Origin: Stylophora pistillata | Lineage: Eukaryota | Length of the DNA: 64,000 bases | Direction of reading: 5' to 3' | Assembly: GCF_002571385.2 (NCBI RefSeq) | Contig: NW_019217790.1 | Span: forward strand, 501,560 to 565,559 | Shown: piece by piece, positions 1 to 64,000 of the stretch | Layout of the letters: each line of letters begins with the position of its first letter | Position numbering within the stretch: position 1 is the stretch's first letter | Notes under the pieces: generated by a model | Told to the model about the DNA's origin: nothing | Database searches by the model: none | Seen by the model: the letters and a program-made list of their open reading frames with translations, nothing else | Translations under genes and position numbers: made by a program

Positions 1-439
1 AAAAAAAAAAAAAAAAATTCAGGCCTGTACAGGATTCGAACCACTGACCTCTGCGATACTAGTGCAGTGCACTAGTAATCCTGTACAGGCCTGAATTTTT
101 TTCAGGTCTGATTTTCACTATTGCTTAAATAGTGCTTTACTGCGAAGGATCGTGCACATATACGTTTCATAACTGCAGTTCATATATATGTATTTCATAT
201 ATATTTGTTGTTTGATAAAATCGTGTGATAAATCCTCCAGAATTTACTGAGGGTGGCAAAGGGATTATGCAAGACACATGATTACAAATAATAATAATAA
301 TAATAATAATGATAATAATCTACTGTGAGGATCGTGCATCATATGTATCTATAGCTGCAGTTCAAAATATATGAACTTCATATATTCATCGTATCTGATT
401 TATCATCACGGGTTTATTACGAATCAACTTAACGGCCTA

Positions 440-545
440 CTCCCAGTTGGCTTGTTAGCTCAATTGGTAGAGTGCTGCACTAGTATCGCAGAGGTCAGTG
501 GTTCGAATCCCGTACAGGTCTGATTTTTTCAGGTCTGATTTTCGC
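440..545 (+). mobile_element. tRNA-derived SINE head; inverted partial copy at ~18-118
   Basis: A-box TAGCTCAATTGG and B-box GGTTCGAATCC, but no canonical anticodon arm. Followed by a family-specific tail (GTACAGGTCTGATTTTTTCAGG) that is repeated at 84-118. Confidence 0.7.
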
Positions 546-586
546 AATAGCGCTCTCTACTGCGAGGATCGTGCATCATACGTAAT

Positions 587-1850
587 GATAATAATGATAA
601 TAATCTTTATTCTCTCAAGATAAAAGTACATATCTCAAGTTACAATATTAAAAAGAGTCATGCAAAAAATATGCAAAAGATAATCTAAGAATCATTAAAT
701 ATAACTAGACAAATGATAATCGAAATATTATATTTAAAAAACTAGCCTATTTACAAACACATTCTTAAACCTTTCCGAATTTATTCCAAGATAATGGACA
801 ATTCTGATTCTGAGGTTGTATTTTGTCTCTTTTTCTTTGGAATAATTTTGCTTCGTGGGCAATCGGGGTCAGCGGTGCGTGCCTTGAAGAGCTTCCTATC
901 TGCCTTTTGTAATAGGTCTCGAATGTCCGTTCTCTTTGATATATATTTCCTTTTAAAACACCTATCTAGGAAATTTTGTGTGACCATGAGGTCTGAAACT
1001 ACCGCACCATAAACAGACACACCATAAGTGAAATTTGGTAGGACTAGGGTGCTAAATAGGCGGTCAACTTCGCTTTGGCTGAAACCTTCCTTCTGTAAAG
1101 ATCTTAATATGAATAGACACCTAGTCACCTTCATCAGCTTAACTCATACGTGTTCACTGTACTTACAATTTTCCTGAAACATGACACCTAAAATAGACAG
1201 CTCTGTGCATTGCGGAATGTTGTTAACTGGTGCTATGTTCTGACTAAAACCTTTCTTACAAAAAATAAGCCCCTTACATTTCGACAGATTACACATCATA
1301 CTATTGTCCTTAGACCAAGTTAAAATCCAATCAACTAAATCTGTACAAAAGTAGCCATTACTCCAAACAGGAACAATGAGGGTTGAATCATCAGCATATT
1401 TAAACAAAGTAGGATGATTATCTAAGCTAATTTCTAGATTGTTAATAAAACTACTAGATAAGTATGGCCCACTCACGCTACCCTGAGTAGTTCCCCTATT
1501 GACACATTTCCATTGTCCTCGAAAACTACTGTAAATCACGCACTGTTGACGTTTCTCAAGAAAGCTTAAATACAAATTGATTATAAATGGATATAATGGT
1601 ACCTGCTTAAGCTTAATAGACAAAAGTTTGTGATTAACGCTGTCAAACGCTTTACTGAAATCCATAGCAAATAACCACACAGCTTCGCGCTTAGGATCAT
1701 CGAGATAGCTGTACCCAATGTGCTCCATACTTATAAGTGCATCTATACAGCTCCCCCTGTTCTGTAAACGAACTGAGTCGAGCTCAAGTGTTTCTCAACA
1801 GTGTCCCACGTGTGGTTATACATGCACTTCTCAAAAGCTCATGCAGTTAC
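587..1850 (-). mobile_element. 5'-truncated CR1/L2-type non-LTR retrotransposon remnant (RT domain and C-terminus), in a DTYMK intron
   Basis: ORF 1144-1728 has DFSKAFDSVNH, GTTQGSVSGP and KYADD RT motifs. ORF 781-1134 continues after a stop (LFSTLVLPNFTYGVSVYG). A 3' AATAAAG-(ATT)n tail lies at ~587-612 on the minus strand. Confidence 0.9.
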
Positions 1851-2514
1851 TGAAGTAATATTGACCCCTCCCCAGTAAGCTCAAAATTAATACGTGACAG
1901 ATGACTTCTACAAGGTAAGGCACGATTTTCCCTTTCAAATTTGTGATGCATGAAATACTGTTTAAAGTACATGTGACACATGAATGAGGACCCCCCCTTT
2001 GCTACCTTCTCTATTGTAATTAAAATATGGAACACTTCTCAATGCAAGAGATTTTTCCACAAAAGAGAGCAGGTCATTATGGGAATATAAAGAAAGACTT
2101 TGAAAGGTTTAAAATTCATCCTCAACCCTGGGAAGTAACAATTCTGGATGGGTAGATAATTCCCTACAAGGTCATTGTCTAGCTAGATAAAGTACAAGAT
2201 TAGCTATATATGAAGTCATACAGAGGTGGTCAGAATTAAACACCTTTTACATCTTAACATGTCACGTTGAAAGAGCCCCACCAAAAACCCTCTCCTAAGT
2301 GCACTAAGAGATACCCCACTACACCAGTTCACACACCCACCTAGCAACCATAGACCCAAATACAAGTGGAAAAAGGAAATCAAAGAGATCTATAAATATC
2401 ATCAAGAACATGTAGATATGTAAATCTCTCCCTCCATCTCCCTCTTAGTGGTAGATAGATAATCAATCCCTTTGAATGCTTGGAAAGTAAAAGTCAAATT
2501 TTGCAAATGAATAA

Positions 2515-2890
2515 AGGGGGTAGGTTTCTAAAGAAACTGTGGTGCTGCGTCCATGGGGGAGTATAACCAGGTAATTTTTTGTTTCATCGTTTAAATTGGC
2601 CATTGTTAAGAGTTTCAATGCTGATGTTCAGAGTATTAGCCCTTTGTTCTAGGCAGTCTAAAACAAAAATTTAGCAAATAAACACTTTTCATTCAACTAG
2701 TTAATTCTTATTTTTCTTATTACTGTGTTCCCACTGATAGCACAGCTCCATTTTCTGCATATAAACACACATACAAATCACAATTCCTCCATTTGCTCTG
2801 ACCAAGGGCTAAAGCTCAAAATGTCAGCTTTGAAACTATTTACAGTGACAAATGTGCATTATCAATTCAGTTGATAAAACCAAATAACCT
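2515..2890. repeat. Decayed copy of the Penelope-type/hammerhead-bearing coral repeat
   Basis: GCTCTGACCAAGGGCTAAAGCTCAAAATGTCAGC at ~2795-2828 resembles the cleaner copies at 17594-17844 and 48590-48693. Confidence 0.55.
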
Positions 2891-2975
2891 TCTAAAATTT
2901 TGGTAGTCTGGAATAACTTTTTAATGGAAAAAAAAAAGTGAATAATATTCAATAAACTTAGTTGATGTCACCTAC

Positions 2976-3664
2976 TCTGACTCCCATCTGTTGGCTGAAA
3001 ACAGTAAATGAATAGCATGATCCTCCAACTCAGTTGTTCCTTGAAGATAGCCATTAATAGATTGTCCTATGGCTGTTGTTCTGTCTGTAGACAAACAAAA
3101 CAAACTAGGATACATGCAAGACAAGAAAACCAAGAATACATTTTTACCAGAAGAAATAAACATTCAGCTTTTCCTTGAACTCAAAATACACTGTTGCAAA
3201 CACATAATGAAAATTGACACACTTTTCTGCTTTATGACGCTGATATAACACCAACTTCTCTTTACTAATTTATAAGGCAGTGTAAAGTAACTAAATGGGA
3301 GAATTGCGAATCAGATCGTTATAACGGGATTTTTATCTGAGGAATGAAACATCGAGAGACACCGTAGGAAACATAACTACAAGTCAATAACATGGTGGAA
3401 AGTGGTAAATGGTGTGTGTGGGCTATTAGTGACGTGGAGTGTGAGCAAGGTTTCTTGTTTGATGTCAATACAGCGCACTGAAACTATCGTTTAAAACGAA
3501 GAAAAAGCTCTTGCTTTACCTGGAAAACGCAAATGAGCTACATCTTTTCCTATAGATTTCAAATAATCTACGAGCATTTTGCACTGTGTCGATTTGCCAC
3601 TTCTATCGCAGCCCTCGAACACCACCAAAATACCACGACCTCTTCGCGCTACGGAGCCCATCAT
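2976..3664 (-). CDS. DTYMK: Thymidylate kinase (dTMP kinase), exons 1-2; remaining exons probably left of the window
   Basis: Exon 1, 3520-3664: MMGSVARRGRGILVVFEGCDRSGKSTQCKML...LRFP (P-loop). Exon 2, 2976-3084: DRTTAIGQSINGYLQGTTELEDHAIHLLFSANRWES, matching the dTMP kinase HLLFSANRWE motif. GT-AG sites are in phase. Confidence 0.93.
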
Positions 3665-4915
3665 TATTCACAACAATCATGTAATAGTCTATACGATCCA
3701 AATAAATAATCAAACTGTCTCAGCCGAGGAAACAAAAATTAATGTTAAAGTTTTGGCGGGTTTATGGAGGAGAAAGCGGCCCCAGTCTTTTTCAGCATCA
3801 ACTAGGAAATAACACGTCACGCAGTGTCCCACGTGACTCTAGCTTTGGTATGAACCACAAATATGAACTGTCGATTCTCATACTTTCCTGCTATGAGGCA
3901 AATAATGGGGAACATTGAAAGCTATTACACCTCTTAAGAAAAAGGGGAAAAGAAAAGAAAAAGAAAAAAAAAAAGGTTAAGCCGGAGATCTCGTGGGTTC
4001 CAACCGGTACCAAATTAAGGGTTATAATCAGTTTCAGAACTGCGAACATCGTCTTCGAATAAGCTGAGTGTCGGCCTAATAAAATGAAGCTAAAAGAGAA
4101 AGATTTGTAGCGCTCTCAGCAACTGTGGCACATATCCCAAATCATGACGGATGATTTTGATTTTCTCTATTTTCATGCAAATTTGGTTTTCAAATTAAAG
4201 TACAAAGCTTTTTTACCGTTTACTTCAACTGACGGTTAAACAAAATCACAAAAATAAACTAAACATTGTTACGAAACCCACCTAATCCAATACTAGAAAT
4301 ATTCTTACCCAATTAAAACGTAGCAATATCATGAAGTCAGGAAAACATTGTTCACGTAAATGCAAATTTTAAATCACGAATTTGAAAAAAGTTTGTATGC
4401 AATTACCATGCCATTCTAAGCATCATACCGTATCATGATACAACTCCCATGCTCGGCTTGCATTGAAAATAAATCACACCAGTCCCAGATGTTTTATGTG
4501 TATTCTAGACACGAGATTTATTTTAGAATCAACCTATAAATATTGATGACTTTTAATGTCTTAATTTCGTTCAAATGGCTTCCATTAAGAGGAATTTATT
4601 CCTTCACTATCCATTGCAAGCTCGATTGTTATCCTCACAAGGTAAAACAGAATTTAAATAGTTATTCTTACAAAGAAATAAAGCAATTACTAGTACACAG
4701 AAGGGAGGAATCTGCTCCTTTTTATCGCCTGATTAAAGACAAATGTTTTCTTGTTCATTTGAACATAGAATGTCTTAAGCCACTTGACTATCACGAACAC
4801 TAAGCTTAACCAGAAAGTTTTTCAAAAAAGTCACAGCAGTGTAAGCATCTTTATCCGTCAGCTGTATCGATATTTGATTTCTTTGTCGAAGTCTTGGTTC
4901 AGATTTCCTAGTTCA

Positions 4916-5086
4916 TCAGTTCTTGCTTGCTGTTGTGTAGACGTAGGCGATTAACAATGCAAACAACCCAAGTAAAACAGGCAACGCCACTGTTAAAACT
5001 TTTTGATGTCCCTCTGCATTTCCATTTTTTCTCTCCCTTTTCATTTTCCTTGTTTCTTTGGACGCTTTTCCTGGTAACTGCCTCAT
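4916..5086 (-). CDS. SMCO4: Single-pass membrane and coiled-coil domain-containing protein 4 (56 aa)
   Basis: MRQLPGKASKETRKMKRERK...LTVALPVLLGLFALLIAYVY matches the SMCO4 pattern (MRQLKGK.KKET..., then TVVLP and a TM helix). ATG at 5086. Confidence 0.88.
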   Translation of the reverse strand: MRQLPGKASKETRKMKRERKNGNAEGHQKVLTVALPVLLGLFALLIAYVYTTASKN

Positions 5087-6135
5087 ATTTGGTTGAAAAC
5101 ACACCAAAAGAAGACGTCGAGGAGTTACTAAGTTGTTAGATAAAGTTCTCTGGTCTTCTGTCACGCTACAGTGGCGATAACGACAACATGACACGTCATT
5201 CGTTGATTTCAGAGCGACCTTCTTTCTGACCAGCGGTAACTTTCTTGGAAAAGTTTTAGATAAGTGTTACAGTCATAAGGTGTACTCTGTTGTATATGAA
5301 ATTTAAAAACTGTTAGTCAGCTTTAGCTGTGAAGGTTAATAACCCAACGATACACTGATGATGCCTTGATGGTGACACTTGAGTTGCTTAGTCGTGTGAA
5401 ACTTTACACTTCACCGTCCTAGAATTAGGAGTGAAGGTGTCCCTCAGCCAAATGTCTTAGTAACTCATTGGATTAGTATATCAGAAATGACTCTAGTTAC
5501 GGACTGCAGCTGATTAAAGCTATATCCTTCTCTTACCGCCTAAAAGAAACTTACGGGTGTGACATTTTTTCTTACGGTTGTCCTTGAAAAGGAGAGTATT
5601 TTTTTGAGGCCACTGGTATTGCACGTCATTAACTCCCCTTCAAGTGCTCATTTTACGAGGGACCAAGAAAAGTTTATAACCATCCATCAAACAAACGAAC
5701 TTAAAGCTGTCAGCTAGTAATTTAGGAATACTTTAGTAATAAATCACCCATAACTTATTTGGACACCTCCCTAACCGACAATAATGGGCAAATTGTTCAA
5801 CAAATCACAGCTATGTGTGTGAATTTAAACCAATCGATGATATAATAATCACGTCTCACAGTAATTACTTGAGAAGAATTTAATTTTCTAAAACACCAGA
5901 CTACAACTTAAGAAAATATATTACCTGTTCGTTTAACTTTACCCTACCAACCACCTGCTGCATAATTTATTACCATCGTCAGATCACGTCACTAAACGGA
6001 ACGACTTGATCTCGGCAAGAGATTAGTTTGTTTAGAAAAAGCCACTCTTTATGTCCTTGATATTTTCGTTGCAATGTCCCTTCCTTTTTACAGGAAATAT
6101 GATGTTTTGGGAGAGTTGTTCGAAGAACGTTGATA

Positions 6136-9100
6136 ATGGATTCATGGATTACTTGTCCCTTAATCTTCCTATTGTGGAGCCAAGACTGCTTGTGCACCAA
6201 CCAACAAAATTCTGCAACAAAATTCAAGAACTACACAGACATAGCGCTGGAGTTCTTGAAGAACTATGAAGTTCAGGCAACAAGGATTTACTCTGGCGAG
6301 AACGAAGCGGCTTGGAATTATGAAACGGACTTAAGCGAGAACAACAGGAAACTCTCCGTTTTAAACGCGACTTTCGCTAAAGCATTCAGTGTTACTGCCA
6401 GCAAAAATGCTTCTCTCATTAAAGATGTTGACTTATCAAACGATATGGCACGCCAAATTAGGATCATTCGCCGCAACGCCCTTCCTAAATCACCAACAGA
6501 CATGAAGTTAATAGACGACCTTATTTCAAATATGACTAACATTTATAGCAGTGGAAAATTATGTACGAAAAATGAATATATCAACAAAACCCGCTGCATG
6601 GAACTCGATCCAGACCTCAATGATTTAATGGCAAAGTCACGTGATTACGATGAGTTGTTATGGGGTTGGAAAAGCTGGCGAGACAAGGTTGGTCCTCCGA
6701 TGAGACCGCTGTACGAAAAACTCGTCGTCCTTCTAAATTCCGGAGCTCGTGAACATGAATGGGGAGACTACGGAAATTTCCAACGAAGCGAATATGAAAT
6801 GGGAAATGACTTCCAAGCAGCTATCAAGAAGTTATGGAATGAAGTCCGGATGTTATACCAAGAACTGCATGCTTATGTGAGGTACAAATTACGTGAGAAG
6901 TACCCTCAAGTACAAGTAAATGGGAGCATCCAGGCTCATCTTTTGGGGAACATGTGGGCCCAGGAATGGAGTTTAATCTATGACATCGTACAGCCATTTC
7001 CCAAAGTTCCATCTCTGGATGTTACACCGAACTTAATTAAGCAACAATACACCCCCAAAAAGATGTTTAAACTTGCGCAGTCGTTTTTTGTTTCCTTAGG
7101 TTTGGATCCAATGCCACAGGCGTTTTGGAATAAATCCATTATCACAAAACCTAAAGGAAAACAGATAGTCTGTCACCCTTCGGCCTGGGATTTCTGCAAA
7201 GGAGACGTTCGGTAAGGGGAAACAAAATTAATTTGTTCTTGTCATCAAGAGATAAGATCGACCTCAGGAAAATAAGCAATACCTACACATGAAAAAGAAA
7301 AGAGACAGAAAAATACGTGGGCAGATAACAGACTGACTTACGGATTGAATGTCAGATTGATCAGCTGACTGATTGACTAACTGACTTATTGACTGACTGG
7401 CTAATTGACTGACTGACTAACCGACTGACAGGCTGAATGGCTGACTAATGAATTGACTGACTCGTTCACTCAACCACTCACACACTTACTCACTGGTCAC
7501 CTGATGCACTAGCGAACTGATCACGTGCTCTCTTTCCGACCGACTGAGAGACAGCTCAAAACTGGGAATGAAAGAATGAGCAAGTAGGCAAACGAGCGCG
7601 CAAACGAGTGAATGAGTGAATGAATGAGCGAGAGAGAGAGAGTGAATGAGTGGATGAATGAGCGAGAGAGAGAGTGAATGAGTGAATGAATGAGCGAGAG
7701 AGAGAGAGAGAGTGAATGAGTGGATGAACGAGCGAGAGAGAGAGTGAGTAAGTGAATGAAAGAGCGAGAGAGAGAGTAAATGACTGGATGAATGAGCGAG
7801 AGAGAGAGAGTGAATGAGTGAATGAATGAGCGAGAGAGAGAGAGTGAATGAGTGGATGAATGAGCGAGAGAGAGAGAGAGTGAATAAGTGAATGAATGAG
7901 CGAAAGAGAGAGAGTAAATGAGTGGATGAACGAGCAAGAGAGAGTGAATGAGTGAATGAATGAGCGAGAGAGAGAGAGAGAGAGAGTGAATGAGTGGATG
8001 AGTGGATAAATGAGCGAGATAGAGTGAATGAGTGGACGAGTGGATGAATGAGCGAGAGGGAGAGAGTGAATGAGTGGATGAGTGAATGAATGAGCGAGAG
8101 AGAGAGAGTGAATAAGTGAATGAAAGAGCGAGAGAGAAAGTGAATGACTGGATGAATGAGCGAGAGAGAGAGAGAGTGAATGAGTGAATGAATGAGCGAG
8201 AGAGAGAGAGTGAATGAGTGGATGAGTGAATGAATGAGCGAGAGAGAGAGTGAATGAGTGGATGAGTGGATGCATAAATGAAAAAAATTAATGAATGAAC
8301 CACTTGATCAATCAATTAATAGGTTGACCTGATTGAATTATAAATCAACAAATCGATATTTCTTTGGTCGCAAGTGGATCGTTGCGTACGTATTTATTTA
8401 AGACGCCTAGACAAATTTTAAAATGAGCCAACGGGATATCACGAATTAAGCTTTAATGTGTGTTGCAACTACAGGATAAAGATGTGTACAGGAATGACTC
8501 AGGAACATTTGATAACAATTCACCATGAGATGGGACATTGTGAATATGACCTCGCATACAAGGACCTTCCGTACGCATACAGAAGTGGTGCCAATCCGGG
8601 ATTTCACGAGGCCATTGGGGACACAATTGCACTCTCAGTGGAAAACCCAAAGCATCTTAAGTCCGTGGGACTACTGTACACAGTTGGAAATGACTCAGGT
8701 AAGTAAGTGCTTTGAATTCTTTAGGCTAGATCTAAAAGGCGCAGAAAGGCCCGAAACATTGTTGTGTAGAAAAATAAATGCCGGGTTTGAACCCAGAGTC
8801 ATCTGCGTCGCAATGGAGATGTATTTCACCCTACGAGTCATTATTGATTTCAATTCCCATGCTTTTACCAAACTAAGCTGTTTTCCAAGAATTCACTTAC
8901 ATACGCAATAAATGGTCTCGTGAGATTTTTCAATTTATGTGAAAAAGAAAATTCCCAAGAAACTTTACATCCCTGTCGTCAATATGCTGTGCAGACCCTT
9001 AGTTAGTTTTGTCAACGTTATTGTTGCAGAAGCAGACATAAATTTTTTGATGATGCAAGCCTTACGTCGTGTAGCTCCCCTTCCTTTCACATTACTTGTG

Positions 9101-10909
9101 GACCAGTGGAGATGGAAGGTGTTCTCGGGAAGGATCACGCCTTCAAACTACAATTCAGAATGGTGGCGAATGCGCATGCATTACCAAGGTGTCATGTCAC
9201 CAGTCCCTAGGTCGGAGAAGGACTTTGACCCGGGGGCTAAGTATCACGTGGGGGCCAATTACCCTTACATCAGGTAATGTGTTATAGAATGAAAAATAAA
9301 ATGCATTATAGTCGAGCGTCAAAAACCAAAATTAGAGTAATTACTACAACCAATCAGAGCAAAGGAAAATATCACAAGGAGCCGGTGAAGACTCGAGCAG
9401 TCAAACTGTCTGAAGCGTGGGAAAACGCGGTGACCGAGTGGTAGTTAGTTTTGATTTTGTATTTGATTGGTCGAGAGAATGGCACAAGTTTTTTTGGGCC
9501 AATTACGGAGCGAAGGGCTGCAAAACCAGTAGCAACCGAGTTGATAATGTAAATTGTTTCTTAAGTTAAAATTTTGAACGCTATCCCTTCGTCCGACCTG
9601 TAGTCTGAGCTGTGATTTGAAACACTCCAAAATTTTCAGCAACTTTGGTTTTTTCAGGAAAAGGCTGTTGATTTTCAGTCGCCACTGGCTGTGACCGAAA
9701 GATAACCAGTTGCAGTTCTCGACAGCCGGGTTCTCTTTAATAAACGCGAATCGAGCGCCAACCACAAGTCCCGCAAACAGCGACTTTTCATTTAGGCACT
9801 GATTTGAGGTTTCATTTGATGATTCTATTTCATTTTTCATGCTAAATCTATTGCTCTGTTATTTTTGTCTACAGCTATTTCGTGTCGCTCATCCTCCAAT
9901 TTCAATTCCATCGCTCACTTTGTAAAATTGCTAAGCACCAAGGGAGTCTACATGAATGTTCAATTTACAAGTCAAAAGAAGCAGGCCAAAAATTCAGGTA
10001 CAGCTCGTCGATTCTTAAGTTAATCCGGTATGAAAAGACACAATGAGAGAAGATCTACGGGAAACAAATCGCTCTCGACTAACCAGAGAGTAACGAAAGA
10101 AGATACCCTTTGATATCCTCAAAATTTAAGTTTCTTTCGAAAATGTAATTCTCAGAACATTGATAGGTTATTGGACACTCAAGGCGCCTCAGACATAGTT
10201 TTCTTCAGGACTTTTGAAGATAAATTAATTATTTAAGGATATTTTGTAACAACAACTGATTCTGACCTAAATAGGGCGCTGTGTCGGTGTAAGATTGAAA
10301 CTGCACATTTAATCTATATTGAATTTACAACAGTATGACTCAATCCGCTTGTCATTTTTATCCTGAAGAGAGATGCTCGTCGCCGGGCGAAGCCGCCCTT
10401 GGCCCCAGACCCTTTACCACTTAACAGGCGAGCGCGAGATGACAGCTAGCGCTCTATTGGAGTACTTTGCCCCTTTACAACAGTGGCTTGTCAAGTATCG
10501 CTTGGAAAAGGGATATCCTACCGGTTGGAAGAAACGGAAGACGGTTTCAAATCCAGTAGTAAATGGCGCAAGAAAAACTTTGTCATCGACCAAGTCGAAT
10601 TCATCCATCACAAAACCTCAAGTGCTCCCTAATGAAACACGGTCAGACCTTAAAGAGAAGGCTTCAAAACCCAGCAACAAGAACGGAACTGCCGATGTGA
10701 CATTTCCGGAAGTAAAAAAAAATGACGATGCCATTAACTTGGGCAAACCAGATTTAAAAGCTGCCTTAGCAGCCATGGGGCCAGTACTAAAAACCTCAGA
10801 AGAAAGCTCAGGCAAAGACAAGTCGCTCCTTGACCCCAAGTCTGACATCTTAGGGGCTAAGCCAATGTTTGTTCCCAATAAAATCAAAGATCAATTAGTG
10901 TTAGGTTAG
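6136..10909 (+). CDS. ACE: Angiotensin-converting enzyme-like peptidyl-dipeptidase (M2 family), single domain; exons 6136-7211, 8475-8698, 9030-9273, 9875-9997, 10369-10909
   Basis: Signal-peptide-like N-terminus, [20 protein letters not shown], zinc motif HHEMGH...[29 protein letters not shown]. All four introns are GT-AG and keep the frame. Confidence 0.95.
7330..7465 (+). repeat. (GACT)n-type microsatellite in ACE intron 1
   Basis: Imperfect GACT/GATT/GGCT tetramer run. Confidence 0.85.
7590..8275 (+). repeat. Compound purine-rich minisatellite, unit ~(GA)n-GTGAATGAGTG(G/A)ATGAATGAGC
   Basis: About 20 imperfect tandem units are visible. They explain the spurious S/H/L-rich minus-strand ORFs. 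Confidence 0.95.
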
Positions 10910-12064
10910 GTGTTCCAGGGATCCATAAGGTAACAAAGATGCAAACCCCCTTTTTTTCTCTGAATGAATTTCATTCTGATAAAGTTGGTCTTGGCGGGCA
11001 GTGCGAGCGGAGTTTTGGTGAATATTTCAAAGGATTTTTAAAATTGTTCTCTCGTCGGTAATTATGATATTTGATTATGAAACAGACTAGTCCCGCCACA
11101 TAGTAACCGTGTAACCGATCATAGTCGAAGAGGACTAGCTACAATTGGACAAAAAGACTTAAGGGGTTGGGATCGAGCCTTTGGAACCATTGACTGAACC
11201 TTTCGTAGTGACCATATAGGTCAAGAGCGTGAGCTGCAAGACTAACACATGCGTTGGTGCCTCAGATATGGTAGAAGGAAGAGGATTAATTACCCGTATG
11301 TCATACAAATAAGTACAAAAAATTTCCCGTAAATTTATTACGTAAAATATAATTTTGTAAAATAATACTCTTAACAATAAACTGCTTGCTAATATCGGTT
11401 AAAAGTTTTTTTTTCATTTCACTCTGTACCAGCATACTCTGCCTTCAGAAGTATCATTATACTGTCAACTGGATATTGAACTATTGCCTCAACTAATTAA
11501 TCGCTCACTATTTTACTCTGGACCTGTGAAGATTTTGTTAAAATCTCGTCATGAAGTCTTCATTGTCCTTAATAACAAAAATTGCCTTTATGAATGAATA
11601 ATTAAAAGTTGCAACTTATATCTCCAGAGTGAATGCCATTTCAAACCTTGAACGAAGCAATAACAAGCTAAAAATTGAGAGGTGTATGCTTCAGCGATGG
11701 CGAAATTAAGATGCGTACATGACAACAAGATGAAGAATAGAACTGTTTCACAATAAACAATTTTTAAAATTTCAAGAGGCGTTTGCCTTGATAAAAATGG
11801 TCAAAAAACTTAATTTCATATCGAAGAGCAGAACAGCTTATCTTCAAATAAAAGGGTAAAAAAATTTTATTCATTTTTGTAGCCGTCTGACAATTGTTCC
11901 CTCGACAATACGAAAAAGCTCTGTATTAGCTTAATTAGACCAAATCATTAGTTCAGGTATGTTTTTACCTACGATTTACTGAGAAAAGAGTCCACAGCAT
12001 GACGAAACTGAGATAGTGATGACCTACAGCGTTCAAGAATTGTTCCAGTTCTAATCCAACTAAC

Positions 12065-15000
12065 TTACAGATAAGTGCCGCTGGCATACTGGCTGCTTGC
12101 CATGGCTGGCCTGTTCCTGCGTACTCCATGTCCATTCAGATATTCGTACGGTTCGGGGTAGCCTTGTCTATGGGTTTTGTTACTTTCTTTGGTGTGTTTT
12201 CTGTTATCTTGAAATCGTTCTTCTGGCTGAGGGCTGAACCATTGGTCTTTGGTTGCGTTTCGATTGATGTCGTATTCGTAAAATACTGATTCATCTTCCT
12301 CAGGTCCTCTTGTATCAATTGCGTAGGGAATTTTCATAGGAGGGCGTTGCTCAGGTTCATATGGGTGTGACAGCCCCCTGTGTTCATAGGGTTCCGGGTA
12401 CGGTATAACTCCCCCGTTAATTTCCTCTGCGTATTCATCAGTTATTTCTTCATAGACGTCTTGATACCCGATGAGCGTACCGTCATTGTCATAGACTCCA
12501 ATTATTCTCCTTTTGTAGGAACTCTCCGGTTTCCGTGGTGGCACCTGGTACGGATCTGGATATCGTTCCATCTGACCGTCAAAGTCGTCAAGATACTCCC
12601 CACCTGGGGCACTCTGGTAAGAATAAGCCTCCCGTGGGGCCTGCAGTGGTGGTTCCTCCCAGTCGTACGGTGGGGGTTCGGTCCATCCTTTTTCACGTGC
12701 ATTTAGCTCCTCAGGATAATAACCTTTGTTATTTTCTACACCGTTTTCTGGGGGCTGATCGTATACATCATTGTACACATCAGGTGGGTCGTGATGGTGC
12801 GCATGCGCATGTAAGAGACCATCTAATTTGAACTGATCTTCTTTGCTGAATGCCCTAAATCGTCCTTCGGTCACCAACTCCTTATCTAATAGATCTTCCT
12901 CGGGAGTCTGCTCTGGTAGATTGATATTTCGGCTGGGTACCGGTTGAAAGGCTCCTCCACTGAGACGCACACCGGAAGCCTTGAGAAATGGGAACCTTTC
13001 AGAATCAACACTCTTAGGAAGCTGAGGCCTAGGTAGGGCTTGGGCGCTTACAAGAATTCTCTCTGGATCGGCAGACGGGGATGTAAAATTGAATTGTGGG
13101 GCACTTTCGACTTGTGGGGCTGAGTAAACAACAGGAGGAACATCTTCATCGTCACTTTCGTGAGAGAAACTATCCTCATCGTTATCTTCTGGTTCGGATG
13201 CAGTGAGTTCCACAGGGTGACTAACCAGAGGGTTTCCCTCTGAACCATAGTCCACAGTGACTCCAACAGGCTCTCCGATTACAACAGTTCCTGGCAACTG
13301 ACTGATGGAAATCTCAAGCTCGGAAGTACTACGCCCAAGCCCGGGGGTAACAACACGGCTGCGAACACGTTCTTGTACAAATACACCTAGCTGCACCTCA
13401 GGTTTCCCTTCAACATCAATGGTAAGTGACGTGGTTTCCGGTGTCTTTTCCGGTGCCACAACAAGACCAGCTCGGAGTTTCTCGATTTCTGTGCGACTTG
13501 CCTGATATCGCTCATACAGGACCTGAATTTCTTTAGACAGTTCAACAACATGAACACTGAGGCTCTCCTTTTCCTTCTCACATTTGTCCAGTTGGACGGT
13601 CTTCCCATCGAATTTTTCCTTCACTTCTTTAACACTGTCTTCCAGGAACCGGATGCGATTGTGTAGAACAGATTCGTCCTTCTCTGAGGCTGGTATTCTG
13701 CTTTGGAGGAGTTGAATCTCTCTCTCTAGCATGATTATCTGGTTATCTTTGTCACTGTCTTCCATCTTCTCATTCAGTTCTTTTCCTAGTTTACTAATTG
13801 TCTCTTCTCTTGTTAAGAGCTCCTTCTTGATCCATTTAGCTTGCTCTTCAGCCTGCTGTTTCTGTTTAGAGGATCGTTGGAGCTCGATTTCCAGCTGAGT
13901 GATTCTTGTATGTGATTTGTCGAAGTCCTTGCTCAACCCCTCTATCTCCATGTTGGCCTGGCTCAGCTTTATCTCCAGCTCTGCGAGTTTTTCTGAATCC
14001 TTTCGGAGATCATTTTGAAGATTATTCTTCTCCTTCTGTAAGGAATCCTTTTCATCTTCAACCTCGTCTAGTTTGAGTTTCAGAGATTCAAACTTTTCCT
14101 GCCAACCCTCTTCACTCGTCTGACGAAACAAAGATCGCCTCAGCTCTTCAAGCTCAGCTAGATGTTTTTTGCGTTCTTCTTCTTTCTTTCTTAGCGTTTC
14201 CTTGAGTTTCCCGAGTTCCTTTTCCAGGTCTCCTGTGTCCTTGGTGAGCTTTAGTTCCGAAAGTTGTCGGCGCAACATGGCAGTCTCGCCTTGGGCATCG
14301 GTGAGTTCACGTCGAACCTTGTTATACTTGGTCTTAGTTTGCTCGTGTTCATCATCGTTTCTTTCCAAGTTTCGTTCCAGTCGTTGCTTCTCGATTTGAA
14401 GGGAATTCTTCTCTCGCTTTAACTCATCAAACTTTTCCTTCCAGTTCTCATCACTGTCTTTTCTCCTCAACTTGGCTTTCAAATCCAATATTTCGCCCTC
14501 CAATCGACGGATCTTGTCTTCTACTTCCTTGTTCTTGCTTGTCAGTTTTTCTTTCTCAGTGATGTGCAAATCCTCTTCCTCTTTCAGTTCATCGCCAAGA
14601 TATTTAATTTCTTCCTTTAGTTTGTCGACTTGTTTCCCTAGATCATCGTTGTCTTTCTTCAGGTCATCGTTTTCATCACACAGGGTGTTGTACATCTCTT
14701 TTCCTTTATCGAATTTGACTTTCATTTCTTCCAGCTCCTCTTCAACGTCTGCTTTCTTTTCACAAAGATCTTCCTTCTCGTCTTTCAATTTCTTTATATC
14801 ATCCATCAGCTTTTGGTATTGCTCTTTTAATTTCTCATATTCTTCGCTTAATTCTTCGTCAGTGTCCTGTGATTTTAGCTCGAAGAGTTCCTTCCTTGCT
14901 TTTTCTAGCTCCGCCTCAAGGTATTCTTGCTCTCTTAGTTTTTCCTCCAGGTCACTGATGGTGTTTTTATCCTGAGAAAGATCTTTTCGTTGCTCATTTA

Positions 15001-16852
15001 TCAGGACTTCTTTCTCTATGAGCTCCTTTCTCATCTCTTCACACCGATCGGTTAGCTGCGTGATGGTCTTAGACAGCTCCTCCGTGGTCTTCTTAGCTCT
15101 TTCTTCAGACTCTTCCAAGCATTCTTCAACTTTTTCTTTCTCTTTCTTGGTGCGCTCCAGAAGCTCTTCGAGTTCTTGTATCTGCGATTTGGAGTAGTCT
15201 TGACTGGACCATGAATCTCCAGATTCCTTTGGAACAACAGCAAGGTTAGGAGTTTCTCCAACCGCAACTATATGCTCTTCAAAGTCATCGAAATCACTCA
15301 AATCATCCTCATTAGGTGCCAGTGGAACTCTCTGGACAACTTGAAGGTGCTCCACCACAATTTCATCTGAATCTTCGTCCTTAGGTTTTTCTTCCTCTAT
15401 GTATCTCTCAGCCAGTTCGCTCTGTAAAGAAATCACCTCATCTCTTAGTTGCTCCAGTTCTTGTGTAATCTCTTCGTTTTCCTCTCTTAATTTACTTAGT
15501 TCGTCGTCATCATTTCCGTCCGGCTTGTCGAGGTCCTCCGCAAACCTCGACAGGTCGCGATCTTGAAGGTCTTCTAGTTGCTTCTGTAGTAAAGCAATAT
15601 CATCTCTCAACTCTTCGTTCTCAGCCTTCAGTGCCAGAATCGTCTTTTCCTTATCAGAGACCTCTTTCCGGAATAGCTCAGCGCGGACATGGGTTTCGTT
15701 AAGTTGCTTGGTGCATTGCTTGGAGTCCATTTCGGCTTTGTTCTTACTATCCACGAACTGTAGGTAGAGGAGTTCCTTTTCTTTGCAGACTTCTTTAAGA
15801 TTCATCTCCAGCTGTGTTATCTTCTTGTTTTGAATCTCGAGCCTGTTGGTGCCTTCGCGGAACAAACTTTCACGGCTATCTTTCTCTGCCTCTAAACTAC
15901 TTTCCAACTCGGCGACAAGGCCTCGCAGTAAGGACATTTCTTTCTCAAGCTCGATATTCCTCGTTCGGCTGTTGTCGCAGTTTTCTTCTGACTGCTGAAT
16001 CTGCACGTGATACTCCACAATCTGTTGTTTCATCTCCTCAATAATGTCGTCATCGGCCGACAACTTAATTTGCAAGTCCTTCAATCGCCGTTCAAGATCA
16101 TCCACTTCGACTCGCAATTCTTCTTTTTCTTTCAGCAGATGATCATTTTCCGTTTCGATGTCTTCGTATTTGAGCTTTAAAGACTCCATTTCCAGCAGGA
16201 TATTGTCACCCCGACCACAGTATTTACATATTTTGTCGTCGCCGTTGCTGTCACGCAAATCGTTTACCTCCACTTGCAATTTTTCGAGCTGCCTTACCAA
16301 ATCATCGTTTTCTTTTCTCCTCTCATCAAGCTGATCTTTGAGATTTTCGTTATCCTTTTCAATTTCGTCGGCTTTCTCCTGTTCTTCTTTATAGCCACGA
16401 ATTGTCGCCTCGAGCTTTTCAATGTTGATTTTTAAATGATTATTTTCCTCCACAACCGTTTTGATCGTTACTTCATGCTCTGAGAAAGTCCTGTGATAAG
16501 AATACGCTGCGTTTTTCAATACGCCGATCTTCTCCTCGGTATTTTCACAGGCGTTCTCGAGGTTGCGTAGTTTCTCGCGAGTATTTCTTAACTCCTGTTC
16601 AAGCTCTCCTAGCCTGTCTTGTGCTTCGAAGAATCGTGTTTTGAAATCTTCATCGGCCGGAAACTCCTCGACTGTAACCCTAATCGTTTCTTCTGTAGTC
16701 GTAGCATTAGATGTCTTGGAAACATAATCTGTTTTCTCTCTTCTTATTTCGCTATCGTAAGTGCCTTTGACAGGATCATGTGAGATTTCACGATCATTCG
16801 TTGGAGCAATCGACCCTTGGTTCGATGAATGGGCTTCCTTTGAGTCTGACAT
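12065..16852 (-). CDS. Intronless 1595-aa long coiled-coil protein with Pro/Tyr-rich disordered C-terminus (function unknown)
   Basis: Uninterrupted 4.8-kb ORF. E/K/L heptad-rich from ~aa 70-1130, one CxxC (CKYC), PPPY and YPEPY motifs in the tail. Confidence 0.85.
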   Translation of the reverse strand: MSDSKEAHSSNQGSIAPTNDREISHDPVKGTYDSEIRREKTDYVSKTSNATTTEETIRVTVEEFPADEDFKTRFFEAQDRLGELEQELRNTREKLRNLENACENTEEKIGVLKNAAYSYHRTFSEHEVTIKTVVEENNHLKINIEKLEATIRGYKEEQEKADEIEKDNENLKDQLDERRKENDDLVRQLEKLQVEVNDLRDSNGDDKICKYCGRGDNILLEMESLKLKYEDIETENDHLLKEKEELRVEVDDLERRLKDLQIKLSADDDIIEEMKQQIVEYHVQIQQSEENCDNSRTRNIELEKEMSLLRGLVAELESSLEAEKDSRESLFREGTNRLEIQNKKITQLEMNLKEVCKEKELLYLQFVDSKNKAEMDSKQCTKQLNETHVRAELFRKEVSDKEKTILALKAENEELRDDIALLQKQLEDLQDRDLSRFAEDLDKPDGNDDDELSKLREENEEITQELEQLRDEVISLQSELAERYIEEEKPKDEDSDEIVVEHLQVVQRVPLAPNEDDLSDFDDFEEHIVAVGETPNLAVVPKESGDSWSSQDYSKSQIQELEELLERTKKEKEKVEECLEESEERAKKTTEELSKTITQLTDRCEEMRKELIEKEVLINEQRKDLSQDKNTISDLEEKLREQEYLEAELEKARKELFELKSQDTDEELSEEYEKLKEQYQKLMDDIKKLKDEKEDLCEKKADVEEELEEMKVKFDKGKEMYNTLCDENDDLKKDNDDLGKQVDKLKEEIKYLGDELKEEEDLHITEKEKLTSKNKEVEDKIRRLEGEILDLKAKLRRKDSDENWKEKFDELKREKNSLQIEKQRLERNLERNDDEHEQTKTKYNKVRRELTDAQGETAMLRRQLSELKLTKDTGDLEKELGKLKETLRKKEEERKKHLAELEELRRSLFRQTSEEGWQEKFESLKLKLDEVEDEKDSLQKEKNNLQNDLRKDSEKLAELEIKLSQANMEIEGLSKDFDKSHTRITQLEIELQRSSKQKQQAEEQAKWIKKELLTREETISKLGKELNEKMEDSDKDNQIIMLEREIQLLQSRIPASEKDESVLHNRIRFLEDSVKEVKEKFDGKTVQLDKCEKEKESLSVHVVELSKEIQVLYERYQASRTEIEKLRAGLVVAPEKTPETTSLTIDVEGKPEVQLGVFVQERVRSRVVTPGLGRSTSELEISISQLPGTVVIGEPVGVTVDYGSEGNPLVSHPVELTASEPEDNDEDSFSHESDDEDVPPVVYSAPQVESAPQFNFTSPSADPERILVSAQALPRPQLPKSVDSERFPFLKASGVRLSGGAFQPVPSRNINLPEQTPEEDLLDKELVTEGRFRAFSKEDQFKLDGLLHAHAHHHDPPDVYNDVYDQPPENGVENNKGYYPEELNAREKGWTEPPPYDWEEPPLQAPREAYSYQSAPGGEYLDDFDGQMERYPDPYQVPPRKPESSYKRRIIGVYDNDGTLIGYQDVYEEITDEYAEEINGGVIPYPEPYEHRGLSHPYEPEQRPPMKIPYAIDTRGPEEDESVFYEYDINRNATKDQWFSPQPEERFQDNRKHTKESNKTHRQGYPEPYEYLNGHGVRRNRPAMASSQYASGTYL

Positions 16853-17593
16853 ACTGGTAGGTTGTGCTCTGCTGCTTTGACAGTGCTAGAGTGAAACATT
16901 AGAGAAAGTCAAGCGCACTATTTCGTAAGCAAATATCTCACGTTCCAGGGTCGTGTATGTACACGCGCGATAAATGACAAGAATTCTGTCACGAAGAAGC
17001 CAAAATCGGGCGACGCGCGATCGTTTGTTCGATAGACTGATCCAATGATTCGAAACGCAAACGAAACTAATAAACCAGAAGTCAACAAATTGTGCCACAA
17101 AATAAACACGACCATTAGCAGGTGACACGCTAGTAAAACACCGAAAACGTTCCTCAACAATTCTCATTTACGTAAGACCGCAGAGGAAGATGTAATCTCC
17201 TACAGTAGTTCTCAAATAGCAGACGCCTGTGCATAACTAGCCAAGAGTAAATATCAACAAAAGCGCGTCTAAATTGAAGTATAATGCGAACCGCGAGATG
17301 TTTTCGAGTTACAATACCTGTCATTTACGACGTTTGTCAATCGCGAGGAAGTTGTAGCATGTGGTCGTATTTTCCTTCGACGAGAACAGTCATTTGTGTT
17401 TGCTATGTCGTTCCGCATCTAATTTTAACACATACGCAGGCAGCTCCCGTGAGAACCGTAAGATTGACCACTTACTACAAAGGGTTGCTCAGCCAATCTA
17501 TAAACTACTTGAGCATAATTTGCATACCAATAAAAGCTCAGTCACGCTCGAAGAAACGAGAAATAATTCGGAAAGGAAATCACGCCTAGATTA

Positions 17594-17844
17594 TAATTTG
17601 GATATATCAACAAAGTTGAAATAGTAAATTGGCCACCGTAACGATTACAAAAGCTGACGTTTCGAGCGTTATCCCTTCGTCGGAGCGAAGCCAAACGTCA
17701 GCTTTTGACGTCGAAACGTCAGCTTTTGTAATCGTTACGGTGCCAATTTACCATTTCAACTTTGTTGATATATCCAAATTATTTCGTTACCCCCACCGAC
17801 GCAGCCCCAAACAGTTTCTTTCGAAACTATCAGCCTTTATTCAT
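17594..17844. mobile_element. Fold-back Penelope-type terminal repeat insertion with degenerate hammerhead core
   Basis: ~70-bp inverted arms (17593-17665 and 17710-17782). Flanking direct repeat GCCTAGATTA at 17584-17593 and 17845-17854. Confidence 0.7.
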
Positions 17845-19467
17845 GCCTAGATTAACTCAGCAAACGGCAAGGCGAGGTAAATGATTTTAAGAGTTTGAAT
17901 ATGCAAGGAATTAAAATGCGACATTAGGGTATCAATGGTGCGATGTGTCACGCCACTGATCATCAAGCATTAGTTTACGAAAGATCTGGATTGATTTAAC
18001 CCATCTTTTTATTAACTTGCAACTGATATGCTGGAAAAGAATCTTTCATCCTACAGCGAGGTAAAAATTTGGCCGAGGTTTTAGACAGTTGCTGTAAAGA
18101 AAATTTAAAGTACTGTTAATTGATGTTAATCACTTTCGTAATCTAACACGTTGTCGTTAAGAGAGTTAACATACATTCTTTGCACTTTTGCTCCGTGAAT
18201 TCTTAGGGAAAAATCCGAGGCCTTGAAATTGAGACGATAATGGGCAAGAGCTCGCGGTGTGATCGAAAATCAGTATCTAGGTACTGCATGCAGCTATAAA
18301 GACGTTTTCGTAACAGTATGTTGGTCATAAAAATGCATCACATTTAGAATTTACTAGCTGATTTTCACCACAATGCTTCATCGTTCACAAGAAACTCAGA
18401 ACATACTCGTTCATGAAACCGCAAACTACTTTTACTTTAATCTAGCCTCGGGGTTCAAAAGTTGAAAAACAACTAACCGATATAGCGTATCACAAATACA
18501 GCATTTTCTTCTGGGGTACCTGTGTCGCGCGCGTGGGAGGGAGGGAGGGGGAAGAGGGGGCGGTAATGCGCTTCCAACAGCTGGCGTTTAGACTGACAGG
18601 GTGGGCAATACGATTTTGAAACAATTCTTGTATACTTCTTAACCTTTCTGTCAAATCTTAAGACTTTTAATTACAATGAACAAGAAATCGTATGATTGCC
18701 ACAGGCATAATTGAACGGCTCAGGTAATCTCTGCATATCACTTCCTTCTTTGGGATGTTTAGCTTTCAGGAGCCACTGTATCTTCAGTGTTTAAATTCAA
18801 GGCCGATTTATATTAGCACTCGATCAGAAATTAACGACATTTTAACGTCATTACGGAAATTTAGCCCTAAGATTAGTGGCTTCTTGTGTCTTCTAGGATC
18901 TTAATTGAATGCTTGGCGCAGCTGGCTAATGTTATTAATAATACTTCAACGCATGAGGCTCCTGCTGTGTAATCCACTTTTCACAGATCTATTACCTTTG
19001 ATTCTCTCCGCTGTCTTTGAAATCTGCCGCGACATGTAAGTAGGAGCGGTTTGTAAATATCAATGACCATGAATAAACACAAGCGATTCTTGGCGTGAAA
19101 TTTATGCTTGGCGGAGGGACTGGACCGACACACGAGGCTTCCAAGATGGCAGTAAGTACGATTTTATATTATCAATTAGCTCGAAGTAGCTGATATAAAG
19201 CTAATAAACGATATCTCTTTTAACTTTTCTTGGCAGGCTGAGGAAGTGAAATTACTTAGTCAAATCTGAGTGTTTCCTTGAAAGCACGGTGACGAGTAAA
19301 GATTACCGATAAGCGATAAGTGTTTGAAATCTTTGTCGTGTGTTGAGCATTGAAGTTTTGTTCAGTTTTGTTTTTGTTTCGTTTGTCTTGTGCATGTGTT
19401 GATATTAAGGTTACTGTTCGTAGTTGTTGTGGTGTGTAATATGTATTCTATGTTGATATTTAATTTC

Positions 19468-19552
19468 GCAGAGCGATGATTAGACTTGAGAAATGAGTTT
19501 CAAACGTTTCTCGTTTGATAGTGATTGTTAACACTTGATTTCTGAGCTCTGT
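19468..19552 (+). ncRNA. Box C/D guide RNA, predicted target U2 snRNA C28
   Basis: Terminal stem GCAGAGC/GCTCTGT; C box ATGATTA; D' ATGA; internal stem TCAAACG/CGTTTGA; C' GTGATTG; D CTGA at 19542-19545. Guide ACACTTGATTT gives 11 bp to U2 nt 24-34. Confidence 0.75.
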
Positions 19553-19967
19553 GACAGTATGGGTATTTTTGTAGTACAATTAATGGACAGATATCCGGAT
19601 AAGCCCTTATTATTCTAACAAGAAAAGCCGTAATTCCAAAGGCATCGAAATTTTTTTCCGTTGTTTTCTCTTTCTAAGAAATGTAGACATCATTGAGTAT
19701 TAGGCTGTGTGGAAATCTTTCCCAGTTCTAATCTAGTGGTAACTGTGATGGTATGCTATACTCTTTTTATGATAGTAGCTGAGTATTAGATTTAACATTA
19801 AGGCAAACTTTTATGTTTTTTTTATATACATATACCTATAGGAAGTTTAATATTAAGTCAAACTTTTATGTCTTTTTTGATACATATATAGGAAGTCTGT
19901 GTTTCAATTTTTCTATATTACAGTGCTTGATACATAAAAGTAGAGCACTATATATATATATATATAT

Positions 19968-20120
19968 ATAAGTTAAAGAATTAAAGAGGACGTGTCGATT
20001 CTCTGACTCTGAGTTTCGCGCCTAAGCACTTGTCAGACAGAACTTCTGTCTGACAAGCGCATAGGAGCGTAACTCAGAGTCACAGAGAATCAACACATCC
20101 TCTTTAATTCTTTAACTTAT
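19968..20120. mobile_element. Inverted pair of Penelope-type termini with type I hammerhead cores, flanked by (TA)n
   Basis: ~73-bp inverted arms. Each reads TCTGT-CTGACAA-G(C/T)GC-(T/A)TAG-G(C/A)GC-G(A/T)AA-CTCAGAGTC-A(C)AGA. (TA)n tracts at 19948-19970 and 20183-20200. Confidence 0.7.
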
Positions 20121-20199
20121 GTATACTTAGCTCTGCTACCACAGCATTGAGCACTTTATGCTAAGGTAGACTCTTCCCCCACATATATATATATATATA

Positions 20200-20408
20200 T
20201 TTAACAATTACTCCATGAGCACACATTGGATATGAGATGATAGATAGCCAATGAGGCACGTAGCACCAAGTTGGCTATAATCCTTTCATATCCAACAAGC
20301 ACGAGCGGAATAATTGTTTTATTAAAAATGCCCCTAAGATATTAGACAAATCTAACCAAATCTTAAATTTTTTAGCTCCCTTTTAATTTTAACCCGATGT
20401 GTACGCTT

Positions 20409-20448
<40 letters not shown>

Positions 20449-20458
20449 TATGGCTAAC

Positions 20459-20490
<32 letters not shown>
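20200..20490 (+). repeat. Interspersed repeat (MITE-like); second copy at ~41284-41578
   Basis: Near-identical blocks TTAACAATTA(C/T)TCCA...GGATATGAGATGATAGATAGCCAATGAGGC...GCATTATCCAATGATTCAGTTTTTAATAAA in both places. Confidence 0.85.
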
Positions 20491-20493
<3 letters not shown>

Positions 20494-21832
20494 TCAGTTT
20501 TTAATAAATATATATGTGTGTGAGTGTGTGTTTTCATTTATATATATATATTTTCATCCTTTCATCAAGATCACCGTACAATGGTCAATAAATGTAATGA
20601 ATTTGTGTCCTCGTGGCACCACAGAGACAAAGCATTACTGTGTAACAACTGAACAAAGCAATTCAATTTACTGCCATGCCTTTTATGCTAATTTTTTATT
20701 AGATAAACGATGGTTACAAATATTCTTGTCAATAAAATCCCCTGAAGAGTGAGTGATCCTGAAACAGGCTTGTAAGGATGAAAATGTAGTCTTTGTATTT
20801 TCTCAACATACATATTTTCATCAATATAAATATGATTTTACACTTTTTCTCTTATTTAGATGTGGATACATTTTGAGGTATATACCATAATTTATAATTA
20901 TAGTTCTGATCACCATTTCACACCAGTTCCCTCTGGGTTCAATTGATTGGTTTAATCTAGATAGATAAAGAAGATGATGATGTTTATTATTGTTATTATT
21001 ATTAAACAAGGCCCAAGGTAGAAAGAGGCTCTTTGAAAGAAAAGTATATTTTCTCTTCATTGATGGGTAAGGAAGCTCACACATCTGGTAAATCTAGGGA
21101 GTCTCTAAAAGACCTTTTTTCATTAGTCTATTTTTGTATTCTGCCACTAAGTAGTGGTACAACAACAGTGCAAGATGTGTCTTTTGTATTGAAGCTTCAC
21201 CAATGATAAAAGCACAACAAGCTGTAGTTAGCATTTCTATTAGTTAGGACTTCATTCGATGGCTATTTTTTTTTTCTAGAAGGCTTAATACTGACCCAAA
21301 CAGTAGCTGCACAAGAAGGTCAATAGAACACTGGTAGCTTTGAAAAGTCTTTGTTTATTCACATTTGGGTGATGAAGCTTCATCACATTTTGTTCACATC
21401 AGGGTAGAGAAAGTTACACGGCTGAATGTGACTGCTGGGTTTCTCATGTACAATTTGAATACAGTATGTAGTAAGGATAGAAGAGATGTACTCAAATGAA
21501 TTGAAGCCAGTCCTGATTTAATTCAAGGGTAGATTTATGATTATTTTCAAACTAGCTATACCATTTGGTAGAGTAATATCTGATGGAATGAAGCAACAAT
21601 AATTCAAAAAGTCCTGTGAATTGTGTATCCCTGCTTATGCAATGTTCCTATAAGACTTTTAATTTTGATTTGGTGAAAATCTCTATTTTTTCGGTCAAAT
21701 GAAGAGTTAATCAGGTGCCTTCTGGGTAGTTCTGTGGGTAGAACAATAATAATTCTTATCTTTTGCATTTGAATTCTTTGGCTTTCTCTGGTAGTACTGA
21801 CTTGTTTGGTTCAAAGCTTTTGATGGACTTTA

Positions 21833-24800
21833 TCACTGTCCAACGTTTAGAAAATGATTGATATTCAATAGCGGTAGCTTTGTTTCTTGTTTTGTTGAAG
21901 ATTTGCGCAGAGTTTGTGATGGAAACCTTGCTTTAAACTGTCTCCTCTGCCAATTGGAGTTGTTCATGACCTGTAGAAATTTTTTAAGATTTTAACATAA
22001 GAGATCTTTAAAGTTACGTATGGTGACCTTTTTTACCTACCAGAGATCAGTCATGTTGTTATTGGTGGATATTTTGTCTGCTGTGGTACAGATGTGACAC
22101 CTTCGGCTTGTTATGATTCATGTTGCCATGTTATCATTGCCAGTCTCAAAGCCTTTGTTATTTCATATCCTTTTTGTTATAAAAAGAAAGCATTTTATTA
22201 CCTAGCAGCGATTTTTAACTTACTGGTAGTTTTGTAGACTCGTTTTGTTCTTCATTTTTAGCCGACTCCCCTGTGACATCCACCTTTGAAGATTGACCAA
22301 CTGCTCCTTGTCTCTGTATTGCTTGGGGTAACGGAGGTTGTGCAACAGAGCGTGTGGACTGGGGAAAGTCATTTGCTAGGGAGGGTAGGGCAACAGAGTG
22401 GGTGAGAAAGGGAAACTCTTGTGGCAGTGTTTGTGGTATTCCTCTACTTTGTTTTCTCTGTCTGATGAACGAGGAAAAATGAGTGTCAAGGGTAAAGTAA
22501 ATAAAAGAGTGAGAATTGTAACTGGGTGATGAGAATATCTTGAAAAGCAAGATAAAGAAAACTGTGGTGAACTAGATGTTAATATTGATGACTGACAACA
22601 AGGAGAAACTAAGGATGACTGGGTGGAGAAAATAATTGCGGTGACAGAATTTTTATAAGACAGAGACTTGAGAAACAAATCATCAATAAAGGAAGTAAAA
22701 CTTTCTTTCAAGGTCTCTTGTGGGAATTCCTTTTATGGTAAAATCTCCCGAGGCTCACTTATGCCACAGTTGTTTGATGGTTATTCCCTGTGACATAAAT
22801 GTGTTTTCTTTTCTTTAAGTAAACAAGGATTACATACCTCTGAGGTTCTTCCATGTTATCAAATGTGTTCGTCAAATCTACAACTCTGGCATCTACATGG
22901 AAAACTTTGTCCGTGACCGCCTTATGTTTGGGTAACGAATCTTGTCTTGACCAGACCTTTACCTTTCCTCGCGTCTTCATCTTGGTCTGAAAGCCTGTCG
23001 AAGGGATGGGTTTATTGGGTGTGGCTCCAATTATCATCATCCCTCCTCCCTGAGAAACTTGTACCGTGGACAGCGGCATTCGTCCGCTGGTCTGACAGCT
23101 AGACACTTGTGAAATAATTGGTGTGAAAAAGGAAGATTCCTAGAAAAAGTGATGTTGTTAGCATTCTTCTTTATACCAAACTTCCTTTGCTTAGTTTTTA
23201 TAGTGCGCGCGGTCTTCTTTGGTGCTTGTGTATAACGGAGCATTTTTACCTAGGGTCCATGCTCTCTGTATTTTAATTAGAAAAAGGAAACAAAATTTAC
23301 AGAGAAACCGCGAAACAATTTTGTTGGCTATGACCGGGTCTACGAGAAAAGTTTCTTTTGCACTCCTTTTCCCTTTAGTATCATTTCGTTGCTCGTTTCA
23401 ACTCCCGTCCAGACTTTCTGGTGAAAATTCAAGGAAAAGCGCTCGAAAATACAGGGCTTTGAATAGAATACAGGGCTTTGAATAAAATACAGAAAAAATA
23501 GCAGAGTTACGCAATCAATCTGTGTCGCAGCGATCCCGTGTTCTCTTTGTTTAAACGTTGCTAACGGCCATCAGAACTTTTTTTTTTTTCGTTAAAGTTT
23601 ATGGTTATTGATCGATTTCACGGTCCCTTTTGCAGTTGTTATTTTGTTTCGTCGCGTGGAGAAAATACGAGCCTCGTTAAACAAACCAACGGCTTCAAAG
23701 GAGACTTGTAGTACAGTAAATGGTTTCAACTCAGGAGAAACATTTGATTGCGTAGTCTGACTGTCTGTCTGGGTGAGAATGATTCCTGAGAAGGACTGTT
23801 GTTGTCGGCAGTAGTGACTGACGTTTTGAGGACCTGAGCGGTAGTCATCATTAGAGTCGTAGAGTGAAGAGTTGTCAGTCGAGTGTTAAAAGTCTTGTTC
23901 CTGTTAACTGATTGGTCAATTCAGTTTATTGGCTGTCAGATTCAAGGAGTGTAAGTCAGTCGTGATTGGCCAGCAATTAATCTTATTACTGATATGAATT
24001 CTAGCAGTAAGAGTGCGTTACATGTCACTGTACCTCAGGGTTAATGGCTGCCTCGCCCTCTCTGGAAGAGAATTTAAAATACCTTAGTCTGGATAGAAAA
24101 TGAATAGGCTGTGGACACTATGCATTTTATTTCTTGACCCATTACTGAGGACTATGAAAATTTTTCCGGTTTTAATTTGCAGAAATAAGTTCCCTGAATT
24201 ATGTGAAATGTGTCCATTAGGTTAAATCGCAAAGCTTGTAGACAGATCTAATGCCCCCCCCCCCCTCCGACACTGAGCTTCAGCAGGTGTATTAAATGTA
24301 AATGTAATGGCAGAAAGATAATTTCTTACTTATATACCTGGTTTTCTTTGCTTCTTCAAGCCTAAGAAGAACCTGGAAAAAAGGCAAGAAAGAAACAAAT
24401 ATATTTTATTTGTTGTCATGAGTCGAAACGTTGTTTTACGTGCGATTCAGACTCGTCCCAAGTCCCCACCTATTTACTGGTTGGGCCGAGCCAGCATCCT
24501 TTTCGATTATACCGGTAAGGATCCATACTTATCCCCAGCCTTTTAACATTCGTTATCTAAAGGCGACGAAAATCGGGGATAAATAATCGTGAGGGGAGGG
24601 GGGGGGGAACGGATGTAATCCGTTCACGTTTAATTCCCTCCCAAGAGTTGAAAAGTTTCGTGGAGTCTGCCCTTAGAGACTCGGCTTCCCATAGCCGGAT
24701 AGCTAGACTTGACTTATGTGCCTCTGTTGAAGATTCATGGTCGATAAAGGAAAGGGAACATTTTTCAGTCCTCAATCGAGTTCGCTGCCATTTGTAACCC

Positions 24801-27089
24801 ACCGAATGAACTTTAAAACGTAAATTTTCCTGGAAAATGTTGCGAAACGGAAACTGAGCATTTGGCAAACGGTTTGTGGGATTCTCTGTTGGACCAAGAC
24901 GAGATAAGGGCCCTATTATTTTATCTTGTTCAGACTTGATGATTAGGCATTTCCTTTTTTAATAGCAGCAGGCCTAACACTGATTTCTGGTCGTTAGTTG
25001 AATATTGCTTACTTGTCTCCCGACGAGCGGTACTTCACCTTTTCTCTTCGTATGATCAACAGTTAACCGTCGTTTCTATTACAGAGAGAAAGAACAAAGA
25101 TTAAGAATAAAAGAGGAAAGAATGTAACATGAAAGAGAAAATACGAACAAACAGGAAAATTATAGCATGTTCTGTAACTGCAGTGAGAGATATTTTGTAG
25201 TCAATAACTCCATGAAGTACAAACGAAAAAGGATGATCAGTTAGACATTGTATTCGGTTCAAATTGTTTAATTATTGAAATTCACCATCGTCCTCGTGTT
25301 TTTTTGCGAGTATGTAGATTCCTACCTCCCTTAGTGAAAGTGAGAAAGTGAATGATTCGATACCTTAATAGCAGCATAGGCTGAATTGCTAAGGTCTACA
25401 GTGTTACTAAGGTCTACAGTGTTGCTAAGGTCTACAGTGTTACTAAGGTTGAGATCGGACGTCAGCATTATCAGGCGCCTCTGACAGCCGCTTTAGTCCA
25501 TGAAACGACGTCACCTTTTCCCACACATCCCACCCCAGGGGAGGACATCCATCACACAATAATCTCGTGCATGGGAAATTAACGTCTCCTACCCCTAACC
25601 CTGCAGGAGACGGGACCTCCATTTATTCGTCCTTATCCGAGAAGACTAGAATATCTAACCATTTCATTGATGCTATAGAAAGGTAGCAAATTCTCCTCAG
25701 TTATTTTAGGATCATGAGTATTGGTACCTCTGGTAAATTGTGAACTGGTAAAATAAGAGATGTTTTAAATAAAAGTACAGTGCATTTGTCGAGGAAAAGT
25801 GTATTGCGACGTGGACTGCGAAAATGTTTGCAATATAAACAAAGGATATCTCTTGAACAGTCGCAGTAGAGATGGAGACAGACCTGGACAGAATGGGAAC
25901 TCAGTGCCGCCCACTACTTTGGACGAGTTTGAGCGGGAGCCTCAGAAAATTCTATGTCGGGTATATCAGGTCGAGGCTCATTGATGATTGTGTGGCATCA
26001 ACCTATCTTCTTTTCGGCTCGCTTTGAAACCGCTGCCCAGTTAGCTCAATAGATAGTGCGCTGGACTGTTTTGCGGGAGGTCGAGGGTTTGAGCCCCGGC
26101 CGGACCAACACTCAAGGTCTTAAAATAATTGAGAAGAATTTGCTACCTTTCTATAACAACATCAAGAAATGGTTAGATATTCTAGTCTTCTCGGATAGGG
26201 ACGAATAAATGGAGGTCCCGTCTCCTGCAGAGTTAAGGTTGGAGACGTCAATTTCCCACACACGAGATTACTGTGTGATGGATGTCCTCCCCTGGGGTGG
26301 GATGGGTGGGAAGGTGAGATCGATATGGACTGAAGCGGCTGCCAGAGGCGCCTGAGAAAATGCCGACGTCTGTTCTCAACCTTAACAACATCTCATTGTA
26401 ACAAACCTGTAATTCAGCTCTCTGCAAAAGGTTTGAATAAGCATCATAGTAGCATCATATTAGTATCCCACGTGGGGCACTTAGACAAAATTAACAAGGT
26501 TGGGGCAAGATAGTACATGCGACTGAGGAAGAGAGGTAACAAACTTCCAAACTTATAGCAAACTATGAGCCGATTTGTAACCTAAAGCCTCAGCTAGGCC
26601 AGAATGTTTCTAGAGTTTTTGCATCATACTTACTCTATATTGTGGCTCATCGCTCACCACCTTGGTTGCCCGTTGAAGCGCTGTGAAAAAAAGTGTTTTT
26701 ATCATCGTTGGATCTGCTCGGTATTTAACTGAAACCTAGCGGGCGCTCGATGGGTACAGTTGTCTCCTAAGCTCGAACACTGAATACTGAATGAAATAAT
26801 GGTTCATTTCACTCCAGCTTCACAGTCGCGGAGGCAGCGTGGCCCGCGAGTGGTCAGCGTGAGACTCGCAATCCGCCGATCCGGGTTCGAGTCCCGTTCA
26901 AACCACGACCTGGATTTGTTTCACGAGATCCGAGTTCAAATCCCTGGTCATGCTTGTAAATAGCCAACTGGTTTACCTCCGGCGAGTTGGGATTCTTAAT
27001 AATGTTATGTTCAATTTGATTAATTTGTTTCAGTTATTTGCTCGGCCCCACCAGTACTAGTGTGCTATAATCACTGCTGTGGGTAAATA

Positions 27090-27129
<40 letters not shown>

Positions 27130-30100
27130 TCATTTATAGTTCAACTCACGTGGGAGTTTATTAATTGTATGTCCCTTGGCAATTAGTAAATGAAATGAGT
27201 TGGCCACAATGGTTTGTTCTCGTTGGGGGCTCGTCTGTCCAAAGCTGTTTTGGTGTACGTGATAAAACACTTATGGTTCACTTACTATCAATAGCATGTT
27301 GTGCCATCACTGTCGGCTGTCCCTTCGCTTGGTCCTCCCTAAGCAGCGACTCTGACCCCTCGGCGCTGGGCACATGTGAATGGGGCTGGAGCGAGTGAAC
27401 AAAGTTATTCAGCGTACTCAATTGACTCTTCTCGAAAGTGTGACCGGGTTCTTCAGGAGCTTGTTGATTAGAGAAGAAAGTGTTAAAGCGCAGGTCTGGA
27501 ATCCCTGGTTCTTTCCTGTCAATCGTGTCTTCCTCTTTCGTGATTGCCGTGTCACGCTCCCCTGTCACGCTATCATGCTCTTCTACCCTCGGCACTGTTT
27601 TCTCAGAATACACCACTTCAGGATGTGTGCTATCCACTTCAGCGCTGATAATTTCTGTCTCCTTGCCAGTAATTTCGTCTTCTGATATTTGATGTTTAGA
27701 CGCCCTCGAAATGGTTCCGCCTCGCTTCAACTGTAATGAGGAACGTTGTTGTTGTTGTTCTTCTTCTTCTTGTTGTTGCCTCCTTTTGTTCCCAACCCTG
27801 CTTGGTCTGCCTTGCTCGGTTGACGCAAAAGCCCTGAGAGCTTTAGCTTTATCAATCTACAGATAAAAACAAGAAACAGCGAAATCAGAGATGGCATTTC
27901 TAGTAACCCCGCTCAATGTCCCTTTAAACTTGCTTTGTTTCGCTCCAAAAGATTAGGAACGGAGAAAACAAATAACGGAATATGCTGATTGACTCGGAAA
28001 GCATGACAAAAGTTTCATATTGACACCAAATTTATTATTTCACGTTTGTACTTCCCAGTCTTTCACTGGATTACCGGAATATTTTCAGCATCAGTAGACT
28101 CCAGCATTTCTATGTCTTTCTCGCCGAGGTGTTTCTCCGGCAATGTTCGCGTGGTCTTCGCTGTTGATCGAAGTAAGAAATTATCATTATGAAAAACCTC
28201 GTCTCTTTTGAGGAAACCAACAAAAAGTCAAAACAAAAAGCAGAAAAAACAGCAAATTATATATACCTTCTTGCTGAGCAAGATCATATCCGTATTCGAC
28301 AAATCGAGATACTTCATCACAAAGGCGGTCTGCCTGTATGTACAAAAAAAAAAACAACAACCATAAAAACAGCTGAACTTGCAAAAGATACCCATTTGTT
28401 CCCTCTAAGTCCTTTCTTCTGACTTAGGTGTGGTGCACATGAAAATGTACAAATTGCAAATCGTTTGTCTCGGGTATTTCTTCATGACGCATCGACTTGG
28501 TATCCAATGGTAACCTAGGATTTTTCTTACCGTAACATCAATGCATAGTTCCAGTCCTTCATCTTACCTCGTCCTGCGGCGGAGGTGGTCGTGAAACAGA
28601 TTGCTGCTGACTTATGCCTTCGTACAGCTTACGATCACACTGGCTGGTCTGAGTTCCCTTTAAAGAAAATTCCTTCAATATTAGCGCAAATGCCATCTAC
28701 AGAATCTTACTATGCATGCAGTACTTACTTTATTAGCAAGTGTGACCACGTTTGCCTCTCTTACTGTCACGTAAGGAGCCTTTTCCTCCCTACATTCACC
28801 CACAAGTGAGTTAACTCCTTTTGATTTCCCTCCTTGCCTCTCCTTCTTGTCTCTCGAATCAGCTGCTTTTCGGAGTTTGTCAACTTTATCTTCCTCTTCC
28901 TCGATACTTTCATCCCCTTCTCCATCGTCACGTAACAGATGTTCCTCTTTCTTTCCTATACTTGACTTTTTTATACTTCTAACTGCCTTCCTTTTTTTCT
29001 TTCCATCCGACCCTGTTTGATCCTCCTCTATCTCTTCACCAGACTCTGTGTAGTCTTCGGAGGAGGTCTGGGTTGGACCCACAGCTGTTTCATTGAAAAG
29101 AAAAACAAGCACTGTGAGGGCTTTGAGCATCAAAAGCCAAGCACACTGCACAGCAGTAAATCACCAGTGCGCACGCTCTGCTCACACAAGCGATACTCTA
29201 TGAACGTGTATTTGCTTTCAGTTCGCGTGCAGCTTGCAGATATGTTAGCGGTATTGCAGTCATCTCGTACACAGATCCCGCCATATGACTGAAATGTAGG
29301 ACGGCCTGGCCTTGGAAGGTTTGAGCACGAGCCGAGTATTGCAGTCATGTATATTATTAGTAACAAATTGAATACCTTTAGTGGCTGGTGTCTTTTTAGA
29401 CCACATTTCGGCATGCGCTCTAGCCGGCGTCGATGCAGATTTTGCAGAGGTAGTATTGTCAGATTTTGCAGAGTTGGTATTGTCCTTAAAGAAACAGTGG
29501 ACCAAGGTTGTTATATACACGAGACATGCTGAAAACGCGTTACATAACACATGTAATAAAGTTTAGGTCTACAAATTTTCAAGCATTTTTGTTATAGATA
29601 CCTTTTTCTTAGAAGCACGCAGCTGCAATCTCAACTTGTTCAACTCTTCCTCAGTGTGCGCAATTTCCTGTTCGTTCTTCTTTATCTCCCCTAACTGACT
29701 GGACAGTTGGGCTCTGTAAGAGGAGCAGTTGGGACACTCTTCAGCAGAAGACTTAGTCTTAATATTCTCGACTTGACTTGGTGGATCAGTACTTTTAAAT
29801 GGCTTTGAAAATGAACAAAACCGGAAATTTTTATTCTCATAGATCACTGTGTACAATTCAAATTTGTTCATGAAATTGCCCATGTCCTTAATAATAAAAC
29901 ATGAAAATTACTATTAGTTTCAATTATCAAATAAAAAGAGTTCTCCAGACCTTTTCAGCGCCACCTAAGGATTCCAGCTTTCTTTGCAGTTCTTTATTTT
30001 CCTGTAGCGTAGAATTAAAAAAAAAAACAGTGATAACAAGATAGAATAAGACATTTCACTTCCGAGTCCCTGTTTCTAGCTGAGCCGGCATTTTGCCACT

Positions 30101-33100
30101 CACCTTCTCAAGTTTCTGCGCCTTCTTCCGCGCGTCTCTCACTTGAGCCTGCAGTATGTCCGTGGAGGCAAAATCGTCGCTTGGACCGACAATAGGTTTC
30201 GTCTATGGAGGATGCAAGCAGAGAAAAATATCATCTAATTTCAAAATAAAAACCATTTTCATCTTTTCTAATGAATCATTTTTAAATTCTTGGAACTTTT
30301 CCTGATACAAATGAGGAGTTTTCGAACTCGACAAATCTACAATTAATAATACAGGGACTAGCCTACACCTTCCTTTCAACAAATTGGCAGAGTTTAAACA
30401 AATCCTAACTATCTTTATTGTGGCCACAAAAAATAATTAAAACTGGGAAAATGGGGGGAATAGCTTTCCTCAAGAAGTTAATCCATCATTGAAAATAACA
30501 TTAAAAGCTTGTTTTAGTATACTGGTGTATTGATACTTCAGTGCCACAACCATCATCGGCGTTACTTAAACAAAGTTAACCAATGATGTTGGAGGAAATG
30601 AACAATTTATTCTTTACGTAGGCGACGGAGTAAGCACGAGGAACCATCTGTTGTCTGAGAGCCGCAAAAGAAGCACTCAATGTTTAAACATTTGCCTGGT
30701 ATCCACGGGATTTCTCACCTCTTCTGTTTCTTCGGTCAGGTCAGCGGTTACTGCTTCACTGATTGGAATATTGTCCGTTTTTTCAGCGAGAACTTTGCGA
30801 AGATGCTACAATATGAACAGAAACACAGACAGTTCAATAATCGATTTGACTTTCCTTTGTCGGATTCTTTTCGAAATCATATTCAGGAATCACTTTCTGG
30901 CAGCTTAAGGAGGCGTTGGCGCCTTCGCATGCACAGACGAGCGTAAGCACAATCACGCATGAGAATATTTGCGATAAAATAGAGTTGGGCGGCATTACGC
31001 ATTTCAATTCTCGTGGGCATTTTTACCTGAAGGGCAGAAGCTAAATCTATCAATAAGAACTTTGCCAACCTGTTTACACTGCCTTAGTTCAGTCTGCTTT
31101 TTTTCCAGTTGGTCCTCAGCTAATAACTTTTCATCGTACATACGGGTTTTATCTTTCTCCAAGTTCTTCTGGCTCTGCATAATATGATTTGTAAGTAAAA
31201 GGGTAATCTGTTTAGTAACTTAATAGCATTTAAATAAATGAACGAATAACTAAATTTGTAAATAGATTGCAACAAGAGCAATGTATCTCATGAGAGACTG
31301 GATAGCAAAAGAAATGACTCGTTGTATTATTTAAGAGAAAAACACTACTTATAGTTAAAAAACAAATAAACCCCTATCCTTAGATAAAGAGGATACCTGG
31401 GCCTCCAGCGTAACTGAATAACACTTCTATAGAAACTTGTGACAAGAAAATAAAAGGTAAACGAAACAAGTAAAAGCATGAAGGATAATTGTGTTATTTC
31501 TTTGTTTTAAGGTTCCTGGGAAGTTTACCTTTAGGCATGACTTGATGTATTCGATGTATCAGGGAAATGTTGGATGTTCCTGCACTTATATCGTCTATAT
31601 AGATGCCTTTTTGCATAATTGACTTGGAACCAAAAACATTTTTATAGAAAAACTAAACCCTGTGAGATTTCCTAAAATGTTGAGAGATGTGATCGGATTC
31701 AATCTCTTGTCGTTTCACTTACTTTTTCGTGTTTGGAGATGTCTTTTTTCAAGCTGAAATAGACATTCATAGATTAATAAAAATGAAGATGTGAACAGGG
31801 GTGAATTTGTGTACGTGTTTCTCTTTTAACGTGGAGAGAAACCAAAACCTCCATTTCGAGATCGTAATTTTAAGTTTGGCTTGGCTGTGAGGTCACATGA
31901 CTGTGGAAACTACTGTAAGCTGGACTGTTAGCGCACTGGAGAAGGCTGAGGGGTCTGGGTTTGAGACCTGGTAGGGTTGTCGTGTTGTACTCTTGGGCGA
32001 GACACTTTGTCCTCGTAGTGTGTCTCTCCACCCAGGAGTCTAATCAGATACTGGAAAATTGTCAGGGAAACCTGAAACAAAAACACTCTTGAGGGGGGAG
32101 GAGGTTGGGTGGAGGGTAACCCATAATGAACTATCATCCTAAGGGCGTAAAAAGGCTCTCATGATCTCAGTCGCTTCATGTAGCGGAAACCACGATAAGC
32201 TCCAGGGTGTGGCTCACTTGGCTGGAGGATGGAGTGCTGAATCTACCTTAAGGTAAAGTCTGTTTACGAGCCTAGTGGCCCATTAGGCCGGTGCTTAATT
32301 CCGGTTTCTGTAGCAGGAAGCGACTAGGAGTATTTCTACTCCCCCAGTCCATTGCAGGGTACCCATTTATATACCTGGGTGAAGAGAGGCACTGTGAGAG
32401 TTAAGTGTCTTGCCTAAGAACACAACGTCCCGGCCGGGGCACGAACCCAGACCACTCGATCCGGAGTCGAGCGCTCTAACCATGAGGCCACCGCGCCTCC
32501 TAACGAGTCTACCTTAAGTTGATGCACAATGCGCGCGAGTATTACAACATTAGAGTTGGTTCTTTTTTCTTGATGAATTTTGATACCACTGTAGGTGACG
32601 TTATTAAGAATCAGGAAAATTCTTGAACTGCTGAACCATAAGCCACTGTAATTTTATTTTCTGCTCCAAGAGATTGGCTTCCCGGTGTAAATACTTACTT
32701 TTCGATGAGCTCATTTTGATCGTTAAGAGTCCCCATGATTTTTTGAAGTTCCTTTTCTAAGGACTCTTTATCTGTGAAAAATATAGCAGATTAAACATAG
32801 AAGTCTACAGACTCGATGTAAGAATAACAATACTAGAAAAAATTAAAACGAAAATAATCTAATGACAATTTTATTGACGATGATGATAATGGTGATAAAA
32901 TATAAACGTTAGCCTTCATTTGGCCAGAAAACATTCATGGATATTTGTCTGCGGATACCATCTGTTTCAGCGAGACACGGACACTTATATGAGCTTCGAG
33001 GAACAGATATTGTCTGGGAAGCTGTGGTGTTTACCATTTGTTAATCTACGAGCAGCTTACTGCGTGCTGCGTGGGATGTTTAGCTACGACATTAAATGCA

Positions 33101-36100
33101 ATCTTCTTTAACAACTGAAAAATGTTCTACCGTATTGAGTTAAATTTCAGGCAAACTTTTATCGGAGTGCTAAGGTTAAAGATTGCGCAATATCACCTGG
33201 GGGTACATCCCCGAATACAATCCAGTTTTAGCAGGGGCATATTCTGTCACGCGAGGCGATTAGGCCAATCGCACGCGAGCGAAAACATTTAATGAGTTAT
33301 AATAATTGATATCTTAAGATATTGATATTTTTATACCTCTGCCGCAGAAAAGGAAGGGCAATAAGTTAAAAATCTGGAGATTGTGACACAAAAAATTATT
33401 GTAGTTCTTTTCTCAAAGTCCCTTTTATATCGATAGAACAAAATTATAACGGGGTCTCAGTCCCCAGTCTTACCAAAATTCCCCTCGTATCGCACCGTGC
33501 TTAGTAAGTCGACCATTTCACCTGCCACAAGTTTCCATTGTTGTGTCTCATTTCGAACGCTTTCCCCTCCTGTAATAATAAAAGAAACACTATTACAAAG
33601 CCTCAATATACTGAGATTTCACAACGAAAAATACCAGCTCTCTTAATTGGTTATGGATAACTGACTACTACACGGTTAGTTTATTCACTAGAAAGGTTAC
33701 ACTGAAGAATCCAAAACTTGAAGTGATAGCCCTCTTCGAGGGATCTGAGGGAGGACTTACTTCGGGCGAGCACGACTAGGGTCATCCCGGAGACATTCAC
33801 GAAAATTATGACGGAATCAGCATAATGGACCAATCATGATGTTTGTTGAAGCCCTGATCAACGATAATTCACCTTTCATGGAAAATCTTGCAAAAAAAAA
33901 TCTCGCAAGAAAAGATCTCGCAAGAAAAGATCTCGCAAAGAGAGAGTATCTGAGTTAACTCTTCAAACAATTAAAATACAAGATAGCATTCATTCTGGTC
34001 TGCTTTCACTACAGTATTATCTACATACGAATATTGACCAGGAAAAAAGAAAGCTTTTGCCTCAGAAGATTTTTTGCAAAATTACTTGTGAAAAGTTCCT
34101 TTCTTTGTTGCGCGGCCATCTTTTTTTGAATCTGCAGCTCTCGTTCCAACTGTCGCTTTTCTCTGGAAGAAAGAGATTTTTAACAATGATCAAATCTCTC
34201 ACAAGGCTAAGGTCACTCTAGCGATGATCATGCAGATTGATACTTCACGTTGAAAGAAGGCTATGTACAAAATCGAAATAAAATATTAAGAGATACGCGA
34301 ATGTCTGTATTCAGCAGAAATTTGATTAGCAATATTGTAGTTCGAATGAGGCCTTCAACTATTGCCAAAAGAACCCTGAGATTTGCCAAGGCTGCAGGAC
34401 AACGTGCAAAGATTACCGAGATTGGCCAAGGGACGAAAGGAGTTTCTCCTTGTTGAGCAAAAAATCCTCTAAACTTTGCCTCTCTCCCATGATGTGAATT
34501 CCTTGCTCAGTTGGTGGTAGCGTCCAACTAGCATCTGAGAAGCATGAATTCGAATTCTGTCGAAGCCTGAATTTTTCAGGCCTCTTTTTGACAGTAATTT
34601 GTCCTCACTACAACTACAATCTTAACAAACAAATGGTACATCTGCTTAAGTAACATGTTCATGGAAAGGAAATCACAAGAAGAGGCTGAGGAAGGGAAAA
34701 TTTGTTCCGCATGAAGATACCAAAGTCTTTTACTCCTGGACAAAACAAGCTTAGAATATAGAGCGGATGAAACAGTTATTTAGAGGTTATGGTGCAGATG
34801 TAGAGCCAAACATACGCCTCTAAAACCCTAGTGGCGTCTCCTTTTCTCGATACATCAACCATTTTTTGGTTGAGTTTCTTCAATTTGATGGTAGTGTCTT
34901 TCACATTTTGGAACGATTCCCTGTAAAACAAAAAAGGATAACCAACGTGAGCCCGTATTTCTAAGTTAGTGTCCTCAGTATACCAGAGTATGAACTGACG
35001 TGTTACTTAGCAAATAGGTTAAAACAGACTACATAATCATATACTGAGACAAGCACGAGGAACAGCGGAGCGAGGAGTGGGGTAGGGTGGCTGCAGTTTT
35101 ACTCGAAATGAAAAAATTATTTCTTAGTGTTTATTTATTTATTTATTTATTTATTTTTTGTGGCACCAGCTATACAGTCCCTCTGCCTGTCTTCGCTGTT
35201 CGTGAGGAAATATTTTACAGTACACATACTGAAGTGCTCGCTGTATACCCTCCACGTCTACTGCCTGATGTTTTTTGCTCATCGCCTCCAGCTGAAACAA
35301 AGATGCGCATGACATTTACTACAACTGAAACAATGCTAACATCCTCCGATCCAAGTCACATATTCACAGGTGTTCTTCCCTTGGATTTTGACTCACTGAC
35401 GGAGAGTAAGAAATATAAGCGAACACTGAACAAAAACCTGAAAGTTACCTCGTCTAAGATTTCTTCTTCGTCAAATTCAAGCGACTGTAGGAAAAGAGCA
35501 GAGAATAAAAAGTAAGTCAAAACTTCACATAAGAAGTGAACTTGCCTTTCATAATGGCAAGTTAAAATGCCATAAATTTTCCGATGCAGACATTATGTAT
35601 AACATCGGTGTGTTACCTGCAGTTTCGGGTACGATGTTTGCACAGCCGTGAAACGTATTTTATTACACGACGCGGGCAGTCAGAGGGCCAATAACTAAAA
35701 TCAACCAATCAAAATGCTCTATTGCCGGTCAATATTCTCTCAGTATTGGACCGGGCACCGTACCGAATGGTCCCGAATGATACCGCACTTGTGTCCCTTT
35801 GAACTTCAGTCGTATCATAAATCTCTTATTAACCAAGCTTGCTCGGGACCGTACTGGAAGAATATCGGCCCTCGGTCTTTTTTTGTACGGACCTCGCCGC
35901 GCTCGGTCCGTACTGTCAAGACCTCGGGCCGATATTCTCCCAGTACGGCCCTCGCGCTTGGCTAATAAGGTATATGTAATAGGACGAGACCAAAACGATA
36001 ATACTTACATCTTGAAGGGAATTCAGTAACTGCAATGAATAAAGCAAAATTAACTCCTACTCTCGATGATCGTCGTCATTAATAGTTAAATATATCCATC

Positions 36101-38816
36101 ATAGAAAGTTTCCTTGATTTGTAGGTGGCTTGCGTCGCAGGTATGAAACGTCATGTTAGAATTAATTTCTTCCTACATCTCCCCTTTGCACATTAACCAC
36201 GCAGGTAACGTTGGCACAGATCCAGAAAATTGTGCTCCAAGTTTTGTGAGCTTAGAATTATCAATGTCACAGTGGGTGCAACTGCCTTGTAAGCCGGCGA
36301 GCTAACGAGGGATCAGTTGAATTGTACGTAGCAGGTGAACTTAACAATTATACTGCGGATTATTTTTATTCAGTTTTGTGGTGAACTTACCTCTTCTCTT
36401 TCGTCGCACAAAATTTTGTAGTCACTTAACAAAGTTTCCATCACAATCTGAATGGGAAAAATGTATCAAATCAGCGTATTGAAATTGGATGTGTTTTAGA
36501 TTTTAGATACTTCAGTGTTGTAGTTTTGCGCATTACGATTAGAAAGTGAGAATCAGAATCAAATTCGATTTCAGATGAAGTTTATGTTAAAATATCAATA
36601 TTTGTTTTTCAGGGCCGGATATTTGCCATGGAATTACGGAGTGTGATCACATGCATGCGTCTAATGGTTTAGTTTGTTCCCGTTGATTGGCGATAGCCTG
36701 ACAAAAACACAACCATGAGAAATGAAATGACATGAAGAAGAGAAGATAATTTTAATAATAGCAAAGAGAAGTGTGTGATACTTGGCCTCTGAGATGTTCT
36801 TGCTTGGCGGCGTATCCCTGCGGAGATTAAAAAAAGATATTTAATGATTGCGATCAAAGCTCCCTGAGGCTACCACAAGAGGCCACACACACATGAGTAA
36901 CAATATAAATAAAGAAAGCTGAAAAATTAAATTTAGAAAATTCGAGTTTCTTTGACTATCATAAGGTTGTTAAAGATTGCGGGATAATGTAAGGGGTATC
37001 CCTGTTTTAGGTCATGATGGGTATCCTGTGCTTCTTGTTATTTGTAACACTTTTGTGAATTCTATGCTTTCAGATTTGTCTTTCCCTAGCTAATAATAAT
37101 TTAATATTTATATTGCGCAAATTAACATGTGGATATGATCAAATGCGCATCACAACACTGTTTGGGGGACTTTGGCCGGACTGCACCAGCAGTTTACCAA
37201 CAATCGAAGGAAACTTATTTGAAGATGCCCTCTCCCCCCCCAATTCCCAGTAAACAGACCAGACCACATCACAGTAATCTCATGAGTGGGTTATTTAATG
37301 TCCCCTGCCTAACCAAATTAACTAATGAATAGATGTAGGAGCTAATACTGAGAAGTACTACCTGATAATCTAGAATATAATTTTATGCAAGCTTATTGTA
37401 ATCAAACTTAACCCTTTAAGTTCTAAAAGTAATCAGCATCTAACTTCTTCTTACAGTCAGTTCTGCTCAATCACTCATTAACGTGAGAATATCGGAAATG
37501 ACTGTAGAAAGTTTCTACCTTTTTTGAATTTCAATTTCATGTTTTCCTTCCCCCTCCGTGCTGTTTTGTTCTTACGCACGACGCGCGTGATTTTTTGGTG
37601 AACTGGCCAATCGCGTCGGGGACTTTGGCCTTGGGCTTGACATTGAAAAGAGGTTGGCGTGTACATTTTGCTCGCATATCTTAGTTGTTTCTGCTTTCGG
37701 GGTTTAGTTTTTGGTTGTTGTCTTTAAGTTTTCGTTCACGTTTATTTTAATCCCTCAGTTTGAAATTTTTACGAAGTGTAAGGAGTTTCATTCAAACCGA
37801 ATGTTGTGATCATTTCAATTACATATTTTCTACGGAGTTCAGACTCTACTTTCTTTTTCGCTATTAAATTTTTTACAATGACCGCCAATTGTCAAACGAA
37901 TTCACCTTGTCAGAACTAAAGGAGTTATGTAGAGAAGAGTATGGAGAATATGGACACTGATGTTGGGCTGCAAAGGGTTCAACAACCATTTATTTTATCA
38001 CTGACTTTACCTTTGGATCTTTGTTATCGTACGTGGATTCATAATCCCGTAGCAACTGAAAGATCAAAAACCAATTTCAAAAACTGCAGGTTGTCTGATT
38101 AAGACATATAACCCATATTTTCAAGAGTGCGACTAATAGTAAATCCCATGGTTTAAACTACATGCCTTGTCTCATCTACTGAGACTGTTGTTTAAGTAAA
38201 TACATGAAAACATTGTCACCATAAAACATCGTCACCATACTTTTTAGGCAGTGTAGTCATTCAGGAATAAAAAGTTCCTTTTTAACCATTCAACTGTAGT
38301 TCTGAAACAGGGCAAACGGTATCTACTGAAGCTAAATCAAATTTGAGCTTGGCTTATCATTCAAACTTAACTCTCAAGAATCTCTGTACCTATCATTAGA
38401 CATTCCTAACTCTTCCCGACCTCCCCCCCAAAGGGAGCTTTTGCATAAAGCTTTTCACCCTACGAAGCAAATATAAATTATTTTATCTTTGATATTCTAT
38501 TGACCTTTGATATTCTATCTGTGATACCGCTGAACTCCTGGCCGAAGTAATCATTGGATTTCTGTTTTCCTATTCCCACTGCATGCACGGTTAACGGCAG
38601 ACCAATCTCACTCTTAGCAACTTTCATCGTATCTTTCTCCTTATCCTGTGGTGAGAACAGGTCTTTTCTCCAACTGGCTTCATACTCGGATTCCTGGTGG
38701 TCTTTGAATAACGGCACCCTTTGGAAATCAACTTTGTTGATGGGAAGCTTCCCGTTTTGTTTTATCCTTTGCCCTTTACCATGTTTCTGCATAGCGTATT
38801 CGTACCTTCGCGACAT
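21833..38816 (-). CDS. Large multi-exon gene for an uncharacterised coiled-coil/low-complexity protein; approximate model, could be more than one gene
   Basis: GT-AG-bounded open exons, e.g. ~38505-38816 (MSRRYEY...), 36391-36448, 33475-33570, 32700-32772 (KESLEKELQKIMGTLNDQNELIE), 29602-29800, 28810-29085, 27283-27857, 22838-23098, 22224-22461, and terminal exon 21833-21970 (...TKLPLLNINHFLNVGQ*). The 3' junctions I checked are phase-consistent. Confidence 0.55.
25388..25448 (+). repeat. 18-bp tandem repeat (CTAAGGTCTACAGTGTTR), ~3.5 copies
   Basis: Directly visible. Confidence 0.9.
25445..26390. mobile_element. Two copies of one tRNA-derived SINE in inverted orientation (~25445-25722 on -, ~26030-26390 on +)
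   Basis: The + copy has a TAGCTCAAT/GGGTTTGAGCCCC tRNA head. Its body GGATAGGGACGAATAAATGGAGGTCCCGTCTCCTGCAG is the reverse complement of 25600-25640. A related copy lies at ~55720-56012. Confidence 0.8.
26828..27130 (+). mobile_element. tRNA-derived SINE with AATAAA and (TTA)n tail
   Basis: GGAGGCAGCGTGGCC...GGGTTCGAGTCCCG head and a TTA-repeat tail at 27098-27130. Confidence 0.75.
31915..32245 (+). mobile_element. Older CORE-like tRNA SINE
   Basis: GTACTCTTGGGCGAGACACTTTG...TCTCTCCACCCAGGAGT resembles the CORE domain. A similar copy lies at ~54570-54720. Confidence 0.6.
32253..32507 (-). mobile_element. Younger CORE-like tRNA SINE with 11-bp target-site duplication
   Basis: Minus strand reads GGAGGCGCGGTGGCCTCATGGTTAGAGCGC...GGGTTCGTGCCCC...TTAGGCAAGACACTTAACTCTC. 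TCTACCTTAAG occurs at 32242-32252 and 32508-32518. Confidence 0.8.
35655..35980 (+). repeat. MITE-like interspersed repeat; inverted copy at ~60815-61132 in a MED4 intron
   Basis: TTATTAACCAAGCTTGCTCGGGACCGTACTGGAAGAATATCGGCCCTCGG, with internal inverted repeats, is shared by both loci. Confidence 0.85.
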
Positions 38817-39729
38817 TGTGTGCTCGGCAGAAACTGTTTCAGAGTTAAAAACTAAGACCGCTGTAAGGAAATTTTGTTGATCACGATGTTAATCGCCGTG
38901 TGTGCCCCGCAAGGGATTCAATTGGTAAAGAAAATAAGTGCTACATGTTTTCTTCAAAAAGACCAATTCGTCTGGCGACACTGCGCGCGGAAATCCACTT
39001 TAATGACGTTAGATGATTATGACGTCACCTACGTCATTAGTTGTCTTAATTCTGACGAAAGATTTCTCGTCGTAAACTTGAAATGGGGCAAATGGGCCAT
39101 TCCATAAAGCCACTCAGTATTCTTGGACGAGGGTAAGAGCGAATGAAGAAATTAATTTACAAGAAAAGTTCTGCAGTTGGCCTTAATGCGAAGGTCAGTG
39201 TTTTTGAAACTCTGAAATCTCATAAATACTACCGCACAGTCACTTACACAGAAACCGGAAAAAAAATTAACTCATACCGAAGTTATTTTTCTTGTTTATT
39301 ATTTTTAAATTAAGTGGCTGTTGACTGAACTGAGTCACTTTCAAATTTCCAACTGCCGTTCTAATCTAGCCAAAAGAATTGCCTCCAACCATGATCATTG
39401 TGTGGACGTATAGAGATAATTACCCTACCCCCCCCTCCCTGACAACTCTGAAAATTGAAATATTCTTCTGGGCAACCGACGGGGTATTTGTGGGCCCCTT
39501 CAGGTCAATGCCTAAGTTACATAATTCGATTCTCAAAGGATTCTAGAATTCTTAACAGGCAACAAGTTGTCGTGACAAAATACATCAATTTTTCGAATGG
39601 TATTGCAAAGTGGAATTCAAAGAGGTTTTCAATGGGTTACAAAGCAGTGAAAAGCAAAAAAAAAAAATTCACAACTTAATATGTTATGAAGGGATTTTAT
39701 TTGTACAGCTGCAGAGCACAAGAATCAAC

Positions 39730-41488
39730 TTAAATCCTTGATGGGTACAGCATCTGCAAATAGAAAGAAAGACTGCATAAGATTTGTCAGATAATTTTCC
39801 ATCATACATGTCAGTAACTGAACCAGTCCTGATAAGAAAATTCCAAGAAATGTTCCTACGATAGCTCAAAGACAATAAAATATTCTGAGCTCTGTTCAAG
39901 TGTAGTTAAACATCAAAAATGCTAACTCGTGTAGCATTTCACAACAACATATATATTTCATCACAGCTCAGAACTTCCATATTGTCCATGATTGAATTAG
40001 AGACTTGGGCCCAGGGTTGAAGGAAACAAATTACACTGCTGGCTGAAACTTCAATTGAGGTGGCTTAAAGATGGTGAATGATTGTACGTGTGTAACCTCA
40101 CAAGTACCTGTTGTGCTTTACTAAGCAATTCTGGCTAAAAATTGAGCGAGCCATGGTCCCTTTTTTATCCAGAGAAATTCGTATGCAGTCAGCACTTAGT
40201 AACAACCCTGCAGGCCACATCCAAACATTTTGGATTTTTAAAAACAGATATTTTTCAATGGATTGGCCTTGTGTATACATTAATGCAATGAAAGCCACCA
40301 AAGGAAAATATCTGCTGTGACCTTGTAGGCAAAAGTTAAGATATTGTTCCACCAGGTGGAATTAATTACTGACCAATCTGAATGACTTATCAAGGATATA
40401 AGTGTTTTCACTTGGTTTAGGATAATAGATAAACACTAATATGCAGTGAACAGTTCAAATATTTATGACAAATACAAAAATAATTATCTGTGTTAAGCAA
40501 TTATCAAATAAAAGGTGAGTGTGAAGAGAGCCTTATCTTTTTGACTTCTAGAGGTTACTTTAAAAGACCAAATTTTCCTACTTAATTTACAAAGTATGCG
40601 CTGCAGTCAGTGGGGAGAATCACTTCTCGGATCTTGGACACTACAGGAATAATTGCAAGAAAATAACTCACCACTCTAACGGTAGCACCCATTGCTTTAG
40701 GTGGGAGGTTATGCCTGAACTTTGCTCGTACAACACCACTGTTTCCATGAGGTCTTGTTATCTTTCCCCACATTACTCGCACTTTGCTGGCTTTCTTATC
40801 ACCTTTGGCTACAGATTTTCTCTTAGCACGGTAGATAAAGGCAACACGTTTGCCAAGGTAGAAATCTGTTTCTTTCTTGGCAGCTACCCCTTCGATTCTT
40901 AAAAGGGAGGTGTTTGGTTGCTGATTACGCAAGCCTCTCTTGTAGCCGAGGACAATACCTTTTGTATACAGGCTAAAATAAAAAAAGTGTATCAATAAGA
41001 GTGCTTTTCAGGCTACTAACAACAGTGTATTGATAAGACAGCCTCTTGTTTTAACATTATAACACCTTACTCCAAGAAGTATACAACAGATCAAAAAGGC
41101 AAAAAAATACATGCAACATTCATTGACAGGAGTAATAACTAGGGCTTAACCAGAGGTTTTAGGATTGCTTGCCAACCATTAGCAATAAAAAAACCTTTAT
41201 ATCATTTTGGAGTGAGAAGTTCCAAACTAGAAATGCCAAGAGAGTAACAAATGATTTCCGTATTCTACAATTCTGACGAATACTTAACAATTATTCCACG
41301 AGCTCGCATTGGATATGAGATGATAGATAGCCAATGAGGCGCATAGCACCAAGTTGGCTATAAACATCTCATGTCCAACAAGCGTCAGTGGAATAATTGC
41401 TTTATTAAAAAAATGCCCTCAAGATATTAGACAAATCTTCTTGACTTTATTTTGAAAGAAGAAACCAGATGTCACAATGTACAGATAT

Positions 41489-41552
<64 letters not shown>

Positions 41553-41958
41553 CATCCAATGATCCAGTTTCTAATAAAGTATATTATCACTGAGGTCCCC
41601 ATACAAGGTTTAACAGACACCAGTGTCTGTGCTATTTCAGGGCTCAACTGGATGGGATTCTATGAATTAATGCAATTTGGCACGAGAGATTGTACCTCTA
41701 AGTAGGGAATTGAGTCTAAATACTGTTTTAGTATAAATGTTTTTTTAATTGATTTTAACCTACATAACGGACGCTATACTTAACTTATAGGCATCACTAA
41801 CTTATAAATGAAATCCAGGAAAATTCTGTTCATAATTAGGCAGTAACAAATTAAACTCGAAATCTACTTACAAGTTTGGCGAGCTTACCTATACTGCAAA
41901 GCTAAAACATAAACATGCGCACACATAAAAGATGAACTTACCGTGTAGGTTGTGACAT
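39730..41958 (-). CDS. RPL35A: 60S ribosomal protein L35a (eL33); coding exons 41942-41958, 40672-40972, 39730-39753
   Basis: MSQPTR|[29 protein letters not shown]...[33 protein letters not shown]|MLYPSRI*, with GT-AG junctions in phase. Confidence 0.97.
39883..39973 (-). ncRNA. Intronic box C/D guide RNA in RPL35A, predicted target U2 snRNA A30
   Basis: Terminal stem TTCTGAGC/GCTCAGAA; perfect C box GTGATGA; D' GTGA; internal stem AAATGCTA/TAGCATTT; C' TTGATGT; D-variant CAGA. Guide ACTACACTTGA gives 11 Watson-Crick bp to U2 nt 27-37. Confidence 0.78.
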
Positions 41959-42400
41959 TTTTAATCTTCTAGTTACCTGAAATAAACCGATAAAAACAGT
42001 TAACGTCAAGGGAAATTTGTTCTCATTCGAAAATAAGGCAGCCATGTTGGTCCACGTACGATGAAACAAAACATGGCGTGTCGTGCATTTTTTCTAAACT
42101 TGAACAGTCACATAATGGTAGTAGTATATATAAAATATATTTTAGTTGTATGAAAATGGGAAATAACCTTCAATGTACGACGATGGAACAAGATTTTAAG
42201 CTACACTCACCAAGTAACTCAGAAGCCGAGATGTCGACCCGAAGAGGAAGTCTGAGCAGGCACACATAAATTTTAGGCGGTCAGCGACTCACTAGATTCC
42301 AGACTACCAGGATTTCGTTCATAGCAACAAGAAAACAAACATGGCGGTTAGGTTACAATGTTAACAGTTGTGAGTTTCTTCAAGCTATTTCACACATAAA

Positions 42401-44935
42401 ATGGATTTTGAAAGAAGAGCTATATCATCTAGATCACCTGCCACGAGGTATGAAGTCCTTCTTGTTGAAGATACCCCAAAGAAAGGACTTACCGAAGAAC
42501 GAATGACAACTTGTTTTCATGTCTATGATGAACTAATTCCAGAGTTGGGAGTTTATAAAAAAGTTTTAAAGATGCTTCGGGATGAACTATACGAAGCTGT
42601 GTATAGCAATGAATACACTACAGCAATACCTAAAAAAGGGAAAAGCAAGACGACTTATATTCAACGCATTCCCTATTTCGTTCTTGTTAATCGAGTTTAC
42701 GAGGAACGCGACATAAACGCAGACCAGCTAAAAGAAAATATTGCTGCATTGGAAAACAAACTTGCTGAGAAAGACAAACTATTGGAAGAGGCTAATGAAA
42801 GCATCGAGCGACTTAAAAAGTCACTTAAAGAGTGCAGGGATAAGATTTACAACATGGAAATCGAAATGGAAAACCAGAATCTCGAACAAAGGAAACTTGA
42901 AGCAAGCGTCCAATATGAACAGATGACGCAACAAGCGGCTAAAGACCGCTACGAGAAACGCATTTCTGGTCTTAAAGAAGAGCTCGCTCAAGCTAAAGAA
43001 AGGAACAAATTTCTTGAAAAGTTTAAAGAAGGTTATGACACCCTTGAAGAAGCATTTAATGATTCAACAGTGTTCGAAAATAAGCCTCAAAACCCAGCTG
43101 TTCTAACGAGAAGAGCTCAACTCATTCAAGAAATTTCTAATGCTAAACTTTTGGAAGAGCAACTTCTAACCATGCAGAATTTAGTTATTGAGGAATTTGA
43201 GCTTTTCCTGGAGGAGAATAAGGCTTTGCCGACGACAGAAGAAGTTGATTTAGGAAGCAGTGGAAGTAACTTTCGTGGAACACCAGACGATGAACATGAA
43301 ATGAGAGTAAAACTGGAAGAGGAGCTGCACAAAGTCAAGGAGAGATTCAAACAAAGCATTGCTGATATTGAAAATGAATTTCAGCTCATTGAGATTCAAA
43401 GGTCCAGTCTTGAAGATCAGTTGGTCGAACTTGAGGAGGAAGCTAGAAGAATAGAAAGAGAAACCAACGAAAAGAAGGAGAGAAAGAAGAGCATGTTTTT
43501 CATGGAAGGAGAAAAGGAAAAGAAACCAGATCCACCTGAAGACGATGACGAGATTGACTTTGTGAAGATCATGAACAGTGCACATAATCAAGATCCATTT
43601 ATTTCACACGAAAGAATCCTCAGCAAGTATTCAGCAATGATGTACTACTCCTGCAACCAGGGAAAGAACTATCACGTGTTTAAAGATGCAAAGTTTTGTG
43701 CAAGTTGTGGTGAAACAACTCTACTCTGCCCACACAAAATTACAGATCACAAGGTTGTTTCATTGCCTCATAACTGTACCCACGTCAAGATCATTAGGCC
43801 AACAGTGCACATATCACGCGATGAAAAACCTCCTGTTCTTGTGACTGAAACCCCCGAAAGCGTCCGAGCGATATCGGTGATTTCAAACAGCACTTTAGCT
43901 TATGGAGAAGAGTCCATCTTGAAAGAACAGCAACACCTGACCACGACGTACAAGTTCCTCTGGGATGACTACTACTCAAGGACATCAATCCGAAGACAGA
44001 TACCACGGGCTCTTTCTCAGGATCGTGTCTCATCCATCATTGAACAGTTTTACTCTTCACTAATCTGGCAGGATGATTACGCAGTAGAAGATGAACAAAT
44101 TGTTTCAGTTCTGGACACGTTGTACTCTTTCTTCCACGAACGATATCTTGTTTCAGATGTCACATTTCTTGCTGTGTATGATTTCTTTACAAGTGTGATC
44201 AAGTTTGCTCCAAACAACAAGAATATTCAGTTGTTTGCACAAGCAATGTGTGGCAGTTTAGATCCAGTTGTGGTTCGTTACATCCTTCTGGTAAATGAGT
44301 TTATCGATCTGGTTGAGTGGGTGGCCGTCAAAGACATCAGAATTTTTGCTCAAGTTGTATATCCCTTTATGAATGAAGAAGACATTGAGCAGTTCTCTAT
44401 GGGCTACACCTCCTTCAGCGAAAACAAGATTTCCAAGGAACTAGTGTCGGAGTATTTCTTGTACATAATTCTGAAGTACAGAGAACCTCGCTTTCAAGAA
44501 ATGGAAGTGAAACTTCTGCAACAACCAGGGAGGAGGCCTGGGTTCATGACAGATATTGAATATGCAGAAGCTATCGATAACATCTGTCCCTTGGCATCCG
44601 AACGCATGCGGCGGCGTCTGTTTGTAGAGTCTGTGGAACACTTGAGAGCCACTGACGACTCAGTGTCCGTGATGCGCTTGGCACAAATCACTGGTTATCT
44701 GACTATATTGCAACTCACACCCGTCATTAAGAATTCAGTTTCCCAGAAAGTGGATGAAGCACGTCTTGGGGTCGCCGAAAGACAGTCGTCCCCACCCCCT
44801 GATGCTCCGGTGAGCAGTGCATCCAAACCTGGGAATTTTTTTACCACGACCAGTGCACGTGCAGTAGCAGCTGAGAATGCCAAACGCTCAAGAACTCGGC
44901 AACTAAAAAGGATTGAAGAATACCAGTATGACTAA
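42401..44935 (+). CDS. Intronless 844-aa protein with coiled coils and a CxxC-x6-CxH motif; weak TSNAXIP1-family resemblance
   Basis: Uninterrupted ORF. EERMTTCFHVYDELIPELGVYKKVLKMLRDE and YSFFHERY...AVYDFFTSVIKF...IQLFAQAMCG recall the N-terminal and central blocks of TSNAXIP1 (by eye). Contains FCASCGETTLLCPH. Confidence 0.7.
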   Translation: MDFERRAISSRSPATRYEVLLVEDTPKKGLTEERMTTCFHVYDELIPELGVYKKVLKMLRDELYEAVYSNEYTTAIPKKGKSKTTYIQRIPYFVLVNRVYEERDINADQLKENIAALENKLAEKDKLLEEANESIERLKKSLKECRDKIYNMEIEMENQNLEQRKLEASVQYEQMTQQAAKDRYEKRISGLKEELAQAKERNKFLEKFKEGYDTLEEAFNDSTVFENKPQNPAVLTRRAQLIQEISNAKLLEEQLLTMQNLVIEEFELFLEENKALPTTEEVDLGSSGSNFRGTPDDEHEMRVKLEEELHKVKERFKQSIADIENEFQLIEIQRSSLEDQLVELEEEARRIERETNEKKERKKSMFFMEGEKEKKPDPPEDDDEIDFVKIMNSAHNQDPFISHERILSKYSAMMYYSCNQGKNYHVFKDAKFCASCGETTLLCPHKITDHKVVSLPHNCTHVKIIRPTVHISRDEKPPVLVTETPESVRAISVISNSTLAYGEESILKEQQHLTTTYKFLWDDYYSRTSIRRQIPRALSQDRVSSIIEQFYSSLIWQDDYAVEDEQIVSVLDTLYSFFHERYLVSDVTFLAVYDFFTSVIKFAPNNKNIQLFAQAMCGSLDPVVVRYILLVNEFIDLVEWVAVKDIRIFAQVVYPFMNEEDIEQFSMGYTSFSENKISKELVSEYFLYIILKYREPRFQEMEVKLLQQPGRRPGFMTDIEYAEAIDNICPLASERMRRRLFVESVEHLRATDDSVSVMRLAQITGYLTILQLTPVIKNSVSQKVDEARLGVAERQSSPPPDAPVSSASKPGNFFTTTSARAVAAENAKRSRTRQLKRIEEYQYD

Positions 44936-45269
44936 CCTTTATTGACAGATCGGGAAACTTCAGAAATGTGATGGTTACCTTAGTATTATGAGAACAGGTC
45001 ACAAAGATTCAAAAAGGGAAGCAAAAGAGAAATCAAAAGGAACAGATACCAAACTGAGTTTATCAGATGGCCGATACAAAGAAGTAGGTAAATAAAAGAA
45101 ATACTACTGAGTGGCGAACGAAAGGATGCGTTTCATGATAGTTAACTGATGTTATTTTTGAACTCTTATGTTAAGTCCTGTGCCTATTAACAAGTGTTTT
45201 GTTGAAACGTTTTTCGAAAAAAAAAAAAAACCTGCAAGGAGGGCCGCAAATTACCTCACCCTGCGGACT

Positions 45270-45435
45270 GACCTGTAGATATTTAATTAATTTTGTAGAT
45301 ATTAATTAATTTCTGTAAATTAATTTTTTTGTAGATATTAATTTTTTTGTAGATATTAATTTTTTGGTAGATATTAATTAATTTTGTAGATATTAATTAA
45401 TTAAGATTTAATTAATTTCTGTAGATATTTTAATT
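45270..45435 (+). repeat. AT-rich short tandem repeat (TGTAGATATTAATT...)
   Basis: About 8 imperfect units. Confidence 0.85.
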
Positions 45436-46350
45436 TTGAGAGAAGGAAACTCATCTAATTGTTAACGCTTTAATCGGATTTAAGTAATTAATCGTCAGTT
45501 TTGATGTGCAATTCATTTGAAATCATTGGTCATAACGCCACGGTAGCAACTAGCAAAAAAACCTTCCTTACATTACTCAAATTGATAATGCCGAGTGAAT
45601 TACTGCTAGCAATAAAAACACTCGATAAACATAAAAGAACGTTCGTGAAAATTTTATTCACACAAATTTAAGACCGTATAGGAAATAGGAAGACTTTAGA
45701 CTCGCTAAAAAAAAAATACTGTAAAAATGATTGTCCTATTTGCATTCTATACCTCGTTGGCTATCTTGCGTCTTGTCCTTTATTTATTCATTTTCAGATT
45801 TAGTTCAAAAGTAATAAAAAAAATTGTTTATTACGATTAAAGTACTGGGGAACAAGACCATGGGACAGGAAGTCCCCTACAAGGTCAAGTTCCCAAGTCA
45901 TATCCGACACGCTCTCGAGAAAATATTTCTCCTAACGAACTTAATTTGTCAGGTTGCGCTGTTTACGCATGCAGCCACTCAAGTGAATCTACGGCTCCTG
46001 TTTGAAGAAAGAGGCAAACTAGAGATCTGGTTATATTTCTATAAACCCTCATACAATTTTACTTTTTCATCGTGTATAGTATTTCGTTTTAGTTTACAAG
46101 TAGTTGAGATATTTTATTTGACCTTGATTTACTGTGGCACAGGCAGTTGTATTTCTTGACTGCTTCATGCTTGAACAGCTTAAAAACACTTAAAGAAAAC
46201 ATTTAGACATATTCCATTGTGAATTCTTTTAATCGTATGCATATGTATATGTGACGCCAATGAATAAAATAAATCATCAACATGTTGATGTCCAATTTGC
46301 AACTTATAACAATCGCTCGCGATTGTCTGTGATGTTTTGTGAGGCTGACA

Positions 46351-48165
46351 CTACCAGCACACTTCGTCATCACTGTCAAAGTAATCAGTTAGCTCACGCT
46401 CCAACCGTCCTCTTTTCCATTGTGATTCTCTGTTGATCTGTACATCCTCCTTGTGCTTTATCTCCTTACAAACTCTGCATCTTTGCTCTCTCCTCTTCAG
46501 TTGTGTTTTGCTGAATTCTTCTTGCGGAAACAGTCCTTCACATGCCGTGCAACTGAGTAGTTTCGTAAGGGAAATAAAGTGTTCTTTTATCTGGAATGAT
46601 ATGGAGTGGAAGCAGGGCATTCGTCTCGTATATACCGAAAGATCTTTTGGATATGTAGCGAAACGGATCAGCGTACCTCTCAGATGCAACCCGGAGAGAC
46701 GAGCTTTTTCTCCACCGTTGACATATTTCATCTTCTCGTGCAATTTAAACATGCCCACCGTATCCACGATACGGTATTATTGAATCAAATCATCCAGCAG
46801 AGGTCTTTTCTTCCATGATTCATGATTCAACGGCTCCGCAACTTCCTCAATGTAACATAAATCAGAAACCTTCATTGGGTTTTTGCCTATAATTTCAGTG
46901 AAATCTGTATCCTGAACGTACAGCTCAAGGCAGTGACTATAGCCATATATGCTCTCCACTTCACGTGTTCTCTGGCTACAGTACTTTGTTTCAGGGAGTC
47001 GACACGAAAACAGTGGGGAGTAGAGTTAAGCGGTTTGTTTTCAGGACGATAGATGACCTCAAGAAGCTGAAAATACAATACTTCTGTCAATCTTACTTTA
47101 AAATGGCGCCAGAGCGCGTCAGAATCTGGATGGCAATCAAACATCAATTTCGTGTGAGACTCGTCACTTCAAGGATCGGAGCAAGTCCAGCACTAAACAC
47201 AGCTTTTCCTAATTTGAGGACATCAAATATGTAGGCTTTATCCTTAGTTGCGACTGTTATGATCGGATCGAGTGGGTAAAACATATTCGTCTTTTCGGCA
47301 TTACTTTCGACGACATGCTTTCCTGGGTATACAATCTCACAGATGTAAGAAAGAACTTTGTCAGCAAACTTAACCTCTTGAGAAGGCCGGAGTTCGTTTT
47401 TGAGCCGAAACGTCCTATTGGACTTGTACTTTAAGATGATATTGCCATCTGTTTTATATGGACTGGTCGTTTGGGACGGCTGTCCAAATATAGACCTACA
47501 ATCTTTGGAAATACTTCAACGAAGGGCAGCCAGAATAATATATAACTTACCTCGCGATAAACCCACTGAAGTATACCGACACTCGAATTGGAACGCTAAC
47601 CTTTTATTATGAACTTCGATTGATTAAACTATTTCATAGTGTGTTTATAGGTGAAGCACCTGCTGCTCTTTCATACTTGACAAATAAACCTTGCACTACG
47701 TACAACTTCGGAAGGACTAATAACATAATCGTCCCGCATTTTAACTCGCAGTTTCTTAAAAATTCTATTAGCTATAGAGGCGCTATCCTTTGGAACGCTG
47801 GCTGGTCTTATTTTACAGGCCAGTTCACTGATTTTTATAGTAAAGTGAAGAAGGACTTCTATTTTAAGGAACTTGATTTTAGCGCACAGTCGGTCTAGTC
47901 GTTGTCCAGGCACTACCGAGTTTCATCTAGTAATTATTTTCCCACGACCCCACCAGCTTTGAGCTTTAAACCCTATCGTGTTTAAATGAAGGATATGAAT
48001 GAATGATTGCGAGTATTCGCTTCCTGCCCAGATTAACACCTTCACAATCAACAGCTAAGAGGCGAAAATTATGTTCGATTTCTCGTCTGAGCTCAGGAAT
48101 AGCATCCTCTAGACCAGCTTCATTGTCGATGAGTCTGAAATCACTTGACTGATCTTGTACGCCAT
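46351..48165 (-). pseudogene. EXD1-like exonuclease/Stc1-finger pseudogene (copy A), frameshifted and LINE-interrupted
   Basis: ATG at 48165, MAYKI.., frameshift, ..LLAVDCEGVNLGRKRILAII | insertion | ITVATKDKAYIFDVLKLG, frameshift, KLMFDCHPDSDALW..., ESIYGYSHCLELYV, WKKRPLLDDLIQ*, CTACEGLFPQEEFSKTQLKRREQRCRVC. Confidence 0.9.
47264..48002 (+). mobile_element. 5'-truncated L2/Crack-type LINE 3' end inserted in exonuclease copy A
   Basis: LYFKMILPSVLYGLVVW...LEILQRRAARII and KNSISYRGAILWN are typical post-RT LINE motifs. (TGAA)n tail. ATGAT occurs on both sides (47259-47263, 48003-48007). Confidence 0.85.
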
Positions 48166-48589
48166 TCTTGATATTACTTGAATTTTTGCTCTGGTTTGAT
48201 GAAAGTCCGTCTTGCGCAAGGACAATGCGACAGCTTTCTTGGAACCTCTTGAGTTACGAGTTCTAAGAAAATCATTTTTATTTCCGCCAATTGTGTCCCC
48301 CTCCCTCCTCCTCTCCTCTCCTGATGGCTATTAACACAGATTGCTTCTGAGTACCAGAGGATTAGAAGCAATCCTCCCATCGGCTCGTTTGAATTTTTGG
48401 TACAAACGAATTTCTCTCGGTATCTGTTGGAAGACGTATGGTTAAACAAACAAAGGATCAAAAAGTCAACCTCTTGATTTTTTGTCATTTGTCTCTTCTT
48501 CAAACCGTTGTGAACGTGTTCTACCTGATTACCCCACCCCCCATCAAAGATGTATATGGCAAAACGCAGGGGGGATGTAACAAAACAAG

Positions 48590-48693
48590 ATAATTTGGAT
48601 ATATCAACAAAGTTGAAATGGTAAATTGGCAACCGTAACGATTACAAAGCTGACGTTTCGTGCGTTAGCCCTTCGTCAGAGCGAACAAAACCA
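48590..48693 (-). mobile_element. Solo Penelope-type terminus with minimal type I hammerhead core (48649-48682)
   Basis: Minus strand reads GCT-CTGACGA-A-GGGC-TAAC-GCAC-GAAA-C-GTC-AGC. 12-bp direct repeat TAACAAAACAAG at 48578-48589 and 48694-48705. Confidence 0.65.
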
Positions 48694-48833
48694 TAACAAA
48701 ACAAGGCCGACCAATGAAAGAAAAAGGTGGAGTTCAAAGAAATGATTAATTCTAAGGAGCACTTCACACTCGGCAGTTTTGACGAGTAAGCTTCGTCAGT
48801 TTTTCATCCTTTACTTTTGTTAAATCATAAGGA

Positions 48834-49814
48834 ATGGCCAGCAAGTTCTCATATGATTACACACTGGTTGATAACGATTCTAGTCTCAAAGACGCCATAT
48901 CCGAACTCAGACAGAAAATAGTACATAGCGCACTCTTAGCGGTTGATTGCGAAGGTGTTGACCTCAGCAGAAAAGGAAGACTTACCATAATAACAGTTGC
49001 CATTGAAAAGAAAGTCTATATATTTGATGTTTTGGAACTGGGAAAACGCGCCATAGTCCGAAGTGGACTTCGTGAAATCCTGGACAACAAGTCGTGTACT
49101 AAGCTAATGTTTGATTGTCGGCAAGATTCAGATGCGCTCTGGCATCAGTTAAATGTCAGGCTAACGGGAGTGTTGGATCTTCAGTTGCTTGAAATCCTTT
49201 ACCGCCGTGAAAATGACTCATCTAACAGTCGTGAACTGTCCCGCACTAAACATAAAACGGCTCGAAGCCAGAGAACAGATGAAGTTGAAAGCATTTATGG
49301 TTTTCGTCGCTGCCTCGAACTGTATCTTGAGGATGAAGATTTGGTTAAGATGAAGGATGAAGGAAGTAAATTGTTAAAGATGGACATTGAAGTGTGGGAG
49401 AAAAGGCCTTTACCTGATGAGTTAATACAGTACTGCGTCGTAGATACAATGGCGATGTTCAAATTGCACGAGAAGATGAAAGATGTAGAAGAAAGGGAGA
49501 GGGCTCGTTTACAAGTTGCCTCCGAGAAGTATGTTGATCTGTATCGAAGCAAAACACAAAGATCGTTCAACAACTTTGAAACCAACGCATTGCTTCCCCT
49601 AGACATCATCCCGGACGAAGGAACTCTTTCTTTTCCGCCTGCTGATACTAAATGTACTCGTTGCAAAAGATTATTTCCACGAGAAGAATTCACCAAAACA
49701 CAGCTAAAGAATAACGAGCAGAAGTGCAGGGTATGCAAGGAAATAAAACGCCGAGAAGATGTACGAAAAAACAGAGAAGCGAACAGCCGAGATGACTTTC
49801 TTTATGTTGTGTAG
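48834..49814 (+). CDS. EXD1/Egalitarian-like DEDDy 3'-5' exonuclease with C-terminal Stc1-like C4 zinc finger (copy B, 326 aa, intronless)
   Basis: ExoI AVDCEG, ExoII FDCRQDSDAL, DLQL, W.KRPL, ExoIII YCVVD. Finger: CTRCKRLFPREEFTKTQLKNNEQKCRVC. Confidence 0.88.
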   Translation: MASKFSYDYTLVDNDSSLKDAISELRQKIVHSALLAVDCEGVDLSRKGRLTIITVAIEKKVYIFDVLELGKRAIVRSGLREILDNKSCTKLMFDCRQDSDALWHQLNVRLTGVLDLQLLEILYRRENDSSNSRELSRTKHKTARSQRTDEVESIYGFRRCLELYLEDEDLVKMKDEGSKLLKMDIEVWEKRPLPDELIQYCVVDTMAMFKLHEKMKDVEERERARLQVASEKYVDLYRSKTQRSFNNFETNALLPLDIIPDEGTLSFPPADTKCTRCKRLFPREEFTKTQLKNNEQKCRVCKEIKRREDVRKNREANSRDDFLYVV

Positions 49815-50359
49815 TTATATTATTGTTATATCCAGGTTCTTGTACATCCCAGTGAAAAGGTAGGTTAAGTTTATAATCATATTAATTATTATAAGGAAGA
49901 ACTGACTTTAACTATAATTAACACTTAAATGATAATATTGAACGACAGAATCGAATAATAGAAGTTATCTTTTAAAATGAATGTTCTCATCGGTAGCATT
50001 TTTTAAAACCGCTTTTCACAAGAAGTCGATCAAGGGCTTGCTTAAAGACACGAGCTCGATATGTTTTGTAGTTCTTTTCTAAAGAAAAGAAGAATTGATT
50101 ACGCTCTTAGCTAGGAAAGCGTCCGTAGAATTGTGGTTTTTATATGAGATCGCACATTTCCGAATGTACGCGAATAATTTCTATAAATGTTAGCGTGCGT
50201 CTTTTAGTTACATGAATCAGAATCTCTATAAATCGTAATGACTGCCTCTGAAGGCAGGTGACTTGCGTGCGTAGTCCAAATATTTAGAAAATACTTTATA
50301 GTCCTGTATATAGCTCGGAAAAATTCGATTTATGTTGTATATGATATATACGTTTAGTA

Positions 50360-51064
50360 TATATCATATATATACTAAACGTAAGAAATATAAATAGTAT
50401 TGGGTAATGCATTCCAGACCTAAACAGTAGGATTTAATAATGAGTAGAAGGCAAGAATGTGCAAGGGGCGAAATAACCACGATTGGTTGCGAAGAACTCA
50501 ATTACATTGTGTAGATGATGCCCTAATTACGTATTATAGCGGATGCGATTTTTTGATCTGAATTCGCGTCTTTTGTTAAGTCCGTGGGGACTAAGTGTAC
50601 TCAGTTGTGCGGTCCAGTAGGCCTCTCTCGTAAGTAATAATCTATCAATATAAGCTGCGTCCCCTTGGCTGGTAATTTTCTCAATAACAATAAAATTAAT
50701 TTCAGAAATTTCGTGTTTGGTACAATTGAAGTGGACTGCAAGCTCGCACGTTTTTTTGTTTGTTCGCATAGATGACTTGTGATTACGAAAACGCACCTTG
50801 AATTCAGTGGAAGTAGAACCATAGTAAACAATATTAAACCAAGTAAACCAAGTAAACAATAGTAAACCAAGTAAACAATATTTCTGGAAGAGCAAGACAA
50901 GTTTTGGCAAATCTTATAGGTTCGGCCTGTGGAAAAACTCTTAAATTTGGAATCTTGAATTAAAAAATTCTTGCAAAGGTCGCATCTAGAAGAGCATTTA
51001 AAACACCCTCCCGTTTCCTTCTTTGCCTGACTAACTTTCCCACCCACACAAAATCTAGAAGGCG

Positions 51065-51110
<46 letters not shown>
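50360..51110 (-). mobile_element. Penelope-like element (Neptune-type) 3' remnant: Cys-rich linker plus GIY-YIG endonuclease, in (TA)n
   Basis: CFKCSSRCDLC linker, LSCSSRNIVYL, YYGST...KVRFRNHKS, LAVHFN, REAYW...LSTLSPHGLN. Frame disrupted by short duplications at ~50830-50880. (TA)n tracts at 51068-51110 and ~50340-50375. Confidence 0.85.
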
Positions 51111-51112
<2 letters not shown>

Positions 51113-51410
51113 AAGTCTGTAAGTCGATTTTCGCGTGGAACAGTGCTCAATACGTTGAAGCAGAGCAGAATAAATATTACGAGAGGAAAAAAGGACGTAA
51201 CTACAAATTTGGAAAGAAAATGAACAATGTTCGCCGGAACTGAAAAGCAGGAAGCGGAAGTTCAAACTGATGAATTCTTGGAACCCGTTTACTCGACGAA
51301 GTGGTTCCAAGAAAGCTTGGGGTTCGCTCTAAACAAATAAATAAGGATGGCTCGAAGAGGGTAGGCAAGCAACATTTTTGCGTAAGTGGAAATTGTAAAC
51401 GACAAGCGTG

Positions 51411-52595
51411 ATGAAAAATAACTACAAGGTTGTCGATGAACAGAGAACATTGAAGGATGCTATCTCTAATCTCAAACGGAAAACAAAACATGATAGCTCA
51501 CGGTTTATAGCTGTTGATTGTGAAGGAGTTTCTTTAAGTAGACATGGAGCTCTAACAATCATAACAGTCGCAACTGAGGAAGAAGTCTACATATTTGATG
51601 TCTACAAATTGGGAAAGTTTATATTCAGTTGTGGACTCAGTCAAATCCTCGAAGACAAGTCATGCACGAAGCTGATGTTTGATTGCCGAGAAGATTCAGA
51701 TGCTCTCTGGCATCAGTTTAACGTAAGAATGACAGGCATTTTGGATCTTCAACTCCTTGAAATTCTCTACCGTCGTGAAAACGACACAGTTGCTGACAAA
51801 GCTACCGACCAGTTCTCCTTTAGTACGAGCTACTCTCATCGTAATCAAAGAACCCATGATCAAGTGGAGAGCGTTTTCGGTTTTCGTCGCTGCCTTGAGC
51901 TGTACGTCAGTGATGAAAATTTAATAAGGATGAAGGATAAAGGAAGACTTTTGTTGAAGAGTGACGAAGAAATTTGGAAGAAGAGACCTTTGTCAAACGA
52001 GTTAATACAATATTGTATTGTTGATACATTGGCAATGTTCAGCTTGTACGACAAGTTGAAGGGTGTCTTACAAGCTGCCGATCAGATTCGCCTACGAATA
52101 GCATCCGAGAGATACGCTGATATGATTCGATGTAAAACCAAAAGGTATTTTGACGAATACGAGAAGAATGCACTCCTTCCTCTTTACATCATACCTGATA
52201 AAAGACGTGTCTATTTTCCTCGAGCTGATACAGCTTGCACCTGCTGTCATAGGTTGTTTCCCAGAGACGAGTTCTGGAGGTCGGAACTTAGACGAAGGGG
52301 GCAAAAATGCAGGGTGTGTAAGGAGGTTGCCCGTCGAGTAAGTGTACGGATTAACAGACACAATAGTTGGGCACGGAATTGGAGACATAGGGGCACAGAA
52401 CAGTATGTCACAGAATCCTTAAAATTTGATCCTACGAAAAGGAAGACTCCTTGTGATTTTGACGCCAAGGAAAGGACAAATCCCAGAGATTTAGATCCCA
52501 GGAAAGAAAACCCTTGGGAATCCTGGCGTTGGATTGTGTTCATGCTAGTAACTGTTATAGCAACATTGTTACTGGTGGCAGTTTTTCTAGTCTGA
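51411..52595 (+). CDS. EXD1-like DEDDy exonuclease, Stc1-like finger and C-terminal transmembrane tail (copy C, 394 aa, intronless)
   Basis: AVDCEG, FDCREDSDAL, YCIVD; CTCCHRLFPRDEFWRSELRRRGQKCRVC; ends WRWIVFMLVTVIATLLLVAVFLV*. Confidence 0.88.
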   Translation: MKNNYKVVDEQRTLKDAISNLKRKTKHDSSRFIAVDCEGVSLSRHGALTIITVATEEEVYIFDVYKLGKFIFSCGLSQILEDKSCTKLMFDCREDSDALWHQFNVRMTGILDLQLLEILYRRENDTVADKATDQFSFSTSYSHRNQRTHDQVESVFGFRRCLELYVSDENLIRMKDKGRLLLKSDEEIWKKRPLSNELIQYCIVDTLAMFSLYDKLKGVLQAADQIRLRIASERYADMIRCKTKRYFDEYEKNALLPLYIIPDKRRVYFPRADTACTCCHRLFPRDEFWRSELRRRGQKCRVCKEVARRVSVRINRHNSWARNWRHRGTEQYVTESLKFDPTKRKTPCDFDAKERTNPRDLDPRKENPWESWRWIVFMLVTVIATLLLVAVFLV

Positions 52596-53420
52596 ATGTT
52601 TTTCATCAGTGACAGACTTACATTGAGGCCCATAATTAAATTAAGTGTCAATTTTGTGAAACTTAACAATCTAATGAATGTCTCTAAGTTGTGTTTGGTC
52701 TCGGTTTTCAAGATGATTCATGTCCTCTTGTCCAGCCAAACAAAAGTTTAGAATATTTGGTTCACCTTGAATTGACAACATTGTGTTTTATTCAGGTTTA
52801 TCATTTACCCAAATCCCACTTTTCTTTTGAATTTTTGTACAGCAAATAGTTTGAACCCAGGAGCAGGCAGACAATTGTATAAGTGGTATATAGAGAGACT
52901 GAGACAGTTGTACAGTTGACAGCCTTTGAAAGCAAGTCTTTATTTCTCTGATCCATTTGTATACAATTCCCTGATGAAATCCTTTCCCACTTGTGCAAAT
53001 CTACCTAGCTGTAATGGTTGGCTGTATTTTTTTAACCATGAAGTCCTGGCCAAAAGATAGTAGAGTTTCTTGGGTTACCACTAGAACTGACCAAAATGAT
53101 GTTCTTTAAAAGCCCCAAGAACTTTCATGTTTTGTTGTGGGATACATGTACACTTGCACAATATGATATAATGTTCAATATTGTCAGACAACTGTGACTG
53201 TTCAGACCTTTAGCCAGCCTAACATCCATCTATATGAGAGAACAAGAGTAAATCCTTTTATTATTTAATGAACTTAGCCTAAATGGTGTGAGATGGGGAT
53301 TCAGATGAGTGTGTTATGCACAAGGGTTAGGTTACAGTACAAAGAAAAGCCAGTTATGCTTAAAAATGACCTTCCCACTCACTCCCCTCCCAGAACACGA
53401 AGGGAAACTAAAACAGAAAG

Positions 53421-56400
53421 TTATGTATCATAGTCGTCATCCTCATCTTCATGTTTTCGCTTAAGTGGTGTTATCAATGGTTGCTGGGTGCTAGCAACAG
53501 TTTCATCCATGCTTGGAAGGGCTGACACTGTAAGCATTGAAGCTGGGTTGCCTGTGCTTTGAGAGGCTTTAGCTGGTACACCTGTGATAGGCTGACTTTT
53601 GGTGACAGTTGCTCCTGGTTCACTTTTCACCTAAAGAGAAACACAAACAGAGTTGTGAGATTTTCCTGACATCATCAAATATATCTTACAACTTGACTGA
53701 TTGGCTTGTTAGTTAATGCCCTGTTTAAGATGAGGGGTGTGAGACAAACAGCCAGAAACAGTGTGCTGGTGGTAGGAAAGCCAATTATGAAGGAATTTTA
53801 GCATGAGAAAGGGTATGCTACAAGAACACTAGATTAGATTAGATTTCTATCAAAATTCTTATTTTTTTTATTCATAAGGCTGTCATTTTTACCACCTTTT
53901 CTTGACAAGGTGGCAACTGTTAAATCATCAATACTTTTGTGGCAAATGATATTCTGTAGTACAGTACTAGTGTTATTATGTTTTAGTGTCAGGGCAAAAG
54001 TTGGTGCCTATGGCACATTTGAGAGTTTTGATGCATATCATTAGCTCATATCAATTTTTTTGAAAAGACAGTTTGAAATGCTATTGCACACAATGTGAGA
54101 CTGAACAACAAGGGTATAATTTAGTTCTTGTGAAAACATTTTCCACCTAAATCAGTATGTGTTACAGGGCAAGCCAACAATATAAAGTGTCCTGACAACA
54201 TGAAAGTATTGCTGTGTGGTTTAAGGAGATGTTACCTGTATTGCTGGTGCTCCTGTAGTCAGCACTGACTGTTTCTGTACCACAGTGGTCCCTGTTAGTT
54301 CCTTTTTTACTGTTACACCAGCTGTGACAGCTGTTGCAGCATTTATCAGGGGTCCAGCAGATGTGGCTGTCACTGGGGTAGCAGTTGGCATTTTGACTGT
54401 TACAATAGTTGCTGGTGTGGCTTTGATGAGTGTTGATACAGCTGACTGAGAGATTGTTCGAGCCACCACTGGATTGGCACGGACCTGAGCATGCTGCTAA
54501 CAAAACGAGTAATTTTAAAGGCAATGGTTAGAGCACAAGTTAGGGGTCACAATTGACTTATACTGGTTATCCTGACAGACTCAGGATTGAAAGGTCGTAG
54601 TTCAACACCAGACCAGATCATAACATTGTGTTTCTGGGTAAAACACTTTACTCTTACAAAATTCCTCTCTCCACCCAGGAGTGTAAAAGGGTACTAGCAA
54701 ACTGCCAAACAAATCTGATGAAATCATTAACCCTTAGCATCCTAACATCAATATGTCATCTCCATGTTTACTGTTCTATACACATCTTCTCGTATACCGA
54801 CAAGGAGAATTTGTTTCACAAAGAAGAACTTCTTTAGGTGGTGATAATTTCCTTTATTCTCCTGACCTTAATGTGAGGGTGATCCAGTAATGATATTGTA
54901 AGAACAAATTAGATGCACTTCACTTAGGGGTCTAAAGATGAAAGAGTAATCTTTCATCAAACTTAGCATCCTATCCAATTTGGAGCAAAAAACTTCTAGT
55001 TGTTTCATGCTCTACAAACCAGCATAAGCTGCCACAATACAGCCACTAACTTCAGAAGCGGGCTTAACTTAATGAGGGCACATAAGGATCCCTGTTTCTT
55101 TGAGACTTTTCTACGGCACCTTTTTTTGTGTCTTGACTTTGTAGTTTGTTGAGGTGAGACAATACCGGTCAGGCGGTAGTCGTAAGCCACTCTTTGTCTG
55201 AATCTGTGGTAAAGGGTGTCGATTCTTCTGCCGTGCAATCTCAATAAGAAACTGATGAGAGAAATTACAACAAAACTAAAAAATGTAACTTTTCTTAGAG
55301 TAAGCAGTTTGCCTTTGAGAAGAACTTTTCAATGAAATTAGTGCTGAGGACCATAACATCTACGCTAAGAAACTAGCTAAGTGAATTCCTGAACAGTTCC
55401 ATGGTGACTCTATTCTGAAGTACTGGTCAAGTCAGCAACTCTCAATTGACAACTGCTGACACAATTGAAATGGATTGAAATATTGATGAGGATGAGAATT
55501 TATTCATAGCAGACTTAAATATCTGTAAAAAGTATTAAGGGGTTTGAGGGTTAACATTTATGTGTGAGTTCTACAGAGGTACATAACTTTTGGAATTGTA
55601 TTTTATTTTGTATTTGTATTAAACAATTTGCCAAAGGCAGGTAAATTTACAATAGGAAAAGGTTGTCCCCTACTAAGTAAATTACCTTTCCCTATCCCCT
55701 ACCCCAATTTCAGTAAACAGGTCAGACCACAACACCGGCAGCTACATTCCCTACTCTTTGTAGTAAGTCGGTGAGTTCTTTAATGTCCCCTGCTTACCAG
55801 TACAGAGAAGATACAGGAGATGGGACCTACTGCTTTTTCATCCTTATCCAAGAAGACTAGAATGTCCTATCCATTTCTGGATATAATATAAACGTAGCAC
55901 ATTCTCCTTAGTGATTTTAAGACCCAGAGAGTTGGTCTGGTCTGGCTCTCGAACCCTTGACCTCCCGCACCGTAGTCTAGTGCTCTACCACCTGAGCTAA
56001 CCAGGTGGTGGTTAAGTGTTCAAAATTGCTGGGTGCAAAAGTGTCATGGAAAGTAAGTTGAGGGCACATACTACACAAAAAGTGTTGTTAGGTGTAAAAT
56101 TTTAAGTTACACTTTCAGAAGTATATCTTCCCTACTCTAATAGAGACTACCTATGTAATGTTTATTTGAACAAAAGTATAGTGAAATGAGAAGCTATATG
56201 GTTTAGGTCTCATATCTTGTACACAAACATATAAAACAGAGACAAAGTGGGCTGCATATCACAATATATACCTCTCTTGGTGGAGGATTTGTGTAAGAAT
56301 GGTCCAGTCTGGATTGGATGGCTAACTGCACATCTTCGGCATCGAGATCTTTCTTGCCAGCATGTTTACTGTAAACCGTAGCATCCTCTAGCACAGTTGT

Positions 56401-57130
56401 AATGTAACCTGTGAACGTATTCAAACGATTTTGTCTCTAACTTGCATCAGGTAAAATAAAATGTCTTTCTGTAATAATGTTAACCGCTTGAATTTATGAA
56501 ATTAATTTAACCCCCAAAACGTGACACACTAACACCCAAAAAATGAGCAAATAGCGGCTCTTCTTCTCACAATCGTGTCACATCATCCTAGAAACAGATA
56601 ATCAACAAGGGAGTACCATCTTGATCTAAAACAAGTTTCTCTTATTTTATTTACAACGAAAAGTGTAAAAGTCAGCAGGAGAATAATTGTCACTGCTTAT
56701 GGCCGTCGCAAAGTACTGCAACGACGCAGCTCAACAAGGTCGAACCGAAAGCTTACAAAATTACGGCGCCTCTAGCGCTATACGGTCCATGTGTGATCTT
56801 GGAGCACAGCTCAATCAGATCTTGGATTTAAGGTCAAACCTAAGCAATGATACTTTTTCCAGCTCTACTCCAATCAAACAGTACTTAAATTAAAAAAAAA
56901 TGAACACGAGAAACATATCCTAGTCCCTATGGTAGATTATTATCACAAATATATCAGTGACAGCTTTACTTACGGTAGGTGTATTCAAGCATTTGGTTGA
57001 TAACTCGTGGTTCGTATTCACTGATTCCCATCTCTTTTAGAATGGCAGCCATAACTAAGGCATCTTTTGGTGTGCTTTTCGCAGGTAAAGTACCTTCTGC
57101 CTGTTCATTGGTGTCTGTTTTGTCCGCCAT
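53421..57130 (-). CDS. TAF9: TFIID subunit 9; exons 56974-57130, 56272-56408, 55120-55251, ~54237-54496, 53421-53630
   Basis: [52 protein letters not shown]...[17 protein letters not shown]...[12 protein letters not shown]; acidic C-terminus [13 protein letters not shown]. Confidence 0.96.
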
Positions 57131-57234
57131 TATGTTTTCATCGGTACTACTACATGACAGTTACACCACCGCCAAAAACATAAATGAGAGATACCACTGT
57201 TCAATTCCAATCCCATGCAACATTCGCAGTGAAA
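57131..57234. promoter_or_regulatory. Compact bidirectional promoter/5'UTR region shared by TAF9 and MED4
   Basis: Divergent ATGs are 104 bp apart. Confidence 0.7.
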
Positions 57235-60200
57235 ATGGCAGCCTTATTTCCTTCTGAAAGAAGCACTAAAGATGTTATAAATTCGATTTTAGATGATTAT
57301 GAAAAATTAACTAAGTACTTTCCTTTTTATATAATTTTTTTATCTGTTATTCTGCAGCGTTTCTAATGCGACGAATTCTGTTATTTTACAAGATCAATGT
57401 TGTTTTATAATCGCGACAGGTTGACTAATGCTAAGTTACATCCGCTTTTGTATGTAGAGAACTATTCGAAAGTTTATCTGCAACTTCATTGTATCGAAGA
57501 ACAAAGCAAGATGCTAGTTCAGGAGAAACAGCAAAGGTAAACTGTTTTATCATGGAACAGAGAATTAACTCTGAAAGTAAATTAAAGTGCTAAATCAAAC
57601 CCATGAAAAACCCACTGAGCGTTAGCCCCAGTAAAGGGTATCAGGGAACCACACGAGGTAAAGAAAAATTCTTGTGACCTCCCACCGAGGTCACAAGAAT
57701 TATTTCTTTACCTCGTGTGATTCCCTGATACCCTTTACAAGGGCTAACACTCAGTGGGTTTTTCATGGGTTTCATTTAGCACTTTAATTTACTTTCAGAG
57801 TTAATTCTCTGTTCCATCATTTGTTTTATCATGGGTTGACTTCATACTTCATCAGACACAATTACAAAGGAAAGGGTAAGGTGATAACTGGACTCAAAGG
57901 GTTTTTTTTTACTTTGCATTTGTGCCATAGGCTGTTGATCAGCTTATTTCAAAGGAGAAAGAACTACAAGCAGCTATTGAGAAAGTTCAGGAGCAGCAAG
58001 CACGACAACAGGAAATCCAAACTGTGAGAGAAGAAATTTCAAAGAAAGATCAGGAAATACTTAACCTTGAATCCCAGCTAAAAGAAGCTGAAAAAATATT
58101 GGTAGGTAAAGGAAAAACAAACCGGTGTAAAGGGAAGGCATTGTATCATAGAACATGATACTGAGAATCAGAATGATCTGTCTAGTGTCTCAACTGAGTC
58201 CCTGAGGGCTTGCTGATAGTTTTCTCAATTCATATTTACCTGCAGTCAGCATTAATTATATATTGTGGAAAAGCTAGGGCAGTAGTTCTCCCTCCCCCAA
58301 TATATATCACAACTCACCACTGACCCAAATGGCTCACTCTTTGAAAATATTAAGGAAGTTTGACACTTACATAACATGTTTATATTCAGTCCCAGGCATT
58401 ATTTCAAGCAAAGAAAAAGTTGACTGCGATAAATCAGGCCAGTAAAGGTAAACAGACAAGCTTACTTGAAATGTTAAGGAATTTTATAGTTTAATGTTGT
58501 TTTTTTTTGTTTAATATTTATTTATTTTGCAAACAAAGGTTAAGGTGACAGGATATCTAAGAGAGAGAGAGAGAGTAAAAAATTAGAGTGGACAGAGAAT
58601 CTAAACAAGTTTTATCCACTTCCTCTGACTCATGAATTGATGTGTTAGCGTCGCATTCAAAAGTGAGCCCTCTAAACCCTTTCACTCCGAGCAGAAACCA
58701 AGACATCTTATTTTCTCAATACAATGTCAGTACAAAATCAAACAGACAAGTGATTATAATATAGAAAATATTAATAATGGATAGCAGATAATCTTTATTT
58801 GTACTCACATTCATACTTGCTCTAAGCAAAAAAGTTACAAAATTGAAAGAAATTTTTAGAAAAAAAAAATGGAGTACTAGCAGCCTGCAATAACCATAGG
58901 GGCTAGCGGTGCCAGGCAGCTGGTTAACATCAGCATTAAATAAAATTAAATAAAATTAAATAAGGAGCTTATCATTTAATCCAATGCAAAATCCCCAGGA
59001 CTAGAATAGTAAACAGTGTATGGCGGACAAGAAGGAGAGTTACTGAGATAACTTGGGAGAGAAAGGGATTAATCTTAAATCTATGCTATCTTGAAAACTT
59101 GACATTGTAATCTCAAATTCTGGTTTATGATACAAGTTAGAGAGATGTTAGACCATAACCTCAGCAATATAATTTATGTCACAGGGTTTGCCTCCACCCA
59201 AAGATTAACACAGAGTGATTCATGAACACATTTGTAAATAGACTAATTTTTGAACACGACCTGTCATAATTACATAATTTAATTTTGGCCATAGTACATT
59301 ATTGTAATTTTTCATTACACATCGTTTATGTAACATAGAATATGTATCTTTTATCTAATGGTTTATTAAAGACTTCAAAAAAATGTTGACAAAATAGAAA
59401 CAACTAAGAAATACAAATAAAATTTATTATTTTTTATGACAATATGACCTTTCATTTTAACAAGGAATGGTTTCATCTGAAGACTTGATCAAGTATGCTC
59501 ATCGAATCAGTAGCAGTAATGCTGTTGAGGCCCCAGTATCTTGGATGCCAGGTTTGTTTAGGTCATGCTCTGTAACAGATTAATTTCCTTTTATTTCTTG
59601 TTTGACAGTTTAGGGGAATTCATTTCTTTATTTTTTTTGCTTTGAACACTAAAAGTTCAAATTGTGTCCTGTTATCCTATCATTTTCTTTTCTTTTCTTG
59701 CACTCAGCTTTTGCAAAACTTAGGTGGTAATCTGAAGGTCACACAGTGCTTAGAGCTTTTTTCAATTTCTGTAGCGTGATGTTTTACAGGAGTATTGTTA
59801 CTTTTATGGCATGGAGTATTAATCTATCCCAGCTTACCATTTAACTTTCCCTGAAAATCATATGATGCTCATTTATGCTCCAAAACAATGACCACAAAAA
59901 GGCTCAATCCTCGGACCTTTTTTTTAAAGTTCAGTTCCAAAGGCCAAGATAGACTGCTGAATATATTTACATGTCCTGTTGTAACTGTTCACAGGTGACC
60001 CCCGGAGGCCATATCCTCAAGATATTGAGATGCGATCTGGTTGGCTGGGGAGACTCATGGAGGATGTTCCTAGAGAAACTGAAGGACCTGGCAGTGATCT
60101 TTCAACTCCCCAGGAAGTGGTGCAGTCCTCTGCCCCTGCATCACAAATACTGCAGCCTGCTGGTGGGCTGGGTAAGACTGAACAAAAATTGCACTCGAGG

Positions 60201-61323
60201 GAATTTTTCATTATTCATTTCATTAAATAGTTAAATAACTGAATTAAAGTTTTCCATTCCTTTTTATAAGGCCTCACAAATGGTCAAGCAGCAGCATTTT
60301 CCTGGCAAAGCCAGCTTCCAGGAGGGCAGTCTGCATCTTTACAGGTGAAAATTTGTTGTCTCAAACTCATTCATTATTATTGAATCTTTAACAGAGGAAT
60401 TACAACCATCTCAATGTTGTGGATATTTAATAATGCTTGTAACAATTGTTCTTCTCTGGAGTATGAAGACCTAGGAAGCATAACACTCTCTTTTGGCATT
60501 GTAATTACATGAAAAAAAAAAAAGATTAAAAATGAACACATTTCTCTACCGATCCAAACTGGTGGGAGGTCAACCAGTTCGTTATTTACAAAGTGTAGCA
60601 AAGATGTTGAAACCAGGATATTTTGGAAACGAATCCACTAAGTGGTAGAGTGAAGGATGTGATCTTTAGATCTTCCTAAGATCCTAAATCACCTTTTGAT
60701 GCTGCTTGCACCTGGAAAACACAGTGGCAATACTCAGTCACCTCATTCTACCAAACTTTAGATAAGCTTAGGGTTTGTTGGGAGTGAGGGGAGGGGTGAA
60801 GTTTGACTGCAGTACATATATCTTATTAACCAAGCGCGAGGGCCGTACTGGGGGAATATCGGCCTGAGGTCTTGACAGTATGGACCGAGCGCAGTGAGGT
60901 CCTTACAAAAAAGACCGAGGGCCGATATTCTTCCAGTACGGTCCCAAGCAAGCTTGGTTAATAAGAGATTTATTACATGACTGAAGTTCAAAGGGACACA
61001 AGTGCGGTATCATTCGGGACCATTCAGGACAGTGCCGGGTCCAATACTGAGAGAATATTGACCAGCACTGGAGCGTTTTGATTGGTTGATTTTAGTTATT
61101 AGCCCTCTGACTTCCTGAGTCGTGTAATAAATGTTGTTACTTATTTACTTATTTTTAATAAACAAAAAAAGTTCTTTTTTCACAGCAAGATGCGTCTTCC
61201 AATTTGGATATCCTAACAAACAATCTGACAAAGGAAGTAGCCAATGGCAGACAAGAACAAGGTGTGGATGAAGTAGAATTCATGTCATCATCGTCATCAT
61301 CATCTTCCAGCGACAGCCCATAA
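57235..61323 (+). CDS. MED4: Mediator of RNA polymerase II transcription subunit 4 (about 8 exons)
   Basis: ATG at 57235; exons encode [47 protein letters not shown]|[18 protein letters not shown] and end [17 protein letters not shown]. Confidence 0.94.
57552..57817. repeat. Fold-back inverted repeat (~128-bp arms, 5-nt spacer) in MED4 intron 2
   Basis: ATGGAACAGAGAATTAACTCTGAAAG...CTTGTGACCTC-CCACC-GAGGTCACAAG...CTTTCAGAGTTAATTCTCTGTTCCAT. Confidence 0.92.
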
Positions 61324-61547
61324 CAGCTGACTCTGTAAATCATAACTAAAAAGAAATCTATAAAGGATCTGTTCAAAGCTGTGGCTATTCAGTGGAGAGC
61401 TGATCATGATTTATAACCTAGCTCAGCTTCCTAGGTCTAAATGTAACCTTTTCCCTTTTTTCAAAATATGACTGGCTCTCCTGTGTCTTTGGTTATATCA
61501 ACTAAGTAATTAGTTATATCAACTAACTAACTTTGGTTATATCAACT

Positions 61548-62186
61548 NNNNNNNNNNNNNNNNNNNNNNNNNNNNNNNNNNNNNNNNNNNNNNNNNNNNN
61601 NNNNNNNNNNNNNNNNNNNNNNNNNNNNNNNNNNNNNNNNNNNNNNNNNNNNNNNNNNNNNNNNNNNNNNNNNNNNNNNNNNNNNNNNNNNNNNNNNNNN
61701 NNNNNNNNNNNNNNNNNNNNNNNNNNNNNNNNNNNNNNNNNNNNNNNNNNNNNNNNNNNNNNNNNNNNNNNNNNNNNNNNNNNNNNNNNNNNNNNNNNNN
61801 NNNNNNNNNNNNNNNNNNNNNNNNNNNNNNNNNNNNNNNNNNNNNNNNNNNNNNNNNNNNNNNNNNNNNNNNNNNNNNNNNNNNNNNNNNNNNNNNNNNN
61901 NNNNNNNNNNNNNNNNNNNNNNNNNNNNNNNNNNNNNNNNNNNNNNNNNNNNNNNNNNNNNNNNNNNNNNNNNNNNNNNNNNNNNNNNNNNNNNNNNNNN
62001 NNNNNNNNNNNNNNNNNNNNNNNNNNNNNNNNNNNNNNNNNNNNNNNNNNNNNNNNNNNNNNNNNNNNNNNNNNNNNNNNNNNNNNNNNNNNNNNNNNNN
62101 NNNNNNNNNNNNNNNNNNNNNNNNNNNNNNNNNNNNNNNNNNNNNNNNNNNNNNNNNNNNNNNNNNNNNNNNNNNNNNNNNNNNNN
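61548..62186. other. Assembly gap (N run)
   Basis: N characters. Confidence 1.
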
Positions 62187-63494
62187 TGAGTCTCTTAGTA
62201 TCGCAGAAATAACCTGCTTAAATTTTAGTAAAACAGGTTTTTAAAAATGTAAAGTGAAGAAGGATTTTTTTCCCTTTTTTTCGTTACTTGTTTTGTTTCC
62301 CCCTTTGACGCAGCACCACAGTTTCTTCAGAAACTTACTCCCTTTAATCATTATGTTTTTTTACGTGTACGCGTATGTTGTTACGTGTACTTATCGATCG
62401 ATTTTTCCGTTTTCTGGAAAACTTGCGCTGTTGATGGATATATGCCAAGTCTATTGTCAACAATTTTGAAGTACTCTGTGTACTGCAAAAACTTGATACC
62501 CGCAGGCATGAAAGAAAGGTGTGCTCTCTCGCGTAGATTTCTCAGAGAAAGCCGTTGCATATCAAAGTTCATGAACATTGCATTTAAGTTATCATGAAGA
62601 GTTAACCTTTGATAACAGTGAACCAAGATGGGCTAAATTGTCGATGAGAACTTTCCACCTTGCAAGAAATGCAGCGATATTTTTGAGGCAACATTTACTT
62701 CAAATGCTGTGGAGAGAACACACCCCGAGAACCTGTTGACAGCTTCTGATCGATCGTTTATCAGTTTATTGTGTCTATTGAAATCTTTGTGCTCTCCAAA
62801 TCAAAGGCAGAGGCCCTACAGAGTGGAGCCTAAGAGAATATATGTTGTGTCAGTTTTCCAAATAACTGAAGTGAGGCATTCATGAAATGCACTCCGCCTG
62901 ATAAACACGTGCTACATTATGGGGTGGGATACCATATTAAGTGTTTATACTTGAGAATTGTCATCGAAAAAACTAATAATCTATTCTTGCATTTTTAAGT
63001 TGTTTGGTAAGGTGGAATGATTATTAAAAGGAAAATGACTCGCCGAGATGATATTTTATCTTTCAAATCCTTGGATTTTTTCCTTACAATGATTAAATAT
63101 AAATGTGAAAAACACTGCAGCCTGTTACTGTAACAGTTTTTCCAGTAAAATCTCTCTTTTATTCCTAATTATTCTTCAAATTCAGAATTTCTTTTGTTCT
63201 CAGCGGGGAAGATGGTGACGCAGACACCAAAGCTTTCAACCCTTTCACTTACAGAGCCACAGTCGACTCATCTTTTGCACGTGCGAGGCGACGTGTTATT
63301 GAAAATCAACTTATCTAACAATGGAAACCCCTTTCATCTGACGGCCTTGCGAACCTTAGAGTCTGGTTGCAATTTCTAGGTGGTCAGACTAAATCAACTC
63401 AGATTAAATCAATGAAACGTCATCTTTTCTATTCGTTACGGTGGCCAATTTACTATTTCAACTTAGTTGATATAACCAATTACCTAGTTACCCG

Positions 63495-63938
63495 NNNNNN
63501 NNNNNNNNNNNNNNNNNNNNNNNNNNNNNNNNNNNNNNNNNNNNNNNNNNNNNNNNNNNNNNNNNNNNNNNNNNNNNNNNNNNNNNNNNNNNNNNNNNNN
63601 NNNNNNNNNNNNNNNNNNNNNNNNNNNNNNNNNNNNNNNNNNNNNNNNNNNNNNNNNNNNNNNNNNNNNNNNNNNNNNNNNNNNNNNNNNNNNNNNNNNN
63701 NNNNNNNNNNNNNNNNNNNNNNNNNNNNNNNNNNNNNNNNNNNNNNNNNNNNNNNNNNNNNNNNNNNNNNNNNNNNNNNNNNNNNNNNNNNNNNNNNNNN
63801 NNNNNNNNNNNNNNNNNNNNNNNNNNNNNNNNNNNNNNNNNNNNNNNNNNNNNNNNNNNNNNNNNNNNNNNNNNNNNNNNNNNNNNNNNNNNNNNNNNNN
63901 NNNNNNNNNNNNNNNNNNNNNNNNNNNNNNNNNNNNNN
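63495..63938. other. Assembly gap (N run)
   Basis: N characters. Confidence 1.
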
Positions 63939-64000
63939 AAGTTCATGAAGATTGCATTTAAGTTATCATGAAGAGTTTACCTTTGATAACAGTGAACCAA

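What the first reader, a model, noticed from the sequence alone, without database searches (positions are those of the whole stretch)
46351..52595. Cluster of catalytically intact EXD1-like exonucleases fused to an Stc1-like zinc finger: candidate small-RNA/transposon-defence module
Seen: three diverged intronless paralogs in 6 kb (A pseudogene on -, B and C on +). Each has the EXD1/Egalitarian-type DEDDy domain followed by C-x2-C-x3-FP-x2-EF-x3-(Q/E)L-x6-C-x2-C (49653-49736 in B). B and C keep all catalytic residues (D-x-E, D, Y-x3-D). Established: mouse/silkworm EXD1 is a piRNA-pathway factor regarded as nuclease-dead, with an Lsm domain that is absent here. The CxxC...FS..QL...CxxC pattern is that of the Stc1 domain, and fission-yeast Stc1 links Argonaute to the CLRC methyltransferase complex. 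Inference: an active 3'-5' nuclease with a possible Argonaute/PIWI- or RNA-binding finger, evolving by birth-and-death amid transposons, i.e. a possibly undescribed cnidarian small-RNA trimming or antiviral family.
Basis: partly seen in the sequence, partly recalled or inferred. Interest (0 to 1): 0.85.

Follow-up and report, generated by a model that had tools for sequence, protein, structure and literature searches.

The report
Coral exonuclease gene cluster with zinc finger
A stony-coral genome carries a small, conserved, transcribed cluster of intronless genes for a probably active RNA-trimming-type exonuclease joined to a zinc finger; the family is uncharacterised, occurs well beyond corals, and nothing yet ties it to small-RNA defence.

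Summary
B (48834-49814, +) and C (51411-52595, +) are intact single-exon genes. A (46354-48166, -) is a dead copy, broken by frameshifts, a stop and a 739-bp dispersed repeat.

- **Domain:** all three encode a DEDDy 3'-5' exonuclease domain (Pfam PF01612, E about 1e-18). Its nearest solved relatives are T. brucei RNase D (TbRND), EXD1 and Egalitarian.
- **Catalytic residues:** all five are kept, in B and C and in 119 of 120 close homologs.
- **Finger:** one C4 unit follows the domain. Stc1 is its best Pfam and Foldseek match, but below threshold, and it is half of the two-finger Stc1 domain. A profile search ranks the sirtuin-3 zinc module higher.
- **Expression and selection:** poly(A) RNA contigs cover B and C colinearly. 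dN/dS against orthologs is 0.20-0.26.
- **Age and synteny:** the array sits between the same neighbours in three coral genomes. The paralogs are old (dS above 2).
- **Separate EXD1:** a multi-exon gene with lost catalytic residues lies elsewhere in the genome, so this family is not coral EXD1.
- **Range:** the exonuclease-plus-finger architecture also occurs in a bivalve, a nemertean, a basidiomycete and a stramenopile alga.

Most likely these are active RNA 3'-end exonucleases whose finger helps bind substrate, as in TbRND. A small-RNA or Argonaute role is untested.

The parts
48834..49814 (+). Paralog B: intact single-exon gene of 326 aa. Exonuclease domain at aa 9-217 (48858-49484). Short, variable C-terminal tail.
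   Evidence: ORF. PF01612 E 1.1e-17. An RNA contig covers 48828-50319 colinearly. dN/dS 0.196 against its ortholog in L029. A poly-A-run length allele at 49765 changes only the last residues.
49653..49736 (+). C4 zinc finger of B (CxxC, 20 residues, CxxC, with an invariant F-P..E-F), followed by a long basic helix.
   Evidence: The four Cys are invariant in 119 of 120 close homologs. Stc1 scores 19.1 bits, below the cut-off. The AF2 model of the finger has pLDDT 84. The top Foldseek hit is 2LUY.
51411..52595 (+). Paralog C: intact single-exon gene of 394 aa from the ATG (the open frame starts at GTG 51408). Exonuclease domain at about 51423-52070; finger at 52236-52319.
   Evidence: ORF. PF01612 E 1.2e-18. 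RNA contigs in four poly(A) runs run from 51235-51348 to beyond 53000 without joints. dN/dS 0.255.
52524..52592 (+). Hydrophobic C-terminal tail of C, a predicted tail anchor.
   Evidence: Kyte-Doolittle 18-residue mean of 3.05 at the extreme C-terminus. Only 1 of 283 other family proteins (P0119) has such a tail. P0119 is the syntenic C ortholog, 74% identical, and its tail is conserved.
46354..48166 (-). Paralog A: a pseudogene in four collinear pieces, with frameshifts, an in-frame TAA before the Y-x3-D motif, and substitutions at family-invariant positions. Its finger is at 46468-46551.
   Evidence: The orthologs are intact in two related genomes, at 349 aa in L029 and 362 aa in L039.
47264..48002 (+). 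Dispersed-repeat insertion that splits A. It looks like the 3' end of a LINE; that reading is an inference from its ORF motifs.
   Evidence: At least 50 copies at 75-87% identity in the genome. No Pfam hit for its ORFs.
48584..48686 (.). High-copy short interspersed repeat of about 100 bp, 150 bp upstream of the B start codon.
   Evidence: 1007 first-look candidates in the genome, with the scored copies 93-97% identical. Summed RNA contig depth is about 1e5.
50530..50910 (-). GIY-YIG nuclease-domain remnant between B and C, probably a transposon fragment.
   Evidence: PF01541 E 7e-5, 23.5 bits against a cut-off of 22.6.

Best explanation
B and C, and the almost intact D elsewhere in the genome, encode a catalytically competent DEDDy 3'-5' exonuclease of the TbRND/EXD1/Egalitarian branch. 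It most likely acts on RNA 3' ends by the usual two-metal mechanism.

The C-terminal C4 zinc finger and the basic helix after it probably act as an accessory substrate-binding module. The zinc-finger domain of T. brucei RNase D plays that role, raising RNA binding and cleavage.

The paralogs share the catalytic core and finger but differ in their tails, which suggests different locations or partners. B has a short tail, C has a membrane tail anchor, and D and most coral homologs have an acidic, tryptophan-rich tail.

What is shown: domain identity, residue conservation, transcription, purifying selection and conserved synteny. What is inferred: enzymatic activity, RNA as the substrate, and the finger's role. 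The pathway is unknown.
For: - **Domain.** PF01612 scores well over its cut-off. The nearest solved sequences are TbRND (9e-15), Bombyx EXD1 (1e-13) and Egalitarian (2e-13), against 0.04 or worse for EXD2, RRP6 and WRN. Foldseek gives the same ranking.
- **Active site.** B's D98, Y200 and D204 align with TbRND D145, Y226 and D230, and both carry the D-x-E motif; D80A, E82A or D230A mutations abolish or nearly abolish TbRND activity.
- **Conservation.** All five catalytic residues are kept in 119 of 120 close homologs and in 98 of 117 divergent representatives that cover those columns. The four Cys are kept in 119 of 120.
- **Finger precedent.** The TbRND zinc-finger domain is needed for RNA binding and efficient cleavage (PMC7797062).
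- **Expression.** Poly(A) RNA contigs cover B and C colinearly, with gaps in the intergenic DNA.
- **Selection.** dN/dS is 0.20 and 0.26 at dS 0.27.
- **Synteny.** The array is conserved in three coral genomes.
Against: - No biochemical data exist for any family member.
- Its relatives EXD1 and Egalitarian act as RNA binders, not nucleases.
- Sequence cannot decide between RNA and DNA substrates.
- The full-length AF2 model is mediocre (pLDDT 67.8), and no information was obtained on how the finger sits relative to the active site.
- The finger is a C4 unit, not the CCHC knuckles of TbRND, so the analogy concerns architecture, not homology.
- RNA evidence comes from assembled contigs, which cannot exclude DNA carry-over or give expression levels.
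Confidence: 0.6

Rival explanations
1. The family is a small-RNA pathway factor: an active trimmer or processor recruited to Argonaute or PIWI proteins through the Stc1-like finger, or through the Trp-rich acidic tail, and it serves transposon or virus defence.
For: - Stc1 is the best Pfam family and the top phmmer and Foldseek PDB hit for the finger.
- The Stc1 LIM-like fingers are needed for Ago1 association (PMC2875855).
- EXD1, a relative of the nuclease domain, is a piRNA factor (PMC4712191).
- Most coral homologs carry three or four Trp residues in an acidic tail, including a W-G pair. From general knowledge, that pattern recalls Ago-hook motifs.
- C is tail-anchored. From general knowledge, so is the unrelated piRNA trimmer PNLDC1.
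Against: - Every Stc1 match is below threshold and covers one of the two fingers.
- The finger profile matches the sirtuin-3 zinc module better than Stc1.
- VIA-align gives only weak, unrelated matches, best Z 3.5.
- By my reading of the 2LUY numbering, one of the two Stc1 residues whose mutation disrupts the Ago1 association (K100) aligns with an invariant Phe here.
- The Lsm domain that links EXD1 to TDRD12 is absent.
- The genome has a separate canonical EXD1-like gene.
- No expression, interaction or small-RNA data were obtained.
Confidence: 0.15
2. The proteins are DNA 3'-5' exonucleases for repair, or for degrading foreign or retro-element DNA, like the WRN exonuclease domain or EXD2, with the finger binding DNA.
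For: PF01612 covers both DNA and RNA exonucleases. WRN, EXD2 and apicoplast DNA polymerase exonuclease domains appear among the weaker sequence and fold matches.
Against: The nearest relatives by a wide margin are RNA-acting or RNA-binding proteins: TbRND, EXD1 and Egalitarian.
Confidence: 0.12
3. Despite intact catalytic residues, the proteins act mainly as non-catalytic RNA-binding adaptors, like EXD1 and Egalitarian.
For: Both animal relatives with known function work as RNA binders (the titles of the Egalitarian-BicD-RNA structures).
Against: Near-perfect conservation of all five catalytic residues across 120 homologs and most distant representatives is hard to explain without catalysis. 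EXD1, and the coral EXD1-like gene on contig C112, have lost these residues.
Confidence: 0.1
4. The genes are passengers of a transposon or an integrated virus, not host genes.
For: They are intronless and tandem, and transposon fragments lie next to them.
Against: - No terminal repeats flank the genes. The only repeats in 45.5-54 kb are the coding regions themselves, plus two short, chance-like matches.
- The same neighbours (an 843-aa gene upstream, TAF9 and Med4 downstream) occur in three genomes.
- Purifying selection acts on them.
- No relative was found in viral contigs.
Confidence: 0.03

Closest known systems
Trypanosoma brucei RNase D (TbRND; PDB 7C42-7C4C)
   Same: It is the best sequence and fold match in the PDB. 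It has a DEDDy exonuclease core with all catalytic residues and the shared F-D-C-R-x-D ExoII motif. A zinc-finger module follows the core after a linker. Some distant family representatives (P0180, P0209) carry both the C4 finger and a CCHC knuckle.
   Different: TbRND has four CCHC knuckles, not one C4 finger. It is mitochondrial and trims U-tails of guide RNAs. Identity is only about 20%, and no targeting signal or U-preference can be inferred here.
EXD1 (mouse and Bombyx piRNA factor; PDB 5FIQ)
   Same: The exonuclease domains belong to the same branch (E 1e-13 to 1e-21). NCBI names the coral proteins 'piRNA biogenesis protein EXD1-like'.
   Different: EXD1 has an N-terminal Lsm domain that binds TDRD12, lacks the DEDD residues, is nuclease-dead, and has no zinc finger. 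The coral genome has a separate multi-exon gene of that type on contig C112.
Egalitarian (Drosophila mRNA-localisation adaptor)
   Same: The exonuclease-like domain belongs to the same branch (E 2e-13 to 5e-22).
   Different: Egalitarian is a protein of about 1000 aa with BicD- and dynein-light-chain-binding regions and acts as an RNA-binding adaptor. It has none of the finger or tail features seen here.
Stc1 (S. pombe; Pfam PF12898, PDB 2LUY)
   Same: It shares a CxxC...CxxC unit of the same spacing, with an aromatic-Ser/Thr-x-x-Gln core. It is the best Pfam family and the top phmmer and Foldseek PDB hit for the finger. A relative with six tandem units passes the Pfam cut-off.
   Different: Stc1 has two such fingers forming a LIM-like tandem domain, plus a disordered CLRC-binding tail, and no nuclease. 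The matches here are below threshold, and the sirtuin-3 zinc module scores higher with the finger profile.

Membership tests
DEDDy 3'-5' exonuclease (Pfam PF01612, DNA_pol_A_exo1) | Profile match above the curated cut-off | tested here: met
   B scores 64.8 bits and C 67.9 bits against a cut-off of 23.6. All 22 aligned homologs match.
DEDDy 3'-5' exonuclease (Pfam PF01612, DNA_pol_A_exo1) | ExoI D-x-E, ExoII D and ExoIII Y-x3-D residues present | tested here: met
   B has D38, E40, D98, Y200 and D204. D98, Y200 and D204 align with TbRND D145, Y226 and D230, and the D-x-E motifs correspond, four residues out of register in the ungapped alignment. All five are intact in 119 of 120 close homologs.
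DEDDy 3'-5' exonuclease (Pfam PF01612, DNA_pol_A_exo1) | Metal-dependent exonuclease activity | not testable with these tools
   This needs a recombinant-protein assay.
EXD1 (PET-complex piRNA factor) | N-terminal Lsm domain that binds TDRD12 | tested here: not met
   The exonuclease domain starts at residue 9 in B and residue 6 in C. Homologs start at the same point. RNA contigs show no joint to an upstream exon.
EXD1 (PET-complex piRNA factor) | Loss of the DEDD catalytic residues (inactive nuclease) | tested here: not met
   The residues are retained here. They are lost in EXD1 and in the coral EXD1-like gene on C112, where the ExoI Asp is Cys and the ExoII Asp is Ala.
EXD1 (PET-complex piRNA factor) | C-terminal helical hook that mediates homodimerisation | not tested
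   Helices follow the core in the model, but no dimer prediction was run.
Stc1 domain (Pfam PF12898) | Profile match above the curated cut-off (24.8 bits) | tested here: not met
   B scores 19.1 bits, A 23.3 bits, and C has no hit. Nine of 22 homologs hit at E below 0.01, the best at 1.4e-4. Only the six-finger relative P0128 passes, at 51.2 bits.
Stc1 domain (Pfam PF12898) | Tandem two-finger (eight-Cys) LIM-like domain | tested here: not met
   There is a single four-Cys unit, which matches only profile positions 42-83 of 84. No further Cys pairs lie upstream.
Stc1 domain (Pfam PF12898) | Structural similarity of the finger unit to solved Stc1 | tested here: inconclusive
   2LUY is the top Foldseek hit, but at E 0.4 (probability 0.80, rmsd 2.5 A over 41 columns). 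By phmmer it scores E 0.13. The sirtuin-3 zinc module scores better with the finger profile. The best VIA-align matches are ZAD domains at Z 3.5.
Stc1 domain (Pfam PF12898) | Binds Argonaute | not testable with these tools
TbRND-type RNase D with a zinc-finger domain | RNase D-type core followed by CCHC zinc knuckles | tested here: not met
   The core is the closest PDB match. The finger is a single C4 unit, and no zf-CCHC hit occurs in B or C.

The most novel reading that the evidence does not exclude
The family would be the catalytically active, ancestral-type counterpart of EXD1. It would be kept in corals alongside the dead canonical EXD1, and in scattered animals, fungi and algae. It would work as a small-RNA 3'-end trimmer or decay enzyme, docked onto Argonaute or PIWI proteins through its Stc1-type finger or its Trp-rich acidic tail. 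One paralog (C) would be anchored to an organelle membrane, as piRNA trimmers are.
Probability: 0.12. Interest if true: 0.8.

Novelty: new variant of a known kind. Interest (0 to 1): 0.45.

Why it matters
EXD1 and Egalitarian are the only studied animal members of this nuclease branch, and both are non-catalytic. This family would show that animals also keep a catalytically intact version, built like the trypanosome guide-RNA trimmer with a nuclease core followed by a zinc finger.

It is present in corals, molluscs, nemerteans, fungi and algae. I did not look for it in the usual model organisms, and I found no paper on it.

Database names such as 'piRNA biogenesis protein EXD1-like' are misleading and already colour coral transcriptome papers (PMC6385260). 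The family is small and intronless, and its members differ mainly in their tails, which makes it an easy target for biochemical work.

Tried and rejected
- **Viral origin.** A scan of viral contigs with the family profile gave no relative.
- **Transposon-borne gene.** Rejected: no flanking terminal repeats and conserved synteny.
- **Other proteins with the finger.** A search with the six-finger region of P0128 returned only P0128 itself. The protein-atlas search with the finger alone gave no usable hit.
- **RNA families.** An Rfam scan of 45.5-53.8 kb gave only chance-level hits.
- **Fold of the finger.** VIA-align over 48,161 chains gave no match above Z 3.5.
- **Stc1 elsewhere in the genome.** A search of the whole genome found only this family's fingers, below the cut-off.
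- **Literature.** Searches for 'EXD1-like', 'Stc1 domain' with 'exonuclease', and 'EXD1' with 'coral' found no study of this family.
- **Not run.** I ran no Argonaute or PIWI complex prediction. I do not claim binding, and the coral AGO and PIWI genes are spliced, so a joined model would have been needed.
Full report
**What is in the sequence**

The region holds two intact single-exon genes and one dead copy of the same family.
- B is 48834-49814 (+), 326 aa.
- C is an open frame at 51408-52595 (+), with its likely ATG at 51411, giving 394 aa. B and C are 61% identical.
- A lies on the minus strand in four collinear pieces between 46354 and about 48166. Reading that strand shows an early frameshift, further frame changes, and an in-frame TAA just before the Y-x3-D motif. 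It also shows changes at family-invariant positions and a 739-bp insertion at 47264-48002.
- The insertion is a dispersed repeat with at least 50 copies at 75-87% identity in this genome.
- A whole-genome search (398 Mb) finds only one more locus, D, at G000:C6:1751621-1752673. D is intact except for one in-frame TAG at a conserved Tyr codon. Whether that TAG is real, allelic or an assembly error could not be checked.

**The nuclease domain**

B and C match Pfam PF01612 (3'-5' exonuclease) at E about 1e-17 to 1e-18, far above the cut-off.

Among solved structures, the closest sequences are T. brucei RNase D (TbRND, 9e-15), Bombyx EXD1 (1e-13) and Drosophila Egalitarian (2e-13). EXD2, RRP6 and WRN score 0.04 or worse. 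A family profile gives the same grouping. Foldseek with a moderate AF2 model (pLDDT 67.8) again ranks TbRND, Egalitarian and EXD1 first.

The printed alignment, read with the residue numbers in the TbRND paper, aligns B's D98, Y200 and D204 with TbRND D145, Y226 and D230. The B D-x-E motif (D38, E40) corresponds to TbRND D80-x-E82, although the ungapped alignment places the two motifs four residues apart. D80A or E82A abolishes TbRND activity, and D230A nearly does.

In an alignment of 269 retrieved proteins, all five catalytic residues are intact in 119 of 120 close homologs. They are also intact in 98 of the 117 divergent representatives that cover those columns.

**Not the coral EXD1**

EXD1 is defined by an N-terminal Lsm domain that binds TDRD12, by loss of the DEDD residues, and by lack of nuclease activity (PMC4712191). 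None of this applies here:
- The Pfam match starts at residue 9 in B and residue 6 in C.
- Homologs start at the same place.
- RNA contigs show no upstream exon.

The genome also has a separate multi-exon gene on contig C112, at about 80.0-86.6 kb.
- Its exons match family-profile positions 31-119 in order.
- Its ExoI motif has Cys in place of Asp, and its ExoII motif has Ala in place of the catalytic Asp.
- Its ExoII exon has EXD1 as its best PDB hit, at E 4.5e-6.

That gene is the likely canonical EXD1. The NCBI name 'piRNA biogenesis protein EXD1-like', given to coral members of the present family, is therefore a similarity label and not an orthology statement.

**The finger**

In B it lies at 49653-49736, in C at 52236-52319, and in A at 46468-46551. 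Its four Cys, the F-P and the E-F are invariant among coral homologs.

Evidence for an Stc1 relationship:
- Stc1 (PF12898) is the best Pfam family for it. B scores 19.1 bits and A 23.3 bits against a cut-off of 24.8, C has no hit, and 9 of 22 homologs hit at E below 0.01.
- The match covers only profile positions 42-83 of 84, which is one of Stc1's two fingers.
- With the finger alone, the top PDB sequence hit is S. pombe Stc1 (2LUY, E 0.13), and both Stc1 fingers align to it.
- An AF2 model of the finger region (pLDDT 84) has 2LUY as its top Foldseek hit. The scores are E 0.4, probability 0.80 and rmsd 2.5 A over 41 columns; the next hit has probability 0.07.
- A distant family member, P0128, has six tandem copies of the unit after its nuclease domain and passes the Stc1 cut-off at 51 bits.

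Evidence against a specific relationship:
- A profile of the coral fingers matches the zinc module of sirtuin-3 better (E 3e-4) than Stc1 (E 0.08).
- An exhaustive structural comparison gives only weak hits, the best being ZAD domains at Z 3.5.

My reading is that the unit is of the Stc1 repeat type at the level of motif and fold, but it is one generic C4 finger, not the tandem LIM-like domain. No Argonaute binding can be inferred from it.

In Stc1, the K100A and R116A mutations disrupt the association with Ago1 (PMC2875855). By my reading of the 2LUY numbering, K100 aligns with the invariant Phe here and R116 with a conserved Lys. This mapping is my inference and is unverified.

**Expression and selection**

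Contigs from four poly(A) RNA-seq runs in two studies lie colinearly on the genes.
- For B, one contig covers 48828-50319.
- For C, contigs run from 51235-51348 to beyond 53000.
- No joints are seen, and parts of the intergenic DNA are uncovered.

These are assembled contigs, so they show presence and lack of splicing. They do not show expression levels, and DNA carry-over cannot be excluded.

One allele in two runs adds an A to a poly-A run at 49765 and changes only the last few residues of B.

Against orthologs in a related coral (locus L029), dN/dS is 0.196 for B and 0.255 for C, at dS about 0.27. The neighbouring 844-aa gene gives 0.105. Between paralogs, dS exceeds 2 in most pairs and is saturated.

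**Synteny and family history**

The same array lies between the same neighbours in two other coral assemblies.
- L029 has an 843-aa gene, then A (intact, 349 aa, minus strand), B, C, then TAF9 and Med4.
- L039 has the same order, with an extra copy between B and C.

The C ortholog in L039 (P0119) is 74% identical and keeps the hydrophobic C-terminal tail. Among 283 family proteins, only P0119 has such a tail, apart from window C itself.

In a tree of 40 sequences, A, B and C types group together with moderate support (88/81) and come only from these three related genomes. D falls in a well-supported clade with Orbicella, Oculina, Desmophyllum, Acropora and Montipora proteins.

So D represents the pan-scleractinian gene, and the window cluster is an older lineage-specific expansion with occasional loss. 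'Birth and death' applies, but slowly, and the genes are host genes. No terminal repeats flank them, and no viral relative was found.

Transposon debris lies nearby:
- the repeat inside A;
- a repeat of about 100 bp, with about 1000 candidate copies, 150 bp upstream of B;
- a GIY-YIG remnant between B and C.

**Range of the family**

A profile search of 1.84 billion representative proteins found 4062 hits at E up to 1e-3 and 134 at E up to 1e-30. Of the best 149 new representatives, 77 carry a CxxC...CxxC unit, nearly all of them after the nuclease domain.

Named examples with the finger are:
- Mya arenaria (a bivalve);
- Lineus longissimus (a nemertean);
- Chrysophaeum taylorii (a stramenopile alga);
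- Guyanagaster necrorhizus (a basidiomycete);
- a protist transcriptome.

The protein atlas also points to basidiomycete and echinoderm clusters. Two representatives combine the C4 finger with a CCHC knuckle, the type found in TbRND. The architecture is therefore old and patchy in eukaryotes, not a cnidarian invention. I found no paper on it.

**Most likely mechanism**

The best precedent is TbRND. It has a DEDDy core using two-metal catalysis, and a C-terminal zinc-finger domain that grips the RNA a few nucleotides upstream of the 3' end. That domain is required for strong binding and efficient cleavage (PMC7797062).

I propose the same division of labour here:
- The core removes 3' nucleotides.
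- The basic C4 finger and its following helix hold the substrate.
- The variable tails set location or partners. B has a short tail. C has a tail anchor. D and most coral homologs have an acidic tail with three or four Trp residues.

Activity, RNA as the substrate and the finger's role are inferences.

The small-RNA or Argonaute reading remains possible, through the Stc1-type unit, the Trp-rich tail and the membrane anchoring of C. It has no direct support.

**Verdict**

It is only weakly supported on Stc1, wrong on taxonomic restriction, and untested on function.

This is an uncharacterised variant of a known kind of enzyme, and its interest is moderate.

Noticed in passing
window 48584-48686: A short interspersed repeat of about 100 bp. 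It has about 1000 first-look candidates in the genome, with scored copies 93-97% identical. Summed depth in poly(A) RNA contigs is about 1e5. It lies 150 bp upstream of the B start codon.
   Followed up: partly
G000:C6:1751621-1752673 (L002 1480-2610): The fourth family copy, D, is the pan-scleractinian type. It is intact throughout, including the finger and Trp-rich tail, except for one in-frame TAG at a conserved Tyr codon. This could be a recent nonsense allele or an assembly error.
   Followed up: partly
G000:C112, about 80.0-86.6 kb (L041 2065-8632, +): A multi-exon gene with an EXD1-type exonuclease-like domain that has lost the ExoI and ExoII Asp residues. It is the probable canonical EXD1 ortholog of this coral.
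   Followed up: partly
Tails of coral homologs (for example P0007, P0016, P0038; L002 2476-2580): Most family members end in a conserved acidic tail with three or four Trp residues, often with Trp as the last residue. B has lost this tail, and C has replaced its end with a hydrophobic anchor. It could be a protein-binding motif.
   Followed up: partly
window 42401-44935 (+): An intronless 844-aa ORF with no Pfam match. It is conserved in the syntenic position in two other corals. In L029 it is 93% identical in protein, with dN/dS 0.105. It is a conserved gene of unknown function.
   Followed up: partly
P0128 (ENA metagenome contig of 2540 bp): A 701-aa relative with the nuclease domain followed by six tandem copies of the finger unit. 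It is the only family member seen that passes the Pfam Stc1 cut-off.
   Followed up: partly
window 49765: A poly-A-run length polymorphism (an extra A) in RNA contigs of two runs shifts the last residues of B. An in-frame 3-nt deletion at 49258 is present in all four runs.
   Followed up: partly
G000 contigs C4829, C3020, C2418: Contigs of at most a few kb give the highest PF01612 scores in the assembly (E 1e-30 to 1e-41). They may come from bacteria or symbionts rather than the coral.
   Followed up: no
window 6130-7215 (+) and 12065-16852 (-): The first is an ORF for an angiotensin-converting-enzyme-like peptidase M2 (E 2e-99). The second is a 1595-aa ORF with only weak, sub-threshold matches to coiled-coil families.
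   Followed up: no
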